A DNA stretch of 64,000 nt from NCBI GenBank assembly GCA_902771695.1, contig CACXXP010000001.1, positions 45,862-109,861 of the forward strand, read 5' to 3'. This DNA is from an uncultured Pseudomonadota bacterium. GTDB lineage: Bacteria > Pseudomonadota > Alphaproteobacteria > Rs-D84. This document shows, piece after piece, positions 1-64,000 of the stretch. How positions within the stretch are numbered: position 1 is the first letter of the stretch; each line of letters opens with the position of its first letter. The notes beneath the pieces were generated by a model. That model worked only from the letters and a program-made list of their open reading frames with translations. It was not told where the DNA came from and searched no databases. The translations under genes and the position numbers were made by a program.

Positions 1-2
1 GT

Positions 3-287
3 CCACTGGTAAACGGTTTAAAAAATTATGATGTAATACAACAAAAAATTGATCGTGCGATACAGAAAGCACAATCAGAAAGGCATGCCGCAGAACAGGC
101 GGAATTACAAAATGATGTCCCACAACAAAGTGTAAAAAAAGACCTGTTTTCTGGGTTTAATATGGGCGGTAATTCGCATGCATCGGCATCAGAGAAAAAA
201 CCGAAAAACATTGTGCAAGAACCGATTGAGGTAATGCAAAAAGAAGACAATGTTCACACAGATTCGCAGAAATCCAAAAACAAATGA
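3..287 (+). pseudogene. N-terminal part, running in from upstream of the window, of a Lys/Glu-rich repeat protein in frame 3. It appears to continue in frame 1 as ORF 250..879, so a frameshifted gene or two adjacent paralogous fragments.
   Basis: Frame 3 is open from the window start to the TGA at 285-287. The motif FSGFNMGGNSHASAS recurs as FAGFNMGESLRAMAS in the 250..879 product. An A-rich homopolymer tract lies at the frame junction. Confidence 0.35.
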
Positions 288-879
288 CGAAATCATAGAT
301 AGTTTGGCGGGTGTGTTAAAACATCACAACGATCGTGATCCGGATTCGTTCAGAAAGATGATGTTTGAGATAAGAGATTTGTCAGAAAAAGGTATGCTGC
401 CCGAAGATATGAAACAGGAATATCGTGCTATCTTTGAACGGGTCAAAGAAATTGGTCCAGAAGGGAGTCGTGACGGTGCAAATCGTTTAAACAAGACCAT
501 CCTTGGGCAAATAGATGATTTAGAAAAACAAGGTAAGAAAAAACAAGAGCCAGGTAAGCAAAAGACAGAAGACAAATTTGCTGGATTTAATATGGGGGAA
601 TCACTTCGTGCGATGGCGTCAGGAAACAAACAAACAAAGGCAGATGTTTCGCAACGGCCAGCAGATGAGTTAAAACGCGAAGATAACATGCAAGAAGAAA
701 AGAAAAATCAAACAAAAGAACAGGAAAGACAGAATGCGTTAACTAATTTTGCCAAAGGAAATCAAAAAGTGCAAAATATGGATAATGAACGCGAAGGTAA
801 GAAAAAAGAACTTAATCAGGCGGCATTGGCGGCATACAGACGGCGGGTGCTGGAAGGGCGCGGAACATCAAATGTTTAA
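250..879 (+). CDS. Low-complexity Lys/Glu/Gln-rich hypothetical protein, possibly the C-terminal part of a frameshifted gene.
   Basis: 209-aa ORF with a strongly charged repeat composition. It shares the FxGFNMG motif with the upstream frame-3 ORF. Confidence 0.4.
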   Translation: MFTQIRRNPKTNDEIIDSLAGVLKHHNDRDPDSFRKMMFEIRDLSEKGMLPEDMKQEYRAIFERVKEIGPEGSRDGANRLNKTILGQIDDLEKQGKKKQEPGKQKTEDKFAGFNMGESLRAMASGNKQTKADVSQRPADELKREDNMQEEKKNQTKEQERQNALTNFAKGNQKVQNMDNEREGKKKELNQAALAAYRRRVLEGRGTSNV

Positions 880-1510
880 TGCAGATTGGTTTTTTGGTTT
901 AGAAAAACAAATACGCGAAATGGGCGCCGACAGTGACGCCCAATCTTTTGATGAAATTCGTGATATGTTATCGCATCCGCGGCGGTTTTCGTCCGATGAA
1001 TTTGCTGAAATGTGCGCGTATGTAATTTTGGCCGGTGGTTTTTCCCAGAAAACAGCAAAACGTGTTCATAGAAATATTATGGATTATATTTATAAAAATG
1101 GTGCAGATTTTGATGCATTGTTCCAAATATTTCATAATAAAAACAAGATAAATGCAATTTGTAAAATATGGGAAAAACGGGACGCGTTATGCGATGGTTT
1201 TTACGTGTGTGATACAGATTCCAGGCGTTTAGAATATCTTGCAAAATTACCACATATCGGAAAAATTACGGCAAATCATTTGGCGCGGAATTTGGGGGTT
1301 GATGTTGTTAAATATGATGTTTGGATACGACGCTTGGGGGCGCTGTACGCCGGAATTGGCCGTATAGATGAACATGGTAATTTAACAGATGATGTTAAAC
1401 AGGCGTGTGATGATATGTTTGCACATCTGGTGCATGATACTGGTTTACCACGTGGATACATAGATGTTGTTTTATGGAAAGCATCGCAAATTGGTTTGAT
1501 AAAGTTATAG
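872..1510 (+). CDS. HhH-GPD superfamily DNA glycosylase-like protein (EndoIII/MagIII-like).
   Basis: The internal Met at MFNADWFF is the likely start; the 749 start would overlap the previous ORF. It has a helix-hairpin-helix signature (LAKLPHIGKITANHLARNLGVDV) followed by an Asp-containing segment (VKYDVWIRRLG) resembling the EndoIII LPGVGRKTA..D motif. Confidence 0.45.
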   Translation: MFNADWFFGLEKQIREMGADSDAQSFDEIRDMLSHPRRFSSDEFAEMCAYVILAGGFSQKTAKRVHRNIMDYIYKNGADFDALFQIFHNKNKINAICKIWEKRDALCDGFYVCDTDSRRLEYLAKLPHIGKITANHLARNLGVDVVKYDVWIRRLGALYAGIGRIDEHGNLTDDVKQACDDMFAHLVHDTGLPRGYIDVVLWKASQIGLIKL

Positions 1511-1519
1511 GAAATAAAA

Positions 1520-2185
1520 ATGGATGTAAAAATAGAAGAATCTTGGAAACGTGTGTTGGCGGATGAATTTAATAAAGATTATTTTATTAAATTGACTGAT
1601 TTTGTTCGGGCGGAATATTTAGCGGGTAAAAAAATTTACCCGGCGGCAAAAAATATATTTAATGCATTTAATCTGTGTCCGTTTGATTCTGTGCGGGTTG
1701 TGATTATTGGTCAAGATCCGTATCATGAACCGGGCCAGGCGCATGGTCTGTGTTTTTCTGTGCCGGATGGTATCACGCCACCGCCATCATTGGTAAATAT
1801 TTACAAAGAAATTCAAGATGATTTGGGACGACCAAGTGCAACAAATGGTGATTTAACATCTTGGGCAGAGCAGGGGGTATTGTTGCTAAATTCCACACTG
1901 ACGGTTATGGCGCATTTGGCGGCATCGCATGCGGGACGCGGTTGGGAACAATTTACTGATGCGGTGATTCGTGCGATTGCCACCCAGAAAAGCGGTGTTG
2001 TTTATATGCTTTGGGGTTCGTATGCGCAAAAGAAAGCTGAATTTGTTGATGCCGATAAAAACCTGGTGCTTAAAAGTGTGCATCCATCGCCATTGTCTGC
2101 ATACAGGGGATTCTTTGGGTGTAAACATTTTTCCAAGGCAAATGAATACCTGGTCGCGCATGGGTCGGAACCGATAAATTGGTAG
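1520..2185 (+). CDS. ung: Uracil-DNA glycosylase (family 1).
   Basis: 221 aa. Contains the GQDPYH(EPGQAHGLCFSV) water-activating loop and an HPSPLS C-terminal motif typical of Ung. Confidence 0.9.
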   Translation: MDVKIEESWKRVLADEFNKDYFIKLTDFVRAEYLAGKKIYPAAKNIFNAFNLCPFDSVRVVIIGQDPYHEPGQAHGLCFSVPDGITPPPSLVNIYKEIQDDLGRPSATNGDLTSWAEQGVLLLNSTLTVMAHLAASHAGRGWEQFTDAVIRAIATQKSGVVYMLWGSYAQKKAEFVDADKNLVLKSVHPSPLSAYRGFFGCKHFSKANEYLVAHGSEPINW

Positions 2186-2187
2186 GG

Positions 2188-2748
2188 TTAAAAATTATAT
2201 GTCATTCCCAATCCATAGAACGCATATGAATAATTTTCTGGTGCTGTGTTTGCATTGGAAAAATGCTGTATAAAGAATTCCAGACCCCATTTTTGATTTA
2301 TATGCCATCCGGCCGTCAATTTAAATTGGAACAGTAATTTTGCCCCTAAACGTTCGTTTTCTTGGGCTTGCAGGCCTACACCTGCGCCCCCAGTGAAATA
2401 TACTTTTCTATAACTTGCCAACAAAACATCACCAGACAACAATACCATTGGAATCGTATAGTCATGCCAATGCCAACCATACTTGTTTCCAAACCCCAGT
2501 GTTTGACCGATGTTTAACGATTGGCGTGCCGGCAACCCAAAGAAAGTTGTTGGTTGCGAATATTGCAGATGCAAAAAGTAGAACGGTACAATCTGGGTCG
2601 GTGGCGGAACAATAAAGCCACTGTTGACGCCTTGGCCCAGATTAAATGTAATCTGATTTTTATATGTACCAGTCAGGGCATGATATTTTGTATCAGCCAA
2701 TGTTGGTAATGAAACCGCGCATAGTAAAATAGCAATAATTTTCTTCAT
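2188..2748 (-). CDS. Small outer-membrane beta-barrel protein (OmpW/PagL-like).
   Basis: Signal peptide MKKIIAILLCAVSLPTLA, alternating amphipathic beta-strand pattern, and a C-terminal aromatic residue (…GMTYNF), which is a hallmark of OMPs. Confidence 0.55.
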   Translation of the reverse strand: MKKIIAILLCAVSLPTLADTKYHALTGTYKNQITFNLGQGVNSGFIVPPPTQIVPFYFLHLQYSQPTTFFGLPARQSLNIGQTLGFGNKYGWHWHDYTIPMVLLSGDVLLASYRKVYFTGGAGVGLQAQENERLGAKLLFQFKLTAGWHINQKWGLEFFIQHFSNANTAPENYSYAFYGLGMTYNF

Positions 2749-2840
2749 CAGGCATATATTATACATTATTTTCTGCGAATTTCCAAATATGATAAAAATA
2801 TATTAAAAATCATAGTATTTATATATTGTTATGGAAATCC

Positions 2841-2868
2841 TTGCATTTGGAAAAATGTTTGTTATAAT
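2841..2868 (+). promoter_or_regulatory. Sigma70-like promoter for the tRNA(CAU).
   Basis: TTGCAT (2841-2846), a 16-nt spacer, then TATAAT (2863-2868), about 20 nt upstream of the mature tRNA 5' end. Confidence 0.5.
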
Positions 2869-2887
2869 TATGCGGTCATTTTGATAT

Positions 2888-2962
2888 GGCGGCGTAGCTC
2901 AGTGGTAGAGCAGAGGAATCATAATCCTTTGGTCAGGGGTCCGAATCCCTTCGCCGCTACCA
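2888..2962 (+). tRNA. tRNA with anticodon CAU: elongator Met or lysidine-modified Ile2 (not an initiator).
   Basis: A cloverleaf can be drawn by hand: acceptor GGCGGCG/CGCCGCU (G1·U72), D arm GCUC-AGUGGUA-GAGC, anticodon arm GAGGA-AUCAUAA-UCCUU (U33, C34A35U36, A37), T arm AGGGG-UCCGAAU-CCCUU, and an encoded CCA. The anticodon stem lacks the three G-C pairs of initiator tRNA. The variable loop UGGUC resembles tRNA-Ile2. Confidence 0.85.
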
Positions 2963-3011
2963 AAAATTCAACCCCGATTTATTCGGGGTTTAATTTTTTG
3001 TATAGTCGCGA
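2944..3011 (+). repeat. Direct repeat copy 1 (68 bp): the last 19 nt of the tRNA(CAU), the terminator hairpin and 12 nt more.
   Basis: Identical to 3120..3187 by direct reading. Confidence 0.8.
2970..2999 (+). terminator. Rho-independent terminator downstream of the tRNA(CAU).
   Basis: Hairpin AACCCCGATTTATTCGGGGTT followed by a T-run. Confidence 0.6.
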
Positions 3012-3119
3012 GTGGATGAGGCCCCCAGGGGCCGACACGATAGTTGACGAGAACGAGAGAAACGAAGTTCGAGTCTTACGAGTGGAAAGGGTTCCCGTTG
3101 CAAAGCAATGGGAATGTGC

Positions 3120-3187
3120 AATCCCTTCGCCGCTACCAAAAATTCAACCCCGATTTATTCGGGGTTTAATTTTTTGTATAGTCGCGA
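3120..3187 (+). repeat. Direct repeat copy 2 (68 bp): a partial tRNA 3' end plus terminator, 176 bp downstream of copy 1.
   Basis: AATCCCTTCGCCGCTACCAAAAATTCAACCCCGATTTATTCGGGGTTTAATTTTTTGTATAGTCGCGA is present twice. The 108 bp between the copies (3012-3119) is unique, GC-richer and contains the hairpin GAGGCCCCCAGGGGCC. Confidence 0.8.
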
Positions 3188-3289
3188 AAGATGCGTACCC
3201 CCAGTTCAATACGATATAATTCTATATAACACTATATAGTGGTTTGCACTAATAAAATTTATTAGTATACTGGGCATAAATAAGAGAAT

Positions 3290-4162
3290 ATGGTTATGGC
3301 AACAGAACAAGAATATTTAGATATTATCAAAGAAACTTTTCCAGAATTAGATATTAAAGATTTTTCTGTTTTGGGTAAGGGTAATTTAGCCACAACTTGT
3401 TTAGTTAATAAAAACATTGTTTTCAAAATTACAGGTACAAGTGAAAAAGCCCTTAAAGATACAGAACACGAAATATATCTTTTGAAACTGATAAACCATA
3501 ATTTGTCATTTAATATCCCTAAAATTCTTTATGACGGAAAAATAAAAAATGGTGGTTGGGTGTTCGGTGAAAATTTGTTGCCAGGGATTACTTATTCCAA
3601 AGAATTACATAACAGTTTTGATAAAGATACCCAGATAGATATTTTACGACAAATTGGCAAAATTATGCACGAATTACATTCTGTCAAAGTCAATGATGAT
3701 AACAAATTGTTATTCGTGGGTGATTATAAACAGAATATTGCTATGTTTAACGAATACTTTTCTGACAAAGTTAAACAATGTTTCTGTCCATCGGATATTG
3801 AAAGAATAAATGCTGTTCGTGAAAGATATGAATATCTTTCCACACATTATCCTGTTGAATTGGTTTTGGTGCACGCTGATATGCATTTTGGTAATTTTAT
3901 GTTTGATACAGACCACAAAAAGATTACCGGTTTAATAGATTTTGGTGCAGCACATTTTTCAGAACCAGCACGAGATATGCATTATTACTATGGCGAAGAT
4001 ATAAAACATATTTTAGAAGGTTATGGCGAAACCCAAGATACTTATTTACCAGAACGTCAAAAATTTCATTCTGTCACGAATTTTCTGGAAAATATAGGCG
4101 GATATATACAAGAAAATCTATACCCAGATAAAGAAATACAAAAACTGTTGAGCTTTTTATAG
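3290..4162 (+). CDS. Aminoglycoside/choline-kinase-family phosphotransferase (APH-like protein-kinase fold).
   Basis: 290 aa. Brenner motif HADMHFGNFMF (HxDxxxxN), a DFG-equivalent IDFGAAHF, and an N-terminal Gly-rich/Lys segment (VLGKGNLATT…VFKI). The gene is AT-rich compared with its neighbours. Confidence 0.7.
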   Translation: MVMATEQEYLDIIKETFPELDIKDFSVLGKGNLATTCLVNKNIVFKITGTSEKALKDTEHEIYLLKLINHNLSFNIPKILYDGKIKNGGWVFGENLLPGITYSKELHNSFDKDTQIDILRQIGKIMHELHSVKVNDDNKLLFVGDYKQNIAMFNEYFSDKVKQCFCPSDIERINAVRERYEYLSTHYPVELVLVHADMHFGNFMFDTDHKKITGLIDFGAAHFSEPARDMHYYYGEDIKHILEGYGETQDTYLPERQKFHSVTNFLENIGGYIQENLYPDKEIQKLLSFL

Positions 4163-4189
4163 TATCTAATTAAATACGCTGATATTTCT

Positions 4190-5974
4190 TTATTCCTGTA
4201 AGAATCCGCCAGATTGCATTTTCCAAAGGTTTGCATAGTGGCCTTTCTTGCGCAGTAGTGATTGGTGCGTGCCGGATTCAATAACGTGCCCTTTGTCTAA
4301 TACAATGATTCTGTCCATGTTTCGCAATGTAGACAAGCGGTGAGCAATAGCAATGGTTGTATGCCCCTTGGCCAGTTTTTCAAAAGAATTCTGAATCGCG
4401 ACTTCGGTTTCGCTATCCAATGCAGAGGTTGCCTCGTCCAATATCAATAGTGGCGCATTTTTCAAAAATGCCCGTGCGATTGCCACGCGTTGTCGTTGCC
4501 CACCAGATAATTTTATACCGCGGTCGCCAACCATTGATTCGTATTTCTTTTCTGCGGCATTTATAAAATCGTCTGCGGCGGCTTTACGTGCAGCATTGTG
4601 GATTTCTGTATTTGTTGCATCAGGTTTGCCATATGCAATATTTTCACGCAACGTGCGGTTAAACATCGTTGGGTCTTGTGGAATAAAAGATATTGCGTTT
4701 CGTAAAGAATTTTGTGTGACATTTTTTATGTCTTGACCGTCTATCAGTATTTGGCCATGTGTCGGGTCATAAAAACGCATTAACAGATTTACCAATGTTG
4801 TTTTCCCAGCCCCAGATGTGCCAACCAACCCAACGCGTTCGCCAGCTTTGATGGTTAAATTCAAATCCCGCAGTACATATTTTCTTTTGTATTTAAAAGA
4901 TACGTTTTTGAATTCAATTTTCCCATGTGATAAAACCAATGGCTGTGCGTTCGGGGCATCCACGATGTCTATGGGTTGATTTAATTCTGAATATGAATGC
5001 AACGCAGATCCGATTGTATCAACCAATCTTGGAATTGTTCTGGCTATATATCCAATATTTCCTTGAACAATTTGATACACTGATAATGTGAAAACTATTT
5101 CACTGACCTTGATATTACCACGCATATAAAGCACAAGCATTAAAACCAGAACCGCGCCAAACAATATGTCCCACAAAAACATCGGGATAATCCACATAAT
5201 ACGTTGAAGAAATGATGACTTTATTTGGTCTTTTAGATTTTTTATACGCAATGGTTCAAGGTAATTATCTTCGTGTTTTGCGCCATTGAATAATTTAACA
5301 ATTGAAAATCCAGATATAGAATCAACAATGTGGCCTGATAAATGTGATGATGATTCAGATGCCGTTTGTGATGCCTTGGTGACCGGTTTCATCATTGCAA
5401 CAGAATAAACAATGCGGAATATAAAAGACCCCAGCAATACAAACGCAACATATTTATTTATGCTTAATACCAAACCCATATTTAATAATATTACGCCCAT
5501 TGTGGATATGATTGCCGTAAAGTCGAATACTGTTTCAAATCCACTTGTAATATAATTTATCTGGCTGTTTATTTTTCCAGGAATTCTGTTGTTATAAAAA
5601 GTGATTGATTGTGAATGAACATAGTTGGTTAATGTTTCACTGATATTCTTTTTGGCACGCGGTTTCCAATGTGCAGCCATTTGTTCATGAACTGTGTTCA
5701 TAAGGTCAAACACCAAAAACAGCGATATAATAATACCTATGGTTATTAAACCATGTTCAAAAAATCCGTCGCCCCCAATTCCGTTTTCAAATAATGCGAC
5801 AATTTTTTGTTGTGACATGGGCCACCATGTAGAATTTGCAATATCCCAAACAATAAACAAAAGTGCCCATGTAACAAGAAGCCAACGCATTGGTTTCGCG
5901 GCATATTTAAAATAAAATTTCCACAGCGATTTTGGCAATATTTCATTGCCAGTTGATGTTTTTTTGGCTTTCAT
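4190..5974 (-). CDS. ABC transporter, fused permease and ATPase (MsbA/lipid-exporter-like).
   Basis: 594 aa with six N-terminal TM helices. Walker A GTSGAGKTT, signature LSGGQRQRVAIARA, Walker B LLILDEATSALD. Confidence 0.85.
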   Translation of the reverse strand: MKAKKTSTGNEILPKSLWKFYFKYAAKPMRWLLVTWALLFIVWDIANSTWWPMSQQKIVALFENGIGGDGFFEHGLITIGIIISLFLVFDLMNTVHEQMAAHWKPRAKKNISETLTNYVHSQSITFYNNRIPGKINSQINYITSGFETVFDFTAIISTMGVILLNMGLVLSINKYVAFVLLGSFIFRIVYSVAMMKPVTKASQTASESSSHLSGHIVDSISGFSIVKLFNGAKHEDNYLEPLRIKNLKDQIKSSFLQRIMWIIPMFLWDILFGAVLVLMLVLYMRGNIKVSEIVFTLSVYQIVQGNIGYIARTIPRLVDTIGSALHSYSELNQPIDIVDAPNAQPLVLSHGKIEFKNVSFKYKRKYVLRDLNLTIKAGERVGLVGTSGAGKTTLVNLLMRFYDPTHGQILIDGQDIKNVTQNSLRNAISFIPQDPTMFNRTLRENIAYGKPDATNTEIHNAARKAAADDFINAAEKKYESMVGDRGIKLSGGQRQRVAIARAFLKNAPLLILDEATSALDSETEVAIQNSFEKLAKGHTTIAIAHRLSTLRNMDRIIVLDKGHVIESGTHQSLLRKKGHYANLWKMQSGGFLQE

Positions 5975-6042
5975 GATTTTTATTCCTGGATTATATCAAC
6001 CAGGAATTTTATCACATTTTTCCCGTATTTACAAATTTGTTA

Positions 6043-6585
6043 TCAATTGATTGTATTTACCCAGACCCTATGTTCGCCATGTCCATCAACAAAGCTGTCG
6101 GATATTTGTTCGCCACCGTACATTTTCATCAGACCCAATATTGCACGATATGATGCATTATTATTTACATCACATGTCATCAGTACACGTTTTAACCCCA
6201 ATTTTGCTGCCTGGGCCAAACAAAGTTTTATACCAATAAAGCCCGAATATTCACCCCGGTGTTTTGGTGCAATATTTGCGGCAATGTGCCCGCCCCATTG
6301 TTCCAATTTTGGGGTTAAACGGTGGCGTATACTGAAAGAACCAATAAATTCGTTGTCATCTAATAACCAATATCGGCTTTCTGGGACATATCCATCGGGC
6401 AGTTTTTCTTCATGTTCGTAATCGGCCAATTTTTGCAAATATTCGTCCGCTTTGTTATCTTGGATGGCCTGAATCAATGGATCTATGCCACCACGACCAA
6501 AGTGGTTATCATCGGATATATAATCATCCATGACCTGCACAAATGCCGGTAAATATTTTTTTGATGGTTTGACTAATCTTAACAT
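6043..6585 (-). CDS. GNAT-family N-acetyltransferase.
   Basis: 180 aa. The motif A-like segment GFIGIKLCLAQAAKLGLKRVLMTCDVNNNASYRAI fits the acetyl-CoA-binding core of GNATs. Confidence 0.55.
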   Translation of the reverse strand: MLRLVKPSKKYLPAFVQVMDDYISDDNHFGRGGIDPLIQAIQDNKADEYLQKLADYEHEEKLPDGYVPESRYWLLDDNEFIGSFSIRHRLTPKLEQWGGHIAANIAPKHRGEYSGFIGIKLCLAQAAKLGLKRVLMTCDVNNNASYRAILGLMKMYGGEQISDSFVDGHGEHRVWVNTIN

Positions 6586-6704
6586 TTTTATCTTTTTATT
6601 ACGTCAAGGATATTTTATCAGCAAATTAGATTTTTAGATAGAATTTTTTATTAAAATGTGCCGCCGTTTCATGTATTATATGTTTGGTAGAAAAGGGGGA
6701 AGTA

Positions 6705-7223
6705 ATGAAGGCATTGGTTGCATATTTTTCACATGTCGGGCAAAACTGGGTAGGTGGTGGTATTGTTAACCTGGTCAAAGGTAATACAGAAGTTGTTGCC
6801 GAATATATTCGTGATATCACAGGTGCGGATATGTTCAAGATAGAGTCCAAAAACGAATATCCAAGTAATTATGATGAATGTACCCATGTTGCCAAGGAAG
6901 AAAAAGCCAAAGATGTGCGACCAACGCTTAAAAAATTGCCGGCTGGTGATTTATCAGAATACGATGTTATTTTTGTGGGTGGACCGGTATGGTGGGGGAC
7001 ATATCCAATGGCGGTATTTACCTTTTTGGAACGTTATGATTTAGCTGGTAAAATAATTATGTCTTTTGTCACACACGAAGGTTCACATCTGGGGGAATGT
7101 GTGGACGATGTTAAAGAGTTGTTGAAAAATTCTGATGTAAAACCTGGATTGGCGTTATATGGATCAAATGTTGCCGATTCGCGCACCATGATTGAAAAAT
7201 GGATAAAAGATTGTCTGGGGTAA
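6705..7223 (+). CDS. Flavodoxin-like FMN-binding protein.
   Basis: Start taken at the Met preceded by the RBS AAAAGGGGGAAG. KALVAYFSHVGQNW…VIFVGGPVWWG is the typical flavodoxin-like-fold FMN-binding pattern. Confidence 0.6.
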   Translation: MKALVAYFSHVGQNWVGGGIVNLVKGNTEVVAEYIRDITGADMFKIESKNEYPSNYDECTHVAKEEKAKDVRPTLKKLPAGDLSEYDVIFVGGPVWWGTYPMAVFTFLERYDLAGKIIMSFVTHEGSHLGECVDDVKELLKNSDVKPGLALYGSNVADSRTMIEKWIKDCLG

Positions 7224-7903
7224 AAAATTATATCTTAAATCGTCTGTATGCGTTGCAAGATAATGCATACAAGGATTTTCAGTCGTCATTGTTGCCGACA
7301 ATCTGTGCAAAAAATATAATTGGTGTACGGACGCCAGAATTGCGCAGTTTGGCAAAAGAAGTTATACATGGCGGCATGATGGACGATTTTATTTTATCTG
7401 TGCCGCATAATTTTTTTGAAGAAAACCAATTGCATGCATTTATTATATCTGAAATTCGTGATTTTGATTCGGCGGTGCGTGCGATTGATAAATTCTTGCC
7501 ATATGTTGATAATTGGGCCACATGTGACCAGATGTCACCAAAAATTTTTGCCAAAAACACCGGAAAATTGTTACCGTATATCAAAAAATGGATTAAATCA
7601 AAACATGTCTATACGGTGCGTTTTGCGGTGTTGTGCCTGATGCGGTATTTCTTGGATGAATTGTTTGATACCAAATATGCAGATATGGTCGCATGTATTA
7701 AATCAGATGAATATTACATAAATATGATGCGTGCATGGTATTTTGCGACCGCCGCCGCGAAGCAATACAGTAATATTTTGCCGTATTTTCAGAATAATAG
7801 TATAGATTCATGGACGCATAATCGTGCAATTCAGAAATCAATAGAATCGTATCGCATTCCGCCAGAACACAAAGCAGAATTGAAAAAATATAAAATCAGT
7901 TGA
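7199..7903 (+). CDS. DNA alkylation repair protein (AlkD/AlkC-like HEAT-repeat family).
   Basis: 234 aa, all-helical. Family-typical N-terminus (…NRLYALQDNAYKDFQSSLLPTICAKNIIGVRTPELRSLAKE…), similar to PF08713 members. Confidence 0.6.
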   Translation: MDKRLSGVKNYILNRLYALQDNAYKDFQSSLLPTICAKNIIGVRTPELRSLAKEVIHGGMMDDFILSVPHNFFEENQLHAFIISEIRDFDSAVRAIDKFLPYVDNWATCDQMSPKIFAKNTGKLLPYIKKWIKSKHVYTVRFAVLCLMRYFLDELFDTKYADMVACIKSDEYYINMMRAWYFATAAAKQYSNILPYFQNNSIDSWTHNRAIQKSIESYRIPPEHKAELKKYKIS

Positions 7904-7928
7904 AAAAATAGGGCGGGGCGGTTTTTGC

Positions 7929-7956
7929 TTGATTTTTTTCCAGATGTCCGTATAAT
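7929..7956 (+). promoter_or_regulatory. Sigma70-like promoter for tRNA-Thr.
   Basis: TTGATT (7929-7934), a 16-nt spacer, then TATAAT (7951-7956), 22 nt upstream of the tRNA. Confidence 0.45.
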
Positions 7957-7977
7957 TTGCCCGTGATTTTACGAATT

Positions 7978-8051
7978 GCCCTAATAGTCTAGTGGTAAAA
8001 CACGTCCTTGGTAAGGACGAGTCGCAAGTCCGATTCTTGCTTAGGGCACCA
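7978..8051 (+). tRNA. tRNA-Thr (anticodon GGU).
   Basis: Acceptor GCCCUAA/UUAGGGC, D arm AGUC-UAGUGGUAA-AACA, anticodon arm CGUCC-UUGGUAA-GGACG (U33, G34G35U36), T arm GCAAG-UCCGAUU-CUUGC, and an encoded CCA. Confidence 0.8.
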
Positions 8052-8082
8052 TTGAAAACTTATCTGTTTTTAGGAAATAATC

Positions 8083-8628
8083 ATGATAAAAGTATACCCA
8101 TCTGAAGTAATCGGTAAAGATATCAAATTGGTTAAATTGGCGCCAACGATTGAAAATTTAAGGGTTGTTTTTGATATTATTGTTGCCAATCGTGAAGAAT
8201 TTAGACCATGGTTGGAATGGACTGATTCTGTGCAAAAACCAGAAGATGAGTTGCCTCTTTTAGAAGGGGATAAAGATTCTGCGGAATGGTTTATTAAATG
8301 GAATAATACTATTGTTGGCAGAATAGGGTTTGTTAAATTATCCGAAAAAAATAATTTAGGCGAAGTAGGTTATTACCTGGATAAAAATGCCGGTGGACGT
8401 GGTATAATGACAGCGGCATTTGAGTTGCTTGAAAAGAACGCATTTGAAAATTGGGGATTCAACAGAATCGAAGTAAAAATAGACCCTGATAATAAAAAAT
8501 CTTTGGGTGTGGTAAAGCGTCTGAATTATACCCAAGAGGGTGTTTTACGCCAAGATCATTTCATAAATGGTGTATACCGTGATACACTGTTGTTTTCCAA
8601 ATTGAAATCGGAATATAAATCAAAATAA
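8083..8628 (+). CDS. GNAT-family N-acetyltransferase (RimJ/RimL-like).
   Basis: 181 aa. Core GRIGFVKL…GEVGYYLDKNAGGRGIMTAAFELL…NRIEVKIDPDNKKSLGVVKRLNYTQEG. The C-terminal …FSKLKSEYK is shared with the GNAT at 61087..61653. Confidence 0.7.
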   Translation: MIKVYPSEVIGKDIKLVKLAPTIENLRVVFDIIVANREEFRPWLEWTDSVQKPEDELPLLEGDKDSAEWFIKWNNTIVGRIGFVKLSEKNNLGEVGYYLDKNAGGRGIMTAAFELLEKNAFENWGFNRIEVKIDPDNKKSLGVVKRLNYTQEGVLRQDHFINGVYRDTLLFSKLKSEYKSK

Positions 8629-8696
8629 TTTGGCCAAAACAAAAATAAGTTGAAATTCAAGATTTTAGGTTATAAGATTCTCCTATACAGTTTTTA

Positions 8697-8778
8697 GGCG
8701 GTTATGTTGATGTGACCAACAACCACGGATTACTGTTTAAAAACAAAAAAGTGATAAATTTCGGGTGGCACCGCGCAT
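8697..8778 (+). repeat. Approximately 80-bp repeat copy A, upstream of the small ORFan at 8878.
   Basis: GGCGGT(TATGT)TGATGTGACCAACAACCACGGA…AAAAACAAAAAAGTGATAAATT(T)CGGGTGGCACCGCGCAT is shared with 9303..9378. Confidence 0.8.
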
Positions 8779-8877
8779 TGCGCACGGTTAAAAAAATCAG
8801 TGTTGTGGCGTAGTGAGCGAAGCGAACGAAGACGCGTATGTAGATATGCAAATACAAAATCTGTTGTGAGTTCAAAG

Positions 8878-9243
8878 ATGTCTGATTATGATAAATATGT
8901 TCCACGTTTTGTTGGAAATGGGTTATTGAGATCCTTTGTACGAAAGGTTGTTTCAAGTGTTGTTGAAGGCCGAGATGCGTATATGCTGGATTTTACCGAT
9001 GAAAAAGGCGAAACACCGTTTGTTGGTCAAGGTATGGTTTTACCCAAGAGTTTGGGGTTTGTTCCAAAGGTCGGTATGAAGGCTATTTACGATAGGCCTG
9101 ACAATGTTGGAGCCGATGGAGAGGTTTCTTTTTATGATGACACTGGAAAACTTTTGTTTGATATAATGTGTATAGGTGGAGATTGGATTGTTACCAATAA
9201 GAATCCTGTTTTACTAGGAAAGATTAAAGAAAGAGCCATGTAA
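8878..9243 (+). CDS. Hypothetical protein (121 aa), ORFan.
   Basis: ORF beginning MSDYDKYVPRF. The longer 8800 start reads through the repeat and is unlikely. No recognisable motifs. Confidence 0.4.
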   Translation: MSDYDKYVPRFVGNGLLRSFVRKVVSSVVEGRDAYMLDFTDEKGETPFVGQGMVLPKSLGFVPKVGMKAIYDRPDNVGADGEVSFYDDTGKLLFDIMCIGGDWIVTNKNPVLLGKIKERAM

Positions 9244-9302
9244 TTTATAATTCTTGCAAACCGTAAAAATCATTTGTAGAATACACAGAAGTTTTGAATG
9301 TT

Positions 9303-9378
9303 GGCGGTGATGTGACCAACAACCACGGAGTCGGATTCAAAAACAAAAAAGTGATAAATTCGGGTGGCACCGCGCATA
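9303..9378 (+). repeat. Approximately 80-bp repeat copy B, 87 nt upstream of the aspS start.
   Basis: Direct-orientation copy of 8697..8778, about 90% identical. Confidence 0.8.
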
Positions 9379-9464
9379 GCCGTTTTATGCGCCCCGAACA
9401 GATGTTTAACCAATGGGTGCCAAAAAATCCTGTTTTTGTCGCCCGAACATAAAAGGGTATAGAT

Positions 9465-11234
9465 ATGTTATCACTGAAATCAAAGTATAGAACACATACA
9501 TGTGGGGAACTTTGTGCCAAAAATGTTGGCGAAACCGTTACATTGTCGGGCTGGGTTCATCGTAAACGTGACCACGGGTCATTGCTGTTTATTGACCTGC
9601 GTGATAATTACGGAATTACACAGATTGTTTTAGACGGTGGAAATGAAGATTTGGAACGTGTACGTCCAGAATCTGTATTACAGGTGACTGGTAAAGTTGT
9701 TGCACGTGACGCGTCGCAAATAAATGATAAAATTCCAACCGGTGAAATTGAAATAAGTGTGGAATCTTGGACTGTTTTAACATCGGCCGAAATTTTACCA
9801 TTCCAAGTATTTGGTGACGATGATACAAATGAAGAATTACGCTATAAATATCGTTTCTTGGATTTGCGTCGTGAAAAATTGCACCACAATATTTTGATGC
9901 GTAATAAAATGGTTAAATGGTTGCGCGATAAAATGTGGGATTTGGGTTTTTCAGAATTTCAAACGCCATTGCTGACCGCTGATTCACCCGAAGGTGCCCG
10001 TTGTTTTTTGGTGCCGTCACGTTTGAATCACGGTAAGTTTTATGCATTGCCCCAGGCACCACAAATGTTTAAGCAATTATTACAGGTATCTGGGTTTGAC
10101 CGCTATTTCCAAATTGCGCCATGTTTTCGCGATGAAGATTTGCGTTCAGACAGATTGTTGGAATTTTACCAATTAGACGTTGAAATGTCCTTTGTTGATT
10201 TACCAGAAATCCAAAAGGTTGGGGAAGTTGTTATACCAGAACTGATACGGACCTTTGCGCCGGATGCCAACGTATACCCTGAAATTCCACACATTTCATT
10301 TGATGACGCAATGTTGAAATATGGGTCGGATAAACCAGATTTGCGTAATCCGATTCTGATTTCAGATGTGACAGATATTTTCCGTGGGTCTGAATTTGGA
10401 ATATTTGCAAATGCAATTGAAAATGGCGCCGTTGTGCGTGCGATTCCGGCACCAAACAGTGCAGACAAACCGCGTTCTTGGTTTGATAAATTGACAGATT
10501 ATGCAACCAAAGAATTGGGACTTGGGGGATTGGCGTATATCGTGTTTGCCGATGAACCAAAGGGTCCAGTTGCCAAGAAATTAGATTCTGAACGTATTGC
10601 GAAATTGCATGAAATTGCCGGTGATAATTCATCACTGTTCTTTGTGTGTGATACGGTTGATATTGCATCCAAGGCCGCCGGAAAATTGCGTAATAGATTG
10701 GGTACGGATTTGGGATTGGTAAAACCGCGTGACTTTGCAATTTGTTGGGTTGATAATTTTCCATTCTTTGAACCAGACGAAGAACGTGGCGGGGCACCAG
10801 CGTTTACGCATAACCCGTTTTCGTATCCGCTTGCCACATTGGAAGAATTATCAACACGTGATCCGTTCACAATCAAGGCGGCACAGTTTGATATGGTTAT
10901 AAACGGTATTGAAATGTGCAGTGGTGGATTGCGTAATTATAACCCGGACGTTATGAAAAAGTGCTTTGATATTGCCGGTTATCCAATAGAGGCGGTTGAA
11001 AAGAACTTTTCGGCGCTGTACACCGCATTTAAATATGGTGCGCCACCACATGGTGGGTTCGGATTCGGTATTGACCGTTTGATTTCCGAAATATTGGGAA
11101 CAGGCGAAAGTTTGCGTGAAACGGTCGCATTTCCGGCAAACCAGCGTGGGCAAGATTTGCTGATGGGGTCGCCAAACGAAGTAACCGAACAGCAACTGCG
11201 CGATGTTCATATCCAGGTTCGTAAAAAGAACTAG
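9465..11234 (+). CDS. aspS: Aspartate--tRNA ligase.
   Basis: 589 aa. N-terminal OB anticodon-binding domain, class II motifs (FRDEDLRSDR…, GGLRNYNPDV, GAPPHGGFGFGIDRL). Confidence 0.93.
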   Translation: MLSLKSKYRTHTCGELCAKNVGETVTLSGWVHRKRDHGSLLFIDLRDNYGITQIVLDGGNEDLERVRPESVLQVTGKVVARDASQINDKIPTGEIEISVESWTVLTSAEILPFQVFGDDDTNEELRYKYRFLDLRREKLHHNILMRNKMVKWLRDKMWDLGFSEFQTPLLTADSPEGARCFLVPSRLNHGKFYALPQAPQMFKQLLQVSGFDRYFQIAPCFRDEDLRSDRLLEFYQLDVEMSFVDLPEIQKVGEVVIPELIRTFAPDANVYPEIPHISFDDAMLKYGSDKPDLRNPILISDVTDIFRGSEFGIFANAIENGAVVRAIPAPNSADKPRSWFDKLTDYATKELGLGGLAYIVFADEPKGPVAKKLDSERIAKLHEIAGDNSSLFFVCDTVDIASKAAGKLRNRLGTDLGLVKPRDFAICWVDNFPFFEPDEERGGAPAFTHNPFSYPLATLEELSTRDPFTIKAAQFDMVINGIEMCSGGLRNYNPDVMKKCFDIAGYPIEAVEKNFSALYTAFKYGAPPHGGFGFGIDRLISEILGTGESLRETVAFPANQRGQDLLMGSPNEVTEQQLRDVHIQVRKKN

Positions 11235-11263
11235 GGTTAATGAGCAGTGTAAGTGGTTAATGA

Positions 11264-11293
11264 CACCCACAGGTTTGTGGGTGTTTTTTTTCT
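11264..11293 (+). terminator. Rho-independent terminator after aspS.
   Basis: ACACCCACAGGTTTGTGGGTGT followed by T8. Confidence 0.7.
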
Positions 11294-11350
11294 TGACATT
11301 TTTATTTTTTGTGATAATTTTTGTCTAACCAAACATAAAAGAGGTTTATT

Positions 11351-12295
11351 ATGGATAACGCAAAAATTATGACTGATGCAGAAAAAACGCAACAAATGTG
11401 CGATTTTTCGAAGCGTCTTGCGGTACGAATGGGGGCTTTTGAAAAACAGAAACAAGAGTTAGCTGATGCGGAATCGCAACGAAAAAAAGCACAGGTTTTT
11501 CGTGATGATGTTATATCCAAAGTGGTGGTAACATCTGATTTGGGGTGGAAATTCGCAGAAAAATACTCTATGGATATCAATGGTAGTGTCGGTCAGTATA
11601 TTGAAAAATTAAACAATATTAAATATGCCAAAATGACATTACAGCAAAAACAAATGGTGCTGACCATTTTGTTTGCTGGGTTATTCTATGGCGCATACGA
11701 ATATTTTTCCGATATTAAAGACCAGGGTAAATTCAATGCAGAAGAAAATTCAGACATTGATGTGATTGGACAAGATGTAGAGTGGGTTAAACAACACATC
11801 GTGCCAGCGTTAGAATATTTGGATAAAGGAAATAATAGTATAAACCTTTATAGAGAATTTAATAGTAAACGTTCCGATATGTATCGTTTAAGTAGAAATG
11901 GTGCGGGCTTGCGATTAGGTGATTATGAAAGTTATTTATGGTACTTGGCTCGTGATACTGAACGCATGCTGGTTGGTGGAGATAACAGCCGAATTGTTGG
12001 AGCGTATTTTATTCGCGAATATCCAATAGATTATCCATATAGTGTGAATGATGTTAATCATTTTGTTTCAGCATTACGTGGATGTGGGGACCAGTACACC
12101 ATTGCGCCGGCGATAAATTTGTGGGCCGGTCGCTTTGAGGCCTCGTTGAATGGCAAAATCAATGCCGCAGAAGGTGAAATTGCCAAAATGCGTAGCAAAT
12201 TTACAACAAAAGAACAGGAAATTGCAGAGCTGTATGATTTGTTAGCACAAAATAGCGCGACGGTTCAACTGTTGGAAAAAGGCAAGAAAAAGTAA
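11351..12295 (+). CDS. Hypothetical protein with one TM helix and a coiled-coil N-terminus.
   Basis: 314 aa. TM segment MVLTILFAGLFYGAY. No catalytic motifs recognised. Confidence 0.45.
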   Translation: MDNAKIMTDAEKTQQMCDFSKRLAVRMGAFEKQKQELADAESQRKKAQVFRDDVISKVVVTSDLGWKFAEKYSMDINGSVGQYIEKLNNIKYAKMTLQQKQMVLTILFAGLFYGAYEYFSDIKDQGKFNAEENSDIDVIGQDVEWVKQHIVPALEYLDKGNNSINLYREFNSKRSDMYRLSRNGAGLRLGDYESYLWYLARDTERMLVGGDNSRIVGAYFIREYPIDYPYSVNDVNHFVSALRGCGDQYTIAPAINLWAGRFEASLNGKINAAEGEIAKMRSKFTTKEQEIAELYDLLAQNSATVQLLEKGKKK

Positions 12296-12307
12296 ATATT
12301 GTTTAAG

Positions 12308-12341
12308 TAAAAACACCCGCAGATTTGCGGGTGTTTTTTTA
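12308..12341. terminator. Bidirectional rho-independent terminator between convergent genes.
   Basis: A-run, ACACCCGCAGATTTGCGGGTGT, T-run. Confidence 0.65.
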
Positions 12342-14819
12342 TTAGAATTTATCGTGTGTTTTTATAAATTCACGCATAAACGCCGGGTCAAAACTTCGCA
12401 TTATTTCGGTTAACGAATATTTGCGTTGCCCATTTGGTGCGATGGTAACAGATGCCGTGACCGCATCTGGTGCGGTTGCACGCATCGCAATATTTAATTT
12501 TGCCGTCATTGCATTATCGGTAATATTTAATGCGCCGACAATGTCCGCGTGTCGCACAGAAATTGTTAACGGTTTTGTGGTTGCAAAGTTTCCTTGGGTA
12601 TATTTACCAATAACACGCATATTCTTTATTACCGTAGTTCCACTTTCCAATGCGGTAATCAGGTAATCTTCCACATTCAATCGTGTCAGGTCTTGGGCAT
12701 GTGAATAAAATCCATCCAAACCAATCCCATGTAAATATCCGCCATCAAATGTTAAATCCATATCGCCAACCATGTTGTACCAGATATCGTGCGCAATATG
12801 ACCAGATGTATGCAGTTGAATTTCTGCGGTAATAGATGTATCGGAAACATTTAATGGAAATGCCGATTCAAGCAATTTACCATTTATAACAAAACGGTTT
12901 AGTTGCAAGAAAATATCATATTCTGAACGTTCGCGTATAATTGTTGCCAATAAATTTCCACGTGAATTATCGGTAATAGAAAATGTCTGGGTCCCAGATT
13001 TTAATGCATACACGAAATTTTTATATGTATTTCCGTCATACACCAATGCGTCCGCAGTTATATATATATTGCGGTCAAAATCAAATGGAACCAAGATGGG
13101 TGAGTTTGCACGGAATGAAAGTTCTTCGTATCGGTCAAAGAAGTTTTGATTCAAGAAAGTATCCAATGTCAATATATCTGTGTGTAATGTTATCCCATTG
13201 GAATTTGATGTACCGGTAAAGACATGTCCACCAATTTTTATCGTTAAATCGGATACATCCCCATGGTCATTATATGTTCCAGATGCAACATAGGCAAAAT
13301 CGTTTATAGAACGTAAATCAAGTTTTGGAAACCATTTTTTTATACTGTCACCAGTCAAATAAAAGAAATTATCACGCAATGTCAAAGACCACGTTCCAGA
13401 ATTTGGGATAAACGACATAGTATCATTTGTCCATATAATATTACCTGGTTCGTTCATCATAAATTCAGGTAATAATTTTATGTGCGGATGCAACCAACGC
13501 AGATTTTTGCCGTATACATAATCATATTCTATTTTTGTATTGTCCCGATCAGATGTATATCGCCCACCCATATTTGCAAATCTGAATTTTACATTTATGG
13601 TTTTGCCTTTGAATCTGGATACGTATGCACCCAACTCTTCATATGTTATACTGTCGTTGGATGTAATGTTTGCAACCATTGATTTTGGGTCTGATTTTAT
13701 AACACCATAAATATTGCCATATCTGAAATCTTGACATTCCCATTTCGTTTGTGTTCCCGTAAACAAACATTGTATTGGAACACCATCAAAGTGTGTTTTT
13801 ACCATTACTTCGTGGATGCCTTTGTTGTCTATGGTGCCCCCAATAAATGTTTCGTCATCGGCAATAATTTTGTTTATCTGCATATATTGTTCTGTGTGCA
13901 CCGCGTCAATCTTTACATGGGAAAAATTACGTTTGTCAAATTTAAGATTTCCATGAAAGTCAATGTTTATACGGGCATTTGCAATGGTGTCATTGGGTTT
14001 TGTAATAAATGAAAAATCAAAGTCCGTATTATCAGATGTCAGGTTTATCGTTCGCCATCCATTTGGGTCCATTTCAACATTTCCATAAACATTGTTTGCC
14101 ACCATGTTGTAAAAGCGGAATCCGTATCCACCGTCCCACCAAAAATCTGTGGCAAGGTTAACACGACGTGTTAATTTTGGTTCAGAAAAATCAAACCAAG
14201 AATTTATTTTATCTGTGGATATTTCCAATGTCCCACTTGCCGCCCCAGATGGAAACAGTTCACCTTGGATATTTAAATCCAAATTCTTGTTTTTTATGGT
14301 AAATTCTTTTGCGTTAAATCTTATGTCGTATTTATGTTGCCCCGTACGCACAAGACCATTAAACGTTCCATTTTTGAACAGACCGTCAATAATGTAATAA
14401 TCTTTGTTCATAAATCGGATGACGGAATCATGAACAATCATGTCGTATTTAAGGTTCAATGTTTCCAGTGTAGTAAGGCTGATATCGGCACCAGTTGCGG
14501 TGATTTCACCACTAAGGTCCGTGTTAAACGGGTCAAACAATCCAGAAAATGGTATTTTTATGGCAAGTTTTTTTGTATGACCATGTTGGGTGTCAACCTC
14601 GTGTGCGACAATGGTTAGTCGTCCCAAAATACCAAATGTTATGTCGCCCTTGATGTCTGTGACCACACCTGTCTGGGCATAGATTGCGTCTTGCAACCGG
14701 TCACGCATTTTGTTCAGGTTTATAAATGCCGGTAATATCAACAGCCCGATGGCCATCAAAGCAATTAAAATAAGGATTATCCAAAATGTTCTACGCTTGT
14801 GGCGTGGTTTCATCGGCAT
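12342..14819 (-). CDS. AsmA-family outer-membrane-biogenesis protein.
   Basis: 825 aa with an N-terminal signal anchor (RRTFWIILILIALMAIGLLILPAF). Long, repetitive beta-rich periplasmic protein typical of the AsmA/TamB-like family. Confidence 0.55.
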   Translation of the reverse strand: MPMKPRHKRRTFWIILILIALMAIGLLILPAFINLNKMRDRLQDAIYAQTGVVTDIKGDITFGILGRLTIVAHEVDTQHGHTKKLAIKIPFSGLFDPFNTDLSGEITATGADISLTTLETLNLKYDMIVHDSVIRFMNKDYYIIDGLFKNGTFNGLVRTGQHKYDIRFNAKEFTIKNKNLDLNIQGELFPSGAASGTLEISTDKINSWFDFSEPKLTRRVNLATDFWWDGGYGFRFYNMVANNVYGNVEMDPNGWRTINLTSDNTDFDFSFITKPNDTIANARINIDFHGNLKFDKRNFSHVKIDAVHTEQYMQINKIIADDETFIGGTIDNKGIHEVMVKTHFDGVPIQCLFTGTQTKWECQDFRYGNIYGVIKSDPKSMVANITSNDSITYEELGAYVSRFKGKTINVKFRFANMGGRYTSDRDNTKIEYDYVYGKNLRWLHPHIKLLPEFMMNEPGNIIWTNDTMSFIPNSGTWSLTLRDNFFYLTGDSIKKWFPKLDLRSINDFAYVASGTYNDHGDVSDLTIKIGGHVFTGTSNSNGITLHTDILTLDTFLNQNFFDRYEELSFRANSPILVPFDFDRNIYITADALVYDGNTYKNFVYALKSGTQTFSITDNSRGNLLATIIRERSEYDIFLQLNRFVINGKLLESAFPLNVSDTSITAEIQLHTSGHIAHDIWYNMVGDMDLTFDGGYLHGIGLDGFYSHAQDLTRLNVEDYLITALESGTTVIKNMRVIGKYTQGNFATTKPLTISVRHADIVGALNITDNAMTAKLNIAMRATAPDAVTASVTIAPNGQRKYSLTEIMRSFDPAFMREFIKTHDKF

Positions 14820-14866
14820 TCTCTCGTCCCCTTGTTTTTTTATTATAATAGATTATACTTTCGGTT

Positions 14867-16855
14867 GTGAACAAAAAAATTTTTAATCTTGAAAGTGATT
14901 ATAAACCCATGGGGGACCAGCCGGGTGCGATTGCTGATTTGGTAAATGGAATAAACCAAGGGCGGCGTTCCCAGGTATTATTGGGGGTGACGGGGTCTGG
15001 GAAAACATTTACAATGGCAAATGTTATCGCAGAATTGGGGCGTCCGGCCTTGTTGATGGCACCAAACAAAATTTTGGCGGCCCAGTTATATACAGAAATG
15101 AAATCTTTTTTCCCGCATAATCATGTTGAATATTTTGTGTCGTATTATGATTATTATCAACCCGAAGCATATGTTCCCACAACCGATACATATATTGATA
15201 AAGATGCATCTATAAATGATCAATTGGATCGTATGCGGCACAGTGCAACGCGTGCAATGTTAGAAGAACGTGATGTTATTGTTGTTTCGTCTGTTTCATC
15301 TATTTATGGATTGGGAACCCCAGAACAGTATTCTGAAATGAAACTGGTTATTCGGGTTGGCGATATGATGGGGCGTGATGATGTCATGCGGGAATTGGTA
15401 AATATTCAATATCGGCGTAATGATGTTGCATTTGAGCGTGGATGTTTCCGTGTGCGTGGTGATACATTGGATATATTCCCGTCACACAGTCAGGATAGGG
15501 CATGGAAAATTTCTTTCTGGGGGGACGAGGTTGAAGAAATATGGGAATTTGATACATTGACGGGGGCGAAATTGTTCCAAATTGAACGTGCGGTCGTGTA
15601 TCCAAATACGCACTATGCGACACCGATGCCGTCCGTTGTCCAGGCAATAGGACAAATTCGCCGGGATTTGAATGAACGTTTACAATACTTTCATGAAAAC
15701 ATGAAATATATAGAAGAACAACGGTTGCGTGAACGTGTAAATCTGGATATAGAAATGATGGAATCAACCGGGACATGTCGTGGAATAGAAAACTATTCGC
15801 GTTATTTATCTGGACGCGCACCGGGACAACCACCACCGACGTTGTTTGAATATTTACCCAAAAATGCAATTTTATTCATAGATGAAAGTCATGTGACTGT
15901 TCCGCAGATAGCCGCGATGTCACGTGGCGACAGGGCACGTAAAGAAACATTGGCACAATACGGTTTTCGGTTGCCTTCATGTATAGATAACAGACCGTTA
16001 ACATTTGATGAATGGGATGCGATGCGTCCGCAAACAATATTTGTGTCGGCAACACCAGCGGAATGGGAAATGTCCCAATCCGGTGGTATTGTCGCAGAAC
16101 AGGTGATTCGTCCCACTGGGCTGTTAGACCCAGAATGTATTGTGAGACCAATTAAAAACCAGGTTGATGATTTATTAACCGAGGTTAAATCTATCCAGGG
16201 CAGGGTGCTGGTTACGACACTTACCAAAAAAATGGCGGAACAATTGACGGACTATTTTGTAGAAAATGGTGTTCGTGCACGATATCTGCACAGTGATATT
16301 GAAACATTGGAACGTATAGAATTGCTGCGTGATTTACGTATGGGAAAATTTGATGTATTGGTTGGAATAAATTTGTTGCGTGAAGGTCTGGATGTGCCTG
16401 AATGTGAATTGGTTGCAATTATGGATGCAGATAAAGAAGGTTTTTTGCGTTCAACACGGTCTTTAATTCAGACAATTGGGCGGGCGGCACGAAATGCGAA
16501 TGGACGTGTGATATTATACGCCGATGTTATGACAGATTCCATGAAGGCGGCATTGGATGAAACTGCGCGACGCCGTGAAAAACAAATGGCATACAATTTG
16601 GAACACGGTATAACACCAAAAACAGTGTCCAAAGCTGTTTTTGACGAAGTGGCCGATGTACAAGAAAAAACAGATAAAAAGCGCAAATTCTTGTACAGCA
16701 AAGACGCAGTTTGGGATGCCGAAACATTACGTAAAGAAATTAAAACGTTAACACAAAAGATGCGTAAATCGGCCGAAAACTTGGATTTTGAAACGGCGGC
16801 AGAATTGCGTGACACGATTCGTAAAATGGAAGACGATTTATTGTTATTGGAGTAA
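14867..16855 (+). CDS. uvrB: Excinuclease ABC subunit B.
   Basis: 662 aa. Walker [11 protein letters not shown], helicase motifs, and a C-terminal UVR domain (…[16 protein letters not shown]). Confidence 0.93.
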
Positions 16856-16858
16856 AAA

Positions 16859-17269
16859 ATGCAAACATTTATAACGAAAAATATTAACGAGACAAGAAAT
16901 TGGGCGGCGAAATTCGCAAAAACTTTGATTCAACCAACGACCGTTGCATTGCATGGCGATTTGGGTGTGGGTAAATCTGAAATTGCCCGAACAATAATTC
17001 AAACACTGTGTGGGGTGGATACCGTGGTCCCCAGTCCGACATTTACACTTGTTCAAACATATATTGCGGGAAAAATCAAGATTTCTCATTTTGATTTATA
17101 TCGGATTTCTGATGTCGCCGAATTGGTTGAAATCGGTCTTGGGTATGCGATACAGAATGATATAACTTTGATTGAATGGCCAGATATCGCGGCAGACATG
17201 TTGCCTAAAAATACGATTCACATTGATATCACAGAATTGGATGATGGACGCCAGATAGTAATTAGGTAA
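16859..17269 (+). CDS. tsaE: tRNA threonylcarbamoyladenosine biosynthesis ATPase TsaE.
   Basis: 136 aa. P-loop GDLGVGKS and the conserved SPTFTLV…HFDLYR motif. Confidence 0.8.
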   Translation: MQTFITKNINETRNWAAKFAKTLIQPTTVALHGDLGVGKSEIARTIIQTLCGVDTVVPSPTFTLVQTYIAGKIKISHFDLYRISDVAELVEIGLGYAIQNDITLIEWPDIAADMLPKNTIHIDITELDDGRQIVIR

Positions 17270-17270
17270 T

Positions 17271-19052
17271 TTATAATTTTTGTTTCTTTAATAATGCCTG
17301 GACCGCGAGTGGAAAATCAGGGGCATTTTTAAGATATGAACCACTGACCAATACATCTGCGCCCGCGTTCCAACAGAGTTTCGCGGTTTCATCATTTATT
17401 CCACCGTCAACAGATATTATAAATTTCAATCCATATTTTTTGCGTGCCGTCGCCAATACAGATATTTTTGAAATAATGTCAAAATCAAATTTTTGACCGG
17501 CTGCCCCAGGTTTTACCGCCATAACCATTACTTCATCAATATCTCGTAAAATTGTTTTAAGTAAAGATACCGGCGAATCCGGATTCAATGCGATACCAAC
17601 ACGGCGACCGGCGCGACGAACAATTTGGACGGCATTGCGTAATCCCGCTGTATTTGTAGACAGTATAATTGTATTCGCACCGGCGTCAATCGCACTGCGT
17701 GCCCATTCTGTTGGGGCCTCGGTCATTAAATGGACATGCAGGTGCCCATTCCATGATGCACGTATTTGGCGTAACTGTTCAATGCCCCCGGCAATTTTAT
17801 CAACATACAGACCATCCATTATGTCAACATGAATCGCGTTTATACCCGCCGATGCAAACATGCTGTATGTTTCGGGCGCGCGCATATCAAAGCATAACGT
17901 GCTTGGCATAATGGGGATAATTTTTTGTTTGGTCTTGCGATTTTTGCGGTGAAATATTTTACATATTTTATCGGCAAAACGTTGAAATTTTGCAAGACGT
18001 GCCAAGTATCTTTGACGGTGCGGTTCATTCGTTTTCCATATGTAATTGGATAACGCGCGCACCACAGTATCAGGGCCACCGACAGTTATTGGTATATCAA
18101 ATGTTTGTGATAACAAATCGACAATGCCGTCTATGTTTGCACCGCCACCGGTTAAAACAATTTGCGCAGGTGTATATTTTTCAAGATGTGGGGCAACATT
18201 GGTTTTTATTTGCTCTATCAAATTATTATAGAAAGGAATAACAATATCATTTACATCTGCACATGAAAATGCATACGCGCTGTCAGCAGGGCTGAACCGG
18301 GCCATGTCATTTGATTTCAGATTTGCAACATTGCGTTTTATTCTTTCGGCCTCGGTAAAAGAAATTGCTAAATTTGTTGATATTTCATTTGTTAAATCAT
18401 TCCCGCCAATGGCTGGTGCATCGTACCATACCAAGCCGCGTCGTGTCCATATTGATACCGTTGTGTTTTCGGCACCCAAATCCATAAACATGATTGGTTC
18501 TTGGGTTGATGTAAACGCCGCGTGTTCCAAGAAATGCGGTGCATAGAACCCAATTGGTTGAATATGTGCGTGGCGCAAAAGTTCCAATATTTTATTCATA
18601 TATTCATTATCAAAAAACAATGCAGAATACGCCGCAACCAATTGTCTGTCGGTGTGTCCAATTGGGGATAACATATTTCTTATTTTTGGTGTATCATACC
18701 GCAGTGGAATAATGTGCATAGGGTAAAAACCGTCGGGTACATCAATTTTTGTTATCTGCGATTTTATATCTGCCGCAGTTATTTTATGGTCGTTTGCCCA
18801 CACAGTGTTTTGTGGTGACATCTTAAAAAATGATGGACCAAAATTACCGGTAATATATGTCGTATCAAAATGCATACCAATTTGTTGTTCCAGTTCGTCT
18901 ATGACAGATTTTAATGCAAACACAGTATCAAAATCATCTACGGAATAATATTTACTGCTTTCTATGGTTGCATTACGTATACGGTGCGCAATACCGCGTA
19001 CACCGCATGTACCAATATCAAGACATAAAAAGGCCGAATCAATCATATTCAT
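17271..19052 (-). CDS. ftsA-rpe: Single ORF fusing an FtsA-like actin-fold cell-division protein (about residues 1-375) to ribulose-phosphate 3-epimerase (about residues 380-593).
   Basis: N-terminal part: LCLDIGTCGV, phosphate-2 FMDLGAENTTVSI, adenosine motif IVLTGGGANIDG, and a C-terminal amphipathic helix FQRFADKICKIFHRK. C-terminal part: the Rpe motifs HVDIMDG, HVHLM, KPGAAGQKF and VDGG. The gene lies directly downstream of ftsQ. Confidence 0.75.
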   Translation of the reverse strand: MNMIDSAFLCLDIGTCGVRGIAHRIRNATIESSKYYSVDDFDTVFALKSVIDELEQQIGMHFDTTYITGNFGPSFFKMSPQNTVWANDHKITAADIKSQITKIDVPDGFYPMHIIPLRYDTPKIRNMLSPIGHTDRQLVAAYSALFFDNEYMNKILELLRHAHIQPIGFYAPHFLEHAAFTSTQEPIMFMDLGAENTTVSIWTRRGLVWYDAPAIGGNDLTNEISTNLAISFTEAERIKRNVANLKSNDMARFSPADSAYAFSCADVNDIVIPFYNNLIEQIKTNVAPHLEKYTPAQIVLTGGGANIDGIVDLLSQTFDIPITVGGPDTVVRALSNYIWKTNEPHRQRYLARLAKFQRFADKICKIFHRKNRKTKQKIIPIMPSTLCFDMRAPETYSMFASAGINAIHVDIMDGLYVDKIAGGIEQLRQIRASWNGHLHVHLMTEAPTEWARSAIDAGANTIILSTNTAGLRNAVQIVRRAGRRVGIALNPDSPVSLLKTILRDIDEVMVMAVKPGAAGQKFDFDIISKISVLATARKKYGLKFIISVDGGINDETAKLCWNAGADVLVSGSYLKNAPDFPLAVQALLKKQKL

Positions 19053-19729
19053 TTTATCAAAATCCGTGCCGTATCCCGCATATCCAGCGTTTGTATGTTT
19101 TTATGTAGAATATTATGTTTATTATTTAACACAACCAATGATGCAATTGCAGATTCTGGGTCTTGTTCTGGCAACATCACGATAATCCCATCGTTTGTCA
19201 CCATGTTCCAGCGACGGTTGTCAACAAATTCCATATAATCCAAATCGCCAATAAGGTTTGTGGCTGATTTTGTTATACCCGAAATATCTTTTGGAACATC
19301 GCCACGAAATACGACCGTTCCCGGTGATTTTTCCGATGCCGGTTGTTTAACAATTGTTCCATCGGCGGACAGTGGATAATAAAAAGAACCATCTGTCCAT
19401 GCCGCAACCGCGCGATAAAGGTGTATTTTTATAGATAAGTTGCCGTTCGGTAATCTGCGTACAGCCGATTCACGCACACCCGGTGTGGTCAACAGGCGCG
19501 CATTTACCAATTCAAGATTTACTGAATGTGTGTTTGTGCCCGCCGAAACCCCAGTTGCCGTTGCAATCGCGGTTAAATCTTGGTGTGATGTGTCGGCCGA
19601 TATAGATATATTTTTGACCTTGGATATTGGACCGTATCCCATAAATGTCATGATTATTCTGGTTGCGAAATATATGGCAAGCAAAATTGCCGCAATAAAA
19701 TATAGCCAAAACCATATGTTACGTTTCAT
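19049..19729 (-). CDS. ftsQ: Cell division protein FtsQ (POTRA-domain).
   Basis: 226 aa. N-terminal TM (IWFWLYFIAAILLAIYFA) and POTRA-like beta-rich periplasmic domains. Overlaps the downstream ftsA-like gene by 4 nt. Confidence 0.7.
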   Translation of the reverse strand: MKRNIWFWLYFIAAILLAIYFATRIIMTFMGYGPISKVKNISISADTSHQDLTAIATATGVSAGTNTHSVNLELVNARLLTTPGVRESAVRRLPNGNLSIKIHLYRAVAAWTDGSFYYPLSADGTIVKQPASEKSPGTVVFRGDVPKDISGITKSATNLIGDLDYMEFVDNRRWNMVTNDGIIVMLPEQDPESAIASLVVLNNKHNILHKNIQTLDMRDTARILIK

Positions 19730-19782
19730 GTGGCTTATTATATCATACTTTTATCAGATATGAAAGTTTTTGGCGTGAATTT

Positions 19783-20172
19783 TTATATGGCACGTAACAA
19801 ATACCCACGTGCAAACATACATTTGCGATATGAACCAACGGATTTTGATGTCGTGTTACGTGGAACCGACAGTAACGCCCGTTGTCCAACATCCCGATAT
19901 TCGTTTGATTGAAATGTTACCCACAAACCATCCCAATCGGGCATACGGGTGCTTTGATTTGGGGACAGTAATTTCGCCAAACGTGAACGTGGCATATATG
20001 ACGGCTGGGTTATGCCAAGACATGCCTTGTGGTCACGAACAAATTGTTCGGTCGTCACAGATTCGTTTTCCCAATTCAGAATTGTGGCGTTATCTATACT
20101 GCCACCGTTTGGGGAAGAGCATGCACAAACCCCCAATATTCCGGCGAATAAAAATAATTTAAACATTCTCAT
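19783..20172 (-). CDS. Small lipoprotein, unknown function.
   Basis: Lipobox LGVCAC|S after a signal peptide. 129 aa. Confidence 0.45.
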   Translation of the reverse strand: MRMFKLFLFAGILGVCACSSPNGGSIDNATILNWENESVTTEQFVRDHKACLGITQPSYMPRSRLAKLLSPNQSTRMPDWDGLWVTFQSNEYRDVGQRALLSVPRNTTSKSVGSYRKCMFARGYLLRAI

Positions 20173-20246
20173 GGTTCATATTATAATTTAATTGCGTTTT
20201 GGTGGCAATAGTTTTTATAATGTATAAAAATATCGGGGGAAAAGAG

Positions 20247-20570
20247 ATGGCGTTAACAGTTGATAATTTTATTAAATTGGCAAATTTCTATAACCAGGTC
20301 GCCAAGGTGATGTCTGCAATATGTGTCAATAAAGGCGGAATCGCAATGGAAAATTATGTCGGGCGTTTTTTTGCGGCGGACGTGTTAGAATTTGTTGTAG
20401 AATATGGTGAACGTTTGCTAAAGTCAGAGAGTAAACCAGATGCCGAAGTTGAATCTGTGATTGAACGATTCCGTGCACAATTTGAACATGTGCGGGATTT
20501 AACGACACCTTCACAGAAACCAATATACGAAATGACATTGGAAGAATTTGAAAAAGTTATGAACATATAA
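20247..20570 (+). CDS. Hypothetical protein (107 aa from the RBS-supported Met).
   Basis: GGGGGAAAAGAG precedes the ATG at 20247. No motifs recognised. Confidence 0.4.
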   Translation: MALTVDNFIKLANFYNQVAKVMSAICVNKGGIAMENYVGRFFAADVLEFVVEYGERLLKSESKPDAEVESVIERFRAQFEHVRDLTTPSQKPIYEMTLEEFEKVMNI

Positions 20571-20583
20571 ACACATACCATGG

Positions 20584-21915
20584 GTGGTGCGAATGAAAAA
20601 AATATTAAATTTTATGTTGGTCGGATTCATGCTGGTTGGGTGTATGCAGGCCCCAAATGAAAACAATACGATTGAATACGACACGGTCCAAGTTTTTGAT
20701 AATTTGGTCATAGATGATAATTCTGTGCCAATTTTTCCAAAAAAGGCCGCGTTGACAACCGATACTGCACGCCGTTTTTCCGTTGAATTGCCCCGGCGTT
20801 GTACGGTTGATTGGGATAACCAATCGGTTGTGTCGGTCGTCCCCGAAGAAAAAATAGAAATGGTGCGTGTTGATCGGGGCGATGAATTGCCATCGGATTT
20901 GACGGTGTCTGATTATGATTTCAAGAAACAAGGCGTGTCATCTGCATTGAACAAATTGTTGGAAGGAACAGATATTGCCGTTGTTGAGCAAGAACAGGTA
21001 ATAGAAAAGGTTTCTGGATCAATTGCATCTGGGAATTTGTCTGATGCGGTTGATTTGATTACGCGTTTGGGACGTGTATATTATTCCTATAATGCGGCAC
21101 TGGGGGAAATTACATTGTTTAATCGTGCCAAATGGTTAATCAAGATGCCACACGATGATACGATTGTTATGGCATTGTTAGATGCAATGCATGGTGCAGA
21201 TGTGCGGAATCTGATTGTAGATTGGGCGGATAATACATTGATATTTGAAGGTAATTATCAAACAGAACGAGAGGTCACGCGTATAATCGCTGATATTTCG
21301 TCTAAAAAATATGTCATGGCGTGGGATATGGATGTTTATCGTGTTTATCCACGGACAGATAATCCAATTATTTGGATGAATTTATTGCCGGCGTTCGGTG
21401 AAAGAAATATCAAGATGTCAATTCCAGGGGTCGTTGGACGTACATTGGTGGTTGGACCAGAAATAAACACAAAAACATTACAGGAATTTCTGGCACAGCA
21501 GGCAAATGTCGTGTTGATATCCCAAGGGCACTTTGTTGTGCCAGATGGATGGCAATCGCGTTTTGATATTGGACAGTGCGGTAAAGAAGAACGTTTGGAA
21601 ACAGATTTGGTTATCGGTGCATCGGCAAAATATAGTGATTTTGGCGGACGTAAAAAGATAGATGCTAAAATTGTTTTGCGGACCAGTAATGGCGAACTTT
21701 CTTCGTTCACGATTCCGTCCAGTGTCGGTGATAATTACATTATAATTGGTATACCGACACATTCATTTGTAACAACCCCGGAAACGTTGATAAGTCCGTT
21801 TGCTGAATTGGTGATATTTATGTCGCCACGGATTGTTTCAATTGTTAATCCTGCGGATATACCTGATGATGCGCCATTGGTAGGAGATGCGTTGCGGAAT
21901 TATTTACGAAAATAA
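20584..21915 (+). CDS. Hypothetical lipoprotein (443 aa).
   Basis: Signal peptide with lipobox LVGC|MQ. Lies directly upstream of lolC/lolD on the same strand. Confidence 0.5.
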   Translation: MVRMKKILNFMLVGFMLVGCMQAPNENNTIEYDTVQVFDNLVIDDNSVPIFPKKAALTTDTARRFSVELPRRCTVDWDNQSVVSVVPEEKIEMVRVDRGDELPSDLTVSDYDFKKQGVSSALNKLLEGTDIAVVEQEQVIEKVSGSIASGNLSDAVDLITRLGRVYYSYNAALGEITLFNRAKWLIKMPHDDTIVMALLDAMHGADVRNLIVDWADNTLIFEGNYQTEREVTRIIADISSKKYVMAWDMDVYRVYPRTDNPIIWMNLLPAFGERNIKMSIPGVVGRTLVVGPEINTKTLQEFLAQQANVVLISQGHFVVPDGWQSRFDIGQCGKEERLETDLVIGASAKYSDFGGRKKIDAKIVLRTSNGELSSFTIPSSVGDNYIIIGIPTHSFVTTPETLISPFAELVIFMSPRIVSIVNPADIPDDAPLVGDALRNYLRK

Positions 21916-21929
21916 TTAAATAGAGTAAA

Positions 21930-23186
21930 ATGATGTTTACGAAACTTGAAAGAAAAATTGCATTCAGATATTTAGCGGCAAAAAGACGTGGTTTTGGATC
22001 GGTTGTGTCGTGGGTGTCGTTGATAGGTATAATGTTGGGCGTGGCGACACTGATTGTTGTTATGTCGGTAATGGGTGGTTTTCACGATACATTGCTGTCG
22101 CGTATTGTGGGTATGAATGGGCATGTGGTTGTTTATCACCAAGATGGCGCAATCGCAGATTATGAGTTCTTAATGGATCGTATGCGTGAAAGTAAAACCA
22201 TTACCCAGGCCGTGACATCTATTGTTCCTATTGCCGAAGGCCAGGTTATGGTAACCGCCGATGGAAAGAATTCTGGTGCGATGGTTCGTGGAATACGTAT
22301 GTCAGATTTAATCACTAAAACAACAAATGGAACGCGTGTATACGGCAAAAAACTTAAAGAAGTTCGTGATGGTGAATTGGTTGTTGGGGCGACATTGGCA
22401 CGAAAATTGAATGTCGGGCGTGGTGATAATATTTCTTTGGTTTCGGCAAATGGTGCCACCGTTACTGCGTTTGGTACTATGCCGCGTATAATGTCGTATC
22501 CTGTTGTATCATCGTTTTTTATGGGAATGTATGAATACGATTCGGGATATGTGTTTATGCCACTTTCAACCGCCCAGAAATACCTGAATCTGGGAAATGC
22601 AGTGACGCATATAGATTTGTTCTTAAAAGATGCAGAAAAAACAGATGCGGTTCGTGATACATTGATTTCTGTGTTACCAGATGGTTATGTTGTGCGTGAT
22701 TGGCGTGATTTGAATCGTGGTTTTGTTGGCGCATTACAGGTTGAATCAAACGTTATGTTTTTGATTTTGATGCTGATTGTTATTGTGGCGGCATTTAATA
22801 TTGTTTCGTCATTGGTTATGTTGGTCAAAGATAAATCGCGTGATATTGCGGTGTTGCGTACGTTTGGTGTTTCGCGTCGTTCAATGATGCGTATATTTAT
22901 GTTATCTGGAACCAGTATAGGTATAATTGGCGCAATATTTGGAACGGTATTAGGGGTTGTGGTTGCGGTTTACATTGAACCGATTCGCAAATTCTTTCAA
23001 TGGGCAACGGGACGCGATTTATTCCCGGCTGAATTGTATTATTTGTCAGAATTGCCGTCCAAGGTTGAACCATTGACCGTAATCGGTATTGCCATAATTG
23101 CAATTGCATTGGCGTTTTTGGCAACAATTTATCCCGCATGGAAGGCCGCAAACACAGATCCTGTTGAGGTGTTGCGAAATGAATAA
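21930..23186 (+). CDS. lolC: Lipoprotein-releasing system transmembrane protein (LolC/E family).
   Basis: 418 aa. Four TM helices plus a MacB-like periplasmic domain and the FtsX-like C-terminal permease signature. Followed by lolD. Confidence 0.85.
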   Translation: MMFTKLERKIAFRYLAAKRRGFGSVVSWVSLIGIMLGVATLIVVMSVMGGFHDTLLSRIVGMNGHVVVYHQDGAIADYEFLMDRMRESKTITQAVTSIVPIAEGQVMVTADGKNSGAMVRGIRMSDLITKTTNGTRVYGKKLKEVRDGELVVGATLARKLNVGRGDNISLVSANGATVTAFGTMPRIMSYPVVSSFFMGMYEYDSGYVFMPLSTAQKYLNLGNAVTHIDLFLKDAEKTDAVRDTLISVLPDGYVVRDWRDLNRGFVGALQVESNVMFLILMLIVIVAAFNIVSSLVMLVKDKSRDIAVLRTFGVSRRSMMRIFMLSGTSIGIIGAIFGTVLGVVVAVYIEPIRKFFQWATGRDLFPAELYYLSELPSKVEPLTVIGIAIIAIALAFLATIYPAWKAANTDPVEVLRNE

Positions 23187-23331
23187 AGACCTTGGACAAA
23201 CAAATAAAATCTTATGGAATCAAAGTGGGTTACGTTCTTGCACCAGAAACAGCAATGGGGATAATTTCTGCACTGGAAAAAAATAAACAATATGCTATGA
23301 TAACAGAGAAACAAACACAGGAAAGGAAGTA

Positions 23332-24042
23332 ATGGCATCTATATTAAATTCTTTATCACGGGCAAAGCAGGGCGAGGTCGTCCTGTCGGTGCGTGATATA
23401 AAAAAGACATTTATAGAAGGTGGACAACCATTACATATTCTGACCGGTGGCGGATTTGATTTGCACCGTGGTGAAATTATTGCATTGGTTGGTCCTTCGG
23501 GGGCTGGTAAGTCCACCTTGTTGCAATGTGTTGGATTGTTGGATAAACCATCGGGGGGCAGTGTTTTGGTCTGTGGCACGCCTGTGCACGCAATGAATGA
23601 TGAAATGCGGACGATGATTCGTCGGCGCAAAATGGGTTTTGTATATCAACGGCACAATTTATTGTCGGATTTTACGGCACTTGAAAATGTCATGTTGCCG
23701 ATGCTTGCGAATGGTGTCGCCGAAGATGTCGCGCATACGCGTGCAATGAAATTATTAAAGGCCGCAAATGTTGCGCATCGTGCATCGCATTTGCCGGGTC
23801 AAATGTCTGGCGGGGAACAGCAACGCACGGCGGTTGCGCGTGCGTTGGCAAATAATCCTGATATATTGTTGGCGGATGAACCCACGGGCAGTTTGGATCC
23901 AAATCATGCAATTTCGGTGTTTGAATTGCTGTTGGATTTGGTGCGTAAAAATAAAATGGCGATGTTGTTTGTGACGCATGATATGTCGTTGGCGAATCGG
24001 GCCGACCGGTGTATAACAATCAAAAATGGCGTTGTAAAATAA
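23332..24042 (+). CDS. lolD: Lipoprotein-releasing system ATP-binding protein.
   Basis: Walker A GPSGAGKST, signature MSGGEQQRTAVARAL, Walker B ILLADEPTGSLD. Confidence 0.88.
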   Translation: MASILNSLSRAKQGEVVLSVRDIKKTFIEGGQPLHILTGGGFDLHRGEIIALVGPSGAGKSTLLQCVGLLDKPSGGSVLVCGTPVHAMNDEMRTMIRRRKMGFVYQRHNLLSDFTALENVMLPMLANGVAEDVAHTRAMKLLKAANVAHRASHLPGQMSGGEQQRTAVARALANNPDILLADEPTGSLDPNHAISVFELLLDLVRKNKMAMLFVTHDMSLANRADRCITIKNGVVK

Positions 24043-24060
24043 TTAAAACGGAGGGAATAA

Positions 24061-24816
24061 ATGAAAACAAATGTAAAAAGTTCATCTGGACAAAGTTGTT
24101 ATATTTGTTCACGTAAACAAAAAATATTTGCGTGGATTGCGTTGATTGGAATATTCTTGTGCGGAATGATGACAGGGGTCAGTTTGTGGGGATATAAACA
24201 TGCGCATACGGCGGATTCCGGTGTATACAACGTAAAAATGTTGCCGTGTGAAATGCGTGAGAAGGCATTGTTAGCGAATTTGTCGCAAGATATTGACGAT
24301 ACGTGGCCAGATGCGGCAAATTTTCATAAACGAAATGCAGATATTTATGATAACCTTGTGCGTGCGGGGTGTGATGAAAATAAAGAAAAATATAAAGAAT
24401 TAAGAGATGCGGAATTTAGTGTTTATGATGTTTTGCGTCACAATGGTGAATATTTGCGTGCTGTGCAGGGACAGCCGTGCCAAGTGATTGAATCAACTTT
24501 GCTGGGGTACATTAATGATTGTCCCGAATCGAACTGTCATTTGCATAATGCCGAAATTTATTCAAAGTTGGTTGAAGATGGATGTCCGGAAAATCAACAA
24601 AAATATGCCAAAAAGGCGTTGGATGAGTTGCAAATTGCCGAAGGTGTTCGTGTTGAAGAAAATGATGTTAATAAAAATGAAATGCGGTCTACGGTGAACA
24701 CTTATAAAAAATTGCAAATGCAGAACGAGGCGAAAAAGTATATCAAGAAAGTTGAAAAGTTGGTTGACCCGGGTGTTGATTTTATTATGGAATTGCAACG
24801 GGTTATTGAAGAATAA
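24061..24816 (+). CDS. Membrane-anchored hypothetical protein with internal Cys-containing repeats.
   Basis: TM helix (IFAWIALIGIFLCGMMTGVSLW). Repeats NADIYDNLVRAGCDENKEKYKEL, NAEIYSKLVEDGCPENQQKYAKKAL and NDCPESNC. Confidence 0.5.
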   Translation: MKTNVKSSSGQSCYICSRKQKIFAWIALIGIFLCGMMTGVSLWGYKHAHTADSGVYNVKMLPCEMREKALLANLSQDIDDTWPDAANFHKRNADIYDNLVRAGCDENKEKYKELRDAEFSVYDVLRHNGEYLRAVQGQPCQVIESTLLGYINDCPESNCHLHNAEIYSKLVEDGCPENQQKYAKKALDELQIAEGVRVEENDVNKNEMRSTVNTYKKLQMQNEAKKYIKKVEKLVDPGVDFIMELQRVIEE

Positions 24817-24832
24817 TACCAAGGGGAAAAAA

Positions 24833-25531
24833 ATGAATATAAAAATCTTAGGCCTTTTGGGAATATTATCAGTGGCAACGGTATCGTATGTTTCTTTTGC
24901 AGATGATACCGAGGTATTGGTTGATGATGAAGAATTTGAAGAAGCCGAAGAAGAATTAGAAGCCGGAGAAGAATTAGAAAATGAAGAAGAGGTAGAAGTA
25001 GAGGAGGTTGAGGTTGTAACCGAAACACGTACTGTTGCATCGCGTTTATCATGCGATGATGTTAAACAACGTGTTGCAGAATTGCGTGAAGATGTAAAAT
25101 CTCATCCGGAATTAAAGACCGAATTGGAAACAATGTTGGCGCGTCAACGTACACAATGTGCGCCCCGTGCGAATCGTCGGCCGGTACATAATTATGAAAA
25201 TGTAAATCCGGTTATGGTTATTGATGCGGTGCCTGTAGAAGAAGTTGTCGCAGAAGAGGTTACAGAAAAGGTTGAAACAAAACCAGCGGAACCTGTCAAG
25301 ACCCCAGAGGAAATTGCGGCCGAAGAGGCGGCAAAGAAGGCCGAACAAGAACGCATCATTGCGGAAAATCTGGCAAATGGATTATGTGGTGATGGCACAA
25401 AACCGAATCGTTACGGTTGTTGTGAAGGTGAAAAGTTCAAGGAAACGTCGCATCTGCAATTTGCTTGTTGCCCAAAAGAGGGTGATGGTGAATGTCATGA
25501 ACCGATAAAGAAGAAAACAAAGGAGAAGTAA
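24833..25531 (+). CDS. Secreted acidic protein with a Glu-rich repeat region and a C-terminal 6-Cys motif.
   Basis: RBS AAGGGGA precedes MNIKILGLLGILSVATVSYVSFA (signal peptide). EEFEEAEEELEAGEELENEEEVEVEEVEVV. C-terminal CGDGTKPNRYGCCEGEKFKETSHLQFACCPKEGDGEC. Confidence 0.55.
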   Translation: MNIKILGLLGILSVATVSYVSFADDTEVLVDDEEFEEAEEELEAGEELENEEEVEVEEVEVVTETRTVASRLSCDDVKQRVAELREDVKSHPELKTELETMLARQRTQCAPRANRRPVHNYENVNPVMVIDAVPVEEVVAEEVTEKVETKPAEPVKTPEEIAAEEAAKKAEQERIIAENLANGLCGDGTKPNRYGCCEGEKFKETSHLQFACCPKEGDGECHEPIKKKTKEK

Positions 25532-25533
25532 AA

Positions 25534-25746
25534 ATGTCAAAAATAGCAACTTTATCAAAATGGATGGTATTTTTTGGATTTGGATGCATCGTATTGATGT
25601 CTTTGGGTCTGTGGATATTGCCAATGTGGTTCAGATTGAACATCGTTGGGCAATTGAATCTTGATGCCGGCATATTAATGATGGTGTTATTTGCTTATGT
25701 TCTGACGTTGGGTATGTTCTTTTGGTTAAAGTCAGAAAAGAAATAA
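25534..25746 (+). CDS. Small two-TM membrane protein (70 aa).
   Basis: Two hydrophobic helices. Sits tightly between neighbouring genes: 2 nt after the previous stop and 1 nt before the next start. Confidence 0.4.
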   Translation: MSKIATLSKWMVFFGFGCIVLMSLGLWILPMWFRLNIVGQLNLDAGILMMVLFAYVLTLGMFFWLKSEKK

Positions 25747-25747
25747 T

Positions 25748-26212
25748 ATGTCCAAAGAGATAAAATTCTGTAAACCGGTTGGGAAATATTATTTTTTAAG
25801 CCCATTGTCAGAATTTCCAATAAAGATGTCTGTTGATGGGGTGGAATATGTTTTCCCAACCGTTGAACATTATTACCAAGCAATGAAATTTTACGCCACT
25901 GATTCGCGTTTTGCGGTTATTTTGGCGTTGAAAAATCCTGATGATGCGCGGTTGTTAACCAAAACACCTGAATACAAGGTAAACCGCCGTATTGGGTTTG
26001 ATGATATGAAATTTTCAATTATGGAAAACGCATTACGTGCAAAGTTTGCTCAGAATACAGATGCGGCCGATTTATTGTTATCAACAGGCGATGCAATATT
26101 ATCAAAATCGTGTGATGTTTGTTATCGTTGCGGTTTTGGGCGCGGCGGAAATAACCGTATGGGGCGAATGCTGATGCAAATTCGTGATGAGCTAAAGGCA
26201 AGTAAAAACTAA
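25748..26212 (+). CDS. NADAR (YbiA-like, DUF1768) N-glycosidase-family protein.
   Basis: 154 aa. Family-typical motifs FxxPLSEFP…VEHYYQAMKF…LLSTGDAIL…NRMGRMLMQIRDEL. Confidence 0.7.
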   Translation: MSKEIKFCKPVGKYYFLSPLSEFPIKMSVDGVEYVFPTVEHYYQAMKFYATDSRFAVILALKNPDDARLLTKTPEYKVNRRIGFDDMKFSIMENALRAKFAQNTDAADLLLSTGDAILSKSCDVCYRCGFGRGGNNRMGRMLMQIRDELKASKN

Positions 26213-26811
26213 TCTTGTTGTTCCGGCTTTTTATATTCGCATGCCAATTTTGAATACAACAAGTGATCCATGTATGTACCATCAGGCATACGATTTGCTT
26301 GGCGGTCTGTGCCATCAAGATGATACCCACTGGATTCAATAGATTTTATTGATTCTTGATTCCCGGCCATTGTTTGACGACATACACGATTAACTTGTAA
26401 TCTGTTAAATGCTAAATCTTCTAATTTATTGTGAACTTCGCGGTTAAATCCATGCCCCCATGCAGATTTTATAAACCATACACTTGCACACTGTAATGTT
26501 TTAGATTCTGGCCAGTAATGCACACGCATGTATCCGATAAAATTGTTGTCATGGAAAATATAATATACACATCCGTTTTTGTATTCTGAATCAAGTTTCA
26601 TACGTTCCTGAGTTTCTTCAAGAGATTGTGGCAAGTGTGACTTGCGTGATACCGAAAACCACATGTATTTAAAATCTTCTGGGTTTTCGTTTTTCAGAAC
26701 ATTCCATACAATTTGTGCATTTTCGGCATTTGGTTCCAACATGCGCAATTCCAATCGTTCGGTTTGTAGGTTCCGTCTAAACAATTCCAAGAATTTTTCC
26801 ATGAACGTCAT
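26209..26811 (-). CDS. GNAT-family N-acetyltransferase (RimL-like).
   Basis: 200 aa. IGYMRVHYW…CASVWFIKSAWGHGFNREVHNKLEDLAFNRLQVNRV… is the GNAT core. Convergent with the NADAR gene, with a 4-nt overlap. Confidence 0.65.
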   Translation of the reverse strand: MTFMEKFLELFRRNLQTERLELRMLEPNAENAQIVWNVLKNENPEDFKYMWFSVSRKSHLPQSLEETQERMKLDSEYKNGCVYYIFHDNNFIGYMRVHYWPESKTLQCASVWFIKSAWGHGFNREVHNKLEDLAFNRLQVNRVCRQTMAGNQESIKSIESSGYHLDGTDRQANRMPDGTYMDHLLYSKLACEYKKPEQQD

Positions 26812-26938
26812 ATTTATCCTTTTGTACCAGTTTTCTATTTATACATGGGAAAATGTATCAAAAAAAACCGAGAATTCAACAAAATTTTATTGACAATAAT
26901 ATGTTTTTGTATTATATTTTTTTGCAAAATAAGGAATT

Positions 26939-28207
26939 TTGATTATGCATAGTAAATTTATTGAATATTTAATGTTCTTGCGGGACAAGCTGCGTTCCAT
27001 GGATTCTGTGCACGCCAACAGGTTGCGAAATCGGGTTGATAGCATGGTGGTTCAGCTTGATAAGCATATACAAGATGTTAAATCATTGATGGCCAAATAT
27101 GGTATATCTGATTTACCAAATAATTATGACGAGTGTGAAAAATTCCTTGAAAAATATCCTGATTTACATCAAGAACATAACAAGATGTCAAAGTTGGCGG
27201 CGATTGTATCCCGTTTAATGATAAATAATCCATGGCTGTGGGAACCGGGCCGGGATGTTGGATTGTATTACGATACAACCGCATTAAAATATCGTATGAT
27301 GAAAATAGTTGATGGCGAGACGGATTATATGGCCGGTTTGCACAAACAATTAGAGGATTTAGACAACAAAATTGCTGCGACCAAGGTCCCAAATCAAGAT
27401 TTGGAAAATGAAAAAAATTATCTGGTTGAATTACTGGTGGATGAAATTGAAACTATCGGTGACAGGTTAAATACAGAATGGTGGAATGCGATTCCGCGTA
27501 TAATCAAAGAAAAATGCCACAAAAATATGGATGATTTAATGGTAGAATTGTTGGCATCAGATGATAATATTGCACGTTATATCAAGAATTATAAATCTTT
27601 AAATAGTATTTTTGTATCACCATTAGTATTAAAAATGATAGAAACCAGGATAAATGATAAAATTTCCAACATTGCCCCACCGGTTAATTTTGTTTTTATG
27701 TTTTCCCAACAAGATGGATTTGCTGGGGGAATTGATGTGGAAACTGGTGACATATGCTTTAATTTACAGTATATGGGAAAAAACGTAAATGGTTTTGTTG
27801 ATACATTGAAACACGAAGTATTTGGGCATCATTTAGACGAGCATTGTCCAAATTTTGGTTTGCGTGGCCAAGAAATGATAGATTTTGTTGATGGTTCTTT
27901 CCATGCGGTTAATGGCAAGATAGTCAGCCATACATTGAACAGCGAAGAATATATTATCGCAATTTCACCATTATTGAAACAGAGTTATTTCGTACCAGAT
28001 ATCACAAAAGGTGCAATAAAAAAATTACATGATGCAGGTTGGCGTTTCATGCAAGTAGAATATCTGGATTGTGATTCGGTTTATAATTATAAAAACATGA
28101 TGCATGAAAAAAATGCATGGTTAATTGGAAAAACAAAAAACGTTGTGAGAAAAATTGAAAAATATCGCCGATGCCATGGTTTGCCATATATAGAAAAGAT
28201 GCATTAA
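26939..28207 (+). CDS. Hypothetical protein with an HExxH zinc-metallopeptidase-like motif.
   Basis: 422 aa. LKHEVFGHHLDEH is HExxH plus a downstream His. No signal peptide. Confidence 0.45.
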   Translation: MIMHSKFIEYLMFLRDKLRSMDSVHANRLRNRVDSMVVQLDKHIQDVKSLMAKYGISDLPNNYDECEKFLEKYPDLHQEHNKMSKLAAIVSRLMINNPWLWEPGRDVGLYYDTTALKYRMMKIVDGETDYMAGLHKQLEDLDNKIAATKVPNQDLENEKNYLVELLVDEIETIGDRLNTEWWNAIPRIIKEKCHKNMDDLMVELLASDDNIARYIKNYKSLNSIFVSPLVLKMIETRINDKISNIAPPVNFVFMFSQQDGFAGGIDVETGDICFNLQYMGKNVNGFVDTLKHEVFGHHLDEHCPNFGLRGQEMIDFVDGSFHAVNGKIVSHTLNSEEYIIAISPLLKQSYFVPDITKGAIKKLHDAGWRFMQVEYLDCDSVYNYKNMMHEKNAWLIGKTKNVVRKIEKYRRCHGLPYIEKMH

Positions 28208-28278
28208 GGTTTTATTGTCGGTGTATTTATTGAAAGTATTGAATACTAATTTTATGCTATTTATGATATAATATACTG

Positions 28279-28854
28279 ATGCATGTAAATAACAATTTTT
28301 TTAATGATCTTTTTTCTAATGATTTTAATTCTGAATACGACCATTCTTGCCGTATAGAAGATTTTAATGGCCGAAAAAGTTTTCACATTGATTGCAGTGG
28401 TTTTATGTATTGGTGCCTGGCACAAATGGGGTATCGGCGGGCATTGGTTGAATTACGTGCGTTTCTAAAAGAAAATGATTTTATTAAAATAAACCGGTTT
28501 TTTTGTAAAGATTTCGCATTTATATACGAACATGCCGACAGATTCAGATACTGGCGCTTTTTGAATACACCAACACAAGATTCCGTGTTGGTGGTTATGT
28601 ATCCTGATGGCCAAGGCCATTGTATGTGGATAGATAACATTATAAATTCTGATGAAACCGAATGGTTAATGCGTGTCATAGATTCTACGCGTTTCCCCCA
28701 TAAACACGACAGTCGTATTGATGTCACCGGTATTGGTATTGGCGATATAAAGATTATTCGTTTGAATAATGGTTGGATATATGATTCTGGCAATCCATTA
28801 TTACCGCCACGTGCGGCAAAATTGTATTTCGTTTCACCGGTTAAGCAGGTTTAA
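28279..28854 (+). CDS. Papain-fold Cys peptidase/amidase-like protein (NlpC/P60-like catalytic Cys motif).
   Basis: 191 aa. FHIDCSGFMYWCL resembles the NlpC/P60 xDCSGxV Cys motif, and a downstream His sits in GQGHCMWID. Confidence 0.4.
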   Translation: MHVNNNFFNDLFSNDFNSEYDHSCRIEDFNGRKSFHIDCSGFMYWCLAQMGYRRALVELRAFLKENDFIKINRFFCKDFAFIYEHADRFRYWRFLNTPTQDSVLVVMYPDGQGHCMWIDNIINSDETEWLMRVIDSTRFPHKHDSRIDVTGIGIGDIKIIRLNNGWIYDSGNPLLPPRAAKLYFVSPVKQV

Positions 28855-28931
28855 TTTATTTGATTTTTGCAAAATTTTTGGTACCTTTGGCACAGATGGG
28901 GGGGGATGAGAGGATTATACAGAGCAGGGGT

Positions 28932-30011
28932 ATGCGTAATATGCCAGATGAACCATCATTAGCAGAAATTATCGTAGATAAAACCGGTATTGAACCAGAT
29001 CAGTATTTAAAGGGTTGTCAAGATCGGCTAAAAGAAGACGCAGATTTATCACAGGTCATTTTGAATAATACAAACCTGCGTTCTGTGGATTTAATGCAAT
29101 ATTTTCCGGTTGATCCGCATTATAATAAACTATTGGTAAATGATTTGAAACTGAGAAATTCGCGTTTTCTGAATCAGTTTGGAAATATTTATACTATGCC
29201 AAAAATACCACAGGCACGTATGGCAGATGGTGACGACGATATACATTCTGATCCAAAATTGGTCCGAATATGTGATGAATTTCTATATTTTATGTTTGGT
29301 GGGGTTTCTTTTACCTGCACCCATGATTATTGGTGGGGCCCAGACCCAAAAAGTAATGCGCATGCCAAAGATATGTTTGAAATTCAATATGGAATAAAAT
29401 TAAGTGATGTGTATATATCGTTGGAAGAATTGGCCAGTACCGCATGCATGAATTCTATTTTCACAGAAATAGATGATTTTTTTGTGACCGGTAATTACGA
29501 TAATACTGTATTAACAATTTGGGATAATGATTTACCATATGGGGCCCAGGGTTCATGCGAAAAACATGCATGTAATTTCAGACCTGTGTTTTGTGTGGAC
29601 CAAGGGGTTCCGGTTAAGTATATTAAAACAGTTAACGATGATGGTATGTTCACACGGGAATACGTGGCGGAACAACGACACAAATATGCCCAACAACGCA
29701 CACAAACATTGAAAAAGTTGGGCGAATTTTATCGGTGTAATAACCCCAACGATTATGCCGTGACCGGTTATCCAACCGATATAGATTTTATTGTAAAAAC
29801 CGGTCTGTGTGAATTTACTTTTCTGTGTTATGACCGTTCATCGCAACGGGGTGATTTTCTGATTACACGCGTTCGTTACAAAACAGATGGAACAGACCAA
29901 AAATATACAATTAACAAGTGCGATTTTAGGAATCTGCCAAGAAAGATAGATGATATCCACCGCGCCCGCGCATTACATTTTAACAAAATGTATGGTCCAA
30001 AAGGTAGATAA
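28932..30011 (+). CDS. Hypothetical protein (ORFan).
   Basis: Long ORF 28860..30011. Start assigned at MRNMPDEP. Its 3' terminal 24 nt are duplicated at 30907..30930. Confidence 0.4.
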   Translation: MRNMPDEPSLAEIIVDKTGIEPDQYLKGCQDRLKEDADLSQVILNNTNLRSVDLMQYFPVDPHYNKLLVNDLKLRNSRFLNQFGNIYTMPKIPQARMADGDDDIHSDPKLVRICDEFLYFMFGGVSFTCTHDYWWGPDPKSNAHAKDMFEIQYGIKLSDVYISLEELASTACMNSIFTEIDDFFVTGNYDNTVLTIWDNDLPYGAQGSCEKHACNFRPVFCVDQGVPVKYIKTVNDDGMFTREYVAEQRHKYAQQRTQTLKKLGEFYRCNNPNDYAVTGYPTDIDFIVKTGLCEFTFLCYDRSSQRGDFLITRVRYKTDGTDQKYTINKCDFRNLPRKIDDIHRARALHFNKMYGPKGR

Positions 30012-30014
30012 TAT

Positions 30015-30731
30015 TTATTTAGATTTTTGTTTTTCACATAAATCCAGATATTCGCGCAATATGGCGGTCATCACCGAACGATAGTCCTTTTCATATGTAA
30101 ATAATTTGCAAAAATCGTTAAATCCCGCTTCTTCCCAATCTATGATGGCAACGACGTCAAATGTTTTTGGGTCCATTATAAAATTATATTTTACATCATT
30201 TTGGCACCATCCGTGCAAGATGGATGATTTTTCAGTCGCCGTGGTTTTTAAATCGCGAATTTCTTTTGGGTCGCTGGTACCGATGATGTATAAAAACTTT
30301 GCCAATTGTTTTGCAATTTTGGATTCTATTTCTTGTGGGACTTTTTTCGGTGGAAACTGTTCAAGATTTATTCCGGCAATATATGGATATTTGCGAACCG
30401 CAATACCATCAAAGTCCAATATTTCCATATCTGGAATTGCAATAGGGGAAATTTGGCGGAATGCATCGGTAATTCGTTTTTCACGCATGGCCTTGTCATA
30501 TCCATTGCCATGGCCTGGGAATTTGAATATATATTTATTATCTGCATTTATAACCAAATTACGGGAACCATGACCGACAATCTTTTTAATATTCTTGAAT
30601 TTTCCCAATGAATTAACAAATTTAATGCATTTATTAACATAGGTGCGATTGTCCAATAAAAAGCGAACCCGATTGCGTGTGGTGCGGTTTGGAATAAACC
30701 GACAAAATAATTTGATAAAAAATTTTCCCAT
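30015..30731 (-). CDS. APH/ChoK-like kinase-fold protein.
   Basis: Gly-rich loop and Lys (GHGSRNLVINADNKYIFKFP), catalytic ILHGWCQNDVKYNFIMD (HxxxxND), and IDWEEAGFND (DFG-equivalent). Convergent with the previous gene. Confidence 0.55.
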   Translation of the reverse strand: MGKFFIKLFCRFIPNRTTRNRVRFLLDNRTYVNKCIKFVNSLGKFKNIKKIVGHGSRNLVINADNKYIFKFPGHGNGYDKAMREKRITDAFRQISPIAIPDMEILDFDGIAVRKYPYIAGINLEQFPPKKVPQEIESKIAKQLAKFLYIIGTSDPKEIRDLKTTATEKSSILHGWCQNDVKYNFIMDPKTFDVVAIIDWEEAGFNDFCKLFTYEKDYRSVMTAILREYLDLCEKQKSK

Positions 30732-30906
30732 ATTTAATCCTTTTTGGAACATGGTCGGTACAAGACAACTGTCCTAGGGCTATGGTCATAATAAATTATT
30801 TATTGTTTAGAATCAAGTAGGGGAATTCAGGTTTACCGCCAGTTATGTATTTCTTGGCTGTAATATAATACCTGTTTTTGTTGCTGTTGCGCATATTCTA
30901 TTCAAT

Positions 30907-30932
30907 AAAATGTATGGTCCAAAGGGGCGTTA
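30907..30932 (+). repeat. Duplicated 3' end, encoding …FNKMYGPKGR-stop, of the gene ending at 30011. A direct repeat of about 24 bp.
   Basis: AATAAAATGTATGGTCCAAAGGGGCG compared with AACAAAATGTATGGTCCAAAAGGTAG at 29985-30010. Confidence 0.6.
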
Positions 30933-31272
30933 GTTCTGGTCATTAAAAACCAATTTTTTGTGTTTTATAACGATAGTATATTTTTTCCTATGATGAAAGT
31001 TTTTATGAAAAATAAATATTGAAAAAATATTGGAAAACCAATATGTACAGGCCTTTTTTAATCGTATGGTACGAAATTACGTGTTTATAACACAATATTC
31101 CTAATGTGGTGGGGTTATCTTGTTGTTTATATAATGTTTTTTCTATGCCAATTGGTATGATTTATGGTTTCCTTATACCTTTTTTTAGATATCTGATACA
31201 TAAAAACAGGATAAAACAAATTTCCTGGGAATGAATATAATGTGAATAGTGTTACAACCAAAGGAGTAAAAA

Positions 31273-31500
31273 ATGACGCATCAAGATATATGGCAAGCAA
31301 TAGATAAATTCGCGTTTCAGCACAACATGTCTTGTTCCGGGTTGGCAAGATTTTCTGGTTTGGATGCGACAACATTTAACAAGAGTAAACGTTGGTCAAA
31401 GTATGGTCAACCAAGATGGCCTTCGACAAACAGTATCGCAAAAATATTAAATTCTACGGGGAAAAAGTTGGAAGATTTTGTAAAATGTATCTGCGACTAA
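31273..31500 (+). CDS. XRE-family (Cro/CI-type) helix-turn-helix transcriptional regulator.
   Basis: 75 aa. HTH segment NMSCSGLARFSGLDATTFNK. Confidence 0.6.
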   Translation: MTHQDIWQAIDKFAFQHNMSCSGLARFSGLDATTFNKSKRWSKYGQPRWPSTNSIAKILNSTGKKLEDFVKCICD

Positions 31501-31543
31501 ATATTTTTGTTTACAAAAAGGTTTGGCTGTATAATATAGAAAT

Positions 31544-32446
31544 ATGTCAACACTGAAGTCAAAGATAATTTTATTAAAAGAATTGCTGGCGTTAAAGGAG
31601 GTTGTTGATAAGGGTAGTATTCAAGTCGCCGCCGGTGAAAACGGCATCAAGAATTCTAATTTGTCCCAATTGGTCAAAAATTTAGAAGACAGATTTAATA
31701 CTAAACTTATCAACCGCGGTTTTGATGGCAGCCAACCAACAAATTCTGCCCAGCTTATATACAATGATATCTGTGCCATAGAAGAATTGCTTAACAAGAT
31801 TTCAGAAAATTTTGTAGATATGGATTCTTTATCTGGTTCTATGTCTGTGTGGACCGAAGAAGGTTTATTTGGCAGTTTCATATTGAAAGATTTGTCAGAA
31901 TTCTATGCTAAATATCCTAAAATTCGTTTGGAATTATTTATGAGAAAAGAACCAGATATCAACACGATGGATATCTTGATTATTAAACCAAAATTACATC
32001 CAAATATTCATGGTACAGTATTGTTCAAATTTAAAACTCATTTAAAGTTTTATACCAGCAAAAAATATCTGGCAGAACATGGTGTACCACAAAATATAAA
32101 TGATTTATTGGAAAATCATAATTTATGCATGGTTTATCGGTATATGAATCTGCCGGAATGTCAAAGTATTATAAAGCGTGCAAAACATTTAAACACTACA
32201 TCTGATTCATTGGCATTGATATATCGTTTGGTTAATGATGGTGATGGTATCACGGTATTTCCATCATGGTTTGAAGAAAGCAGTAAAAATCTTGTTTGTA
32301 TCAAGGACTTTGATTTTGAATATGAAATGGAAACACAATGCATGTGCAGAACAGAGATTGCAGAATCACCAAAAGTTCGTGCATTTGTTAATTTCTTTAT
32401 AGATTTCTGTACTGGTCACAATGTCCCTATTGACATATATTACTAA
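31544..32446 (+). CDS. LysR-family transcriptional regulator.
   Basis: 300 aa. N-terminal wHTH (LLALKEVVDKGSIQVAAGENGIKNSNLSQLVKNLEDRFNTKLINR) plus a substrate-binding-like C-terminal region. Confidence 0.65.
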   Translation: MSTLKSKIILLKELLALKEVVDKGSIQVAAGENGIKNSNLSQLVKNLEDRFNTKLINRGFDGSQPTNSAQLIYNDICAIEELLNKISENFVDMDSLSGSMSVWTEEGLFGSFILKDLSEFYAKYPKIRLELFMRKEPDINTMDILIIKPKLHPNIHGTVLFKFKTHLKFYTSKKYLAEHGVPQNINDLLENHNLCMVYRYMNLPECQSIIKRAKHLNTTSDSLALIYRLVNDGDGITVFPSWFEESSKNLVCIKDFDFEYEMETQCMCRTEIAESPKVRAFVNFFIDFCTGHNVPIDIYY

Positions 32447-32543
32447 TTATTTCAGTTTTTTTGTTTCATTGTGTTAAAAATGCCCCAGTGGGCGATTTGT
32501 TAACAGTGGTTGTGGGGTGCTTGCAAAATGCGGATTGAAATCG

Positions 32544-33089
32544 TTATTCAAATTGGTCTAGTTCTTTAATAAAAACATCACAATTTATAAACCAAGCATA
32601 ATGTTCAGAAAAGTTATCAAATGTTATAACATCAATATCTTTGTGGTATTTCTTTATCCATTTATATACGGTTTTAAAATCAATATATAAAAAAGTTGTT
32701 GATATATCATGTGTTTCACGAATAGACGAAAAGATGCTAAAAAATCTAGTTTTATTACCGATTTTAATTTGTGGCACAATATTCACATTTTCTAGATTTA
32801 GATAATTATTATTGCGACAATGCAACAATTTCATAATACTTTTATCTTTTGTGTCAGAAATATCAATAGGTATAAGTATTTTTGATTGTGACAATATAGT
32901 AAAAAAACGCGATAAAGTTTCATTATTTTTTAATGTTATGACCTCAGCCAATGCACTGGTTAAAGTTCCGCTAAAATAATCAGTATCGTTTTCTTGGTGA
33001 ATAATGCTGTAATCAAAATTATACTCAAAATCTTCAAAATAGTTTTCGTCCAGTACATATTCTGACAAAGATGTTTTCATGTTTGACAT
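32544..33089 (-). CDS. Hypothetical acidic protein (181 aa), downstream gene of the inverted-repeat-bounded pair.
   Basis: No motifs recognised. Very AT-rich codon usage. Its start codon lies 1 nt after the upstream gene's stop. Confidence 0.45.
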   Translation of the reverse strand: MSNMKTSLSEYVLDENYFEDFEYNFDYSIIHQENDTDYFSGTLTSALAEVITLKNNETLSRFFTILSQSKILIPIDISDTKDKSIMKLLHCRNNNYLNLENVNIVPQIKIGNKTRFFSIFSSIRETHDISTTFLYIDFKTVYKWIKKYHKDIDVITFDNFSEHYAWFINCDVFIKELDQFE

Positions 33090-33090
33090 A

Positions 33091-33633
33091 TTATTTTCTT
33101 GTTTTATGCAACCAATCGTCTAAATCTTTTAATTTCAATGATTGCCCCAAACCGTTTCTGCTTTTACAAAATTGCACCGGTTTTAACATGGCCAACTGTT
33201 TATTGGTATCTTTATCATTTAACCAAAAACCATAATAATATCCAAATACAGGAACACCGTTTTTTATGTATTTTAATAATAATTCCTTGTTTCTTGATAA
33301 AGATTTTTGTGCAAAAGTATCCCACTTCCAATGTTTACTATCGTTTGAACGCTTGGTATGATATGGATAATATTCCAACGCAAGTATATCTTTGTCTTTT
33401 ATCCCGTATTTATCAGTTTTATTTAAAACTTTATCCCACCATTCACAATATTCACGATATATATGCAAATCCATGCCAGACGATTTGTAAAAACCATCTT
33501 TATCCATAGGATATTCGGCTAACCTTTTGTAATATTTTGGGTCGCCACCAGGATTACATAACAAAATAATCAGTTTTGGTGATTTTTCATTGCCAATTCG
33601 AGATACAGGAAAAATTTTTTCTGTTTCTATCAT
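33091..33633 (-). CDS. Hypothetical protein (180 aa), upstream gene of the inverted-repeat-bounded pair.
   Basis: Rich in Tyr/Trp/Lys. No known catalytic motif recognised. Confidence 0.45.
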   Translation of the reverse strand: MIETEKIFPVSRIGNEKSPKLIILLCNPGGDPKYYKRLAEYPMDKDGFYKSSGMDLHIYREYCEWWDKVLNKTDKYGIKDKDILALEYYPYHTKRSNDSKHWKWDTFAQKSLSRNKELLLKYIKNGVPVFGYYYGFWLNDKDTNKQLAMLKPVQFCKSRNGLGQSLKLKDLDDWLHKTRK

Positions 33634-34004
33634 AATTTCTCCCTTAACAACTATATATTAATCATATTTTATAATTTATTCAACGCTATTTTGCCAGCAC
33701 CCCACAACCACTTTGAACAGATATGCTGGTTAGAGCGATTTTATGTTGGTTTTGTAATATTATGTTTTGTTCGAGTGTTATAAGCGGTTCGAAAGTGTGG
33801 ATAACGACATAATTTTTCTAAAAATTACTTTCGAACTTGGCGGAAATTTATTTTTTCACTCTCTGGAATGCGCACGAGACCTTGATAAACAATAACCAAC
33901 CGCAGGGCAAAAACTCTATTAAAAATATCCGTTTTTGTGCGGCCGCGTTTGTTCATCTGCGTATTCGCCATGCGCTTCGCTCTGGCGGATCCGTGCGCCC
34001 AGGA

Positions 34005-34038
34005 ATAAATAAAAACACCCAAAGGGGTGTTTTTGTTT
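34005..34038 (-). terminator. Rho-independent terminator downstream of tRNA-Gln. It is also usable from the + strand.
   Basis: ACACCCAAAGGGGTGT hairpin flanked by A-run and T-run. Confidence 0.6.
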
Positions 34039-34043
34039 ATTCT

Positions 34044-34116
34044 GGTTGGGGCGCACGGATTCGAACCATGATAAAGAGAACCAAAATCTCTTGTCCTACC
34101 ATTAGACGACACCCCA
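34044..34116 (-). tRNA. tRNA-Gln (anticodon UUG).
   Basis: Reverse complement folds as: acceptor UGGGGUG/CGCCCCA (U1-A72, as in E. coli tRNA-Gln), U8, D arm GUCU-AAUGGUA-GGAC, anticodon arm AGAGA-UUUUGGU-UCUCU (U33, U34U35G36), T arm CAUGG-UUCGAAU-CCGUG, discriminator A, and an encoded CCA. Confidence 0.8.
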
Positions 34117-34257
34117 AAAAGTAGTTTGATTATAGTCAGTTTTAGCTTTTTTGCAATAATAAAATAAAAAAAAGTGAATTTTGGGCTTGAAATCATAATT
34201 ATTAAAAATTATAATGATTTTTGGTTTTAATAAAAGCAAGCAGAATAGGGGGCAAAC

Positions 34258-34707
34258 ATGGTTCGTAAAGAATTGATTAGTTTGTTAGAAAAAAATATTA
34301 TTTTGTTTTCTAAATTGTCTGAACGTATAAACCGGGCCCAGATAGATTTTAGGCCGTATTCACGGACCCAGGTGCAATTGCTGATGCGGTTGTATATCAG
34401 TGGTCGGACACGTCTGAAAGACTTGGCGGCACGAGAATTTGTGCCGGCACCAAATCTGTGTGCCGCGTTTCGTAAAATGGAAAGTGATGGGATTGTTTCG
34501 CGGACCGTTGATGAAAACGATCGCCGCAACACATGGTATTCGGTGACGGAACAGGGGGCCAAGGTTGCAACAAAATTTATAAATATGTTTCACCAAGTAA
34601 TGGCGACAATGTTCAAAGATATTGAAAAGGCGGATGAAGAAAAACTGATAGAATCTTTCAAAACAATGAATTGTATTTTGGAAAAGATGGGGGATAAAAA
34701 TGCGTAA
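34258..34707 (+). CDS. MarR-family transcriptional regulator.
   Basis: 149 aa wHTH (…RTQVQLLMRLYISGRTRLKDLAAREFVPAPNLCAAFRKMESDGIVSRTVDENDRRN…), first gene of the efflux operon. Confidence 0.75.
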   Translation: MVRKELISLLEKNIILFSKLSERINRAQIDFRPYSRTQVQLLMRLYISGRTRLKDLAAREFVPAPNLCAAFRKMESDGIVSRTVDENDRRNTWYSVTEQGAKVATKFINMFHQVMATMFKDIEKADEEKLIESFKTMNCILEKMGDKNA

Positions 34708-36019
34708 GGTTTTTGGTGCTATTATTGCTCTATACGGTGGTTGCTGCGGTATACATGCATATGCGATGGATTTATCTTTGAATGATGCGGTGCAAAAAAT
34801 AGTTGCAGAATCGCATGATCTGAAAAAAGCCGATGCCAATGTAAAAAAGGCCCAGGCATCATTAGATGTCGCAAATTCAAGTCGCTGGTTCAATATAGAA
34901 GGAACGGCAACATATATGAATTTGATAAATGTTGAAAAACCGCTGGATTCGTACAATGTGAAATTACCGCCTGAAATCGGTGGTCTGATTCCGCAAATGG
35001 CGGGGATTACCGATATAGATATCCCAGATAATATCTTTATGGCCGGCGTAAAAATCACACAACCTATTTATACATTTGGTAAAATTGGTAATGCGGTGGA
35101 CAGTGTTCGCAGTGCAATAAAGATGAGTGAATACAGCAAAGAAATGGTAACGCGAGAGGTTAAATATGCCGCCGCTGATATGTATTGGACGGCAAAAATG
35201 ACCGATGAAATTGTTAAAATCGCCCAGAAAGATTTGGATAACGCCATGTCGGCCCGTAAAAAATTGTCGGGGGCGGGGCGTGCAAACCGCAGTAATTTGG
35301 TTAAAATTGAATCTGATATTGCAACAAAGAAAATTAACCTGTCGGATGCAGAATTTAATCGCGACACTTCACATCGTATGTTAAAGATATTGGCGGGTAT
35401 AGATGTGGACGAACCATTAAATCTGACCGATGAATTTCCAAAAGATTTTCCAGAAATGGAAAACAAAAAATTGACCAATACGCCGGAATGGCAGGTATTA
35501 GACCAACAGGTTAAAATGTACGAAGCCAAGGCGTCTTCACAACGTGCCGGGGGGTATCCAACATTGGCCGCGGTCGGTGCGTATGATTTTGTGACAATGG
35601 ATAAGGATTTAAAAAATATGTTTAATGGTCATGCAGACCAAGCGGCATATTGGGGATTGGCGTTAAAGGTTCCGATTTTCAGTGGTGGGGTAAATCGTGC
35701 AAATGCCACGGTTGATGCCATGAATGCCGAAGCCGCACACCAGGATTTAGATAAATCCAAAAAGATTACATCAGAAAAATATTCCAATGCAATAAAGCAA
35801 TATAATCATTTGCGTGAAAACTTAAAAGGTTTGGAAAACGCACGTGATTTGGCCGCCAAAGCATACGGTTTTTCGCGTGATCGTTTTGCGGCCGGTCAGA
35901 CATCTGCGGTTGAATTGGCGGATGTTTCATCGGGACTGTATCAATTGGATATGGCGTTGCTTAATGCAAAATATAAAATATTGATGTCGGCGGAATCTGT
36001 TAAAAAATTGGGTGAATAA
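34700..36019 (+). CDS. TolC-like outer-membrane efflux channel protein.
   Basis: 439 aa. Signal peptide and the two-repeat alpha/beta organisation of OEP family proteins. Overlaps marR by 8 nt. Confidence 0.7.
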   Translation: MRKVFGAIIALYGGCCGIHAYAMDLSLNDAVQKIVAESHDLKKADANVKKAQASLDVANSSRWFNIEGTATYMNLINVEKPLDSYNVKLPPEIGGLIPQMAGITDIDIPDNIFMAGVKITQPIYTFGKIGNAVDSVRSAIKMSEYSKEMVTREVKYAAADMYWTAKMTDEIVKIAQKDLDNAMSARKKLSGAGRANRSNLVKIESDIATKKINLSDAEFNRDTSHRMLKILAGIDVDEPLNLTDEFPKDFPEMENKKLTNTPEWQVLDQQVKMYEAKASSQRAGGYPTLAAVGAYDFVTMDKDLKNMFNGHADQAAYWGLALKVPIFSGGVNRANATVDAMNAEAAHQDLDKSKKITSEKYSNAIKQYNHLRENLKGLENARDLAAKAYGFSRDRFAAGQTSAVELADVSSGLYQLDMALLNAKYKILMSAESVKKLGE

Positions 36020-36021
36020 CA

Positions 36022-36618
36022 ATGAAAATATTTGGAAAAAATTATGATGATGAAAAGGTAAAAAAAATCTCCTATAGGGCGACTTTTGTGCTTGTCATAC
36101 TGTGGTTTGTATATCGTTTTGTTATGGTTGCAATTGAATCACAAATGACAGTGTTTAATCCAATTCGTATTTCTCAATCCAATGGCACGATTGTTGAAAC
36201 AATGGTTGCATCCAAGAAAAACGATTTTATTAAAATACCAATTGATATAAAAAATAATCGTGCGTATGTATCTGGTGAGTACCGCAATAAATTACGCAGT
36301 GGGCAAAAAATTGGTGATGGCGAAATTGTTTCTGTATCGGGTGGTTTAGATTTGGATACAGGAATGTATGTTGTGCGGACACGTGGGGTGACGGATGGGG
36401 TTGCGTTTGTGTCTGTTCCTGCAAATGGATATTTTATTCCGGCCTATGCGGTGCGTGATGGTACCGTTATGATAATGGAATCGGGAACGGCGGTGGCGCA
36501 TCGTGTGGATGTTGTTGCCCAAGATACAGAATATGCGTGTGTGACAGGTGATATCAAAGATAGTGATGTAATCGTATTGTCCAAGGTTGCCACAGGCCAG
36601 AAAATAAAAGTTAAATAA
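36022..36618 (+). CDS. Truncated membrane-fusion (periplasmic adaptor) protein-like component.
   Basis: 198 aa. N-terminal TM anchor followed by beta-rich segments resembling MFP beta-barrel/membrane-proximal domains. No coiled-coil hairpin is apparent. Confidence 0.45.
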   Translation: MKIFGKNYDDEKVKKISYRATFVLVILWFVYRFVMVAIESQMTVFNPIRISQSNGTIVETMVASKKNDFIKIPIDIKNNRAYVSGEYRNKLRSGQKIGDGEIVSVSGGLDLDTGMYVVRTRGVTDGVAFVSVPANGYFIPAYAVRDGTVMIMESGTAVAHRVDVVAQDTEYACVTGDIKDSDVIVLSKVATGQKIKVK

Positions 36619-36634
36619 AGCGGGGGAAATCAAA

Positions 36635-39600
36635 ATGTTAAAGTTTTTTGTTAAACGTCCAGTTACAACAATTATGTTTGTTTTATTGTTTGTTGTATTG
36701 GGTTTTGTTTCGTATCCAAAAATGAACGTAGAACGGACGCCCGCACTTGATTTCCCAATGGTGACGGCGACATTTATTTACCCCGGGGCCGCACCCGCAG
36801 AAATAGAATCCCAGGTTATTAAAAAGGCCGAAGACGCCATGTCCCAGGTTCCAGAGTTGAAAAAACTGACGTCCCAGGCGTTCGAAAACGGCGGATACGT
36901 TATGGCGGAATTTAATTTGGGGGTAAACGTTAATGACAAGGCCAGTGAAGTTAAATCAAAAATAGACGCATTGGCATCTGAATTTCCAACGGATTTGAAA
37001 CAACCTGTTATTGAAAAATTAAATCCGTTGCAAACATCTGTGGTTGATATTGCATTAAGTGGACCGTCTTTGCGTGATTTGCAGGAATACGCCGATAATG
37101 TATTTTCCAATAAACTTACATCTATAAATGGTGTGGCCAGTGTGACCGTGTTCGGTGGTGAAAAACGTGCGATTCGTGTTGCATTGAATCCACAAACGAT
37201 GGCGGCACATGGTGTGACGATGATGGATGTTATATCGGCAATGGGGGCGAATAATCTGAATGTGCCGGGTGGAAAAATAGAGGTTGGTGCCGATTCGTCA
37301 AATGTACGTTTCATTGGTGAATTTGCATCGGTTGACGCAATTAAAAATTTGCATATAACCACGGCCGAAGGTCAACGTTTCATATTGTCTGATATCGCAA
37401 CCGTGACAGATGCGGCACGTGATTTAGATACTGGGGCACGTTTCAATGGCAACCCAGTTGTTATCGCGTCTATTATCAAGGCGTCTGATGGTAATGCGGT
37501 TAAGATATCGCGTGATTTGAAAAAGCAATTACCAGAATTCCAGGCAAATTTAGAATCACACGTGCCGGGGGCAAAAATGGAAATAATTTCTGATTCGTCC
37601 ATTGTTGTTTCCAATGAAACATCCAGTACGATAAATGGAATTATCCTTGGGGTTATATTTACTATTTTGGTTTTGTTGGCGTTTACAAAAAATTGGCGTT
37701 CAACCGTTATTGCGGGCGTTGTGATTCCGGCATCATTGATTGCGGGTTTATTCTTTGTTAATGCAAATGGGTTCACGATAAATGCGATGACCTTGTTGGC
37801 GTATTCATCGGCATTGGGAACGTTGGTGTCAAACGCAATTATTCTTATAGAGGCCGCATTACAAGAAATGCGTAATGGAAAAAATGCAGAAGATGCCGCG
37901 GTTGATGGAACAAAACGTGTTGCGGTATCTGTGTTGGCTGGGGTTGGAACAAATGTCGTGGTGTTTTTACCGTTGGCGTTTATGGGTGGTATCGTTGGAA
38001 AGTTCATGATGCAATTTGGTATGACGGTTGTTTATTTAACCTTATTGTCATTGGTGTTTTCGTTCACTTTGACGCCAATGATGATTGCCAAGATTTTGCG
38101 TATTGTGAAGGTAAAGCAACCGGTAAAAGTTGAAAAGAAACAAAAAGAAGAAAAACATAATTGGCTAACAAGGTGGTTTGCATATCAGTACAAACATTCT
38201 GGTCGTGTTATATTGTTGGCGTTTTTGGTGTTGATTGCTTCGGTTGTCTTAACACGATTCACGGGAAATGAATTCAGTCCATCAACCGATGCGAACGAAA
38301 TAAATATTACTGCCCGTGCGCCAATGGGGGCGACATATGAAAAATCTCAATCTATTGCGATGCAAATAGAAAAAGTGCTGCATGATGTGCACGAGGTTAA
38401 ATCAACATCTGTTAAAATCGGGGATCGTGGTTTGCAAAATATTGCCGTTAAAATCAAATTGGTTGATAGAGATTCCAGAAGAAAAAGTGACAAGAAGATT
38501 GCGCGCGAATTATTACCTGCATTGTCAGAAATTCCTGATGCAGAAATTCAGATTCGTGCAGGCGAGGGCGTTTCTTCGGTAATTGCTGCGGATATTGTTC
38601 TGAATATTTATGGTGACGATGACGCATTGCGCAGTCAATATGCAACAATGGCATTAGACACAATTAACAATATCCCCGAAGTTCAAACGGCGGTCTTTGC
38701 GCAGCAAATACCTGGTGAAGAAATTAGATTTGTTCCAGACCCGGATCAAATGGATTTTTGGGGTGTAAAAAATTCTTATGCGGGGTCTGTACTGCGGTCT
38801 GCGCTGTATGGAAACGATACATATAAATATAAAGAGCATGGTGAAGAATACCCGATTGTCTTGGAATTTGCCAAGGCATTCAAGGGACGTGCAATGTTTG
38901 ACGATGTATTGTTGAATTCACAAAAGGGGATGGTCGCATTGTCGCAATTAGGAAAAATTGAAACGACAACAGCAACGCCGGATATTCGCCGTTTGGATAA
39001 AAGTCGTGTGACCGAAATAGATATAAATTTAGGAAAATCAACCAGTGGTCCCGTCCAGGCGAAAATAGTCAAGGCATTGAACAAAATGGATTGGAAACCT
39101 GGGTATGGATATGAGTTTGGTGGTATGGCGGAAATTCAATCTGAAACCACAGGTGAAATTGGCAGTGCATTTTTATTGGCAACAGTATTAACATTTATGT
39201 TGTTGGCGGCGATATTAAATTCTTGGATTCATCCGCTGACGATTGCGACGTCTATTATAACCAGTTTCGCCGGCGTATTTACATTACTGTTTTTATCGGG
39301 TGCATCTATGAATGTTGGTGCGATGCTTGCTTTTGTTATGTTGGTCGGTTTGGTGGTTAACAATAATATTTTGGTGTTGGAACCGACAATACGACGTATA
39401 CAAAATGGCGAAAATATAAAAGTCGCATTATGGAGTGAACTTTCTGATAAAAAGAATATGGTGTTGATGACATCTATCGCAATTATGGCAGGAATGTTAC
39501 CACAATTATGGAGTGCCGATGGTATGAAATCGGCCATGGCGGCTGTTATGATTGGGGGTATGGGGGCCAGTTTGGTTTGGACGTTCACATTAACCCCCGC

Positions 39601-39649
39601 GTTATTCTTTGCAATGGAAAGATTACGTCAAAAATTAAAACGTAAATAA
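36635..39649 (+). CDS. RND-family efflux permease (AcrB/HAE1-like).
   Basis: 1004 aa. Twelve TM helices with two large periplasmic loops; canonical N-terminus MLKFFVKRPVTTIMFVLLFVVLG. Confidence 0.9.
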   Translation: MLKFFVKRPVTTIMFVLLFVVLGFVSYPKMNVERTPALDFPMVTATFIYPGAAPAEIESQVIKKAEDAMSQVPELKKLTSQAFENGGYVMAEFNLGVNVNDKASEVKSKIDALASEFPTDLKQPVIEKLNPLQTSVVDIALSGPSLRDLQEYADNVFSNKLTSINGVASVTVFGGEKRAIRVALNPQTMAAHGVTMMDVISAMGANNLNVPGGKIEVGADSSNVRFIGEFASVDAIKNLHITTAEGQRFILSDIATVTDAARDLDTGARFNGNPVVIASIIKASDGNAVKISRDLKKQLPEFQANLESHVPGAKMEIISDSSIVVSNETSSTINGIILGVIFTILVLLAFTKNWRSTVIAGVVIPASLIAGLFFVNANGFTINAMTLLAYSSALGTLVSNAIILIEAALQEMRNGKNAEDAAVDGTKRVAVSVLAGVGTNVVVFLPLAFMGGIVGKFMMQFGMTVVYLTLLSLVFSFTLTPMMIAKILRIVKVKQPVKVEKKQKEEKHNWLTRWFAYQYKHSGRVILLAFLVLIASVVLTRFTGNEFSPSTDANEINITARAPMGATYEKSQSIAMQIEKVLHDVHEVKSTSVKIGDRGLQNIAVKIKLVDRDSRRKSDKKIARELLPALSEIPDAEIQIRAGEGVSSVIAADIVLNIYGDDDALRSQYATMALDTINNIPEVQTAVFAQQIPGEEIRFVPDPDQMDFWGVKNSYAGSVLRSALYGNDTYKYKEHGEEYPIVLEFAKAFKGRAMFDDVLLNSQKGMVALSQLGKIETTTATPDIRRLDKSRVTEIDINLGKSTSGPVQAKIVKALNKMDWKPGYGYEFGGMAEIQSETTGEIGSAFLLATVLTFMLLAAILNSWIHPLTIATSIITSFAGVFTLLFLSGASMNVGAMLAFVMLVGLVVNNNILVLEPTIRRIQNGENIKVALWSELSDKKNMVLMTSIAIMAGMLPQLWSADGMKSAMAAVMIGGMGASLVWTFTLTPALFFAMERLRQKLKRK

Positions 39650-39653
39650 TAAA

Positions 39654-39682
39654 GACGGGGGTATATGCCCCGTTTTTATTTG
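39654..39682 (+). terminator. Rho-independent terminator after the RND operon.
   Basis: GACGGGGGTATATGCCCCGTT followed by TTTTATTT. Confidence 0.65.
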
Positions 39683-39734
39683 CGATATTGTTTTGATACG
39701 TTATAATGGTATTGATATATCCAAAGGAATTAGA

Positions 39735-40331
39735 ATGCAGAAAACCGTTGATGTGGTTTTGTTTGATTTTGATGGTACATTATCGTGGCCAGATTCTAAT
39801 TTGGCATTTGCACGCTACTGTTTTCGGCACAGTTTGCGTCCGTGGTTATTTTTGCCGATTATTGGGGTGGCTATGATATGGCGGTGGTTCAGGCCGGGTG
39901 GGGTAAATTGGCGTGAATACAGTCGGCGATTTTTGACTGCGGATATGGTTCATCGGTTTGTTCCGGAATTCATCAAAATACACAAGCGTAATCGATTCGG
40001 GTGGGCCGCCGAACGTGTCGCGGCGGAACGTGCGGACGGGAATATTGTTATGCTGGTTTCTACATCACCGGATTATTTAATACCGAAATTGGTTGCTGAT
40101 ATGAAATTTGATGTGGTTATTTGTTCCAAAGTGTCTGCCAAGAAACCATGGAAATATCGTTTTTTATGCTATGGAAAGAATAAAGTATATGCGATGGATG
40201 AATGGGCCCGAGAAAACAAATTTATACCACATGTGGTGCGTGCATATTCAGACAGTAAATCTGATTTGCCAATGATGGAAATCGCAGATACGCAAATATG
40301 GATAAATCCAAAAACAGGCATGCCAAAATAG
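39735..40331 (+). CDS. HAD-superfamily hydrolase.
   Basis: Motif I, DFDGTL, appears directly after the chosen Met. Motif IV-like Asp near the C-terminus. Confidence 0.55.
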   Translation: MQKTVDVVLFDFDGTLSWPDSNLAFARYCFRHSLRPWLFLPIIGVAMIWRWFRPGGVNWREYSRRFLTADMVHRFVPEFIKIHKRNRFGWAAERVAAERADGNIVMLVSTSPDYLIPKLVADMKFDVVICSKVSAKKPWKYRFLCYGKNKVYAMDEWARENKFIPHVVRAYSDSKSDLPMMEIADTQIWINPKTGMPK

Positions 40332-40336
40332 AAGTA

Positions 40337-41554
40337 TTACTTTTGATATAAAAATTTGGATACTTTTTTTAATGACCATACCAGCGGTATCAGCATAATA
40401 AAGGTAAAGCCCAATGTGGTTAATATTCCACATTCATCCAACAAGAACTTTGCCACAATTAAAAACACTGCCCCAACAACGGTTGTTACCATGGCCTTGG
40501 TGGATAATACAGTGCCACGTTCTGTGGAACGAATACTATGATGAATAAGTGAATTATATTGCAATTTGTTCATACTGTGGATTGCCGGTGTAATCGCCAT
40601 TATTGTGCATAATATATACACAAGAGTCATATTTGTTGTATGCATTATTAATATTCCAACAACGATACCAATTGCAACATCCAATATGGTGATTATTGAT
40701 GTATTCATATCACCATATTTATCGCAAATCTTGTATGCATATTTGGAAAATATTATGCGCGAAAATTGGTTGAGTCCTATATAAAAACCGAACAGTTCAA
40801 CTGGGACATGTGTGGTTTCCATAATTGGTTGCAAAATCCAAAGCATTATAACGGTAAAGGCCCCAAGTAATGCCGGAAAGAAAATCAGATTTCGCAGTTT
40901 TGGATTTTTTATTGTGTTGTATGTTATACTGAGCGCGTCTTTGATTGCTGTTGTATGTTTGACTTTACGTTTGATTTCGGTCAGTTGTGGCAAGAATATA
41001 AATGTGGCCATTCCAATCGCGACAAATGATGCTTCTAGCCATAGAATATTATCGCCACCAATATGAACAAATAATATTCCACCAAATATGGATGCGATAA
41101 AGCTTGCCGTGATGCCAAAGGTCATTATGCTGCCAAATTCTTTTATAAATTGTTTTTGGCTTTTGTTTCTTTTCATTAAATCGTATGTGTATGCTTCTAA
41201 AGTTCCGGAATTCAATGCACTGGCGATACCAAGTAACGCCTCACCAAGCATAATTGAAAAAAATCCATTCGCCAAGGCAAGTGCAGAAAAGCCAAGAAAT
41301 GAAAATATTGTTCCGGTTATAAGGACGTTTTTACGGCTAAAGCAATCGGACATGTACCCAGATGGTATCTCAAACAAAAATGCTGCCAACCTGAAAATCC
41401 CCTGAATCAAAAAGAAGTCACCAACTGTGATACCCTTTTGGGTGTATACTAAGACTATAACTGGGATAACAAACATCAGATTGTTACAAAAATAACCGAA
41501 CCTTAAAATGTTAAGGCCACGTGATACAGATTTATTTATTTCTTTTTTTGCCAT
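40337..41554 (-). CDS. MFS transporter.
   Basis: 405 aa. Twelve predicted TM helices and an MFS-type loop motif between TM2 and TM3. Confidence 0.7.
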   Translation of the reverse strand: MAKKEINKSVSRGLNILRFGYFCNNLMFVIPVIVLVYTQKGITVGDFFLIQGIFRLAAFLFEIPSGYMSDCFSRKNVLITGTIFSFLGFSALALANGFFSIMLGEALLGIASALNSGTLEAYTYDLMKRNKSQKQFIKEFGSIMTFGITASFIASIFGGILFVHIGGDNILWLEASFVAIGMATFIFLPQLTEIKRKVKHTTAIKDALSITYNTIKNPKLRNLIFFPALLGAFTVIMLWILQPIMETTHVPVELFGFYIGLNQFSRIIFSKYAYKICDKYGDMNTSIITILDVAIGIVVGILIMHTTNMTLVYILCTIMAITPAIHSMNKLQYNSLIHHSIRSTERGTVLSTKAMVTTVVGAVFLIVAKFLLDECGILTTLGFTFIMLIPLVWSLKKVSKFLYQK

Positions 41555-41626
41555 AGGAATATAATACCATTTTACAGTTAGATTATCAAGGATGTGGGCA
41601 TGTCAAAATAATCTAATTATTTATGG

Positions 41627-42526
41627 CTATTTATCAAAATCTAATTCTTTTATTTTCTCGGCACGTGGGGCAATTTTATTTATAGATGTTTGCAATTGTT
41701 CTATGTCTGATTGCGCCATATTGAAATGTTGTGATACTTTGCCGGCCCGTTCTGCCAAACGCCCCAGGTCTGTTATCAACATATCTAATTCACGCTTTAT
41801 TTGACCTGCAACGCGTTTTATTTTTATGTCGGAAAGCACCGCACGAATAGTGTTCAATGTTGCCCATAATGTTGATGGTGAAACGATGAATACTTTTTTG
41901 CGTGCGGCATATTCTACCGCACCGGGAAATTCACGATGTAATGTTTCAAATATAGATTCCGATGCGATGAACATCATTGCACTTTCGGCTGTTTTGCCGG
42001 GGATAATATATTTTTCTGCGATGGCATCTATGTGTTTACGAACATCTAATTCAAATTGTTTTCGGTATAGTTCTGGATTATCCGCCTTGGTCATACGCGA
42101 AAAAGATTCCAATGGAAATTTACTGTCTATAATCATATCGCCAGGCGGATATGGCAAACGGATTACACAATCGGGTCGTACACCTGTTTCCATAACGTAT
42201 TGAAATGCGTATGTTTCCGGCGGCATAATATCCGCCACCAAATCTTCCAATTGACGTTCGCCGAATGTCCCGCGTGCCTGTTTGTTTCCCATAAGGATAT
42301 CTTTGAAATTTGCAATATCGGCACTTATATTTTTCAATTCTGTTGCGTTTTGTGCCAAAACCCCTAATCGTTCAGCAAGTCGTTCACGCAGGCGGCTGTT
42401 ATCTTCGCGCAGGGCCGACATATCAACCCCAGTTGGGCGCATCAATAACGCCCCCAACATTATGATTATAACCGCACACATCACAATTAAAATATAAGTT
42501 GTCATTTGGATTTCCTTTGCTATCAT
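41627..42526 (-). CDS. rmuC: DNA recombination protein RmuC.
   Basis: N-terminal TM then coiled coil. GTFGERQLE…PDCVIRLP…MMFIASESIF…VFIVSPSTLWATLNTI parallels the E. coli RmuC segments GNWGEVVL…PDVIVRLP…VLMFIPVEPAF…IMLVSPTTLLVALRTI. Confidence 0.75.
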   Translation of the reverse strand: MIAKEIQMTTYILIVMCAVIIIMLGALLMRPTGVDMSALREDNSRLRERLAERLGVLAQNATELKNISADIANFKDILMGNKQARGTFGERQLEDLVADIMPPETYAFQYVMETGVRPDCVIRLPYPPGDMIIDSKFPLESFSRMTKADNPELYRKQFELDVRKHIDAIAEKYIIPGKTAESAMMFIASESIFETLHREFPGAVEYAARKKVFIVSPSTLWATLNTIRAVLSDIKIKRVAGQIKRELDMLITDLGRLAERAGKVSQHFNMAQSDIEQLQTSINKIAPRAEKIKELDFDK

Positions 42527-42548
42527 TTTATTATAAAAGGATTTTTAG

Positions 42549-43049
42549 ATGTTGCAAATGAAACTTTGTGGTGATTTGGTGTTGCGTGAACATTGTTCAC
42601 CCATAGATGCCATTACATCCGATATTTTGGGTGCAATGGATGAAATGGTCAAGATGATGCGTGAACAAAATGGCGTTGGGCTTGCGGCGCCCCAGGTCGG
42701 AATCACAAAACGTTTCTTGGTTATGATGAATCCGGATTCAGGGGAGGTTTTCAAGATGATAAACCCCACCATAACGTCACGCAGTGAAGAAGTGGCGGTA
42801 ATAGAAGAGGGGTGTTTATCTGTATTGGGGCCTGATAATTTACCGGTATATGCGAATGTGGCGCGGCCTGCAAATGTTACAATTGAATGGACGGGTATAG
42901 ACGGTAAACGCTATGCGGCGGAAATGGGCGGAATAATGGCGCGCATTGCGCAACATGAAACGGATCATTTGGATGGTATATTGTTTATTGACTATCTGCC
43001 CCCGGCAAAGCGCGAAATGGTTATGCGAAAAGTAAGGCGGCACAAATGA
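42549..43049 (+). CDS. def: Peptide deformylase.
   Basis: Motifs GVGLAAPQVG, EGCLS and QHETDHLDG. Confidence 0.92.
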   Translation: MLQMKLCGDLVLREHCSPIDAITSDILGAMDEMVKMMREQNGVGLAAPQVGITKRFLVMMNPDSGEVFKMINPTITSRSEEVAVIEEGCLSVLGPDNLPVYANVARPANVTIEWTGIDGKRYAAEMGGIMARIAQHETDHLDGILFIDYLPPAKREMVMRKVRRHK

Positions 43050-43852
43050 ATGTAGTTTTAATGGGAACCCCAGATTTTGTTGTGCCTGTGTTTGATGCCG
43101 TGGCATCGCGGCATAATGTTATTGCGGTGTTTACGCGTGGACCAAAACCGGTTGGGCGTAAGCATGTAATTACAAAATCCCCTGTACATATTTGGGCAGA
43201 ATCTCGAAATATTCCTGTGTATCATAAACCCAGTGAATATAATTTTAATCCGGATATGGTGTTTGTGGCGGCATATGGTGCAATATTGCGTGATAATATA
43301 TTGAATTCCGCACCGTGTATAAATCTGCACCCAAGTTTGTTGCCATGTTATCGTGGGCCATCGCCAATCAGAACTGCAATTATGAACGGTGATACGGAAA
43401 GCGGTGTGTGTTTAATAAAAATGACAGATGAATTGGATGCGGGTGATATTTTAATGTGTCAAAAATTTGATATATCAATTGATGACACAAACGAAACAGT
43501 GGAAGCAAAGGTTTCACAAATCGGTGCAAAAATGATTTTGGCATATATGGAAAATCCAGACAAATATGCACCCGTAAAACAAAGTGGAAAAATCGTCTAT
43601 ACGGCGAAAATAGACGCATACACCGAAATCATAGATTGGAACAAACCCGCAATAGAAATTCATAATCTGGTGCGTGCATTGGGGGCCGGTCGCACAAAAA
43701 TAAATGGTATAGATGTCAAAATATTAAAGACGAAAATGAACGGTGACCAACTAGAAATTGTAACCGTTCAGCCCGCAGGTAAAAAATCAATGGATTGGAA
43801 AAGTTTTGTAAATGGTTTGCATGGCGATGAAATCAAGTTTGGCGAAAAATGA
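43046..43852 (+). CDS. fmt: Methionyl-tRNA formyltransferase.
   Basis: 268 aa. SLLP..RG.SP formyltransferase motif (INLHPSLLPCYRGPSPI). Follows def with a 4-nt overlap. Confidence 0.88.
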   Translation: MNVVLMGTPDFVVPVFDAVASRHNVIAVFTRGPKPVGRKHVITKSPVHIWAESRNIPVYHKPSEYNFNPDMVFVAAYGAILRDNILNSAPCINLHPSLLPCYRGPSPIRTAIMNGDTESGVCLIKMTDELDAGDILMCQKFDISIDDTNETVEAKVSQIGAKMILAYMENPDKYAPVKQSGKIVYTAKIDAYTEIIDWNKPAIEIHNLVRALGAGRTKINGIDVKILKTKMNGDQLEIVTVQPAGKKSMDWKSFVNGLHGDEIKFGEK

Positions 43853-44607
43853 CACGATATAAAGTGATTTTGGAATATGATGGTACGAACCTTATTGGGT
43901 GGCAAGAAAATGCCCAGGGGCCGTCTGTACAATCTTTGTTGAAAGACGCCATTGAAAAATTTTGTGGTGCGCGACCTGATATTGTAGGGGCAGGGCGGAC
44001 AGACGCCGGTGTGCATGCAATCGCAATGTGCGCGCATTTTGATTTGGATATGAACCATGATGCAAATACGGTGATGCGTGCGGTAAATTTTTATCTTAAT
44101 AATGCACCGGTGGCCATATTGGATTGCGAAATTGTGCCTGATGAATTTAATGCGCGATTTTCGTGTGTGGCACGTCATTATAAATATATTGTTTTGAATC
44201 GTTCGGCGCCGCCAGTATTAAATAAAAATCGTGTATGGTGGGTGCCAAGGAAATTAGATATAGAAAAAATGCGCAGTGCCGCCGCAAAATTGATTGGTAA
44301 ACATGATTTTACATCTTTTCGTGCAAGTCAATGTCAGGCAAAAAGCCCAATAAAAACCTTGGATTCGTGCTGTATAGAACTATGTGGCGATAATGTTATA
44401 TTTGAATTTTCGGCTCGTTCTTTTCTGCATCACCAGGTTCGTAATATGGTTGGAACATTGGTTGAGATTGGATTGGGAACAGAATATGATATTGATTCCG
44501 TTTTTGCCGCGTGTAATCGTTCTGCCGCGGGTGCAACTGCACCGGCATCGGGACTCTATTTTATTCGTGCCGATTATGCCACAGACGATGTGATGAAATC
44601 GGAATAA
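43849..44607 (+). CDS. truA: tRNA pseudouridine(38-40) synthase.
   Basis: 252 aa. Catalytic-Asp motif GAGRTDAGVHA. Overlaps fmt by 4 nt. Confidence 0.9.
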   Translation: MTRYKVILEYDGTNLIGWQENAQGPSVQSLLKDAIEKFCGARPDIVGAGRTDAGVHAIAMCAHFDLDMNHDANTVMRAVNFYLNNAPVAILDCEIVPDEFNARFSCVARHYKYIVLNRSAPPVLNKNRVWWVPRKLDIEKMRSAAAKLIGKHDFTSFRASQCQAKSPIKTLDSCCIELCGDNVIFEFSARSFLHHQVRNMVGTLVEIGLGTEYDIDSVFAACNRSAAGATAPASGLYFIRADYATDDVMKSE

Positions 44608-46495
44608 ATCGTCCAGAATTATAAATAACACCGCCACCATAAATTATTTTATGTGCACAATCTGAATTAGATTTAATATCAAAATATGAGATTATATATT
44701 TAATATTTGTATCTTTACATAGTGCCGATATATTATTTGCCAACGGAACAAAATTTTGAATATATGCAACAGAAAATTTGGGTAAAGAAATTCTGTATAC
44801 ACCGGATTCTTTGGCAAGGCGCGTGTTTTTTGTGTTTGCATTTTCGCCATTGGATTTCTTCCACGTATCAAATGCAAAATAATTACTGCTGTCGTGTGAT
44901 TTGTTAAATTGTAATTTACCGTTTATGACCGCCGCAACTAATTTATGATTATTACTGATATAAAATACCGGCCGTGGTGTAAACATAACCATAATTGTGC
45001 CGATTAGTATAAATGTGCCACCAAATACCAAGTTAATGTGTCGGGAAATAACATATCTGAATTTATCGTTGTTTACAATCAATATAATTGCCCCCAGCCC
45101 CAGTATCATGAATATAACAGCCGTGTTGGAAATAGATCCCACATTTATTTCTGACATTGGTATATTTGCGATATTTATCGCGATTTTTAACAAGTAATCA
45201 TAAATCGTGTGTGCAAAGTGCAATGGGCCAAAGAAACCGATTGTTGCTAGTATTGTTCCAACTATTACAATTGGCATCAGTATAAATGAAAATACCGGTA
45301 AAAATACCAAATTTCCCAATATTCCATAAATCTGGATTGTTCCGAAATGCGCCATGATAAAAGGTAATGTGAATATACTTGCAACTAGGGCGGTTAAAAC
45401 AGCGGCCCAGATATACTTTAATACTTTGTTGGTCGGTAATTTGGGGTTTAATGTTTGCCACAGCCATAATATACCGAATATGGCGGCAAACGATAACTGA
45501 AATCCGGCATGCATAACAAAGTGCGGATTTATTGTAAATAATACCAGAAATGCGATAGTGGCCATGCGTAATGATATTACATTTCTGCCAAAAACAAATG
45601 CCAGCATAACCAGTGTCGCCATTAAAAATGCACGCAATGTTGCAACGCCACCACCAGATATAAATACATATCCAATTAGGCCAAGCCATGCGCATATTAT
45701 TGCGGGTATGCGGGCCGGAATCCGTCGTACCAGTTTCGGACACAGGCGAAATATAAAATAGAATACGACAAATAACCACCCCATAATCAGTGTTGTGTGA
45801 TAACCACTGATTGACCACAAATGTGCCACGCCATTGGTTGCCCATATTTTACGTTGTTCAATTGGCATCGTATTTTTGTATCCCAATATCAATGAATCTG
45901 TCAGAAAAGATTTTGTCGTGTTTCTTATGCGATTGCGCATGTTGTATACGCCAGAATCTGCCGTATACAGTGTTTTTATGTCTCTGATATAACCGGTTGC
46001 AGAAATGCCGTCAAAATATAACCAGCGTGCAAAGTCAAATCCGTCAGGAATATCGGATGGTTTGGGTTGAAATAGACCGCCAGTACCGGATATGATATCG
46101 CCGATATTATAAGTGGTGTCTGTATCTGTTGATATGCGAATCAAACCGTAATTTTCTGTATCCAAATATATGCGTAATTTTTCATCTGTATAATCCAGGT
46201 TATATATTTTCCCAGTTATTTCAATTCCGTGTGAATCATGTTCCAGAAACGGAACGTTTTTACTATGTGCGTAAATTCCCGCGTACCCGAACCCCAGCGT
46301 AAAGAACGACAACAGGCATAGCACAGGGTATTTCTTGATTCCAACCAGAGATATAACCCCAAAGATGAAAGACAATATGATAGTCCAAATATTTGGTTCA
46401 TTGTTTAATGAAAAATAAAGTCCAGCCCCAAAAGATACCAGGATAGGACACCAAAGAAACAAATTTTTATACTGGTTACGCAAAAACTCTTTCAT
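44561..46495 (-). CDS. comEC: ComEC/Rec2-family DNA internalisation channel protein.
   Basis: 644 aa, polytopic membrane protein with the competence domain. Its 3' end overlaps truA convergently by 47 nt. Confidence 0.7.
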   Translation of the reverse strand: MKEFLRNQYKNLFLWCPILVSFGAGLYFSLNNEPNIWTIILSFIFGVISLVGIKKYPVLCLLSFFTLGFGYAGIYAHSKNVPFLEHDSHGIEITGKIYNLDYTDEKLRIYLDTENYGLIRISTDTDTTYNIGDIISGTGGLFQPKPSDIPDGFDFARWLYFDGISATGYIRDIKTLYTADSGVYNMRNRIRNTTKSFLTDSLILGYKNTMPIEQRKIWATNGVAHLWSISGYHTTLIMGWLFVVFYFIFRLCPKLVRRIPARIPAIICAWLGLIGYVFISGGGVATLRAFLMATLVMLAFVFGRNVISLRMATIAFLVLFTINPHFVMHAGFQLSFAAIFGILWLWQTLNPKLPTNKVLKYIWAAVLTALVASIFTLPFIMAHFGTIQIYGILGNLVFLPVFSFILMPIVIVGTILATIGFFGPLHFAHTIYDYLLKIAINIANIPMSEINVGSISNTAVIFMILGLGAIILIVNNDKFRYVISRHINLVFGGTFILIGTIMVMFTPRPVFYISNNHKLVAAVINGKLQFNKSHDSSNYFAFDTWKKSNGENANTKNTRLAKESGVYRISLPKFSVAYIQNFVPLANNISALCKDTNIKYIISYFDIKSNSDCAHKIIYGGGVIYNSGRFIPISSHRLWHNRHE

Positions 46496-46576
46496 GCGTT
46501 TGATTATAGTATTTTATTTTGTTGATTCGCAACCAAGAATTTTTGTATCATATCAATACATAAGGAGAAAAAACTT

Positions 46577-48145
46577 ATGTCAAAATATATTTTTGTTACA
46601 GGTGGGGTTGTTTCAAGTTTAGGCAAGGGCGTTTCGGCGGCATCGTTGGGCGCCCTTCTTCAATCCCGGGGTTATACAGTTCATGTCCGCAAATTTGATC
46701 CATATTTGAATGTTGATCCAGGAACAATGTCGCCGTTGCAACATGGCGAAGTTTATGTCACCAATGATGGTTTTGAAACGGATCTTGATTTGGGATATTA
46801 CGAGAGGTTTTTGGGAATAAAACTGACTAAGCACGATTCGGTGTCTGGGGGACGCATCTATTGGGATGTGTTGAATGCGGAACGCAGAGGCGACTATCTG
46901 GGGGCAACCGTACAAATGATTCCTCATGTGACCAATAAAATAAAAGAATACATTGCCGAACCAACAAATACAGATTTTGTTATTTGTGAGATAGGCGGTA
47001 CAGTTGGTGACATAGAAGGTAAAGTGTTTTTGGAATCTGTTAGACAATTTGCCAATGAAATTGGACGCCGGAATGTTATGTTCGCACATTTAACCTTGGC
47101 ACCGTATTTGGAACAAAGTGGCGAATTAAAGACCAAGCCAACACAAATGTCTGTTCGGCGGTTACTTGAAAATGGTATCCAGGCCGATGTTTTATTTGTG
47201 CGTTCTCCGCGGATGTTGACATCAGATGAAAAAGCAAAGATAGGTATGTTCTGCAATTTGCCGGCAAAAAATGTTATTACCAGTTTGGATGTTGATAATA
47301 TATACAAAGTACCATTGGTATATGATTCTCAAGATGTGTTCAGTATAATGGCCACACATTTTGGCTTGCCCGATGCCGCCGGTGATATGTCCAAGATTAA
47401 AAAGATAGAACAATATCTGAATGCAGATTTACCTGTTTGCACAATTGGGGTTGTTGGTAAATATTTTGATGTCGGTGATGCATATAAGTCTTTGAACGAA
47501 GCGTTATTTCACGCCAGTATCCAGAACAATGTGCGTCTGAAAATAAAAAAGATAGATGCAGAGAAATTTACCCCAAATGATTGTGATGATGTTGACGGTA
47601 TTTTGGTGCCGGGTGGTTTTGGTTCGCGTGGCGTTGAGGGAAAAATAGCGGCGGTCACATATGCGCGTGAACATAATGTTCCGTTTATGGGAATCTGTCT
47701 GGGAATGCAGGTATCCGTTATAGAATTTATGCGTAATGTTGTTGGGGTAGAGGACGCGAATTCTACGGAATTTTCCAAAAATTGTACTCCTGTCATAGAT
47801 ATCATGCAAGATTGTGACCAAGAAAATATGGGCGGAACATTAAGATTAGGTGCGTATCCATGTGTCATAAAATCGGGAACATTGGCCGAAAAAATATATG
47901 GTTCAGATAATATTTCTGAACGTCATCGCCACCGGTATGAATTGAACATAAAATATAAAGATGTGTTGGAAAAGCATGGAATGATAATATCTGGAATGTC
48001 ACCTGATGGGAAATTGCCGGAAATGATTGAAATACCAAATCATCCTTTCTTTATTGCGGGTCAATTCCATCCAGAATTCCAAAGCAGTCCGTTTACCGGA
48101 CATCCAATGTTTAATGCATTTATCGCAGCGGCAAAAAAGAAATAG
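46577..48145 (+). CDS. pyrG: CTP synthase.
   Basis: N-terminal MSKYIFVTGGVVSSLGKG. C-terminal glutamine amidotransferase domain (GICLGMQ). Confidence 0.93.
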   Translation: MSKYIFVTGGVVSSLGKGVSAASLGALLQSRGYTVHVRKFDPYLNVDPGTMSPLQHGEVYVTNDGFETDLDLGYYERFLGIKLTKHDSVSGGRIYWDVLNAERRGDYLGATVQMIPHVTNKIKEYIAEPTNTDFVICEIGGTVGDIEGKVFLESVRQFANEIGRRNVMFAHLTLAPYLEQSGELKTKPTQMSVRRLLENGIQADVLFVRSPRMLTSDEKAKIGMFCNLPAKNVITSLDVDNIYKVPLVYDSQDVFSIMATHFGLPDAAGDMSKIKKIEQYLNADLPVCTIGVVGKYFDVGDAYKSLNEALFHASIQNNVRLKIKKIDAEKFTPNDCDDVDGILVPGGFGSRGVEGKIAAVTYAREHNVPFMGICLGMQVSVIEFMRNVVGVEDANSTEFSKNCTPVIDIMQDCDQENMGGTLRLGAYPCVIKSGTLAEKIYGSDNISERHRHRYELNIKYKDVLEKHGMIISGMSPDGKLPEMIEIPNHPFFIAGQFHPEFQSSPFTGHPMFNAFIAAAKKK

Positions 48146-48460
48146 TTATTTACCAAAGATAAAATCTGGATTTGATGATATTGCGATAATTGTATCAACA
48201 TCATCATTTTCAGATGCGCGTTGGCGAATCGTTTTTCCACATTTTTCACATACGTGTGTGATAACATATCCATCATGCGATGGCGTGACAGATACAGGTT
48301 TCATCATTCCACCGCACGTTGACCTGCGATCGCCAGGATTTTCATCCACGTGTCGTGACCATAAACATTTCGGACAATGGTTTGTATAGCCATTACCAAA
48401 AACCTGTGAACCACAATGTGCACAGGTAAAATCTTCAACGGTTTTGGTAAATTTTTTCAT
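48146..48460 (-). CDS. RNHCP-domain zinc-ribbon protein.
   Basis: 104 aa with CAHCGS…NHCPKC…CEKCGK motifs. Confidence 0.55.
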   Translation of the reverse strand: MKKFTKTVEDFTCAHCGSQVFGNGYTNHCPKCLWSRHVDENPGDRRSTCGGMMKPVSVTPSHDGYVITHVCEKCGKTIRQRASENDDVDTIIAISSNPDFIFGK

Positions 48461-48463
48461 ATA

Positions 48464-48712
48464 TCAAAGGCCAAGTGCCGTACGGTACATTTGGGTCAAT
48501 TCGTCGGTTTCGTCTAATTCATCTGGATCCATTTTGCGCAGACGTATCATTTGGCGGATATATTTCGGATCATATCCGGCCGATTTTGCCTCGCTGTAAA
48601 TTTCTTTGATATCAGCGGCAATTGCAGCGGTATCTTCATTTAATTTTTCAATACGTTCAATTATGCTAAGTAATTGTTGATTATCAAAACTGCCATGGTT
48701 TGCGTTTTTCAT
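48464..48712 (-). CDS. gapR: GapR-like nucleoid-associated protein (DUF2312/UPF0335).
   Basis: 82 aa. …IERIEKLNEDTAAIAADIKEIYSEAKSAGYDPKYIRQMIRLRKMDPDE… matches the DUF2312 consensus. This family is characteristic of Alphaproteobacteria. Confidence 0.75.
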   Translation of the reverse strand: MKNANHGSFDNQQLLSIIERIEKLNEDTAAIAADIKEIYSEAKSAGYDPKYIRQMIRLRKMDPDELDETDELTQMYRTALGL

Positions 48713-48796
48713 AGATGTTTTCCCCTTGCTTATGTTCCGCCTTTTATGATATACAATAAATTGTAAAAATCAACAAAAACACGAGAGATTGTAACA

Positions 48797-50167
48797 ATGC
48801 CAAGATTTACCAAAATTACGTCTTCTATTGGGCCAAGTTGCGAAACAGAACGGGTATTAAAACAGATGATTTTGGCCGGTGTTAATGTGTGCCGATTGAA
48901 TTTTAGTCACGATACGGGCGAAACCCAGGGGCATAAAATAGATTTGATTCGTAAAATATCCGATGCGTTGAATATGCCGGTTGGAATAATGATTGATTTG
49001 CAGGGGCCTAAGCATCGCATTGGCAATTTTGCAACCGAAGAAAAGTATCAAATAAAACCTGGACAAATATTTACATTTGATTCTAATGACACGCCTGGGG
49101 ATGCCACCCGCGTTTATTTGCCAGATGCCGATGTAATGCAATCTTTACAAATTGGGGACAGAATATTACTGAATGACGGCAAGATTGAAATGCAGGTCCA
49201 AGATGTTTCGCCAAACGCGATTCGTACCAAGGTAATTCGCGGAACAGAAATTTGGTCTCGTCGTGGGTTTAATTTGCCAGATACAGATGTAAAAACATCT
49301 GTGTTGACTGATAAAGACAGGGCGGATTTAGAGTATGCAATAACAAAAAATCCTGATTGGGTGGCTGTTTCTTTTGTACAACGCAGTGAAGATATTGCCG
49401 AAGTTCGTGACTTTATAACAGAACGAACATCACATCCAATTAAAATTATGGCCAAAATAGAACGCAGAATGGCTGTTGAAAAAATCACGGATATTGCGTC
49501 AATTGCTGATGGTATTATGATTGCACGTGGTGATTTGGCGGTTGAATTGCCGTATGAACAGGTTCCGGCAATTTCGCGCCATATTATTCGTGAATGTCGG
49601 CGTTTAAATCGGCCGGTTGTTATGGCAACACAAATGTTAGGTTCAATGGTTGAAAATGAATTCCCAACACGTGCCGAAATCAGCGATGTCGCGAATGCAG
49701 CATATTTGCGGGTTGATTCAACAATGACATCCGAAGAAACAACAATCGGTTCTAATCCGGTCAATGTTGTTGAAACGATGAATAAAATTTTATCGTATTC
49801 TGATGATGATGCGATGGCAAATCCGGCCGATTGGGTAAGAACAGAAAATGCACCAGAAAATGATTGGTCGAGGTCTGTATCTTCTATGGCGTTTCTGAAT
49901 CATGCGGGTGCAATATTGGTCTTTGCACGTGATACAGTTGGGGTGACAGAAATTGCATGTCGTCGTCCCGATGTCCCGATTGTTGCCGTATGCGATGACA
50001 AACTGATAGCAAATCAGTTATGCATCGTACGTGGTGTCAATTCGGTCTATATGCCTGATTTGTTCGCTCAGCGTGATGCGTCTGCTGTTGCACACATAAT
50101 CGGAATAAAATCAAACAAGATAGTTATCGTTGATGGTGATAAAGTCAGTTTGTGCGATTTAGATTAG
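48797..50167 (+). CDS. pyk: Pyruvate kinase.
   Basis: 456 aa. TKITSSIGPS…AGVNVCRLNFSH…MIARGDLAVE motifs. Confidence 0.9.
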   Translation: MPRFTKITSSIGPSCETERVLKQMILAGVNVCRLNFSHDTGETQGHKIDLIRKISDALNMPVGIMIDLQGPKHRIGNFATEEKYQIKPGQIFTFDSNDTPGDATRVYLPDADVMQSLQIGDRILLNDGKIEMQVQDVSPNAIRTKVIRGTEIWSRRGFNLPDTDVKTSVLTDKDRADLEYAITKNPDWVAVSFVQRSEDIAEVRDFITERTSHPIKIMAKIERRMAVEKITDIASIADGIMIARGDLAVELPYEQVPAISRHIIRECRRLNRPVVMATQMLGSMVENEFPTRAEISDVANAAYLRVDSTMTSEETTIGSNPVNVVETMNKILSYSDDDAMANPADWVRTENAPENDWSRSVSSMAFLNHAGAILVFARDTVGVTEIACRRPDVPIVAVCDDKLIANQLCIVRGVNSVYMPDLFAQRDASAVAHIIGIKSNKIVIVDGDKVSLCDLD

Positions 50168-50170
50168 CAA

Positions 50171-50416
50171 TTATTTCATAATTGGTGGAAAACAATCGCC
50201 ACCATCCAATGGACAACAATTGAATCCTAAATCGCCCATATCTTTTAATTCTTCACCTGGGCAACATCCATTTATATCGGGGCTGGCATTATCTTTACAT
50301 GTGAATTCTGCATCTGGGATGTTCAGGTAATATTCACTGGTAATATATGCGGTGACAAAACCTGTTATAATGGCTGTGATGATACATGCGATTATTATTT
50401 TATAGACAGTTTTCAT
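50171..50416 (-). CDS. Small membrane-anchored Cys-rich protein (81 aa).
   Basis: N-terminal TM helix. C-terminal CKDNASPDINGCCPGEELKDMGDLGFNCCPLDGGDC shares the motif C…GCCxGE…CCPxxGxxxC with the 24833..25531 protein. Confidence 0.5.
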   Translation of the reverse strand: MKTVYKIIIACIITAIITGFVTAYITSEYYLNIPDAEFTCKDNASPDINGCCPGEELKDMGDLGFNCCPLDGGDCFPPIMK

Positions 50417-50435
50417 TTTTTATCCCCCATAATTT

Positions 50436-52025
50436 TTATTCTGATATTTCCACAGAATCTATGTATGTGCGATTAACCGTTTCCAATGGTACCGGTTTAT
50501 AGTTTTCCGCCTTTATAGAAAAATCATCATTGGTTGGTGTAATAGTGACCGATTCAAATGTCGTACTGGAATTGGTCGTTTTTGTAACACCATAGGTTTT
50601 TGCACGGTATTTGCCACGGAAACGTTCTGGAATATTTATGTAATCCATTGGGTTCACACCACGTGCAACCAAAGCTTTATCATTTGCGGGCGATATATAA
50701 ACTTCGTTTGTTTTATAGATTGGAATTGTAAATGCCGCCGCCGGTGTACGTGCAACAGTTGTTGTGCCATCACCATTTAATCTAACAATCTGTAAGGCAC
50801 GTTCATTTAGTCCGTTTGGACGCAATCTGAATAGTCCATTTGCCCCAACATAACCGCCCGCATTCATAAGGTACGGTGCCACACCATTTTGGGAATAAAC
50901 CGCACCAATCGCAAGTATTGTCGCATCGTAACCGATTGCCGCCATACGTGATGCCGGGTTGTTTGTTGCAGATTGGTACAGTGCAGAAAAGTTAGAAGGT
51001 ATTTCTGGTAATGTTGCGAATACAGATCCAGTCATTGTTAAATCAGATGCGATATCGCCTTCTTCCCACATTGGTGTTCCATAGAATTGTGCGTCACGAA
51101 CACCCAATCCATAATACCGCAGAAACGATGCCAATGATTTTGTATCATCTGTGCTGCCCAAGAACAATACCGAATCGTATGGTAATGTACCAAGAGTATC
51201 GGTTCGTCCAATACGTTCAAGTTGACGTGACAATGATGATTTTTCTGTTGGTGATAAATTTTCATGATTCAGTATCGCAGATAATATTTCTTTGGCACGG
51301 GTATTGGCGGCATTTCTTGCCGTATACATCGCAGCGTCCATGGATGCATTTTTTATAGATTCTGTATCATGTTCATTATAAAAGAATACACCAACATTAT
51401 CTATATTATACACATTGCTTATACGTTCTGCGGCCCCCGCCATTAAATGCCCCGAAGAACTATTAGGGGCCATGATTATGAAACTTTTTGCACCCCGGGC
51501 ATTCATTTCTTGTAATGTGGTCTCTATGGTGTTGGCCGGTATAACCGCCATACTGAATACCCCATCACCAACCGCGGATGTGTCAGATGTAAATGACAGC
51601 GCCGGGATACTGGACGGTTTTATATCACGCAATATTTTTGCGTTTTCCGCAAAGACCGGTCCAATTATGATTTCTGGGTTTGATGCAACCGCATTTTCAA
51701 TTACACGATGGACATCGTCCGCGCCGGTATCATAAAAACTCATTTGCAATTCAGATGGTGCAAATTGCATATATGCGGCCTCGATTGCTGGTAATATTGT
51801 TTTGCCGATTGCGGCCTTGGGACCACTGGTTGGTAAAAGTACGGCAATCGTATGCGTTTCTGATGTGCCATACAGACCGGCACTGAAACTGCCATACTGC
51901 AATTCAGCCGGCATACCTGTTGTGGTCTTGTCGTATTCAGAATACCAGTGACTGTTACCACCACCGCATCCCACCAATAACGGCAGTAATACAATAAAAT
52001 AAAGAAATCTAGTTATAATATGCAT
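50436..52025 (-). CDS. LppC/LpoA-family penicillin-binding-protein-activator-like lipoprotein (periplasmic-binding-protein fold).
   Basis: Lipobox LLVGC|GGG. Large type-I periplasmic-binding-fold-like domain. Start placed at MHIITRF. Confidence 0.5.
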   Translation of the reverse strand: MHIITRFLYFIVLLPLLVGCGGGNSHWYSEYDKTTTGMPAELQYGSFSAGLYGTSETHTIAVLLPTSGPKAAIGKTILPAIEAAYMQFAPSELQMSFYDTGADDVHRVIENAVASNPEIIIGPVFAENAKILRDIKPSSIPALSFTSDTSAVGDGVFSMAVIPANTIETTLQEMNARGAKSFIIMAPNSSSGHLMAGAAERISNVYNIDNVGVFFYNEHDTESIKNASMDAAMYTARNAANTRAKEILSAILNHENLSPTEKSSLSRQLERIGRTDTLGTLPYDSVLFLGSTDDTKSLASFLRYYGLGVRDAQFYGTPMWEEGDIASDLTMTGSVFATLPEIPSNFSALYQSATNNPASRMAAIGYDATILAIGAVYSQNGVAPYLMNAGGYVGANGLFRLRPNGLNERALQIVRLNGDGTTTVARTPAAAFTIPIYKTNEVYISPANDKALVARGVNPMDYINIPERFRGKYRAKTYGVTKTTNSSTTFESVTITPTNDDFSIKAENYKPVPLETVNRTYIDSVEISE

Positions 52026-52073
52026 TGAAAAATCCATTTTATCCTGTATTATTCTACTGTAAAGGATTAACAA

Positions 52074-52868
52074 ATGCAAACAGGTTTTTACATTATTGGT
52101 ACACCAATTGGTAATTTATCGGATATGTCGCCACGCGCCATAGAGGTTTTAAAGGGTGTTGACCTGGTTGCTGCCGAAGATACACGGGTGTTTGGTAAAA
52201 TTGCATCACATTTTGATATAAAGACACCGCGGACATCGTGTCATGAACATAATGAACGGGAAGTAATAGATGGTTTGATTGAACGTGTGCGTATGGGGGC
52301 GGCGGTCGCGGTTGTTTCTGATGCCGGAATGCCGGGAATCAGCGATCCTGGTTTCCGCTTGGTGCGCGCGGCACGTAATGCCGGGGTACCGGTGTTTGTT
52401 GTCCCAGGACCAACGGCGGTTATATCCGCATTGGTGTTAAGTGGTTTCCCAACAGATAGATTTACTTTCTGTGGGTTCTTTGATGAAAAGAAATTGCGTG
52501 ATGACAATAAAATACGTCATACAATTGTTTATTATGAAAGTCCGAATCGCGTAAAAAATACCATTGCCGCAATTGCGCGTGTTATGCCGGAACGACAAAT
52601 CGCCATAGTTCGTGAAATTACAAAAATACATGAACAAACGATAATTGGTTATCCGGCTGATTTGGTAAATATAGAAGATTTGCGTGGTGAAATTGTAATT
52701 GTTGTTGCACCCGCCCCAGAACATAAAATGTCAGATGATGAAATTACGGAAATTGTTAATGATGTTGCCGCAAATTCTACCAAGGGTGCCGCGGCAGATT
52801 TGGCGATGCGGGCCGGAATATCAAAAAAAGAGGCGTATAATAGATTATTAAAACGGGACAAAAAATAA
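52074..52868 (+). CDS. rsmI: 16S rRNA (cytidine1402-2'-O)-methyltransferase.
   Basis: N-terminus GFYIIGTPIGNLSDMSPRAIEVLKGVDLVAAEDTR of the tetrapyrrole-methylase-fold RsmI family. Confidence 0.85.
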   Translation: MQTGFYIIGTPIGNLSDMSPRAIEVLKGVDLVAAEDTRVFGKIASHFDIKTPRTSCHEHNEREVIDGLIERVRMGAAVAVVSDAGMPGISDPGFRLVRAARNAGVPVFVVPGPTAVISALVLSGFPTDRFTFCGFFDEKKLRDDNKIRHTIVYYESPNRVKNTIAAIARVMPERQIAIVREITKIHEQTIIGYPADLVNIEDLRGEIVIVVAPAPEHKMSDDEITEIVNDVAANSTKGAAADLAMRAGISKKEAYNRLLKRDKK

Positions 52869-53422
52869 TGATAAAATTTGTTGGTGGATTTGACAGGGTA
52901 TGCGATTTGCCGGAAACTCAATTTCCGGAATATGCTTTTGCGGGTCGCAGTAATGTTGGTAAATCATCGCTGATAAATGCGATTGTTGGTATGCCGGTGG
53001 CGCGTACATCAAATACGCCGGGGCGAACCCAGACATTGAATATGTTTAATATAGATGACAGAATTTCTATACTAGATTTGCCGGGTTATGGTTATGCACG
53101 TGTGTCCAAGGTTGATGCGGAAAAATGGATGATACGATTCCAAGAATATATATGTTCGCGGCGACAATTAAAAAGATTATTTATTTTAATAGATTCACGA
53201 ATTGGACCAAAAAATTCTGATTTGGATTTGATGGAATATTGTGATGCAAATGGTATTTCTTACCAAATCGTGTACACGAAAAAGGACAAGCGTGTTCGTG
53301 AACAAGAACAGGTAAAAATTGATTGCGACAATCATCCGGCAATGGTCGCAGATATTTTAGAAACATCGGCCGAAAAGAAACGTGGGATTGATACAATAAG
53401 GGCGATAATTGGTATCAAATAA
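52868..53422 (+). CDS. engB: Ribosome biogenesis GTPase EngB/YihA.
   Basis: G1 GRSNVGKSSLIN, G3 DLPGYG, G4 TKKD. Confidence 0.85.
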   Translation: MIKFVGGFDRVCDLPETQFPEYAFAGRSNVGKSSLINAIVGMPVARTSNTPGRTQTLNMFNIDDRISILDLPGYGYARVSKVDAEKWMIRFQEYICSRRQLKRLFILIDSRIGPKNSDLDLMEYCDANGISYQIVYTKKDKRVREQEQVKIDCDNHPAMVADILETSAEKKRGIDTIRAIIGIK

Positions 53423-55928
53423 CAATATTTTTTGTGTTTCTAATCCAACGAAAATGTTGGACGGTCTTTGGCGCATTATTCATGAATCACAAATAGATTT
53501 ACAAAATATTCTTATTTTTGTCCCAAGTCGGCGCGCCGCACGCAGTATAGAAAAAATGATAGTTGATAAAATCGGTCATGCGGTAATTTTGCCACAGATT
53601 GTTCCGCTTGGGGTTGGAATGGACGGCGAAGATTTAGAAGATACAGATGGTCAATCAACTGTATCGGCATTGGAACGTGTCGTTGCAATGTCTTATATAC
53701 TGTCAAATCTGCCGACAGTGCGAAATATATCGGCGGCGATACCTGTGGCGCGCACATTAATAACGATGCAGGATTATCTTGAAAACAGCGGTAAAGATAT
53801 ATCCGACATAGATTGGAATTCGTTGATAGATAATCGCTATGCGGCGCATTTTCGCGATAAATCGCAGATTCTGGATATACTTTCGCACGTTAATCAAGAA
53901 ATATTCAATGGTCGTGAAACAGAAACCAAGTTCAGAAATTCCGCCGTATACGCTTGGTGTGATTATGTAAAAAAATTACCAATAAATGATACTTTGGTTA
54001 TTGTATGTGGTTCAACCGCCAGTGTTCCCGTCACACGTAAACTGATGACGGTTATTGCGGGGTTACCAAATGGGCGAATTATTTTATCAGGCAAGATTTC
54101 CGGTCGTATTGAAGATTTAGAATTGGATACAAATCCATATAATTCTGAATATAAATTTTTATGTGATATCGGATTACGTCCGAATGATGTTTGTGAACTA
54201 GATTTTGGAAAATCACACATAGATTTTATGAATGTTGCGTTTGGAAATGAATTTTTGGGTGATACAAATTATGATTTAACAAATTGCCATTTAATAGAAA
54301 CGAATCGTGAATCCGAAGAAGCCGCCGCCGCCGCAGAAATTGCTGAACGCAGCATTGCAAACAACAAAAGTGTTTTGATTATAACGCCTGATGCGGCGGG
54401 GAATCAACGTTTAATGACCGAATTTAATCGTCGTGGAATTGTCGCGGATTTTTCAGGTGGCATATCTGGAACACAAATACCGGCGGGCAGGGCGATACTT
54501 AATCTGTTTGATGATTGGATAGAATCTGGCGTAATGTTTTTTGATGATGTTTATTCGGCGGCTGATTTTAATTTGTTTGATGCGGTCGCGGAAATTGTTG
54601 AACGTTTTTATCCACAAATGTCGCCGCAGTTTATAATAGACGATGCGGCGGCAATGCAGGTATGGAACGAAATAAAAAAATTATCTGATTGTTTATCTGC
54701 GCAACAGATACGAATTTGTTTGACTGATGCACGGGCATTTATTGCAGATGCATTATCTGGGGTGCGTGTGCGTTCACAAATGAATGATATGGCGCCTGTG
54801 GTTGTGTTGGGAACCATTGAATCACGTATGCAAACCGCAGATGTCGTTATATTGACTGGATTGAACGAAGGAATGTTCCCCGCATTGGGATACGAAAACC
54901 CATGGTTGCCACGCAGAATTTCTGTGGCGATTGGAATGCCGTCACCAAATCACAAAGTGTCTTTGATGGCGCTTGATTTTATGACGTTGTCATGTGGTGC
55001 GGATGTTTATTGGTTGCGCAGCAAGGTATCAGGTGGCGTGCAAACCCAAGAATCACGATTTATATCACGTGTGATTGCTGCACGTGGTTTGTTTGATAAA
55101 GATATAGCGAATGAAATATTGAATTCGGTGCGTTCACGTGACATCGTCCCAGATAAACTATTGCGATATGATGACCCGACACCACCGGCGGATTGGAGTG
55201 ACGTATATGTGACAGAATTGGAAACATTGATACATAATCCATATGCATTTTATGTCGGACATATTTTGCGTCTGCACCCAGAACGAGATTATTGGGATGG
55301 TACCGATGCCCGTGATTTTGGTAATCTGGTACATGATGTGTTGGAACATGCACCGGCAAACGCAACTGGCGAATATCTGGTCAGTGAAATGGATAGGTTA
55401 GCACGTGAAAAATTAGGAAAAAATAACTTGATATTTGCTATATGGCACCGGCGTTTTATGGAAATTGCACCATTGGCGGTTGAAATGTTACGCACTACGC
55501 CGAATGCAGTGGTTGAAATCGGTGGTGTGATAAATATTGCAGGACGCAATGTTCGTGCCCGTGCCGACAGAATATGGCCAGGTGGTGTTTTGGATATTAA
55601 AACGGGTGCGGCGCCTTCTCGTCCTCAGGTTATGAACGGTAATATGCCACAATTACCATTAGAGGCGTTAATGCTAAAAAATGGCGGATTCGCAATGTAT
55701 AGAGCCAGTGACCCCATAATGCGTTTTTTGCAATTACAGGCGCATCATACGCAAATAATAGAATATTCCGTGGATGATACAATTACCGCCATGCAGGCGG
55801 CATATGATAAAACCACAGAACTGTTTAATATGTATTCGGCTGGGGCGGCTGCATATAAATATATGCGAACCAGTGATCCAAAATATAAAGCTGTGGATGA
55901 TTTTGCGCGTGCAGATGAACGCGATTAG
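53409..55928 (+). CDS. addB: Double-strand-break repair protein AddB-like (PD-(D/E)XK nuclease, alphaproteobacterial type).
   Basis: 839 aa. Degenerate P-loop region and a C-terminal RecB-like nuclease motif (…GGVLDIKTG…). No addA is adjacent within the window. Confidence 0.6.
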   Translation: MVSNNNIFCVSNPTKMLDGLWRIIHESQIDLQNILIFVPSRRAARSIEKMIVDKIGHAVILPQIVPLGVGMDGEDLEDTDGQSTVSALERVVAMSYILSNLPTVRNISAAIPVARTLITMQDYLENSGKDISDIDWNSLIDNRYAAHFRDKSQILDILSHVNQEIFNGRETETKFRNSAVYAWCDYVKKLPINDTLVIVCGSTASVPVTRKLMTVIAGLPNGRIILSGKISGRIEDLELDTNPYNSEYKFLCDIGLRPNDVCELDFGKSHIDFMNVAFGNEFLGDTNYDLTNCHLIETNRESEEAAAAAEIAERSIANNKSVLIITPDAAGNQRLMTEFNRRGIVADFSGGISGTQIPAGRAILNLFDDWIESGVMFFDDVYSAADFNLFDAVAEIVERFYPQMSPQFIIDDAAAMQVWNEIKKLSDCLSAQQIRICLTDARAFIADALSGVRVRSQMNDMAPVVVLGTIESRMQTADVVILTGLNEGMFPALGYENPWLPRRISVAIGMPSPNHKVSLMALDFMTLSCGADVYWLRSKVSGGVQTQESRFISRVIAARGLFDKDIANEILNSVRSRDIVPDKLLRYDDPTPPADWSDVYVTELETLIHNPYAFYVGHILRLHPERDYWDGTDARDFGNLVHDVLEHAPANATGEYLVSEMDRLAREKLGKNNLIFAIWHRRFMEIAPLAVEMLRTTPNAVVEIGGVINIAGRNVRARADRIWPGGVLDIKTGAAPSRPQVMNGNMPQLPLEALMLKNGGFAMYRASDPIMRFLQLQAHHTQIIEYSVDDTITAMQAAYDKTTELFNMYSAGAAAYKYMRTSDPKYKAVDDFARADERD

Positions 55929-56692
55929 TCAATTTTCAACATTAACCCGCAATGGTCAGTTGATTTTGTTGCCGTCCGTGGACAGCGGTCAATTTCGCAT
56001 GCGGATATTATTTTTTGTGCAGTTTTGTTCGCCAAAAAATAATCTAAACGTAATCCGTTATTATGTTCTAAACTGTTTTGGCGATAACTGAACCAGGTAT
56101 ATCCAATTTCTTCGGGGTGGATATGGCGCCATGCATCCATCCATCCAGCGTCCAGCCATTTTTGCATGATTTCACGTGCCGCCGGCGCAGAAATACTGGA
56201 TCCAATATAATTTTTGGGATTCCATATATCACAATCCGCAATGGCAACATTAAAGTCACCGCCAATTATAACCGCTTCTTCGGAATCCAAATATTGTGCG
56301 ATATAATCTGTAAACGCCTGCATCCATTCAATTTTATATTGGAATTTTGGCGATTCTTGGGATTCACCGTTTGGCATATACACATTTATTATGCGAACGC
56401 GCCCCCCAATAACAGTTTCCAAAAAACGCGCATTTGGGTCTGGATAGTTCGGCATGCCACGAACGGTGTCTTCAATGGATAACTTAGAGAAAGTCGCGAC
56501 CCCGTTCCAGCTTTTTTGACCAAAAATCTTGATATTATACCCATATTCATCAAATAAATTATGCGGAAATGCGCTTGTTTCAACCTTTAACTCTTGGACC
56601 AGTATGGTGTCATATTCGCCTGATTTTAGAATATCCAAGAAAGATTCAGCGTGGGCGCGGATTGAATTGATATTTATCGTAAGAATTTTCAT
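55925..56692 (-). CDS. xth: Exodeoxyribonuclease III (AP endonuclease).
   Basis: N-terminus MKILTININS(I)RAH, and the C-terminal SDHCGLM catalytic motif of the EEP fold. Confidence 0.88.
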   Translation of the reverse strand: MKILTININSIRAHAESFLDILKSGEYDTILVQELKVETSAFPHNLFDEYGYNIKIFGQKSWNGVATFSKLSIEDTVRGMPNYPDPNARFLETVIGGRVRIINVYMPNGESQESPKFQYKIEWMQAFTDYIAQYLDSEEAVIIGGDFNVAIADCDIWNPKNYIGSSISAPAAREIMQKWLDAGWMDAWRHIHPEEIGYTWFSYRQNSLEHNNGLRLDYFLANKTAQKIISACEIDRCPRTATKSTDHCGLMLKID

Positions 56693-56760
56693 GTTTGCAA
56701 TATTTCCTTTTATATATATAATAGTCATAAGATTAAGTAAAAACAACAAGGATTTTTATT

Positions 56761-58341
56761 ATGAATATGTTTCAGTTTCTGGAAAACACAGTAAAAAAGT
56801 GGCCAGATGTATTGTATCTTGTTCGTGAAGAAGTCACATACAGTGCTTTTCTTGAATTGGTAAAACGTCGTGCGGCGACACTGCATGATGCGGGTGTTAA
56901 ATCGGGTGATGTTGTTGGAATTTTGTCGCATAACATCCCATCATTTCCAATTACTTTGTTTGCAATATGGTATTTGGGTGGGCGTGTATTGCTGTTGGAT
57001 ACGAATTTGACACCATTTGAATATGATAATATGGCCCAAATAACTAAATGCAGTTTTGTTTGTGCAGAAAAGTCGTTCTTTTATAAAACAGATAAATTCA
57101 CATTTATTGATATTACAACCGCAGACGGCGATGTGAATCCGAAATTGAAACCTGCTAAATTAGATGACAAAGATATCGCAACATTATCATTTACATCTGG
57201 GTCAACGGGAACACCAAAGGTTGTGCCACTGACGCATTATAATTTGGTTGAATGTGCAAATTCTTTGTTGGATATGCATGAATATATTACCGCAGGCGAT
57301 ATTATGTATGGTTTCTTGCCAATGTATCATGTGTTTGGATTTGCAGTTGAAATACTTGCAACGTTGCAATATGGGGCGGGCGTTTTATTGCAACCGACCG
57401 TTAATCCAAAAGAAATTATGGCGGATCTTAAGAAATATCGTCCGCATGTCATACCGGCGGTCCCACGTTTGTTTGAGGTTTTTCGTAACAAAATCATTGA
57501 TGGTATTAAATCTAAACACAAATGGTGGTTGTTTTCGTTCGTTATGAAAAACGCCGGATGGTTGCGTAAAATTGGTTTGGGGCGCGTCATAGATGCCATT
57601 TATAAACCTGTCTTGGATGTATTCGGTGGTCGTGCAAAATTGTTGGTTGCGGGTGGTGCGGCAACAAAGCCGGAAATTGAAAATTTCTTTGTTGCACTTG
57701 GGCTTGGGTTTATCCAAGGGTATGGAATGACCGAAACTGTTGGCCCAATCTGTATATCTAAACCGTGCAAGGGGCGTGTGCCGTTTGCGTTTGGGGGCCC
57801 AACAACAAATAATATTGTTGAAATTCGTGATAAAAATGCCGATGGCGTTGGAATATTGTGGTTAAAGGGTAATCAAGTATTTGGTGGATACCTGAATAAT
57901 GAAGAGGCCAACAAAGGTGTCTTTGATGAACGTGGGTTCTTTAACACGGGTGATATGGTGTCCATGGATAAAAACGGCGAATTGCATTTTGCTGGGCGTA
58001 AAAAACAGGTTATTGTTTTGGACAGTGGTAAAAATGTTTATCCTGATGAATTAGAGGGATTGTTTATAACAATTCCTGGGGTCAAAAATGTGGCGGTATT
58101 TGAACATAAAATCAAAGATAAAACCGTTGCATATGGTGTGTTTAGTGTTGACGCCGGTATGACAATTGAAAAATTGGGGGCGGCAATTGCCGCGGCAAAC
58201 AAGAAAGTTGCATCGTATAAATGGGTGACTCATTTTGCAATGACAACGGATGATTTGCCAATGACCAGTACACAAAAAGTTAAACATCATATGGTTCGCC
58301 AGAATCTTATTGATGGTAAATATCCGATTTGTAAAGAATAG
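56761..58341 (+). CDS. Long-chain-fatty-acid--CoA ligase-like AMP-binding enzyme.
   Basis: AMP-binding motif TSGSTGTPKVV, GYGMTE, and the adenylation-domain organisation. Confidence 0.75.
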   Translation: MNMFQFLENTVKKWPDVLYLVREEVTYSAFLELVKRRAATLHDAGVKSGDVVGILSHNIPSFPITLFAIWYLGGRVLLLDTNLTPFEYDNMAQITKCSFVCAEKSFFYKTDKFTFIDITTADGDVNPKLKPAKLDDKDIATLSFTSGSTGTPKVVPLTHYNLVECANSLLDMHEYITAGDIMYGFLPMYHVFGFAVEILATLQYGAGVLLQPTVNPKEIMADLKKYRPHVIPAVPRLFEVFRNKIIDGIKSKHKWWLFSFVMKNAGWLRKIGLGRVIDAIYKPVLDVFGGRAKLLVAGGAATKPEIENFFVALGLGFIQGYGMTETVGPICISKPCKGRVPFAFGGPTTNNIVEIRDKNADGVGILWLKGNQVFGGYLNNEEANKGVFDERGFFNTGDMVSMDKNGELHFAGRKKQVIVLDSGKNVYPDELEGLFITIPGVKNVAVFEHKIKDKTVAYGVFSVDAGMTIEKLGAAIAAANKKVASYKWVTHFAMTTDDLPMTSTQKVKHHMVRQNLIDGKYPICKE

Positions 58342-58368
58342 GTGATAATTGGTATTTAGTATTTAATA

Positions 58369-58400
58369 CAGGTGCGTTCATCGCACCTGGTTTTTATTTT
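58369..58400. terminator. Bidirectional rho-independent terminator between convergent genes.
   Basis: CAGGTGCGTTCATCGCACCTGG followed by T-run. Confidence 0.65.
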
Positions 58401-59695
58401 CCCAAACATAATTGTGAAAATGTCATGTCTAATACTTCATTTGCACCGATTACCCCAAGTATTTTACCAATCGCATCGGCGGCATAACGAACATGTTCAG
58501 ACAATATATCGTAATCGCCATTTGATTTTTCAATTGCGTTTTTCAATTCATCGGCGGCCGTTTGTACCAAATCATATGTGCGTGCATTTATCATCAAAAC
58601 CGATTCGCCGTTCCCAGTAATTTTATTTATTTTGTCTGTTATTGCAGACATAAGTTCCGCAATACCGTCCCCATTTTCTGCCGATGTATATATTGCACCT
58701 GGAACATCGCGTTTGGTCGTAGTGTCTGATTTATTTACAACCAATATTTCTCCGGGTTTTATTGCGGTGTGTTCGTCATTTGGATTTATAATATGCAACA
58801 CAATATCAGCGTTTTTTATTTCATCGTTTGTACGTTCTATACCGATTCGTTCAATTGTATCGGTGGTTTCACGTATACCCGCCGTATCAGATATATTTAC
58901 CATATATCCAGCAATATCCATTGTGGCCGATACAACATCACGTGTTGTGCCGGGGACATCGGAAACGATGGCGCGGGCACTGCCGATTATCTGATTAAAT
59001 ATTGATGATTTACCGACATTTGTTTCGCCAACAATCGCGATATTCACACCACATGTTATTGCACGTGATGCATTATATTTCTTCAATGCGTCGGAAATAG
59101 CCGTATAGAGAGTTTTTATGTTATTATAAATTGTTTCGTCTATGTTGGCCGGTAAATCATCAGAATTGTAATCTGTCATTGCGGCGGCGTACGCAGATAT
59201 CTTTAACATTTGTAATCGCCATTCTGTGTAAATATCACTGTCGCCACCCATCATAGATTTTAATGCCGCAATGCGTTGTTTATCAGTTTGTGCATTCAGT
59301 AATGCCACCAGACCGTCTACATCAGATAAATCCATTTTGTCGTTATAAAATGCGCGACGCGAAAATTCACCAGGGGTCGCAATGCGCATCCCACATTCAC
59401 GCAAAAATTTGAATATCTTTAATATAACCGCCGGTGCACCATGTGAATGAATTTCAATTATGTCTGTGCCGGTAAAACTGAAAGGCCCTTTGAAATAAAT
59501 AATGATGCATTGGTCAATTATTTCGCCGGCTTTATCGTTCAAGTTTGTAAAATATGCATGCCGCGGAATTATGGTCGTTCGTCCGGTAATTTTCTTTGCA
59601 AATGTCCCGAGTTTATCCCCAGATATGCGGATTACCGCAACGCCAGATTTACCTGGCCCAGATGAAAGTGCAAAGATTGTATCGTTTTTATTCAT
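58394..59695 (-). CDS. mnmE: tRNA modification GTPase MnmE.
   Basis: 433 aa. N-terminal TIFALSSGPGKSGVAVIRISG, G-domain GETNVGKSS, and a C-terminal CxGK motif (CLGK). Confidence 0.9.
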   Translation of the reverse strand: MNKNDTIFALSSGPGKSGVAVIRISGDKLGTFAKKITGRTTIIPRHAYFTNLNDKAGEIIDQCIIIYFKGPFSFTGTDIIEIHSHGAPAVILKIFKFLRECGMRIATPGEFSRRAFYNDKMDLSDVDGLVALLNAQTDKQRIAALKSMMGGDSDIYTEWRLQMLKISAYAAAMTDYNSDDLPANIDETIYNNIKTLYTAISDALKKYNASRAITCGVNIAIVGETNVGKSSIFNQIIGSARAIVSDVPGTTRDVVSATMDIAGYMVNISDTAGIRETTDTIERIGIERTNDEIKNADIVLHIINPNDEHTAIKPGEILVVNKSDTTTKRDVPGAIYTSAENGDGIAELMSAITDKINKITGNGESVLMINARTYDLVQTAADELKNAIEKSNGDYDILSEHVRYAADAIGKILGVIGANEVLDMTFSQLCLGK

Positions 59696-60270
59696 TATTT
59701 ATTTCCACTTATTTCTTTTAATGCCATCGGCACCAGTTTTGATATATCGGCGTCTGGATTATTTGCAACCAATTTTTGTGCCATGTCAATAATATCCATA
59801 CGGCGATATCCTAATGATTCTAGTGCCGACAATAAATCTGGCAATACTGTGCCTGAATCAGATACACCAAAATCAAATGAAGCGCCACCAACACGGGATT
59901 TTAACTCTACAATAATTTTTTCGGCCATTTTTTTGCCAACGCCCGGTGCGGTTGCAATTGTTTTGGCGTCACCTGTTGCAATTGCCGTCATTAAAGTATC
60001 TGTTTTTATCGTTCCCATGATGGCCAGTGCAACCTTTGGTCCAACCCCCGATACACCAATTAACATGTTGAACAGATTTTGCGATGATTGGGTTAAAAAA
60101 CCAAATAAACGAATCGAATCTTCACGGACAATGGTTTCAATCCATAATGTGACAGTGGTCTTTTGTGGCAACATTTCCGGGGTATACACACGATATCCGA
60201 CAGGGCCCGCCATCAAAATAATAAACCCGTCACCGATATAATCAACAATACCTTGCAATTTTCCAATCAT
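59695..60270 (-). CDS. ruvA: Holliday junction DNA helicase RuvA.
   Basis: 191 aa. MIGKLQGIV…, two HhH motifs (…GVGPKVALAIM…, …APGVGKKMAEKI…). Confidence 0.88.
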   Translation of the reverse strand: MIGKLQGIVDYIGDGFIILMAGPVGYRVYTPEMLPQKTTVTLWIETIVREDSIRLFGFLTQSSQNLFNMLIGVSGVGPKVALAIMGTIKTDTLMTAIATGDAKTIATAPGVGKKMAEKIIVELKSRVGGASFDFGVSDSGTVLPDLLSALESLGYRRMDIIDMAQKLVANNPDADISKLVPMALKEISGNK

Positions 60271-60323
60271 TTGCTATCCTTTATGCCGATAATTTTAATC
60301 TAATTAAATCAAAAGGTCAAATT

Positions 60324-61040
60324 ATGAGTGGACACAGCAAATGGCATAACATTCAGCACAAGAAAGGGCTGGCCGATGCGGCACGCAGTGGTTTGTTTAC
60401 AAAATTGGCACGTGAAATTACTATGGCGGCCAAGTTGGGCGATAAAAACCCAGATAATAATCCACGTTTGCGTCTGGCCATATTACAGGCACGTAAAAAT
60501 TCTATGCCGAATGATAATATTAAGCGCGCAATTGAAAAGGCGTCTGGATCAAACACCGAAAGTTATGTTGCGGTTCGTTACGAAGGATATGGTCCGGGTG
60601 CGGTGCCAATTATTGTAGAAGCATTAACCGATAATCCACGTCGTACGGTACCCGAAGTTCGCAATATATTTTCTAAACATGGTGGTAATATGGGCGAAGA
60701 GGGCAGTGTGGCGTTTATGTTCACGCGTGCCGGTCAGATTTTGTATCCATCGTCCATCGGTAAAACAGAAGATGAAATGATGGAAATCATTATGGATGCG
60801 GATGCAGACAATTTGGAAACAACCGAAGAAGGTTTCATAATTACAACCAAGCCAGATGATTTCATAAACATCCAAAAGAAAATCGCTGACGTTTTGGGCG
60901 AACCGGAAAGTGCGGAATTAACATGGATTCCAAATATGCCGATGGATGTAGACGAAGAAACATGGGAAAAGGTTGAACGCCTGGTTGATGCATTGGATGC
61001 AAATGATGACGTCCAAAAAGTATTTACTGCTGCGGCATAA
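60324..61040 (+). CDS. yebC: YebC/PmpR-family transcriptional regulator.
   Basis: MSGHSKWHNIQHKKG N-terminus, diagnostic for the family. Confidence 0.9.
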   Translation: MSGHSKWHNIQHKKGLADAARSGLFTKLAREITMAAKLGDKNPDNNPRLRLAILQARKNSMPNDNIKRAIEKASGSNTESYVAVRYEGYGPGAVPIIVEALTDNPRRTVPEVRNIFSKHGGNMGEEGSVAFMFTRAGQILYPSSIGKTEDEMMEIIMDADADNLETTEEGFIITTKPDDFINIQKKIADVLGEPESAELTWIPNMPMDVDEETWEKVERLVDALDANDDVQKVFTAAA

Positions 61041-61064
61041 AGTGTTAGCGGTTAGTATTAGTAC

Positions 61065-61097
61065 AACCGCCCGATTGGGCGGTTTTCTATTTTTTAT
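61065..61097. terminator. Bidirectional rho-independent terminator.
   Basis: AACCGCCCGATTGGGCGGTT followed by TTCTATTTTTT. Confidence 0.6.
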
Positions 61098-61653
61098 ATT
61101 CCGATTTTAATTTTCCAAACATGGCGGTACTGTGTACTGAACCATCTGGCCATAATTTTCGTTCGCGTTGAATTCCTTCTAGGATATAGCCATTTTTTTC
61201 GGCGTGGCGACGCGATGCAATGTTGTCATTATCGCACCATATATTTATTTTGCGCAGGTTGAAAGTTTCAAAAGCCAGTTGTTCTATTACAGGAATTAAT
61301 CTATCTATTATGCCTTTGCCACGTGCAGACTTTTTTAACCAATAGCCGATTTCGGCGGTTTGATTAGTTGTGTCTATGCCAGATAAACCAATTTCCCCCA
61401 GTAATTCATCGTTTTTGAAAATACCGTACATCGCAAATTGCCAACGTGTATCGTTAGGTTGTGATTTGTTTTGGTAATATTTAAGCACATCTTCGACAGA
61501 TTTCCACATGCCACCATTAAACCAGTGTTTGAAAGTGTCGGCATCTTCTATAAAAATATCATAGATTTCTTCGGCGAAATCCTTGGTTGCAGGTATCTGA
61601 CGTAATACGAAATCCTCTACTATGATTTTTTCTGGTTTGATAAAATCGGACAT
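61087..61653 (-). CDS. GNAT-family N-acetyltransferase (RimJ/RimL-like).
   Basis: 188 aa. GNAT core (…IGLSGIDTTNQTAEIGYWLKKSARGKGIIDRLIPVIEQLAFETFNLRKINIWCDNDNIASRRHAEKNGY…). C-terminal …FGKLKSEYKK is paralogous to the GNAT at 8083. Confidence 0.7.
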   Translation of the reverse strand: MSDFIKPEKIIVEDFVLRQIPATKDFAEEIYDIFIEDADTFKHWFNGGMWKSVEDVLKYYQNKSQPNDTRWQFAMYGIFKNDELLGEIGLSGIDTTNQTAEIGYWLKKSARGKGIIDRLIPVIEQLAFETFNLRKINIWCDNDNIASRRHAEKNGYILEGIQRERKLWPDGSVHSTAMFGKLKSEYKK

Positions 61654-61663
61654 TTGAGAACCT

Positions 61664-62155
61664 TTATTTTATAAATTTTGCAAAATTAGTTGTGTTTGCA
61701 TGGGCCAGGGCTATTGCGATGGCATCACTTTCGTCCGGCGTTTTTGGGGCGGCCGCCGGCAATAGTATGCGGACCATTTTATCAACCGCTGTTTTATCGG
61801 CATGACCGCCGCCCGTTAAAATCTTTTTTATCCGATTCGGTTCGTATTCAAATATTGGTATGTTTTTAACCGCAATTGCAACCATTGCCGCCGCGCGTGC
61901 ATGCCCCAATATCAGTGTCGTTGTTGGATTTTTATTTACGAACGTTATTTCCATGCTGCATTCATTCGGTTCAAATGTTTCACAAAGTTTTGTTACTTCA
62001 TTAAATATAATTGCCAAACGTTCAGGCAATGCCCCGGTCTTTTTTGGCAAAATAACACCGCTGGCCACATAGTGACGGGATGTACCTGCGGTATCAATAA
62101 CCGCCCAACCTGTATGTAAAAGCCCGGGATCAATCCCCAAAATACGTGTTGCCAT
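61664..62155 (-). CDS. ruvC: Crossover junction endodeoxyribonuclease RuvC.
   Basis: ILGIDPGL…, catalytic acidic residues, 163 aa. Confidence 0.88.
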   Translation of the reverse strand: MATRILGIDPGLLHTGWAVIDTAGTSRHYVASGVILPKKTGALPERLAIIFNEVTKLCETFEPNECSMEITFVNKNPTTTLILGHARAAAMVAIAVKNIPIFEYEPNRIKKILTGGGHADKTAVDKMVRILLPAAAPKTPDESDAIAIALAHANTTNFAKFIK

Positions 62156-62157
62156 TG

Positions 62158-62487
62158 TTATTTCCTGAAACTAATTTTACCGACACAATCAGAACCAAAA
62201 TATTTGTTTATCTTTTTCTTAATTTCTTCGGTCATATAGGACAATTTTAATGTATACGCCGGATTTTTAGGGCGTAAAACAATGTTGTATTCGCCGGTTT
62301 TTAATTTTTTTACTGCGCAAATATCTGCCAAGTTTGATATTTCTGTGCCGATTATTTTTGACCAATTTGCGACCAAATCCGAATCGGATGCGCGTACCCC
62401 GAAAAGCTTGAACAAACCGCCCAATGCCCCAGCAATAGTTTGTGGGCGTTTTGCACGTGCGGAAAATTTATCATCTTGGTTTGACAT
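62158..62487 (-). CDS. DUF721-domain protein (DciA-like).
   Basis: 109 aa. The DUF721 fold region (…LVANWSKIIGTEISNLADICAVKKLKTGEYNIVLRPKNPAYTLKLSYMTEEIKKKINKYFG…). Confidence 0.5.
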   Translation of the reverse strand: MSNQDDKFSARAKRPQTIAGALGGLFKLFGVRASDSDLVANWSKIIGTEISNLADICAVKKLKTGEYNIVLRPKNPAYTLKLSYMTEEIKKKINKYFGSDCVGKISFRK

Positions 62488-63574
62488 AGCGATATTCTTT
62501 CGGCATCAGGATATACATTTCGCCTTGGGCATGTTGACCGTGGGCATAATTATATGCCTCGTCACCTTTGCCAAAGAATATGTCGGCACGAATCCAACCA
62601 CGAATCGCACTGCCGGTATCTTGGGCAATCATCAGGCGTCTAAACTTTTGTCCATTTGACAGGTTGGTATCTATGTATACGGGCAAACCCAATGTATACA
62701 GCGAATCATCCATTGCAACACTGCGGATTTTAGAAAGTGGTGTCCCCAGTTTACCAATTACATCTGGGGGTACTGATTCATAGAAATATACATACCGTGG
62801 ATTGTTATAAATTACTTCTTTGGCAAGTTTCGGATTCTTTTTCAGATGTTTCCATACGGCATCTGCGGAATATCCGCCATCTGGACGGATACCGCGGTTG
62901 CGCAACTGTTCACCAATAGATTTAAATGGCATATCGTTCACGGCGGCAAAGTTTAACTTTACCAATGTTCCGTCTTGCAATTTCAACATGCCACTGCCCT
63001 GGATTTGTATATTTTGGACATCAACAATGTTTGCCCAATACAGGACGCGACCAATTTTGTTTTCAACAATTTTCTTTTTTGATACGCCCTTGAAATTTTG
63101 GCCATTTGTCGGAATACCCATCAATGGTTCATTGCATTCTGCGGTTTTTGTTCGGCATGCCGGAATTACCGGTGAATAATACCCGGTGTATGTGCCCTTG
63201 GTCCCGCCGTTATCGTTATAGATTTTATATGGTTGGAAATGTGATTCAAACCATGCCCGAATTGTAGAATTGTCGGCACTGGCACTGGGTAACATGTTGC
63301 ACTTTTCTTCAAATAATGCACGATCTGGGATGACACGGCCCGTATATTGTATTTTGGCCTTGCAGGAATTACGGAATGCCTGGAGTGCGTATCGCACATC
63401 GTCTTTGTTCCAATCTGGTAATTCTGAATAAGATACCGCCTTTAGATTTCTTGACGGAAACACCGAATCGTCACCGGTATGGGTTGGGGTTGAAACATCA
63501 CACGAAGTCAGCACCAGACAACAAAACGCCGTGGCGATTCCGCGCAAAATCCGCCTTGGAAAACTGTATATCAT
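62471..63574 (-). CDS. mltA: Membrane-bound lytic murein transglycosylase A-like lipoprotein.
   Basis: Lipobox LVLTSC. MltA-domain and 3D-domain motifs (…GSGMLKLQDGTLVKLNFAAVNDMPFKSIG…, …AQDTGSAIRG…). Confidence 0.75.
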   Translation of the reverse strand: MIYSFPRRILRGIATAFCCLVLTSCDVSTPTHTGDDSVFPSRNLKAVSYSELPDWNKDDVRYALQAFRNSCKAKIQYTGRVIPDRALFEEKCNMLPSASADNSTIRAWFESHFQPYKIYNDNGGTKGTYTGYYSPVIPACRTKTAECNEPLMGIPTNGQNFKGVSKKKIVENKIGRVLYWANIVDVQNIQIQGSGMLKLQDGTLVKLNFAAVNDMPFKSIGEQLRNRGIRPDGGYSADAVWKHLKKNPKLAKEVIYNNPRYVYFYESVPPDVIGKLGTPLSKIRSVAMDDSLYTLGLPVYIDTNLSNGQKFRRLMIAQDTGSAIRGWIRADIFFGKGDEAYNYAHGQHAQGEMYILMPKEYRYVKPR

Positions 63575-63656
63575 TTTATTTATGCCCCCCACTTGTAAAA
63601 TCATTCTTTAATGCTATATTATCATAAAACGAGTCATAAAAAAAGGAGCAATCGTA

Positions 63657-64000
63657 ATGGCAAAGTTTAATATCATATCTCAATTCTTGAAAGACATCTC
63701 TTTTGAAAGCCCAAATGTCCCGGATTTATTCTTTAAACAAGATAATGGCCAGGCAGAATTGGAAATAAACATAGATATGCAGGTCAAAGGTTCAGAAAAG
63801 AATCTGTTTATGGTTGATTTGATTACAAAAATTCATTCTAAATTAAAGGCCGATGGCAAATCTATCTTTTTGATTGAAGCTACATATTCTGGTTTGGTTC
63901 AAATGGAAGAAGAAAAAGATGAAGATGCGAAAAAGCGTACTTTGTTGATTGATGTTCCGACATTGTTGTTCCCATCCGTTCGCGCATTGGTAACACGTTT
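63657..64000 (+). CDS. secB: Protein-export chaperone SecB (runs out of the window at its 3' end).
   Basis: RBS AAAAAAGGAG. MAKFNIISQFLKDISFESPNVP…LIEATYSGLV… matches SecB. No stop before the window end. Confidence 0.8.
   Translation, partial: MAKFNIISQFLKDISFESPNVPDLFFKQDNGQAELEINIDMQVKGSEKNLFMVDLITKIHSKLKADGKSIFLIEATYSGLVQMEEEKDEDAKKRTLLIDVPTLLFPSVRALVTR

Follow-up and report, generated by a model that had tools for sequence, protein, structure and literature searches.

The fused gene, its neighbours and its spread

The window (the whole 64-kb stretch of DNA that was analysed) carries on its minus strand a gene, ftsA::rpe, whose 593-aa reading frame is uninterrupted over positions 17271 to 19052, with the stop codon at 17271 to 17273. 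A divergent FtsA forms residues 1-341, an amphipathic helix and a polybasic tether occupy residues 342-379, and ribulose-phosphate 3-epimerase (Rpe) makes up residues 380-593. Pfam recognises both parts: FtsA (PF14450) over residues 190-328 with 49.1 bits against a cut-off of 31.8, and Ribul_P_3_epim (PF00834) over residues 383-574 with 143.8 bits against a cut-off of 21.1. A preliminary description of this DNA had reported FtsA and Rpe as one uninterrupted frame of 593 residues, and the reading of the frame together with the Pfam and NCBIfam matches bears it out.

Directly upstream, on the same strand, lies ftsQ (19049 to 19729; PF03799 and POTRA_1), the stop codon of which overlaps the start of the fusion in an ATGA. 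An FtsQ homologue occupies this position on the same strand in all 83 loci where the upstream gene was compared, as had been described for the window, and the ATGA overlap is present in 72 of the 83, which suggests translational coupling of the two genes. On the other side, the convergent tsaE (16859 to 17269, plus strand; PF02367 and TIGR00150) ends with its stop codon 1 nt from that of the fusion; of the 65 loci where tsaE was found, 63 have it downstream and on the opposite strand. With tsaE the division operon comes to its end, in the place that ftsZ usually occupies. The FtsZ signature GGGTG[ST]G is absent across the whole 64-kb window, and in the 10 kb on either side of the fusion in 92 loci (1.63 Mb) ftsZ never occurs and follows the fusion in none, so that its reported absence from the usual place after ftsA holds for these loci as well. 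The lineage of P0134 keeps a remnant of the dcw cluster in the order ftsI-ftsQ-fusion. Neither a second ftsA nor a second Rpe motif was found in the window or in the 1.63 Mb of loci examined, and we infer that the fusion may be the only FtsA and the only Rpe of the cell.

The fusion is widespread. More than 120 protein clusters from four independent sources (57-100% identity) are all about 590 aa long and contain both Pfam domains, and about 19 full-length deep representatives, at the 50%-identity clustering level, extend the family down to 29% identity. A profile search of genome contigs, with an alignment of seven family sequences as the query, matched 228 species genomes. In the 80 species genomes examined, the reading frame is fused at each of the 78 complete loci, as it is in all deep relatives examined, over a range of genome GC content from 24 to 55%. 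Comparison of the orthologous loci in related genomes thus yielded no separate ftsA and rpe genes and strongly supports a genuine fusion, which had been among the readings offered initially. Because the FtsA-Rpe frame recurs in hundreds of independent assemblies, it is far beyond chance. The hosts are uncultured Alphaproteobacteria of the GTDB order Rs-D84 (Candidatus Enterousia and relatives) that live in the gut and have genomes of about 0.75-1 Mb; one of the loci, L062, stems from a closed Enterousia-type chromosome (OZ007020.1, 958,618 bp).

Only two loci appear to hold split genes. In L087 a scaffold gap of 10 N with duplicated flanks interrupts the gene, and in L088 one in-frame stop codon lies within the FtsA domain; both breaks are away from the junction, and the FtsA-linker-Rpe junction reads through in each. 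Refuted, with practically no probability left, are both an artefact of assembly or sequencing such as an indel or a stop that was missed, which had been considered initially, and a recent pseudogene-like accident of one genome. The gap in L087 and the stop in L088 show that such errors do happen in these data, but independent assemblies in their hundreds, made with different pipelines and from different hosts, carry the same frame of 588-598 aa with its junction intact even in the broken loci, and its dN/dS values are 0.05-0.12.

Three candidates for unfused relatives were rejected. The contigs of P0135 (209 aa, starting MPSTLCFN) and P0301 show breaks inside the gene with the junction intact, and P0133 is annotated as partial and belongs to a cluster with a 592-aa member. 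On broken contigs, gene callers also report Rpe proteins that are “stand-alone” in appearance only.

Could the Rpe part nevertheless be made separately, from a start codon inside the gene? The codon of Met382, in the context IPIMPSTL, is an ATG in the window (17907 to 17909, minus strand), and internal initiation at this methionine had been proposed. If the stop codon of ftsA had been lost and Rpe were mainly made alone from Met382, the fused chain would be a by-product. Across 79 genomes, the homologous codon is ATG in 34 and TTG in 14, and gene callers choose such an ATG when the upstream part of the gene is broken, as in P0135. However, the codon is TTA in 26 genomes, CTG in three, TTC in one and TAC in one, which gives a non-start codon in 31 of the 79, and a Shine-Dalgarno-like motif precedes it in only one. 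Moreover, in the alignment with Rpe, Met382 takes an ordinary hydrophobic position immediately ahead of the conserved P-S of β-strand 1, and the junction has stayed in frame throughout the history of the family. There is no conserved internal start; judged from these codons, conserved internal initiation of Rpe is unlikely, and we consider its being the main source of the enzyme highly improbable. A single 65-kDa product would be expected in vivo from the reading frame.

The FtsA half and the Rpe half

The actin-like FtsA anchors the FtsZ ring at the membrane. The FtsA core of the fusion (residues 1-341; 18030 to 19052, minus strand) adopts the two-lobed actin/ASKHA fold in an AlphaFold2 model of the whole chain (pLDDT 88.8) and contains the nucleotide-binding motifs D12/G14 (phosphate 1, DxG), D191/G193/T197 (phosphate 2, DxGxxxT) and G302-G304 (adenosine, GGG), which correspond to DIGAGT and TGG in Vibrio FtsA. 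D12/G14, D191/G193 and G302/G303 are invariant across 65 relatives, and losses of the nucleotide-binding motifs are confined to the P0137 cluster and a handful of deep members. A probable FtsA-specific 1C (SHS2) subdomain, which in FtsA replaces subdomain 1B of actin, spans residues ~74-161 (18570 to 18833, minus strand) and is predicted as strand-helix-strand-strand (strands 74-90, 109-120 and 134-148; helix 93-101). Pfam SHS2_FTSA was found in 6 of 14 diverse family members with a best E-value of 8.6e-12, and also in P0134 and P0147; the query protein itself is below the threshold of this profile.

Other actin-fold ATPases, PilM-like or MreB-like and with a role outside the divisome, are very unlikely to be what the N-terminal half represents. 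The name “pilus assembly protein PilM” does stand in some database records, the C-terminal actin-fold half is recognised by Pfam PilM_2 and MreB_Mbl as well, and neither the NCBIfam ftsA equivalog TIGR01174 (75.6 against a cut-off of 175.85) nor PRK09472 (26.1 against 409) is reached, so that functional equivalence to model FtsA proteins is not guaranteed. FtsA structures, however, are the best match by both sequence and fold. In a search of the FtsA-half profile against the PDB the top match was FtsA 7q6f with an E-value of 1.8e-20, compared to 5e-11 for PilM, and Foldseek with the AlphaFold2 model gave TM-scores of 0.73 for 7q6f and 0.68 for FtsA 1e4g (E-values of ~1e-21 to 1e-23 for FtsA) and 0.52 for PilM. 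Residues 43-180, which comprise the N-terminal and 1C region, were aligned by FtsA chains only in the profile search, SHS2_FTSA is detected in the family, and the gene always follows ftsQ with overlapping stop and start codons, or follows ftsI-ftsQ in one lineage. The earlier assignment of this half as FtsA-like is thus upheld.

With canonical FtsA (E. coli; Vibrio maritimus 7q6f; Thermotoga maritima 1e4g/4a2a; S. aureus 3wqt) the fusion shares the actin/ASKHA fold with the 1C (SHS2) subdomain, the phosphate-1, phosphate-2 and adenosine motifs, an amphipathic helix after the core and the position of the gene after ftsQ. It differs in being only ~16-18% identical to the solved structures and below the NCBIfam equivalog threshold, in an amphipathic helix that is internal and a near-direct continuation of the last core helix, in the added polybasic tether and 210-aa enzyme domain, and in the lack of an adjacent ftsZ.

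The Rpe domain (residues 380-593; 17271 to 17915, minus strand) is a (β/α)8 barrel of the ribulose-phosphate binding superfamily that matches PF00834 and the fold of the Streptococcus pyogenes enzyme 2fli. The sequence match to 2fli runs from end to end with an E-value of 7.8e-35, and Foldseek superimposes the two with a TM-score of 0.92 and an r.m.s.d. of 1.4 Å over 211 columns. The metal ligands H408, D410, H441 and D549, including both catalytic aspartates, align to their 2fli equivalents, as do the phosphate-binding loops PGAAGQ (515-520, GxGGQ-type), DGG (549-551) and SGS (570-572). All motifs that had led to the description of a complete Rpe are there, namely HVDIMDG (H408/D410), HVHLM (H441), GQKF (G519/Q520) and VDGG (D549), and the four metal ligands are kept in 208 of 219 unique family members. 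The domain passes the NCBIfam rpe subfamily NF004076 (170.3 against a cut-off of 165) and does not reach the stricter rpe equivalog TIGR01163 (157.1 against 212.6). Its residues suggest that the fusion would catalyse epimerization of Ru5P to Xu5P.

In common with stand-alone Rpe (2fli; PF00834; NF004076), the fused domain has the full TIM barrel, the four metal ligands, the phosphate-binding loops, the catalytic Asp pair and the Met cushion residues; unlike it, the fused domain lacks an N-terminus of its own, β-strand 1 beginning 3-4 residues past the tether, and two sublineages of the fusion are without the catalytic residues. The closest stand-alone Rpe proteins are 35-39% identical and taxonomically mixed (Lactobacillales, Clostridiales, Rickettsiaceae and Thermodesulfovibrionales), and among these no donor of the Rpe half can be named. 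Four Rpe proteins with N-terminal extensions (P0158, P0188, P0175 and P0228) were considered as fusion intermediates and rejected as ordinary Rpe with unrelated leaders. Non-oxidative pentose phosphate genes have been scored as present in most Rs-D84 genomes (PMC12306168), consistent with the fused Rpe being the one counted there.

The linker between the halves

Between the two domains, the AlphaFold2 model predicts a helix over residues 343-366 (17955 to 18026, minus strand), which holds the start of the amphipathic segment FQRFADKICKIFHR (356-369), and a disordered polybasic tether, HRKNRKTKQKII, over residues 367-379 (17916 to 17954, minus strand), identified by predicted disorder and charge. 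The helical hydrophobic moment of FQRFADKICKIFHR is 0.90, above the 99th percentile of 14-mers in the fusion protein (the family median is 0.69). The amphipathic helix expected after the FtsA part is therefore present; its expected C-terminal location is not, since 224 residues follow it. Length and character of the linker are conserved: it measures 37-40 aa in 77 of 79 genomes at a mean identity of only 39%, an (I/L)xK(I/L)F-type motif is kept in most clades, and the last 16 residues before the Rpe domain have a median net charge of +6 (range +3 to +8) in the 79 genomes. The helix is the presumed membrane-targeting sequence, and on the basis of the model it may bind the membrane from its internal position. 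It is absent from the deep clade of P0140, P0141, P0144 and P0147, and membrane targeting by the linker helix is thus not family-wide.

A chain that is translated as one and then cut at the polybasic tether, to give a conventional FtsA and a free soluble Rpe, appears unlikely to us. The tether is Lys/Arg-rich and predicted to be disordered over residues ~367-380 (pLDDT below 50 at 369-375), which makes it a plausible protease-accessible site, and cleavage there would give back the canonical C-terminal position of the membrane-targeting helix. On the other hand, a conserved cleavage motif is not evident in a linker of fixed length and 39% mean identity, and the retention of catalytically dead Rpe domains is hard to explain if the domain were merely released.

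Selection, origin and possible roles of the fusion

Estimates of dN/dS are 0.05-0.08 for the FtsA core and 0.06-0.12 for the Rpe domain, values that are approximate because dS is ~1 or more in the Enterousia comparisons, and they indicate strong purifying selection on both domains. The explanation that we consider probable is a genuine, ancient and vertically inherited gene that encodes one polypeptide made of FtsA, an amphipathic helix with a polybasic tail, and a catalytically competent Rpe. Most likely the two genes were joined in the ancestor of the Rs-D84 gut Alphaproteobacteria with their reduced genomes, where ftsZ would have moved away from ftsA, rpe would have landed downstream, and the ftsA stop codon and spacer would have been lost. 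The FtsA part would still be transcribed, and probably translationally coupled, with ftsQ. The helix and polybasic tail would correspond to the FtsA membrane-targeting sequence; because such a helix rests flat against the membrane from the cytoplasmic side, neither globular domain would leave the cytoplasm, and the Rpe barrel would be held beside FtsA within ~13 disordered residues of the membrane. The protein may thus function as a membrane-tethered bifunctional protein.

The metal ligands of Rpe have disappeared in two very AT-rich sublineages (GC about 24-26%), which nevertheless retain a full-length domain that Pfam still recognises. The ligand positions read Y-T-H-C in the P0137 cluster and N-D-N-Y in P0142, in which the PGAAGQ loop is also deleted. 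This loss of ligands with the domain kept hints at a non-catalytic role of Rpe. It is possible, though we put it forward tentatively, that the domain was co-opted as a structural module of the divisome, for example by self-associating and thereby clustering FtsA and the membrane helices. Such a role extends the explanation given above and does not exclude it; the fusion would then be maintained for the sake of division, either in place of catalysis or in addition to it. A dispensable C-terminal domain can be removed by one nonsense mutation, and the chance of 211 codons staying open without selection is ~5e-9 at such a base composition; ten distinct P0137-type variants, on contigs from several samples, are all 589 aa long. 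Rpe enzymes are dimers or hexamers, and solved Rpe entries contain 2-12 chains (12 in 2fli), so that by analogy self-association of the domain might affect FtsA clustering.

The dN/dS of the dead domains (0.12-0.57) is similar to that of the FtsA core (0.29-0.37), but these values rest on 2-7 substitutions per class, too few to decide. In P0142, moreover, the Rpe-like half has changed more quickly (21-29% identity to relatives) than the FtsA half (30-36%), which suggests relaxed constraint, while P0137 is also without the FtsA nucleotide-binding residues, and the whole protein may be degenerating there. The two dead lineages may represent a single loss event, or reflect long-branch attraction in the tree. 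Finally, the AlphaFold2 model predicts no interface between FtsA and Rpe, and its pTM of 0.60 leaves their mutual arrangement undefined. More doubtful still is the stronger proposal that the Rpe barrel is an obligatory part of the divisome in Rs-D84, self-associating at the membrane to cluster FtsA and the internal helices. An obligatory structural role would explain why the domain persists in lineages without catalytic residues; if it were true, the barrel could compensate for division proteins lost in genome reduction, and FtsA assembly could become sensitive to pentose phosphate levels.

Returning to the membrane-tethered bifunctional protein, metabolic enzymes are known to regulate division in other bacteria. 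B. subtilis UgtP, E. coli OpgH and Caulobacter GdhZ/KidO do so non-covalently, as separate proteins that act on FtsZ. The fusion shares with them the idea that division could be coupled to nutrient status by a metabolic enzyme in physical association with the FtsZ/FtsA machinery; it differs in that its enzyme is covalently fused to FtsA, and a regulatory role of this enzyme would be speculative. Engineered E. coli FtsA proteins in which the membrane anchor was exchanged, or to which tags were added at the C-terminus, show that alterations in the C-terminal membrane-targeting region are tolerated, which makes a natural C-terminal extension plausible; those are laboratory constructs, whereas the fusion adds a natural enzyme domain that is under purifying selection across an order.

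Literature searches for an FtsA-Rpe or FtsA-epimerase fusion found nothing relevant, and papers on Enterousia and Rs-D84 do not mention it. FtsA-Rpe is a real, ancient and previously undescribed FtsA variant. Databases label the fusion proteins “ribulose-phosphate 3-epimerase”, “PilM” or “hypothetical”, and as a result of this mislabelling metabolic reconstructions count Rpe but may miss FtsA, or the reverse. The annotation matters, as the hosts are common gut and rumen bacteria.

Few divisome proteins have been studied as thoroughly as FtsA, whose membrane anchor is taken to be the amphipathic helix at its C-terminus. Here a whole order, with genomes of 24-55% GC, keeps the helix inside the protein with an enzyme of central metabolism behind it. 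The fusion is therefore a natural experiment on the load that the C-terminus of FtsA can carry, and, as encoded by the gene, it joins the pentose phosphate pathway covalently to the machinery of division; the lineages that retain the domain after loss of catalysis suggest that it may have a structural role too.

A recurrent two-domain reading frame

At 17271..19052 on the minus strand a single ORF encodes a 593-aa protein with Pfam FtsA and Ribul_P_3_epim domains, unbroken as the preliminary description had claimed. Also in line with that description, ftsQ (19049..19729, minus strand) adjoins the fusion upstream, and its stop overlaps the fusion start by ATGA. On the other side lies tsaE (16859..17269, plus strand), which is convergent with the fusion gene and ends 1 nt from its stop. 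Because only a single base parts the two stop codons (17269..17271), there is no space for terminators between these genes. In the lineage of cluster representative P0137, tsaE and the fusion gene share 8 nt. Neither ftsZ nor a second ftsA or rpe was found within the 64-kb window. The reported lack of ftsZ at its usual position behind ftsA extends to 92 fetched loci, none of which (0/92) has ftsZ within 10 kb of the fusion.

The remaining genes of the window (39% GC) form the ordinary housekeeping set of a small diderm bacterium: aspS, asmA-like, uvrB, lolC/D-like and acrB/tolC-like genes, as well as pyrG, pyk, def/fmt, mnmE, ruvA and mltA. ORFs without a Pfam match occur at 26939..30011 and 32544..33633 (422, 191, 383, 181 and 180 aa), at 11351..12295 (314 aa) and at 24061..25531. 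Upstream of ftsQ, a gene block of conserved order (19783..24042) comprises three unmatched ORFs of 129 aa (19783..20172, minus strand), 123 aa (20199..20570, plus strand) and 443 aa (20584..21915, plus strand); then come the genes of a lolC/E-like permease (21930..23186) and of an ABC ATPase (23332..24042). More than 60 of the 83 loci share this order, among them lineages with a fusion protein only ~29% identical, and the three proteins without annotation may work together with the Lol-like transporter.

The full-length protein matched over 120 protein clusters (57-100% identity) in assemblies from Logan, ENA, JGI and NCBI, every one ~590 aa long and equipped with the two Pfam domains. When 1.84 billion cluster representatives were searched exhaustively with HMMER, ~19 further fused representatives of full length (542-623 aa) came up, the most distant at 29% identity, together with fragments; beyond these, the ranking contained stand-alone Rpe only (35-39% identity). 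Stand-alone FtsA was absent from the top 150 HMMER matches, and the family that the two halves make up is therefore an isolated one. We then scanned a single genome for each GTDB species with a profile built from the FtsA half alone, because unfused relatives would be detectable in this way too. It matched 228 species genomes; among the best 80, all 78 complete loci carry the fused ORF (588-598 aa) rather than separate ftsA and rpe genes, and in the other two the frame is still open at the contig ends. The fusion is real: an assembly error, one option of the preliminary description, does not account for the same ORF recurring across these clusters and loci.

Two candidates for unfused, stand-alone Rpe, P0135 and P0301, were rejected, because in both contigs the frame runs unbroken through the FtsA-linker-Rpe junction. 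The breaks lie inside the FtsA domain: L087 (1671..3611) has a scaffold gap of 10 N flanked by duplicated sequence, and in L088 (3662..5446) one in-frame TAA stands in place of a Gln codon. They caused a false stand-alone Rpe and a truncated FtsA to be called.

Identity of the two halves

In the N-terminal half, Pfam FtsA (PF14450) covers residues 190-328, and PilM and MreB match the same actin-fold region more weakly. The NCBIfam ftsA equivalog TIGR01174 reaches 75.6 bits against a cut-off of 175.85, so this half is divergent. Compared with solved structures, its profile places FtsA on top (7q6f, E 1.8e-20, then 7q6g, 7q6d, 3wt0, 3wqt and 1e4f), ahead of PilM (E 5e-11) and MreB (E 5e-10), and residues 43-180, the site of the FtsA-specific 1C subdomain, are covered by FtsA alignments only. 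The best fold match of an AlphaFold2 model (65-sequence alignment, mean pLDDT 88.8) is likewise FtsA (7q6f, TM 0.73, vs 0.52 for PilM). Of 14 diverse members of the family, 6 match Pfam SHS2_FTSA (best E 8.6e-12), as do P0134 and P0147. Among 65 relatives there is no variation at the nucleotide-binding residues D12/G14, D191/G193 and G302/G303; T197 and G304 are nearly as constant (205/219 and 194/219 unique members). In 83/83 loci the fusion gene is immediately preceded, in the same orientation, by the gene of an FtsQ homologue, and 72 of these loci show the ATGA overlap. One deep lineage (P0134) retains the order ftsI-ftsQ-fusion, a remnant of the dcw cluster; there, a 97-aa ORF precedes the three genes. 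Because of the structure matches, SHS2_FTSA, the nucleotide-binding residues and the ftsQ linkage, we take the N-terminal half to be the lineage's FtsA, albeit a very divergent one.

The C-terminal half is a complete Rpe with its catalytic motifs, as first described. It contains the full Pfam domain PF00834 (residues 383-574, 143.8 bits), exceeds the cut-off of the NCBIfam rpe subfamily NF004076 (170.3 vs 165 bits) and matches S. pyogenes Rpe (2fli, E 7.8e-35) over its whole length; its model superimposes on 2fli with a TM of 0.92 and an rmsd of 1.4 Å. The four metal ligands H408, D410, H441 and D549 of the 2fli alignment are all present, as are the Met cushion residues and the phosphate loops PGAAGQ, DGG and SGS; the H-D-H-D set is retained in 208 of 219 unique family members. 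The Rpe half is predicted to be enzymatically active. No donor could be named, the nearest stand-alone Rpe being only 35-39% identical. Among the stand-alone matches we observed another, metabolically logical Rpe fusion, P0214 (472 aa, outside the window), in which an N-terminal domain with a GGSTP motif, which we take to be typical of 6-phosphogluconolactonase-like proteins, is joined to a complete Rpe.

When the window is compared with the five species nearest to it, the FtsA core has a dN/dS of 0.05-0.08, Rpe one of 0.06-0.12 and the linker one of 0.13-0.53; these values are approximate because dS is ~1 or more.

The junction

In the AlphaFold2 model the last FtsA core helix is followed by a long helix (343-366), disorder (pLDDT <50 at 369-375) and, from residue 381, β-strand 1 of the barrel. 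The hydrophobic moment of the segment FQRFADKICKIFHR is 0.90, which exceeds the 99th percentile of the fusion protein (family median 0.69); the E. coli FtsA membrane-targeting sequence scores 0.65. Moment and modelled helix support the amphipathic helix proposed earlier for the end of the FtsA part, which would bind the membrane. Over the last 16 residues ahead of the Rpe domain, the net charge has a median of +6. Mean identity in the linker is only 39%, yet its length is 37-40 aa in 77 of 79 genomes.

Internal initiation of rpe had been offered as a further option. The codon of the candidate start, Met382 (17907..17909), is ATG in 34 of 79 genomes and TTG in 14; the other 31 have TTA (26), CTG (3), TTC (1) or TAC (1), and an SD-like motif precedes it in 1/79. 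Independent initiation of Rpe is thus not conserved. We expect a single product in vivo.

Variant lineages, carriers and proposed function

In the P0137 cluster (genome GC 25.6%; L081, L082, L085 and L086, 10001..11770) the Rpe ligands read Y-T-H-C and the FtsA residues D12, D191 and G193 are replaced (D12S, D191N, G193E). Both domains may be pseudo-enzymes in this lineage; the gene order flanking the fusion is that of the window. P0142 (GC 23.6%; L092, 4568..6295) has N-D-N-Y and no PGAAGQ loop. Since the two cluster with each other on long branches, the losses go back to one or two events. The full two-domain ORF is retained in both lineages alike; the chance of 211 codons staying open at that AT-rich base composition is ~5e-9. 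In the P0137 cluster the dN/dS of the dead Rpe domain is 0.12-0.57, calculated from very few substitutions. This retention of catalytically dead domains would suit an additional structural role of Rpe, for example clustering of FtsA via Rpe self-association, which we consider rather unlikely. Cutting of the polypeptide at the tether is more improbable still.

A deep clade (P0140, P0141, P0144 at L089, 10001..11698, and P0147 at L091, 5318..7033) is devoid of the amphipathic helix and has a 20-31-aa Pro/Gly/Arg-rich connector instead. Since the linker helix is missing, membrane attachment must differ there.

The carriers are MAGs named Candidatus Enterousia sp. or uncultured Alphaproteobacteria, proteobacteria or Rickettsiales, and the loci come from the rumen and gut of cattle, buffalo, yak, goat, deer, horse, rabbit and humans. 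One carrier genome is closed, a circular chromosome of 958,618 bp (OZ007020.1), and genome GC ranges from 24% to 55% in deep fused members. Enterousia belongs to GTDB order Rs-D84, whose members have genomes of ~0.75-1.0 Mb and a fermentative metabolism with incomplete glycolysis, and most Rs-D84 genomes contain the non-oxidative pentose phosphate genes, transaldolase excepted (PMC12306168). The fusion is unmentioned in that study.

The fusion proteins are labelled ribulose-phosphate 3-epimerase, PilM or hypothetical in databases, and we found no paper describing an FtsA-Rpe combination or the internal position of the membrane helix. Each half belongs to a known family; their combination would be new. 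The division-modulating metabolic enzymes UgtP, OpgH and GdhZ are separate proteins acting on FtsZ, whereas here the enzyme is covalently joined to FtsA. The evidence best fits a genuine, ancient fusion, which would encode a bifunctional protein in which FtsA with an internal membrane-targeting helix is followed by an active Rpe tethered at the membrane by a short basic stretch. It probably arose during genome reduction, after ftsZ had left its place behind ftsA.

Follow-up and report, generated by a model that had tools for sequence, protein, structure and literature searches.

What is the roughly 10-kb block between lolD and a tRNA-Gln gene, and how did it come to be there? We analysed a 64,000-nt stretch of DNA (the window) from Candidatus Enterousia, a gut bacterium with a tiny genome, and compared it with 20 contigs of its own species and with 80 species of the genus, all of the compared sequences being metagenome assemblies; their loci are numbered with the prefix L. 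The original prediction took the whole block to be lineage-specific accessory DNA, a candidate genomic island ending at the tRNA.

Composition and layering of the zone

The block does deviate in composition: its G+C is 0.352, against 0.398 +/- 0.009 in windows of equal size from the rest of the stretch (z = -5.2), none of which falls as low. Gene order is not kept across relatives, so that in neither order nor composition does the block look like conserved core, and none of its products has an integrase or transposase domain (Pfam), as had been noted from the sequence.

Parts of the block are nevertheless backbone. lolD itself, an ABC ATPase gene (23332-24042, + strand; Pfam ABC_tran E 3.5e-31), lies outside the variable zone as a conserved left anchor, with 75-96% amino acid identity across 80 species loci. 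Directly 3' of it in nearly all 80 Enterousia species is g251 (24061-24816, +), a fast-evolving gene for a membrane-anchored protein that has two internal repeats containing Cys; its identity is 42-64% where lolD has 89-96%, and 24-35% in the distant clade. The next gene, g233 (family F2; 24830-25531, +), has a product with a signal peptide, an acidic stretch and a C-terminus rich in Cys; it follows g251 in 27 of 27 mapped genomes and is a backbone gene of the ruminant clade. Neither product belongs to a Pfam family. The order lolD-g251-g233 is found in nearly all 80 species, and the G+C of g251 and g233 together is 0.402, which is core-like.

A second conserved pair (31273-32446) lies in the middle of the zone and consists of an XRE-like 75-aa gene (31273-31500, +; a weak HTH_26 match below the Pfam threshold) and a LysR-type regulator (31544-32446, +; Pfam HTH_1 and LysR_substrate above threshold), with 86-95% amino acid identity in at least 13 species of the ruminant clade. 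The predicted AT-rich non-coding stretch in front of it is confirmed (30753-31272, G+C 0.30); within it, blastn conservation upstream of XRE is confined to ~95 nt, a promoter/operator region (31175-31272, +) with 71-87% identity to 14 species, while the rest of the spacer (30934-31174) is not conserved. On the right, the tRNA-Gln(ttg) gene (34043-34116, -; ARAGORN; Rfam tRNA 57.7 bits) ends the block where predicted, its 3' end facing the block, and serves as right anchor and putative insertion target. The flank tRNA-MarR-OEP-RND is kept in 11 species; in the clade where LolC reaches at least 83%, both XRE-LysR and tRNA-Gln-MarR-OEP-RND are found. A ComEC gene (Competence/DUF4131) is also found in the flank of the zone.

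Thus 4 of the 13 genes of the block are genus or clade backbone, and the notion that all 10 kb are lineage-specific fails for g251/g233 (genus-wide but fast-evolving) and for XRE and LysR. What is left divides into two slots that vary independently, a kinase unit, and a haplotype by which part of the zone is replaced in some strains. The conserved pairs frame the slots, with g251/g233 to the left of both and XRE/LysR between them, and slot content changes from species to species and even among strains; across 27 genomes ~100 cargo families fill the two slots, with one recombinase in total. We read the interval from lolD to tRNA-Gln, as the best explanation, not as one island but as a zone of plasticity in the ruminant Enterousia clade.

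Slot 1, the kinase unit and the type-B haplotype

Slot 1 (25534-30900; G+C 0.353, z = -3.9) makes up more than half of the block. It holds g70, whose 70-aa product is without a Pfam family, NADAR (25748-26212, +) and GNAT (26209-26811, -), both above the Pfam threshold, a 422-aa protein with an HEVFGH (HExxH) motif (26939-28207, +) that has no Pfam family and is found in only 8 clusters among 5.8e9 proteins, an NlpC/P60-like 191-aa protein below the Pfam threshold (28279-28854, +), the 383-aa g383 without a Pfam family (28860-30011, +), and an APH-like kinase just above the Pfam threshold (30015-30752, -). This cargo is partly shared, at 39-86% identity, with only the three closest species (L021, L022, L024). 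Two further loci (L030, L080) pass from g233 directly to XRE, and other species hold unrelated genes at this position. We found no tRNA-end repeat and no remnant of the folded element E (below) at the borders of slot 1, which is best read as older lineage-restricted cargo whose mode of entry left no trace.

The kinase gene varies between strains as an 896-bp unit (30005-30900, -), flanked by a 26-nt direct repeat (29979-30004 and 30901-30926); two conspecific contigs (L005, L014) lack it and join window position 30004 to 30901. The decayed gene fragment seen earlier is real: 30889-30933 (+) repeats the final codons of g383, encoding AHILFNKMYGPKGR and a stop (tblastn, 10/10 residues). Three haplotypes have a common breakpoint at this remnant. 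One of them, which we call type B (L001, L002, L004, L008), diverges at 30905; it carries Abhydrolase_1, a 249-aa gene and Peptidase_S66 in place of XRE/LysR, together with a different E allele. Because the type-B and kinase breakpoints lie in a gene remnant and are not att-like, they fit homologous or illegitimate recombination better than site-specific recombination.

The tRNA-side slot

In its narrower form, the idea of an island at tRNA-Gln is borne out for the rightmost 1.5 kb. This slot-2 module (32516-34031; G+C 0.313, z = -4.4) is present or absent between strains: three conspecific contigs (L014, L015, L018) join 32515 to 34031, with a flank identity of 98.7%. Where exactly the junction lies within the repeat ATTTGTTAACAGTGGTTGTGGGG / TTTTGTTTATTCTGGTTGGGGCG is ambiguous, and the borders are an imperfect ~22-nt repeat (~17 of 23 positions match) that takes in the tRNA-Gln 3' end. 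The left border, 32507-32541 (+), reads as a degenerate direct copy of that 3' end, from T-loop to CCA with a ~10-nt insertion; the same variant follows E and the terminator at six other loci (L038, L041, L040, L138, L149, L164). The same copy is the core of the left arm (32495-32529) of the inverted repeat that had been described around the two-gene unit and that we recover as 35 nt with 89% complementarity; for its 25-nt core, 0.00 chance occurrences are expected. The right arm (33688-33722, -) is the inverted degenerate tRNA-end motif plus 12 flanking nt. The motif pair occurs again in L037, on either side of a permease, and in L039, on either side of a BspA-LRR gene.

The module carries g181 (32544-33089, -), a 181-aa partner gene of g180 with no Pfam family, a weak SseB match below threshold and only 14 homologue clusters, and g180 itself (33091-33633, -). 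The AF2 model of the 180-aa g180 product (pLDDT 93, pTM 0.90), which is without a Pfam family, has a uracil-DNA-glycosylase (UDG)-like fold: its top ~35 PDB matches are UDG family 4, UdgX, TDG and SMUG1 (E 1.5e-3, TM 0.45), and its matches in the viral library are UDGs. It has an LLCNPGG motif after strand 1, and N27 is invariant in 28 homologues. The g180 product is probably a DNA glycosylase of the UDG fold. In another species (L103) the g180/g181 pair, together with its upstream block, is part of a further tRNA-Gln array whose chromosomal context is different; g181 again adjoins the g180 homologue in L102/L103, and in L103 the right arm, ~70 nt and a box are also found upstream of the g180 homologue.

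Possible roles of the cargo

For an effector repertoire of intracellular alphaproteobacteria, as had been suggested, this analysis gives no positive evidence; only a PRANC match below threshold, in a 1175-aa relative from another species, hints at a eukaryote-type protein. Candidatus Enterousia is a gut organism with a reduced genome and is not known to be intracellular (PMC12306168).

The zone might instead be a defence or antagonism island, with cargo (NADAR, GNAT, the UDG-fold glycosylase, kinases, and the R-M genes and deaminases of relatives) mainly for conflict with phages or competitors; this concerns function and is compatible with any of the mechanisms discussed below. NADAR weakly matches the anti-phage NADAR model and PDC-M42C, g180 adds to its fold a faint match to Brig1 in NCBIfam (E 0.003, far below the cutoff), the g180 homologue in L101 adjoins a Tlde1-domain gene, and the slots of relatives hold a C5-methylase/NgoFVII R-M system, NERD and a MafB19-like deaminase. 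However, PADLOC gives 0 complete systems and no match comes up to a curated cutoff, and much of the relatives' cargo, which includes deaminase and YjbR, is surface-related or metabolic (PMP, collagen, BspA-LRR, Slam, OMPs, SDR, histidine phosphatase). We consider a mainly defensive role possible yet rather doubtful.

Element E and the terminator

Between g180 and the tRNA lies a ~140-nt folded element, E (33862-34000, +; folding z = -5.8), with a closing helix P1, a long arm P2-P3 and a 3' hairpin P4. Its 5' side, TCTGGAATGCGCACG, resembles the tRNA-Gln end on this strand and is oriented as the tRNA gene's own 3' end; its 3' side, ATCCGTGCGCCC (33989-34000), is a sense copy of that end. A search for a repeat of the tRNA 3' end (ATCCGTGCGCCCCA) further left, as had been proposed, thus finds a copy at 33989-34002, though inverted rather than direct and only 41 nt from the tRNA. 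A bidirectional terminator hairpin (34003-34042) is common to E and tRNA-Gln. Upstream stand two exact GTTCGAAAGT boxes, inverted and 30 nt apart (33787-33836), which are conserved upstream of E at tRNA-Gln loci and occur in variant form at tRNA-Tyr loci; L039 has the boxes and lacks E.

RNAalifold gives 32 pairs, and the covariance model R1 finds 50 copies. In these 97.0% of cells are paired, compared with 28-48% in slid controls, and 18 of the 32 pairs change on both sides. The element has no match in Rfam and to that extent is undescribed. In all cases it is convergent either to a tRNA or to a decayed tRNA-end copy: tRNA-Gln follows E and the terminator in ~30 copies, decayed tRNA-end copies follow in at least 12 others, and two E copies are present at several loci. 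[quoted passage not shown] The closing helix P1 follows the sequence of whichever tRNA adjoins it. In the tandem of L078 the tRNA-proximal copy is perfect and the distal one decayed.

How the modules may have arrived

The tRNA-side slot is assembled from small modules (0.2-3 kb) without a recombinase of their own, each of which ends on the tRNA side in E and the terminator and is bounded by a copy of the tRNA's last 15-20 nt, from T-loop edge to CCA. Following the model of island growth beside a tRNA in the tycheposon paper (bioRxiv 10.1101/2020.12.28.424599), we favour, with moderate confidence, repeated insertion of modules at the 3' ends of tRNAs by a trans-acting recombinase, with later recombination among strains. 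A module would enter at the tRNA 3' end by a crossover at the T-loop edge, catalysed by a recombinase encoded elsewhere; it would give the tRNA a new 3' end and terminator and shift older modules outward, whose displaced tRNA-end copies would then decay. Later, modules might be lost or swapped between strains through these repeats and other short homologies. Two observations point to a more general process: the g180/g181 pair recurs in the tRNA-Gln array of L103, and a tRNA-Met gene in the window is followed by a 176-bp unit bounded by a perfect 68-nt repeat that begins in the tRNA-Met T-loop. Pfam scans of ~70 cargo proteins and a crude motif search gave no tyrosine recombinase in any Enterousia locus, and only one small serine recombinase, in L043; the metagenome assemblies compared showed neither excision products nor circular junctions. 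The inverted tRNA-end copy across E and the strong structure of E are not explained by the classical model.

Alternatively, the zone may simply tolerate change, with homologous recombination on the anchors, illegitimate recombination and possibly DNA uptake acting without any site-specific process, and with the tRNA-end copies and E duplicates having arisen around the terminator by local duplication or by extension of a palindrome. The kinase and type-B breakpoints in a gene remnant or microhomology, the highly conserved anchors and the competence gene in the flank all suit this explanation; the sense tRNA-end copy, the terminator and the tRNA end form one long palindrome that could be extended by template switching, and the imperfect repeat at the border of the 1.5-kb module could be mere microhomology for deletion. 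The 176-bp unit next to tRNA-Met resembles a perfect tandem duplication. Yet the T-loop edge is a recurrent junction place, one E scaffold stands beside two tRNAs with flanks matching each exactly over 15-16 nt, the g180/g181 module occurs in tRNA-Gln arrays of two chromosomal contexts, and two loci that differ in cargo (L036, L043) have the same perfect 19-nt tRNA-Gln end abutting a common element end. We regard it as unlikely that the zone arose in this manner.

An equally unlikely explanation is that E is first and foremost a small regulatory RNA or tRNA-3'-end mimic, its match to the tRNA being functional and its place at module borders incidental. The 5' strand of E is complementary to the last 16 nt of the tRNA, including the CCA end, so that pairing with the tRNA or with its precursor would be possible; the strong covariation, the excess of G.U over A.C (71 vs 16) on the tRNA-antisense strand, the conserved boxes upstream and the terminator downstream would all agree with such a role. 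On the other hand, the strand signal comes mostly from two helix-end pairs, the window has no predicted sigma-70-type promoter upstream of E, extra E copies are followed by decayed tRNA-end fragments and not by tRNAs, and E is wholly missing in two conspecific contigs (L014, L015) and in L039 and L046.

A single classical ~10-kb island from lolD to tRNA-Gln, brought in by a tyrosine integrase since lost, is very improbable and largely refuted by the synteny data: low G+C, the adjoining tRNA 3' end, the many products without a known family and the unconserved gene order would fit it, but g251/g233 and XRE/LysR are conserved across species, g251 and g233 are core-like in G+C, the tRNA-end copy that should act as distal att repeat is missing at the lolD side, and the sub-blocks vary independently between strains. 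The strain-level polymorphisms themselves (slot-2 module, kinase unit and type-B replacement) sit in flanks of 98.7-100% identity.

Gene content and turnover between lolD and tRNA-Gln

The interval between lolD (23332-24042) and tRNA-Gln (34043-34116, minus strand) had been predicted to hold a block of accessory genes, and an ORF listing combined with Pfam scans confirms the inventory: a 251-aa membrane protein (g251; genes are named here by product length), a 233-aa secreted, acidic and Cys-rich protein (g233), a 70-aa ORF (g70), a NADAR protein (25748-26212; PF08719, 78 bits, above the gathering cutoff of 35.1), a GNAT protein, a 422-aa HExxH protein, a 191-aa NlpC-like protein (28279-28854) whose match to PF00877 (NlpC/P60) is below the cutoff (16.1 bits, cutoff 23) and consists of the DCSGF-motif segment only, a 383-aa ORFan (g383), an APH-type aminoglycoside/choline-kinase-like phosphotransferase (30015-30752; PF01636, borderline with 23.7 bits, above the cutoff of 23.2), an XRE-type HTH protein (a weak match), a LysR regulator, and two small ORFans of 181 and 180 aa. 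[quoted passage not shown]

The G+C content of the block is 0.352, compared to 0.398 ± 0.009 in windows of the same size elsewhere in the 64 kb (z = -5.2). The predicted AT-rich composition thus holds for the block as a whole, but the deviation is patchy: g251 and g233 together are core-like at 0.402, with minima at LysR (0.33) and in the two-gene unit (0.26-0.31).

Enterousia (order Rs-D84) are described as gut bacteria with reduced genomes of ~0.75-1.0 Mb and an unknown partner (PMC12306168). For comparison, we used 20 contigs of the same species, which exact-protein look-ups had found in metagenomes of cattle and other ruminants, and 80 loci from a LolC scan with one genome per species, labelled mostly Candidatus Enterousia or 'Alphaproteobacteria bacterium'. 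When the window proteins are mapped on these 80 loci, g251, and mostly also g233, is found directly after lolD almost everywhere, at an identity of just 42-64% where LolD reaches 89-96%; both are fast-evolving backbone genes. The XRE and LysR genes are found at 86-95% identity in at least 13 species, and in two loci (L030 and L080) the XRE promoter follows directly after g233. The right flank is tRNA-Gln-MarR-OEP-RND throughout the clade with LolC at 83% or more, and a more distant clade has tRNA-Gly/tRNA-Tyr in its place. The idea of a lineage-specific block holds for g70, NADAR, GNAT, HExxH, the NlpC-like gene, g383 and the kinase, which are shared only with the three closest species, in part and at 39-86% identity; it does not hold for g251/g233 or for XRE and LysR. 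Between LysR and tRNA-Gln, gene content differs in every species.

The interval is a plasticity zone with two slots, one at 25534-30900 (slot 1) and one at 32516-34031 (slot 2), the latter adjoining tRNA-Gln. ORF clustering in 27 genomes gives ~100 cargo families in the two slots; Pfam annotations in the cargo sampled include deaminases, YjbR and histidine phosphatase, surface proteins (PMP, collagen, BspA-LRR, Slam, OMP), and a C5-methylase/NgoFVII restriction-modification pair. The sole recombinase among the cargo of the 27 genomes is a 199-aa serine recombinase in locus L043, and a motif search for tyrosine recombinases across all Enterousia loci, a crude method, found none. Slot 1, which makes up most of the block as first described, lacks tRNA-end signatures and may simply be older cargo that has been kept in the lineage.

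PDB sequence searches with the HExxH, g383 and NlpC-like proteins returned no relative, and a model of the HExxH protein built from 8 homologues is of too low confidence (pLDDT 63, catalytic half below 50) for its fold to be compared. L036 (15869-19396) encodes a relative of the HExxH protein with 1175 aa, of which residues 901-964 give a sub-threshold match (E 5e-4) to PRANC, an F-box-like domain of the eukaryote-interaction type. Eukaryote-type domains were not found by Pfam scans in the window proteins, this match in the L036 relative being the only one, below threshold.

Breakpoints between strains

Comparison of conspecific contigs, whose flanks are 98.7-100% identical, reveals three polymorphisms. 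The kinase segment (30005-30900) is missing in L005 and L014, and is bracketed by a 26-nt repeat that represents a duplicated 3' end of g383. Four strains (L001, L002, L004 and L008) diverge at 30905 and rejoin in the region of the folded element described below, with a different allele of this element; here, an alpha/beta hydrolase, a 249-aa gene and an S66 peptidase replace XRE, LysR and the two-gene unit. Both have the appearance of recombination events at short homologies.

In the third polymorphism, the junction looks like an attachment-site repeat. The segment 32516-34031 is missing in L014, L015 and L018, where the LysR terminator abuts tRNA-Gln, leaving an intact empty site. The junction lies inside the imperfect repeat ATTTGTTAACAGTGGTTGTGGGG / TTTTGTTTATTCTGGTTGGGGCG, which corresponds to the last ~10 nt of the tRNA plus 12 nt of trailer, and the left repeat copy runs on as a degenerate T-loop-to-CCA segment of tRNA-Gln (32507-32541). 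An empty tRNA-Gln site, which the original prediction had proposed to look for, thus exists for this segment only. For a direct repeat of the tRNA end at the far border the picture is mixed: no copy is seen on the lolD side of the 10-kb block, the 1.5-kb module has the degenerate copy at 32507-32541, and units with the folded element in other loci have exact copies of 15-16 nt.

A conserved folded element beside tRNA-Gln

Immediately left of tRNA-Gln lies a block that is conserved across species and consists of the right arm of the inverted repeat, two or three GTTCGAAAGT boxes, a ~140-nt element (33862-34000, plus strand; hereafter E), and a hairpin terminator shared with the tRNA. E folds into a closing helix, a long arm and a 3' hairpin, with a folding energy well below that of shuffled controls (z = -5.8). 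RNAalifold on 13 copies predicts 32 pairs, 10 of them with compensatory changes. A covariance model was then used to collect 50 copies from species loci and rumen metagenome contigs, in which 97.0% of cells are paired, compared to 28-48% in slid controls, and 18 of the 32 pairs vary on both sides; as the alignment is fitted to the model, pairing is somewhat inflated, and an independent MAFFT alignment gives the same helices. In four of five measures no shuffle matched the observed values; in the fifth, further pair types, 1 of 500 did. On the strand antisense to the tRNA, G.U pairs outnumber A.C pairs by 71 to 16, two helix-end pairs supplying most of this signal.

A search of Rfam 15 with 23000-35000 at E <= 1 matched the tRNA only and gave nothing for E, ARAGORN found no tmRNA, and a sigma-70-type promoter scan predicted no promoter upstream of E. 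With its closing helix, long arm and 3' hairpin, E bears a superficial resemblance to the tRNA-like domain of tmRNA; in the absence of an Rfam or ARAGORN signal, however, we reject membership of E among 6S RNAs, tmRNAs or Y-RNA-like tRNA mimics. The invariant 17-mer of E has six matches in viral contigs, all of them chance matches in unrelated high-GC DNA. E is a structured element of an undescribed kind, with arms that are copied from the tRNA beside it.

Copies of tRNA 3' ends in the arms of E

Every copy of E is followed by a terminator and then by tRNA-Gln or a decayed copy of the tRNA-Gln 3' end, or, in the distant clade, by tRNA-Tyr; several loci carry two copies, in tandem or with cargo in between. 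In the distant clade the same scaffold is convergent to tRNA-Tyr, and its flanks are swapped for tRNA-Tyr sequence. The 5' flank is there an exact 15-16-nt repeat of the last nucleotides of the tRNA, oriented like the tRNA's own 3' end, so that it reads as the complement on the E strand, and it tracks three T-stem alleles of tRNA-Tyr (GGCTGG, GGGTG and GGAAG); on the 3' side, 11-17 nt repeat the tRNA end in sense orientation. The same flank match is seen in 'full' tRNA-Gln copies (L040, L168) and with the CGCTCCA allele of tRNA-Gln (L103). Based on these matches at two different tRNAs, the layout is tRNA end, terminator, inverted copy, scaffold and direct copy, with the junction at the T-loop edge. 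In the tandem of L078 the flank is perfect in the E copy nearest the tRNA and decayed in the distal one. L039 has the boxes and lacks E.

We do not read the inverted-repeat arms around the two-gene unit (32495-32529 and 33688-33722) as the terminal repeats of a transposon, as the right arm is part of the conserved block upstream of E and includes 12 nt of flanking sequence, copied in inverted orientation. A dif/Xer site also seems unlikely, since the arms share only TGTTAA with the XerD arm. Acinetobacter plasmids carry pdif modules, in which XerC/D sites of inverse orientation flank the genes. Like these, the window, L037 and L039 have different cargo within the same inverted ~30-nt site pair and no recombinase in the module; unlike pdif sites, the arms here lie on the chromosome and derive from a tRNA 3' end instead of dif, and the right one is also part of the block upstream of E.

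Further folded units near tRNA ends

A second hairpin-rich unit of ~110-150 nt is located between E and the terminator in L040 (~16780-16900), L041 (20287-20440) and L043 (17210-17350), and between E and tRNA-Tyr in L078, L096, L086 and L070. It contains GATTTGGC...GCCAAATC and CCGCAAC...GTTGCGG stems, and is bracketed by a tRNA-end-like copy and its inverted copy. L043 (17380-20342) and L036 (14765-14880) differ in cargo and have in common a perfect 19-nt tRNA-Gln 3' end that adjoins one and the same element end of ~115 nt (ACAGACATTG...). Two ORFs of 358 and 329 aa come next in L043; they probably encode the C5 DNA methylase and the NgoFVII-type endonuclease from the pooled Pfam scan, a putative assignment, and the 199-aa serine recombinase comes after them.

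A layout like that of E is also found at tRNA-Met (2888-2962, plus strand), with a different folded insert of ~110 nt and a perfect 68-nt direct repeat. The repeat copies (2944-3187) are spaced 176 nt apart; the repeat starts in the T-loop of tRNA-Met, takes in the terminator and brackets the insert, whose closing helix on the tRNA strand pairs a direct copy of the tRNA-Met end with a degenerate copy in inverted orientation. Folding of the insert gives z = -3.8 on the plus strand and -1.1 on the minus strand. An APH-like kinase gene of very low G+C (0.305) follows at 3290-4162. At 7978-8628, 31 nt after tRNA-Thr, there is a low-GC (0.348) 181-aa gene that is GNAT-like in look; a tRNA-Thr end repeat was not found within 4 kb.

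Modules without a resident integrase and their proposed mode of insertion

The units beside tRNA-Gln are modular and recombinase-less, are bounded by copies of the tRNA end, are freshest next to the tRNA, and differ between strains. For this slot, modular insertion directed by the tRNA end, without a resident integrase, is real; the original proposal of a tRNA-targeted island of effectors is only partly supported. We suggest that insertion would take place at the T-loop edge through a recombinase encoded elsewhere, as in the island-growth model for tycheposons (bioRxiv 10.1101/2020.12.28.424599), and that units may later be lost and exchanged via the repeats and ordinary recombination.

Tycheposons have tyrosine or large serine recombinases, together with replication modules, as their defining features. 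The islands that they seed beside tRNA genes of Prochlorococcus are, like the zone, hypervariable at a tRNA in a streamlined genome, contain scattered partial tRNA copies, grow by newer insertions beside the tRNA that push older ones outward, and are mostly degenerate and integrase-less (bioRxiv 10.1101/2020.12.28.424599). In contrast, no tyrosine or large serine recombinase and no replication module was found in ~30 loci of the zone, bar one small serine recombinase, and the modules are of 0.2-3 kb and each end in a folded E with an inverted tRNA-end copy, neither feature being described for tycheposons. The cis-mobilizable elements (CIMEs) of the Streptococcus ICE literature are att-flanked, lack recombination genes and are moved in trans by a related integrase. 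The modules here share with them att-type repeats at a tRNA-like target, the lack of an integrase, tandem accretion and presumed mobilisation in trans; they differ in that the att region is a structured ~140-nt element with covariation, and we know of no helper ICE or IME in Enterousia.

Insertion in trans accounts neither for the inverted copy of the tRNA end nor for the conserved fold that E has. Integron attC and the CTX-phage attP hairpin, a substrate of XerCD, are recombination sites formed by folded single strands, and in CTX the folded strand restores the chromosomal target as a duplex within its stem. We can only speculate that E might likewise act as a folded single strand with a stem that rebuilds its target duplex; the integration product would then have its parts in exactly the order seen here (target copy, loop, inverted copy, rest, target), and the model would explain why the arms match the neighbouring tRNA. 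E resembles attC and CTX attP in its border hairpin, in a conserved structure with variable sequence and in cassettes without a recombinase, and its closing helix would rebuild the tRNA end. It differs in that its target is the T-loop edge of a tRNA, that its single-strandedness is entirely inferred, and that there is no dif-like 28-mer; nor is it an integron member, as no IntI was found and the ends of E lack the R-box pair of attC, with no GTTRRRY/RYYYAAC pair in the sequence as read. A literature search for folded-strand attP sites at tRNA genes returned nothing comparable. On an equal footing with the folded single strand stands the alternative that E may function as an RNA, for example by pairing with the tRNA 3' end.

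More broadly, E and at least two small folded units of like layout (the extension unit of L040, L041 and L043, and the unit after tRNA-Met at 2998-3140) could together represent an undescribed miniature tRNA-homing element, a proposal that we put forward tentatively and consider rather unlikely. Such an element would combine a conserved scaffold with a closing helix that is a duplex copy of the target tRNA 3' end; it would present its own target-site copy as a folded single strand (or RNA), and a recombinase of the host would insert it at the T-loop edge. With its terminators and, in larger versions, its cargo genes, it would in this way build the hypervariable islands of ~0.9-Mb genomes without an element-encoded integrase.

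The island concept is already known; the integrase-less modular form and E are new. [quoted passage not shown] The zone holds ~100 gene families over 27 species, and differs between otherwise 99%-identical strains, in ~0.75-1.0-Mb genomes without obvious mobile elements; insight into integrase-less insertion at tRNA ends would explain how a flexible gene pool is maintained in uncultured gut bacteria with streamlined genomes.

A putative DNA-glycosylase module as cargo

The two-gene unit of slot 2 consists of g181 (32544-33089, minus strand) and g180 (33091-33633, minus strand), with homologue clusters of n=14 and n=28, respectively. The two genes are adjacent again in L102 and L103; in L103 they belong to another tRNA-Gln array (GyrA-MerR-GSHPx-tRNA-Gln-E-GIY-YIG-171aa-g180-g181-E) and have the same upstream block as in the window (box, ~70 nt, inverted-repeat arm).

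The confident g180 model (pLDDT 93) points to the alpha/beta fold of uracil-DNA glycosylases (UDGs), which are the top matches in the PDB as well as in a viral structure library, with low TM scores of 0.41-0.49. The fold is that of the UDG superfamily, which includes the anti-phage glycosylase Brig1, and g180 has an N-P-G motif after strand 1; its invariant Asn lies within the motif L-L-C-N-P-G-G, which we take to correspond to G-[IM]-N-P-G of UDG families 2 and 3. Unlike members of the superfamily, it has no recognisable second motif and is always paired with a second small gene, and the similarity is distant (TM ~0.45, identity ~10%). The NCBIfam Brig1 model scores 17 bits against g180 (cutoff 230), which we regard as a lead only. 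We read g180/g181 as a probable DNA-glycosylase module, which may serve defence, repair or as a toxin/immunity pair, and the pair of UDG-fold protein and partner is a candidate for a new two-gene module of this type.

PADLOC 2.0 and NCBIfam gave only sub-threshold single matches and no complete anti-phage system at their thresholds; the NADAR protein has weak single matches to PDC-M42C (E 2.5e-5) and DS32_2 (51 of 240 bits). In L101, from a more distant alphaproteobacterial MAG (GCA_029060095.1, 4277-6961), a g180 homologue overlaps a different partner gene of 149 aa, and its neighbours are a Tlde1-domain gene of the T6SS effector type, tRNA-Ser and a phage-lysozyme/Mu-F gene.

Other observations in the window

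A 405-aa MFS transporter gene (40337-41554, minus strand; G+C 0.359) between the HAD and RmuC genes is a strain-level indel, missing in L012 and present in L011 and L013. At ~17271-19052 (minus strand; 3940-5721 in L001), a 593-aa product has precomputed Pfam matches to both FtsA/PilM_2 and ribulose-phosphate 3-epimerase, an unusual fusion if real. The gene at 36022-36618 (plus strand), between the outer-membrane factor and the RND pump, occupies the operon position normally taken by a periplasmic adaptor of ~350-400 aa; its product is only 198 aa long, matches no Pfam family, and is 54-63% identical to its counterparts in relatives.

Follow-up and report, generated by a model that had tools for sequence, protein, structure and literature searches.

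A repeated gene tail around a strain-variable kinase-like gene: probable scar of a divergent-block import in a Candidatus Enterousia-like alphaproteobacterium

The window, by which we mean the whole stretch of 64,000 nucleotides that was analysed, belongs to an alphaproteobacterium of the gut or rumen that is Candidatus Enterousia-like. The 3' end of one of its open reading frames (ORFs) appears twice, with a period of 922 nt, and a kinase-like gene lies between the two copies. Was that gene inserted into the 3' end of the ORF with duplication of its target, or was the second copy left behind by a different event? The best explanation, which we consider probable, is that a divergent block of DNA was imported with an orphaned gene tail at its edge and that some strains subsequently lost the kinase-like gene. 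All data are metagenome assemblies. Relatives are cited by L numbers and the features of the locus are listed in Table 1.

Table 1. Coordinates of the repeat, the kinase-like gene and the divergent block in the window
Feature	Position	Strand	Remarks
ORF of unknown function	28932..30011	+	359 aa from MRNMPDEP; mechanical ORF call begins at 28860
Copy 1, resident ORF tail	29979-30011	+	TTT AAC, core, A GGT AGA TAA
Exact core, 17 nt	29985..30001	+	matches 30907-30923
APH-like candidate kinase gene	30015-30731	-	238 aa from MGKFF; Pfam APH E=4.7e-5; convergent with the ORF
Promoter-like site upstream of the kinase-like gene	30788..30816	-	consensus match only
g108 relic	30833..30901	-	last 22 codons and stop; tblastn 100% to aa 87-108 of L037 g108
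Putative illegitimate joint	30901..30905		resident g108 ...attcta TCCAAC att, window ...attcta TTCAAT aaa
Copy 2, orphaned tail of an ORF homologue	30901-30933	+	TTC AAT, core, G GGG CGT TAG; leftmost 33 nt of block
Divergent block, probably imported	30901 to ~39760		78.7% identical to L040/L045 allele; both flanks >=99%
HTH gene	31273-31500		in block
LysR	31544-32446		in block
SseB-like/180-aa cassette	32516-34030		in block; later addition
tRNA-Gln	34043-34116	-	in block
MarR	34258-34707		in block
OEP	34700-36019		in block
198-aa gene	between OEP and RND pump		in block
RND pump	36635-39649		in block
HAD gene	right end of block		start only
Right-hand block end	39700..39760		identity to L045 from ~70-85% to 99-100%, no indel

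The repeat and the genes that carry it

Copy 1 comprises the final 10 codons and the stop codon of the plus-strand ORF. Copy 2 lies outside any intact gene, with in-frame stop codons upstream of it. Both copies translate to F-N-K-M-Y-G-P-K-G-R followed by a stop, and the homology ends sharply to the left of the F codon, where RARALH faces VAVAHIL. They differ at seven of 33 nucleotides (79% identity), in six codons if the stop codon is counted, and all of the differences are synonymous, an outcome with P < 1e-5 for 7-8 random substitutions. In the 64-kb window the 17-mer of the core, AAAATGTATGGTCCAAA, occurs at 29985 and 30907 only, even with two mismatches tolerated (expected count 0.05; two or more matches in 0 of 100 shuffles). 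The window has 39% G+C and a chance similarity in AT-rich sequence might be suspected, but the probability of that is negligible for a 17-mer confined to two sites, in copies that share frame, residues and stop, differ only synonymously and encode the conserved C-terminus of a protein family. The original prediction that the repeat is non-random was borne out in this respect. It had placed copy 2 at 30907-30930, which is about 3 nt off, and the repeat is somewhat longer than was proposed.

The ORF belongs to a small family (27 homologues, with gene calls of 356-359 aa in the relatives) whose C-terminus is strongly conserved as ARAxHFNKMYGPKxR-stop. Neither Pfam nor NCBIfam gave a match to the ORF. 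The AlphaFold model built from a 28-sequence alignment reached a mean pLDDT of 47 and was unusable.

As originally described, the copies are separated by the minus-strand kinase-like gene and its upstream region of ~170 nt. The Pfam APH match of the protein covers the N-lobe only (residues 64-154), and its score of 23.7 bits lies just above the cut-off, which is 23.2. The NCBIfam models for APH(2'')/Mph score 16-20 bits against cut-offs of at least 600, and the match to APH(2'')-Id in the PDB (E=7e-5) is limited to residues 47-148. A full-length match above the curated APH/Mph family thresholds was not found. We treat the protein as a kinase-fold relative and a candidate kinase. The promoter and terminator scan returned fewer promoter-like sites than the shuffles and nothing at the relic.

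A native gene pair next to a divergent block

The ORF and the kinase-like gene are a native pair at this position, as their order, gap and orientation are kept across haplotypes and species. The two genes converge, again 3 nt apart, in L001 (where the kinase protein is 100% identical), L034-L037, L040/L041 and L052/L053, all of the same species, and the pair was also found in the other species L002 and L004 with 76-77% protein identity; in total, at least six haplotypes of the species besides that of the window have it, as do further Candidatus Enterousia-like species. At the DNA level L034 is identical to the window over the 891-nt unit at 30012-30900, and L040 is identical over the part from 30012 to 30870. 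The copy-1 allele of the window is shared with L034, L035, L036 and L040, which are kinase-haplotype strains without the relic; the first three also lack the HTH gene.

For an insertion of the kinase module into the ORF with duplication of the target, as originally predicted, a kinase gene that is syntenic across the clade had been named as the refuting observation, and such synteny is what the relatives display. The duplicated target sites of a transposon are identical when they are created and enclose an element with defined ends and usually a transposase, whereas the 33-nt repeats here are 79% identical with synonymous differences only, and on its left copy 2 borders on a truncated gene, not on the end of an element. 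The analysis reported no terminal inverted repeats for the unit, which consists of the kinase-like gene and a gene relic only. Nor is the segment foreign to the site, since the kinase-like gene follows the ORF in all kinase-haplotype strains and in other species. The related suggestion that the kinases are mobile cargo is not supported for this gene either; it is native, and the foreign DNA would be the stretch on the right-hand side of copy 2.

The truncated gene is g108. L037, L002 and L004 have the whole gene (108 aa), L001 and L034/L035 (same contig as L040) have a truncated form that spans aa 48/51-108, and the part retained in the window reads IEYAQQQQKQVLYYSQEIHNWR. No family matches were found for g108 and the neighbouring small genes. 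The left breakpoint of the block cuts two genes, g108 at codon 87 and the ORF-family tail from codon -10. T30901 is the sole nucleotide that is strictly shared at the joint, while TnCAA matches at four of five positions. Up to 30905 the window is 99.2% identical over 12 kb to L040/L041, of which L041 is assembly GCA_017543505.1, and then the similarity ends. The same chimeric arrangement was found in the independent assemblies L019, L023 and L038 and is therefore not an assembly artefact. A single junction type was observed across all occupied strains.

The divergence of copy 2 from copy 1 equals that of the rest of the block (76-79% identity). In L038 the copies differ at 8 of 33 nucleotides (76% identity) and the core is broken (TAC vs TAT), so the two are not identical there. 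Its alignable genes are 78.7% identical to L040 and L045, and across tRNA-Gln, MarR and the efflux operon the block stays collinear with the L040 type. Compared with L037/L040, the 5' part of g108, a hydrolase gene, a 249-aa gene, a peptidase S66 gene and the resident alleles of tRNA-Gln, MarR and the efflux genes have been replaced. The region between the ORF and tRNA-Gln contains different genes in different strains, and an Rfam scan of 29500-34500 returned tRNA-Gln only. At the other end of the block the last dense difference to L045 is at 39758; we read this end as a probable homologous crossover within the HAD gene.

Strains without the kinase-like gene and a proposed history

Besides the kinase-haplotype strains without the relic and the chimeric strains that resemble the window, there is a third haplotype. 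In L013, L014, L017, L020, L024 and L025 the ORF is intact, the kinase-like gene is absent and the HTH gene follows directly, so that the uninterrupted relatives for which the original prediction had proposed to look do exist. The ORF tail of these empty strains is a hybrid of the left flank of copy 1 and the right flank of copy 2 (TTT AAC, core, G GGG CGT TAG). They lack exactly one 922-nt period, with the crossover falling within the 17-nt identity, and show 5 differences in 1.57 kb to the imported block of the window. The derived SseB/p180 cassette is common to the empty type and the window lineage and is absent in the chimeric lineage L038.

The empty strains are best read as secondary deletions that arose by recombination between copy 1 and copy 2. 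This polarity, empty from chimeric, would follow from parsimony and one linked character set. L052 and L053, which have A-like ORF alleles together with the kinase-like gene, lend it weak support given that the distances among strains are star-like; the population recombines heavily. We found no localised imported tract in the left flank, where the differences between empty and occupied strains are evenly distributed over 7 kb. Deletions between short direct repeats arise by RecA-independent slippage or short-homology recombination. As in such deletions, one hybrid copy is kept in the empty type and one 922-nt period is gone, with the difference that the event is reconstructed here and could equally have been intermolecular, between an incoming relic and the resident ORF tail.

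The history that we propose starts from a native order of ORF (+), kinase-like gene (-), g108 (-), variable genes, tRNA-Gln, MarR and RND efflux operon. In an ancestor of the window strain, 8.9 kb from a relative with ~20% divergence at the DNA level would have replaced the resident DNA from g108 to the HAD gene. On the right, at ~39760, the incoming segment would have recombined by homology, and its left end would have been joined illegitimately to the middle of g108 with essentially no microhomology (T, or TnCAA). If an ORF homologue, or what was already the relic of one, stood directly upstream of the HTH gene in the donor, this would explain why the incoming fragment starts 10 codons before a stop codon. 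Copy 2 would then be the orphaned donor tail and would resemble copy 1 because the tails of orthologous genes are under the same protein-level constraint, which would account both for the synonymous-only differences and for an identity like that of the block. Recombination between the copies in the shared core would finally have led to the loss of the 922-bp unit (kinase-like gene and g108 relic), either intramolecularly or with incoming DNA.

Under this import model donor-type contigs would carry TTCAATAAAATGTACGGTCCAAAGGGGCGTTAGTTCTGGTCATT. A search of the genome collection with the family alignment returned 8 loci and a search of metagenomes with the codon-degenerate tail returned 7; no intact ORF directly upstream of the HTH allele was among either set. 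Both scans yielded only intact distant genes or, in the metagenome scan, a relic of the L012 type. In the more distant lineage L012/L033 an independent-looking relic begins at codon -12, cut 6 nt from that of the window, and lies inside an apparent islet bracketed by tRNA-Gln. Given this second relic, the donor may already have been relic-bearing; alternatively, this could be a hotspot.

An insertion coupled to a deletion in this way would be the signature of homology-facilitated illegitimate recombination (HFIR), which has been described in Acinetobacter baylyi, Streptococcus pneumoniae and Pseudomonas stutzeri and at low frequency in E. coli conjugation (PMC3240628). Like HFIR products, the block has one homologous end (~39760) and one illegitimate end (30901-30905), and acquisition is coupled to the deletion of resident DNA. 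At the homologous end the identity to L045 changes from ~78% to 99-100%, collinear and with no indel; at the illegitimate end codon 87 of g108 is fused to codon -10 of the ORF homologue; and the resident DNA between the joints has been lost. There are also differences from HFIR. HFIR was observed in the laboratory, whereas our case is deduced from natural strain variation. The segments acquired in HFIR are wholly foreign, whereas most of the block is homeologous (79%). The strict microhomology at our joint is 1 nt and thus shorter than in typical experimental joints, for which the original Acinetobacter and pneumococcus studies reportedly found ~3-10 nt. The DNA could have entered in linear form by transformation or other transfer, to which nothing points except a ComEC-type gene at 44561-46495 of the window (Pfam PF03772). 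A variant in which a linear donor was anchored on the left, in the ORF, predicts donor alleles in copy 1; it was rejected because neither copy 1 nor the kinase unit differs from its counterpart in resident strains of the L034/L040 type.

Orphaned 3' gene fragments are also known from Rhs, CDI and T6SS effector-immunity loci, where HFIR has been proposed as their cause (PMC5361080 and references therein). In those loci, as in the window, a detached homologous 3' end lies downstream of an intact gene as the scar of incoming DNA. The genes concerned have a conserved 5' part and a variable 3' toxin part, and the orphans come with functional immunity genes, whereas the window has only a 10-codon conserved tail and no evident toxin/immunity logic. 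Furthermore the orphan in the window would have arrived with the incoming DNA instead of being displaced by it.

Alternative explanations and meaning of the locus

Among the alternatives we first weighed an intrachromosomal deletion between tandem loci, which we regard as unlikely. The ancestor would have had ORF1, the kinase-like gene and g108 and, at some distance downstream, another member of the family, ORF2, with HTH and LysR behind it; a deletion from codon 87 of g108 to codon -10 of ORF2 would have left the relic. A plain truncation of two genes is what the joint looks like, the ORF-to-tRNA-Gln locus is a hotspot whose gene content varies by strain, and an insertion that was once larger could have been trimmed back to the present joint. 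Against this, two family members in tandem were present in none of the retrieved loci, and an allelic replacement through tRNA-Gln, MarR and the efflux genes with a clean homologous switch at its end is not expected from deletion alone. This scenario corresponds to the second original proposal, that of a deletion remnant of a paralogue, which was right in so far as copy 2 is the remnant of a homologous gene's 3' end; it appears to stem from a divergent allele, not from a paralogue.

The first original proposal, a kinase module inserted with duplication, would take the form of a Campbell-type insertion, and this we consider distinctly improbable. Here the empty type would be ancestral, and a 922-bp circle of ORF tail, kinase-like gene and g108 relic would have integrated by a single crossover in the 17-nt core. 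The circle would have been closed illegitimately, ORF codon -10 to g108 codon 87, in a kinase-haplotype chromosome, and its junction would read g108 relic, TTCAAT, core, AGGTAGATAA, kinase. The tails of the empty, occupied and L001-type strains are indeed reciprocal in the manner of attB, attL/attR and attP. The left flank of copy 2 (TTC AAT) equals the ORF allele of L001/L037, and the kinase unit is near-identical (0-1 differences in 891 nt) across backgrounds whose flanks differ by ~1%. The unit itself, however, shows 0 differences to the L034/L040 type, and the ORF tail of that type reads TTT AAC and not TTC AAT, so that the circle needs an allele combination that has not been observed. Two rare events are required, and the model gives no reason why copy 2 should coincide exactly with the left edge of an 8.9-kb block that is 21% divergent. 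As the empty type has the same block, entry of that block would in addition have required a crossover within the final 17 nt of homology.

It is similarly improbable, in our estimate, that in these gut alphaproteobacteria with reduced genomes the conserved 33-nt ORF tail, like the neighbouring 3' ends of tRNA-Gln and tRNA-Met, is a preferred joining site for small integrase-less cassettes, with relic-HTH-LysR and kinase units exchanged as cargo by trans-acting or host recombination. Hints in this direction are the two relics cut at most 6 nt apart in lineages 14-20% apart, the L012 relic-HTH-LysR block between tRNA-Gln 3' copies, the three att-like scars in one window and, again, the near-identity of the kinase unit where the flanks have diverged by 1%.

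An integrase-mediated island with the ORF tail as attachment site, the copies as attL and attR and the recombinase acting in trans or lost is very unlikely. The window does resemble islands at the 3' ends of tRNA or protein genes: the direct repeats are at a 3' end, the gene stays intact, relatives have a precise empty site and the hybrid repeats fit a common-core crossover. The hybrid empty site of the six strains is equally predicted by a plain repeat-mediated deletion. An att-type duplication of the tRNA-Met 3' end (68-nt perfect repeat) is present elsewhere in the window, a tRNA-Gln 3'-end duplication brackets a cassette absent from L012, L015 and L038, and the close cuts of the two relics would also fit. 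However, the Pfam scan of the unit and of 20 ORFs of the window turned up no recombinase or integrase gene, and the supposed island is native, syntenic DNA. The left end of its island-side repeat lies in the middle of a truncated resident gene (g108 codon 87), and with one junction type in all occupied strains there are neither natural element ends nor signs of reuse by other cargo. The repeats are orthologous alleles 21-24% apart, not identical in L038, rather than an att core.

The mechanisms in the probable history of import and later loss are ordinary, and it is the natural example that is unusually clean: both ends are mapped for a mechanism whose known cases come mainly from transformation in the laboratory. 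Annotation calls for caution, as direct repeats on either side of a gene that varies among strains do not by themselves establish an insertion; here synteny and flank divergence reverse the apparent polarity. For the organism, whose lineage is uncultured, lives in the gut or rumen and has a reduced genome, the event would mean the gain of a divergent 8.9-kb block with regulators and an efflux pump. The conserved gene tail duplicated by accident (33 nt) would then have provided the substrate for a precise loss of the adjacent kinase-like gene, and the resulting presence/absence polymorphism of that gene would mimic the activity of a mobile element without being such.

Repeat pair and the kinase gene

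The 3' end of the ORF that converges on the kinase gene (copy 1) recurs 922 nt downstream as copy 2. Both copies contain the same exact 17-mer (the core), which has no further occurrence in the window even with 2 mismatches allowed (expected count 0.05; none of the shuffles reached 2), and both encode the peptide F-N-K-M-Y-G-P-K-G-R followed by a stop. The direct repeat bracketing the kinase is thus real. Leftward, the similarity stops sharply at the F codon. Within the copies we counted 7 differing nucleotides in 6 codons (AGA/CGT and TAA/TAG among them), all silent at the peptide level; were 7-8 substitutions placed at random, an all-synonymous outcome would have a probability of P < 1e-5. 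As the differences are synonymous only, the pair is unlike a target-site duplication. Judged from the codons, the pattern is what long separate evolution under one and the same protein constraint would leave in the tails of orthologous or paralogous genes. A CATTTT-AAY-AAAATG inverted repeat spans the H-F-N-K-M codons of the ORF tail.

The ORF is probably 356-359 aa long and the 383-aa call is a mechanical maximum. Its family is small (27 database clusters) and showed no match in Pfam or NCBIfam; conservation is among the highest at the C-terminus, ARAxHFNKMYGPKxR. The kinase has 238 aa and its match to the N-lobe of APH-type kinases is marginal. Genome-collection matches place the organism among Candidatus Enterousia-like, uncultured alphaproteobacterial MAGs from gut and rumen. 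Genes of the ORF family are recurrently accompanied by small-molecule or nucleoside-type enzymes (related loci L002, L004, L005 and L008; window 25748-26811), namely APH-like kinases (two in L008), cytidine/dCMP-type deaminases (on both sides in L005), PNP_UDP_1 phosphorylase, NADAR and GNAT genes, a neighbourhood that hints at a common pathway.

The original prediction took the kinase for mobile cargo inserted into the ORF, which is unsupported: the convergent pair is syntenic across strains and species, an outcome that the prediction itself had named as refuting it. The pair occurs with an unchanged 3-nt gap both within the species (L001, L034-L037, L040/L041, L052 and L053) and in other species (L002 and L004), there with 76-77% identity at the protein level. 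The next gene after the kinase in these loci is g108, a minus-strand gene of 108 aa that is complete in L037, L002 and L004 but has lost its 5' part in L001 and L034/L035. The copy-1 tail of the window is identical to that of L034/35/36, which carry neither copy 2 nor the HTH and LysR genes, and the 891-nt kinase unit shows 0 differences between the window and L034. By these comparisons the kinase is native to its position and not inserted. The alternative offered at the time, a remnant of a homologue, was essentially right, copy 2 being the tail of an ORF-family gene.

Table. Features of the window
Feature	Position	Strand	Remark
Copy 1	29979-30011	+	TTT AAC AAA ATG TAT GGT CCA AAA GGT AGA TAA
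Copy 2	30901-30933	+	TTC AAT AAA ATG TAT GGT CCA AAG GGG CGT TAG
g108 remnant	30833-30901	-	last 22 codons + stop; adjoins copy 2 on the left
MarR/outer-membrane factor/RND efflux operon	34258-39649		
1.5-kb cassette	32516-34030		adjoins tRNA-Gln 3' end
SseB-like gene, 181 aa	32544-33089	-	in 1.5-kb cassette
180-aa gene	33091-33633	-	in 1.5-kb cassette
Cassette left border	32507-32525		similar to degenerate tRNA-Gln 3' end
tRNA-Gln	34043-34116		
ComEC/Rec2-type competence gene	44561-46495	-	Pfam DUF4131 + Competence in relatives' gene calls
tRNA-Met	2888-2962		
68-nt direct repeat, perfect	2944-3011; 3120-3187		spacing 176 nt
Other APH/choline-kinase-like gene	3290-4162		

Left joint and divergent block

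Resident g108 reads ...attcta TCCAACATTTGTC and the window ...attcta TTCAATAAAATG; the joint links codon 87 of g108 with codon -10 of a gene of the ORF family. Only T30901 is strictly common to both sides of the joint, and 4/5 positions agree in TnCAA. Compared with L040/L041 (NCBI GCA_017543505.1) the window is 99.2% identical across 12 kb up to 30905, to the right of which the tRNA-Gln, MarR, OEP and RND-pump genes reach only 78.7%. L045 carries L040-type alleles and extends further right: we observed 60-87% identity per 250-nt bin from 34250 to 39750, 94% in the 34000 bin, which holds tRNA-Gln, and 98-100% from 39750 to 53048, the switch occurring without an indel. These profiles delimit an 8.9-kb divergent block from 30901 to ∼39760. 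On the right the block seems to end in a homologous crossover; on the left it ends in an illegitimate joint, and copy 2 is the block's first 33 nt. The identity of copy 2 to copy 1 (79% in the window, 76% in L038, with TAC for TAT) matches the level of divergence elsewhere in the block.

The contigs of three independent assemblies (L015, L016/L021 and L022) start exactly at 30916, inside copy 2, and L038 shows a T/C polymorphism (TAT vs TAC) at 30915; assembly graphs were probably broken at 30915-30916 by mixed strains. The efflux operon has at least three alleles among genomes that are otherwise 99% identical, with identities to the window allele of ∼79% (L040/L045), ∼92% (L026) and ∼80% (the more distant L012 lineage), which suggests repeated replacement by homeologous exchange.

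Between kinase/g108 and tRNA-Gln the gene content differs between strains of one species: HTH-LysR in the window, a DnaJ-domain gene in L001 (7975-9050), a hydrolase, a 249-aa gene and peptidase S66 in L034/L037/L040 (12000-15200 in L040), and CoiA_N and His_Phos genes in L026 (1374-4100); the interval in L002 is 4103-4630. By gene content it is a strain-variable hotspot beside a tRNA gene. The 1.5-kb cassette is missing from L012, L015 and L038 with the same boundaries and a ∼21-nt overlap, and no recombinase was found near it. Its 180-aa protein matched the model of the anti-phage DNA glycosylase Brig1 at E=0.003, scoring 17 bits where the cut-off is 230, which is probably not meaningful. 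The 10-mer TGTGGGGTGC abuts the g108 5' truncation in L040 (∼12070) and L001 (∼8080) and also lies at window 32512-32521, within the pseudo-tRNA-Gln end that borders the cassette on the left; it may be an islet end common to all three. Elsewhere, the 68-nt repeat consists of the last 19 nt of tRNA-Met and 49 nt downstream including a terminator-like hairpin, with only 108 relatively G+C-rich nt between the copies. It lies just upstream of the other APH/choline-kinase-like gene and has the look of an att-type scar left at the 3' end of a tRNA gene.

Haplotypes and donor

Look-ups with the HTH and LysR proteins of the window yielded three haplotypes with a common left flank. The chimeric type (window, L019, L023 and L038) has both copies and the native kinase type (L034/35/36 and others) copy 1 only. 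In the empty type (L013/L020, L014/L025, L024 and L017) the ORF is followed by HTH, with the same 340-nt spacer as between copy 2 and HTH in the window, and its tail, TTT AAC-core-G GGG CGT TAG, reproduces exactly what joining copy 1's left flank to copy 2's right flank would give. This hybrid tail places the empty and chimeric forms one crossover apart, inside the core. The imported block differs between the empty type and the window at 5 positions in 1.57 kb, so that it entered once.

The chimeric form alone keeps the illegitimate joint together with a resident-type kinase unit, and it alone has donor-type bases to the left of the core (TTC AAT, and TAC in L038). A single recombination between the two copies would suffice to convert chimeric into empty; the reverse would require a circular intermediate, and the allele combination needed was not observed. 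The SseB-like/180-aa cassette at tRNA-Gln, a later arrival, and its linked substitutions are common to the empty type and the window lineage and absent from L038, L015, L026 and the outgroup L012. As strain distances are star-like, the polarity chimeric before empty is parsimonious rather than proven.

Genome-collection and metagenome scans gave no donor lineage with an intact ORF upstream of the window's HTH allele. The L012/L033 lineage, 14-20% divergent in the block, carries a second relic of the ORF family, cut at codon -12 and with the ORF body absent. A degenerate copy of the tRNA-Gln 3' half lies ∼105 nt to its left (score 30 vs a shuffle maximum of 27) and the genuine tRNA-Gln to the right of LysR; in that lineage the relic, HTH and LysR together resemble a small islet. 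That two cuts should fall at most 6 nt apart by chance is unlikely (about 1-2%). A relic may have been present in the donor beforehand, or the ORF tail, with its inverted repeat, may be a breakage hotspot. That the tail acts as a cassette or att-type site is of low probability, a reading kept alive by the second cut within 6 nt and the islet-like unit.

Recombination mechanism

The anatomy of the block matches homology-facilitated illegitimate recombination: one end is homologous, one is illegitimate and resident DNA is replaced. This process is experimentally established in naturally competent bacteria and inefficient in E. coli conjugation (PMC3240628), and has been invoked for orphaned 3' fragments in Rhs and T6SS loci (PMC5361080). 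Unlike typical experimental joints, the joint in the window has a shorter microhomology; it may later have been trimmed by deletion. Transformation as the route of DNA uptake in this lineage would fit the presence of the ComEC/Rec2-type gene. As a recombination scar the feature belongs to a known kind; it is notable mainly because public metagenomes show the two ends of the event together with the parental-type haplotype and a product of secondary deletion.
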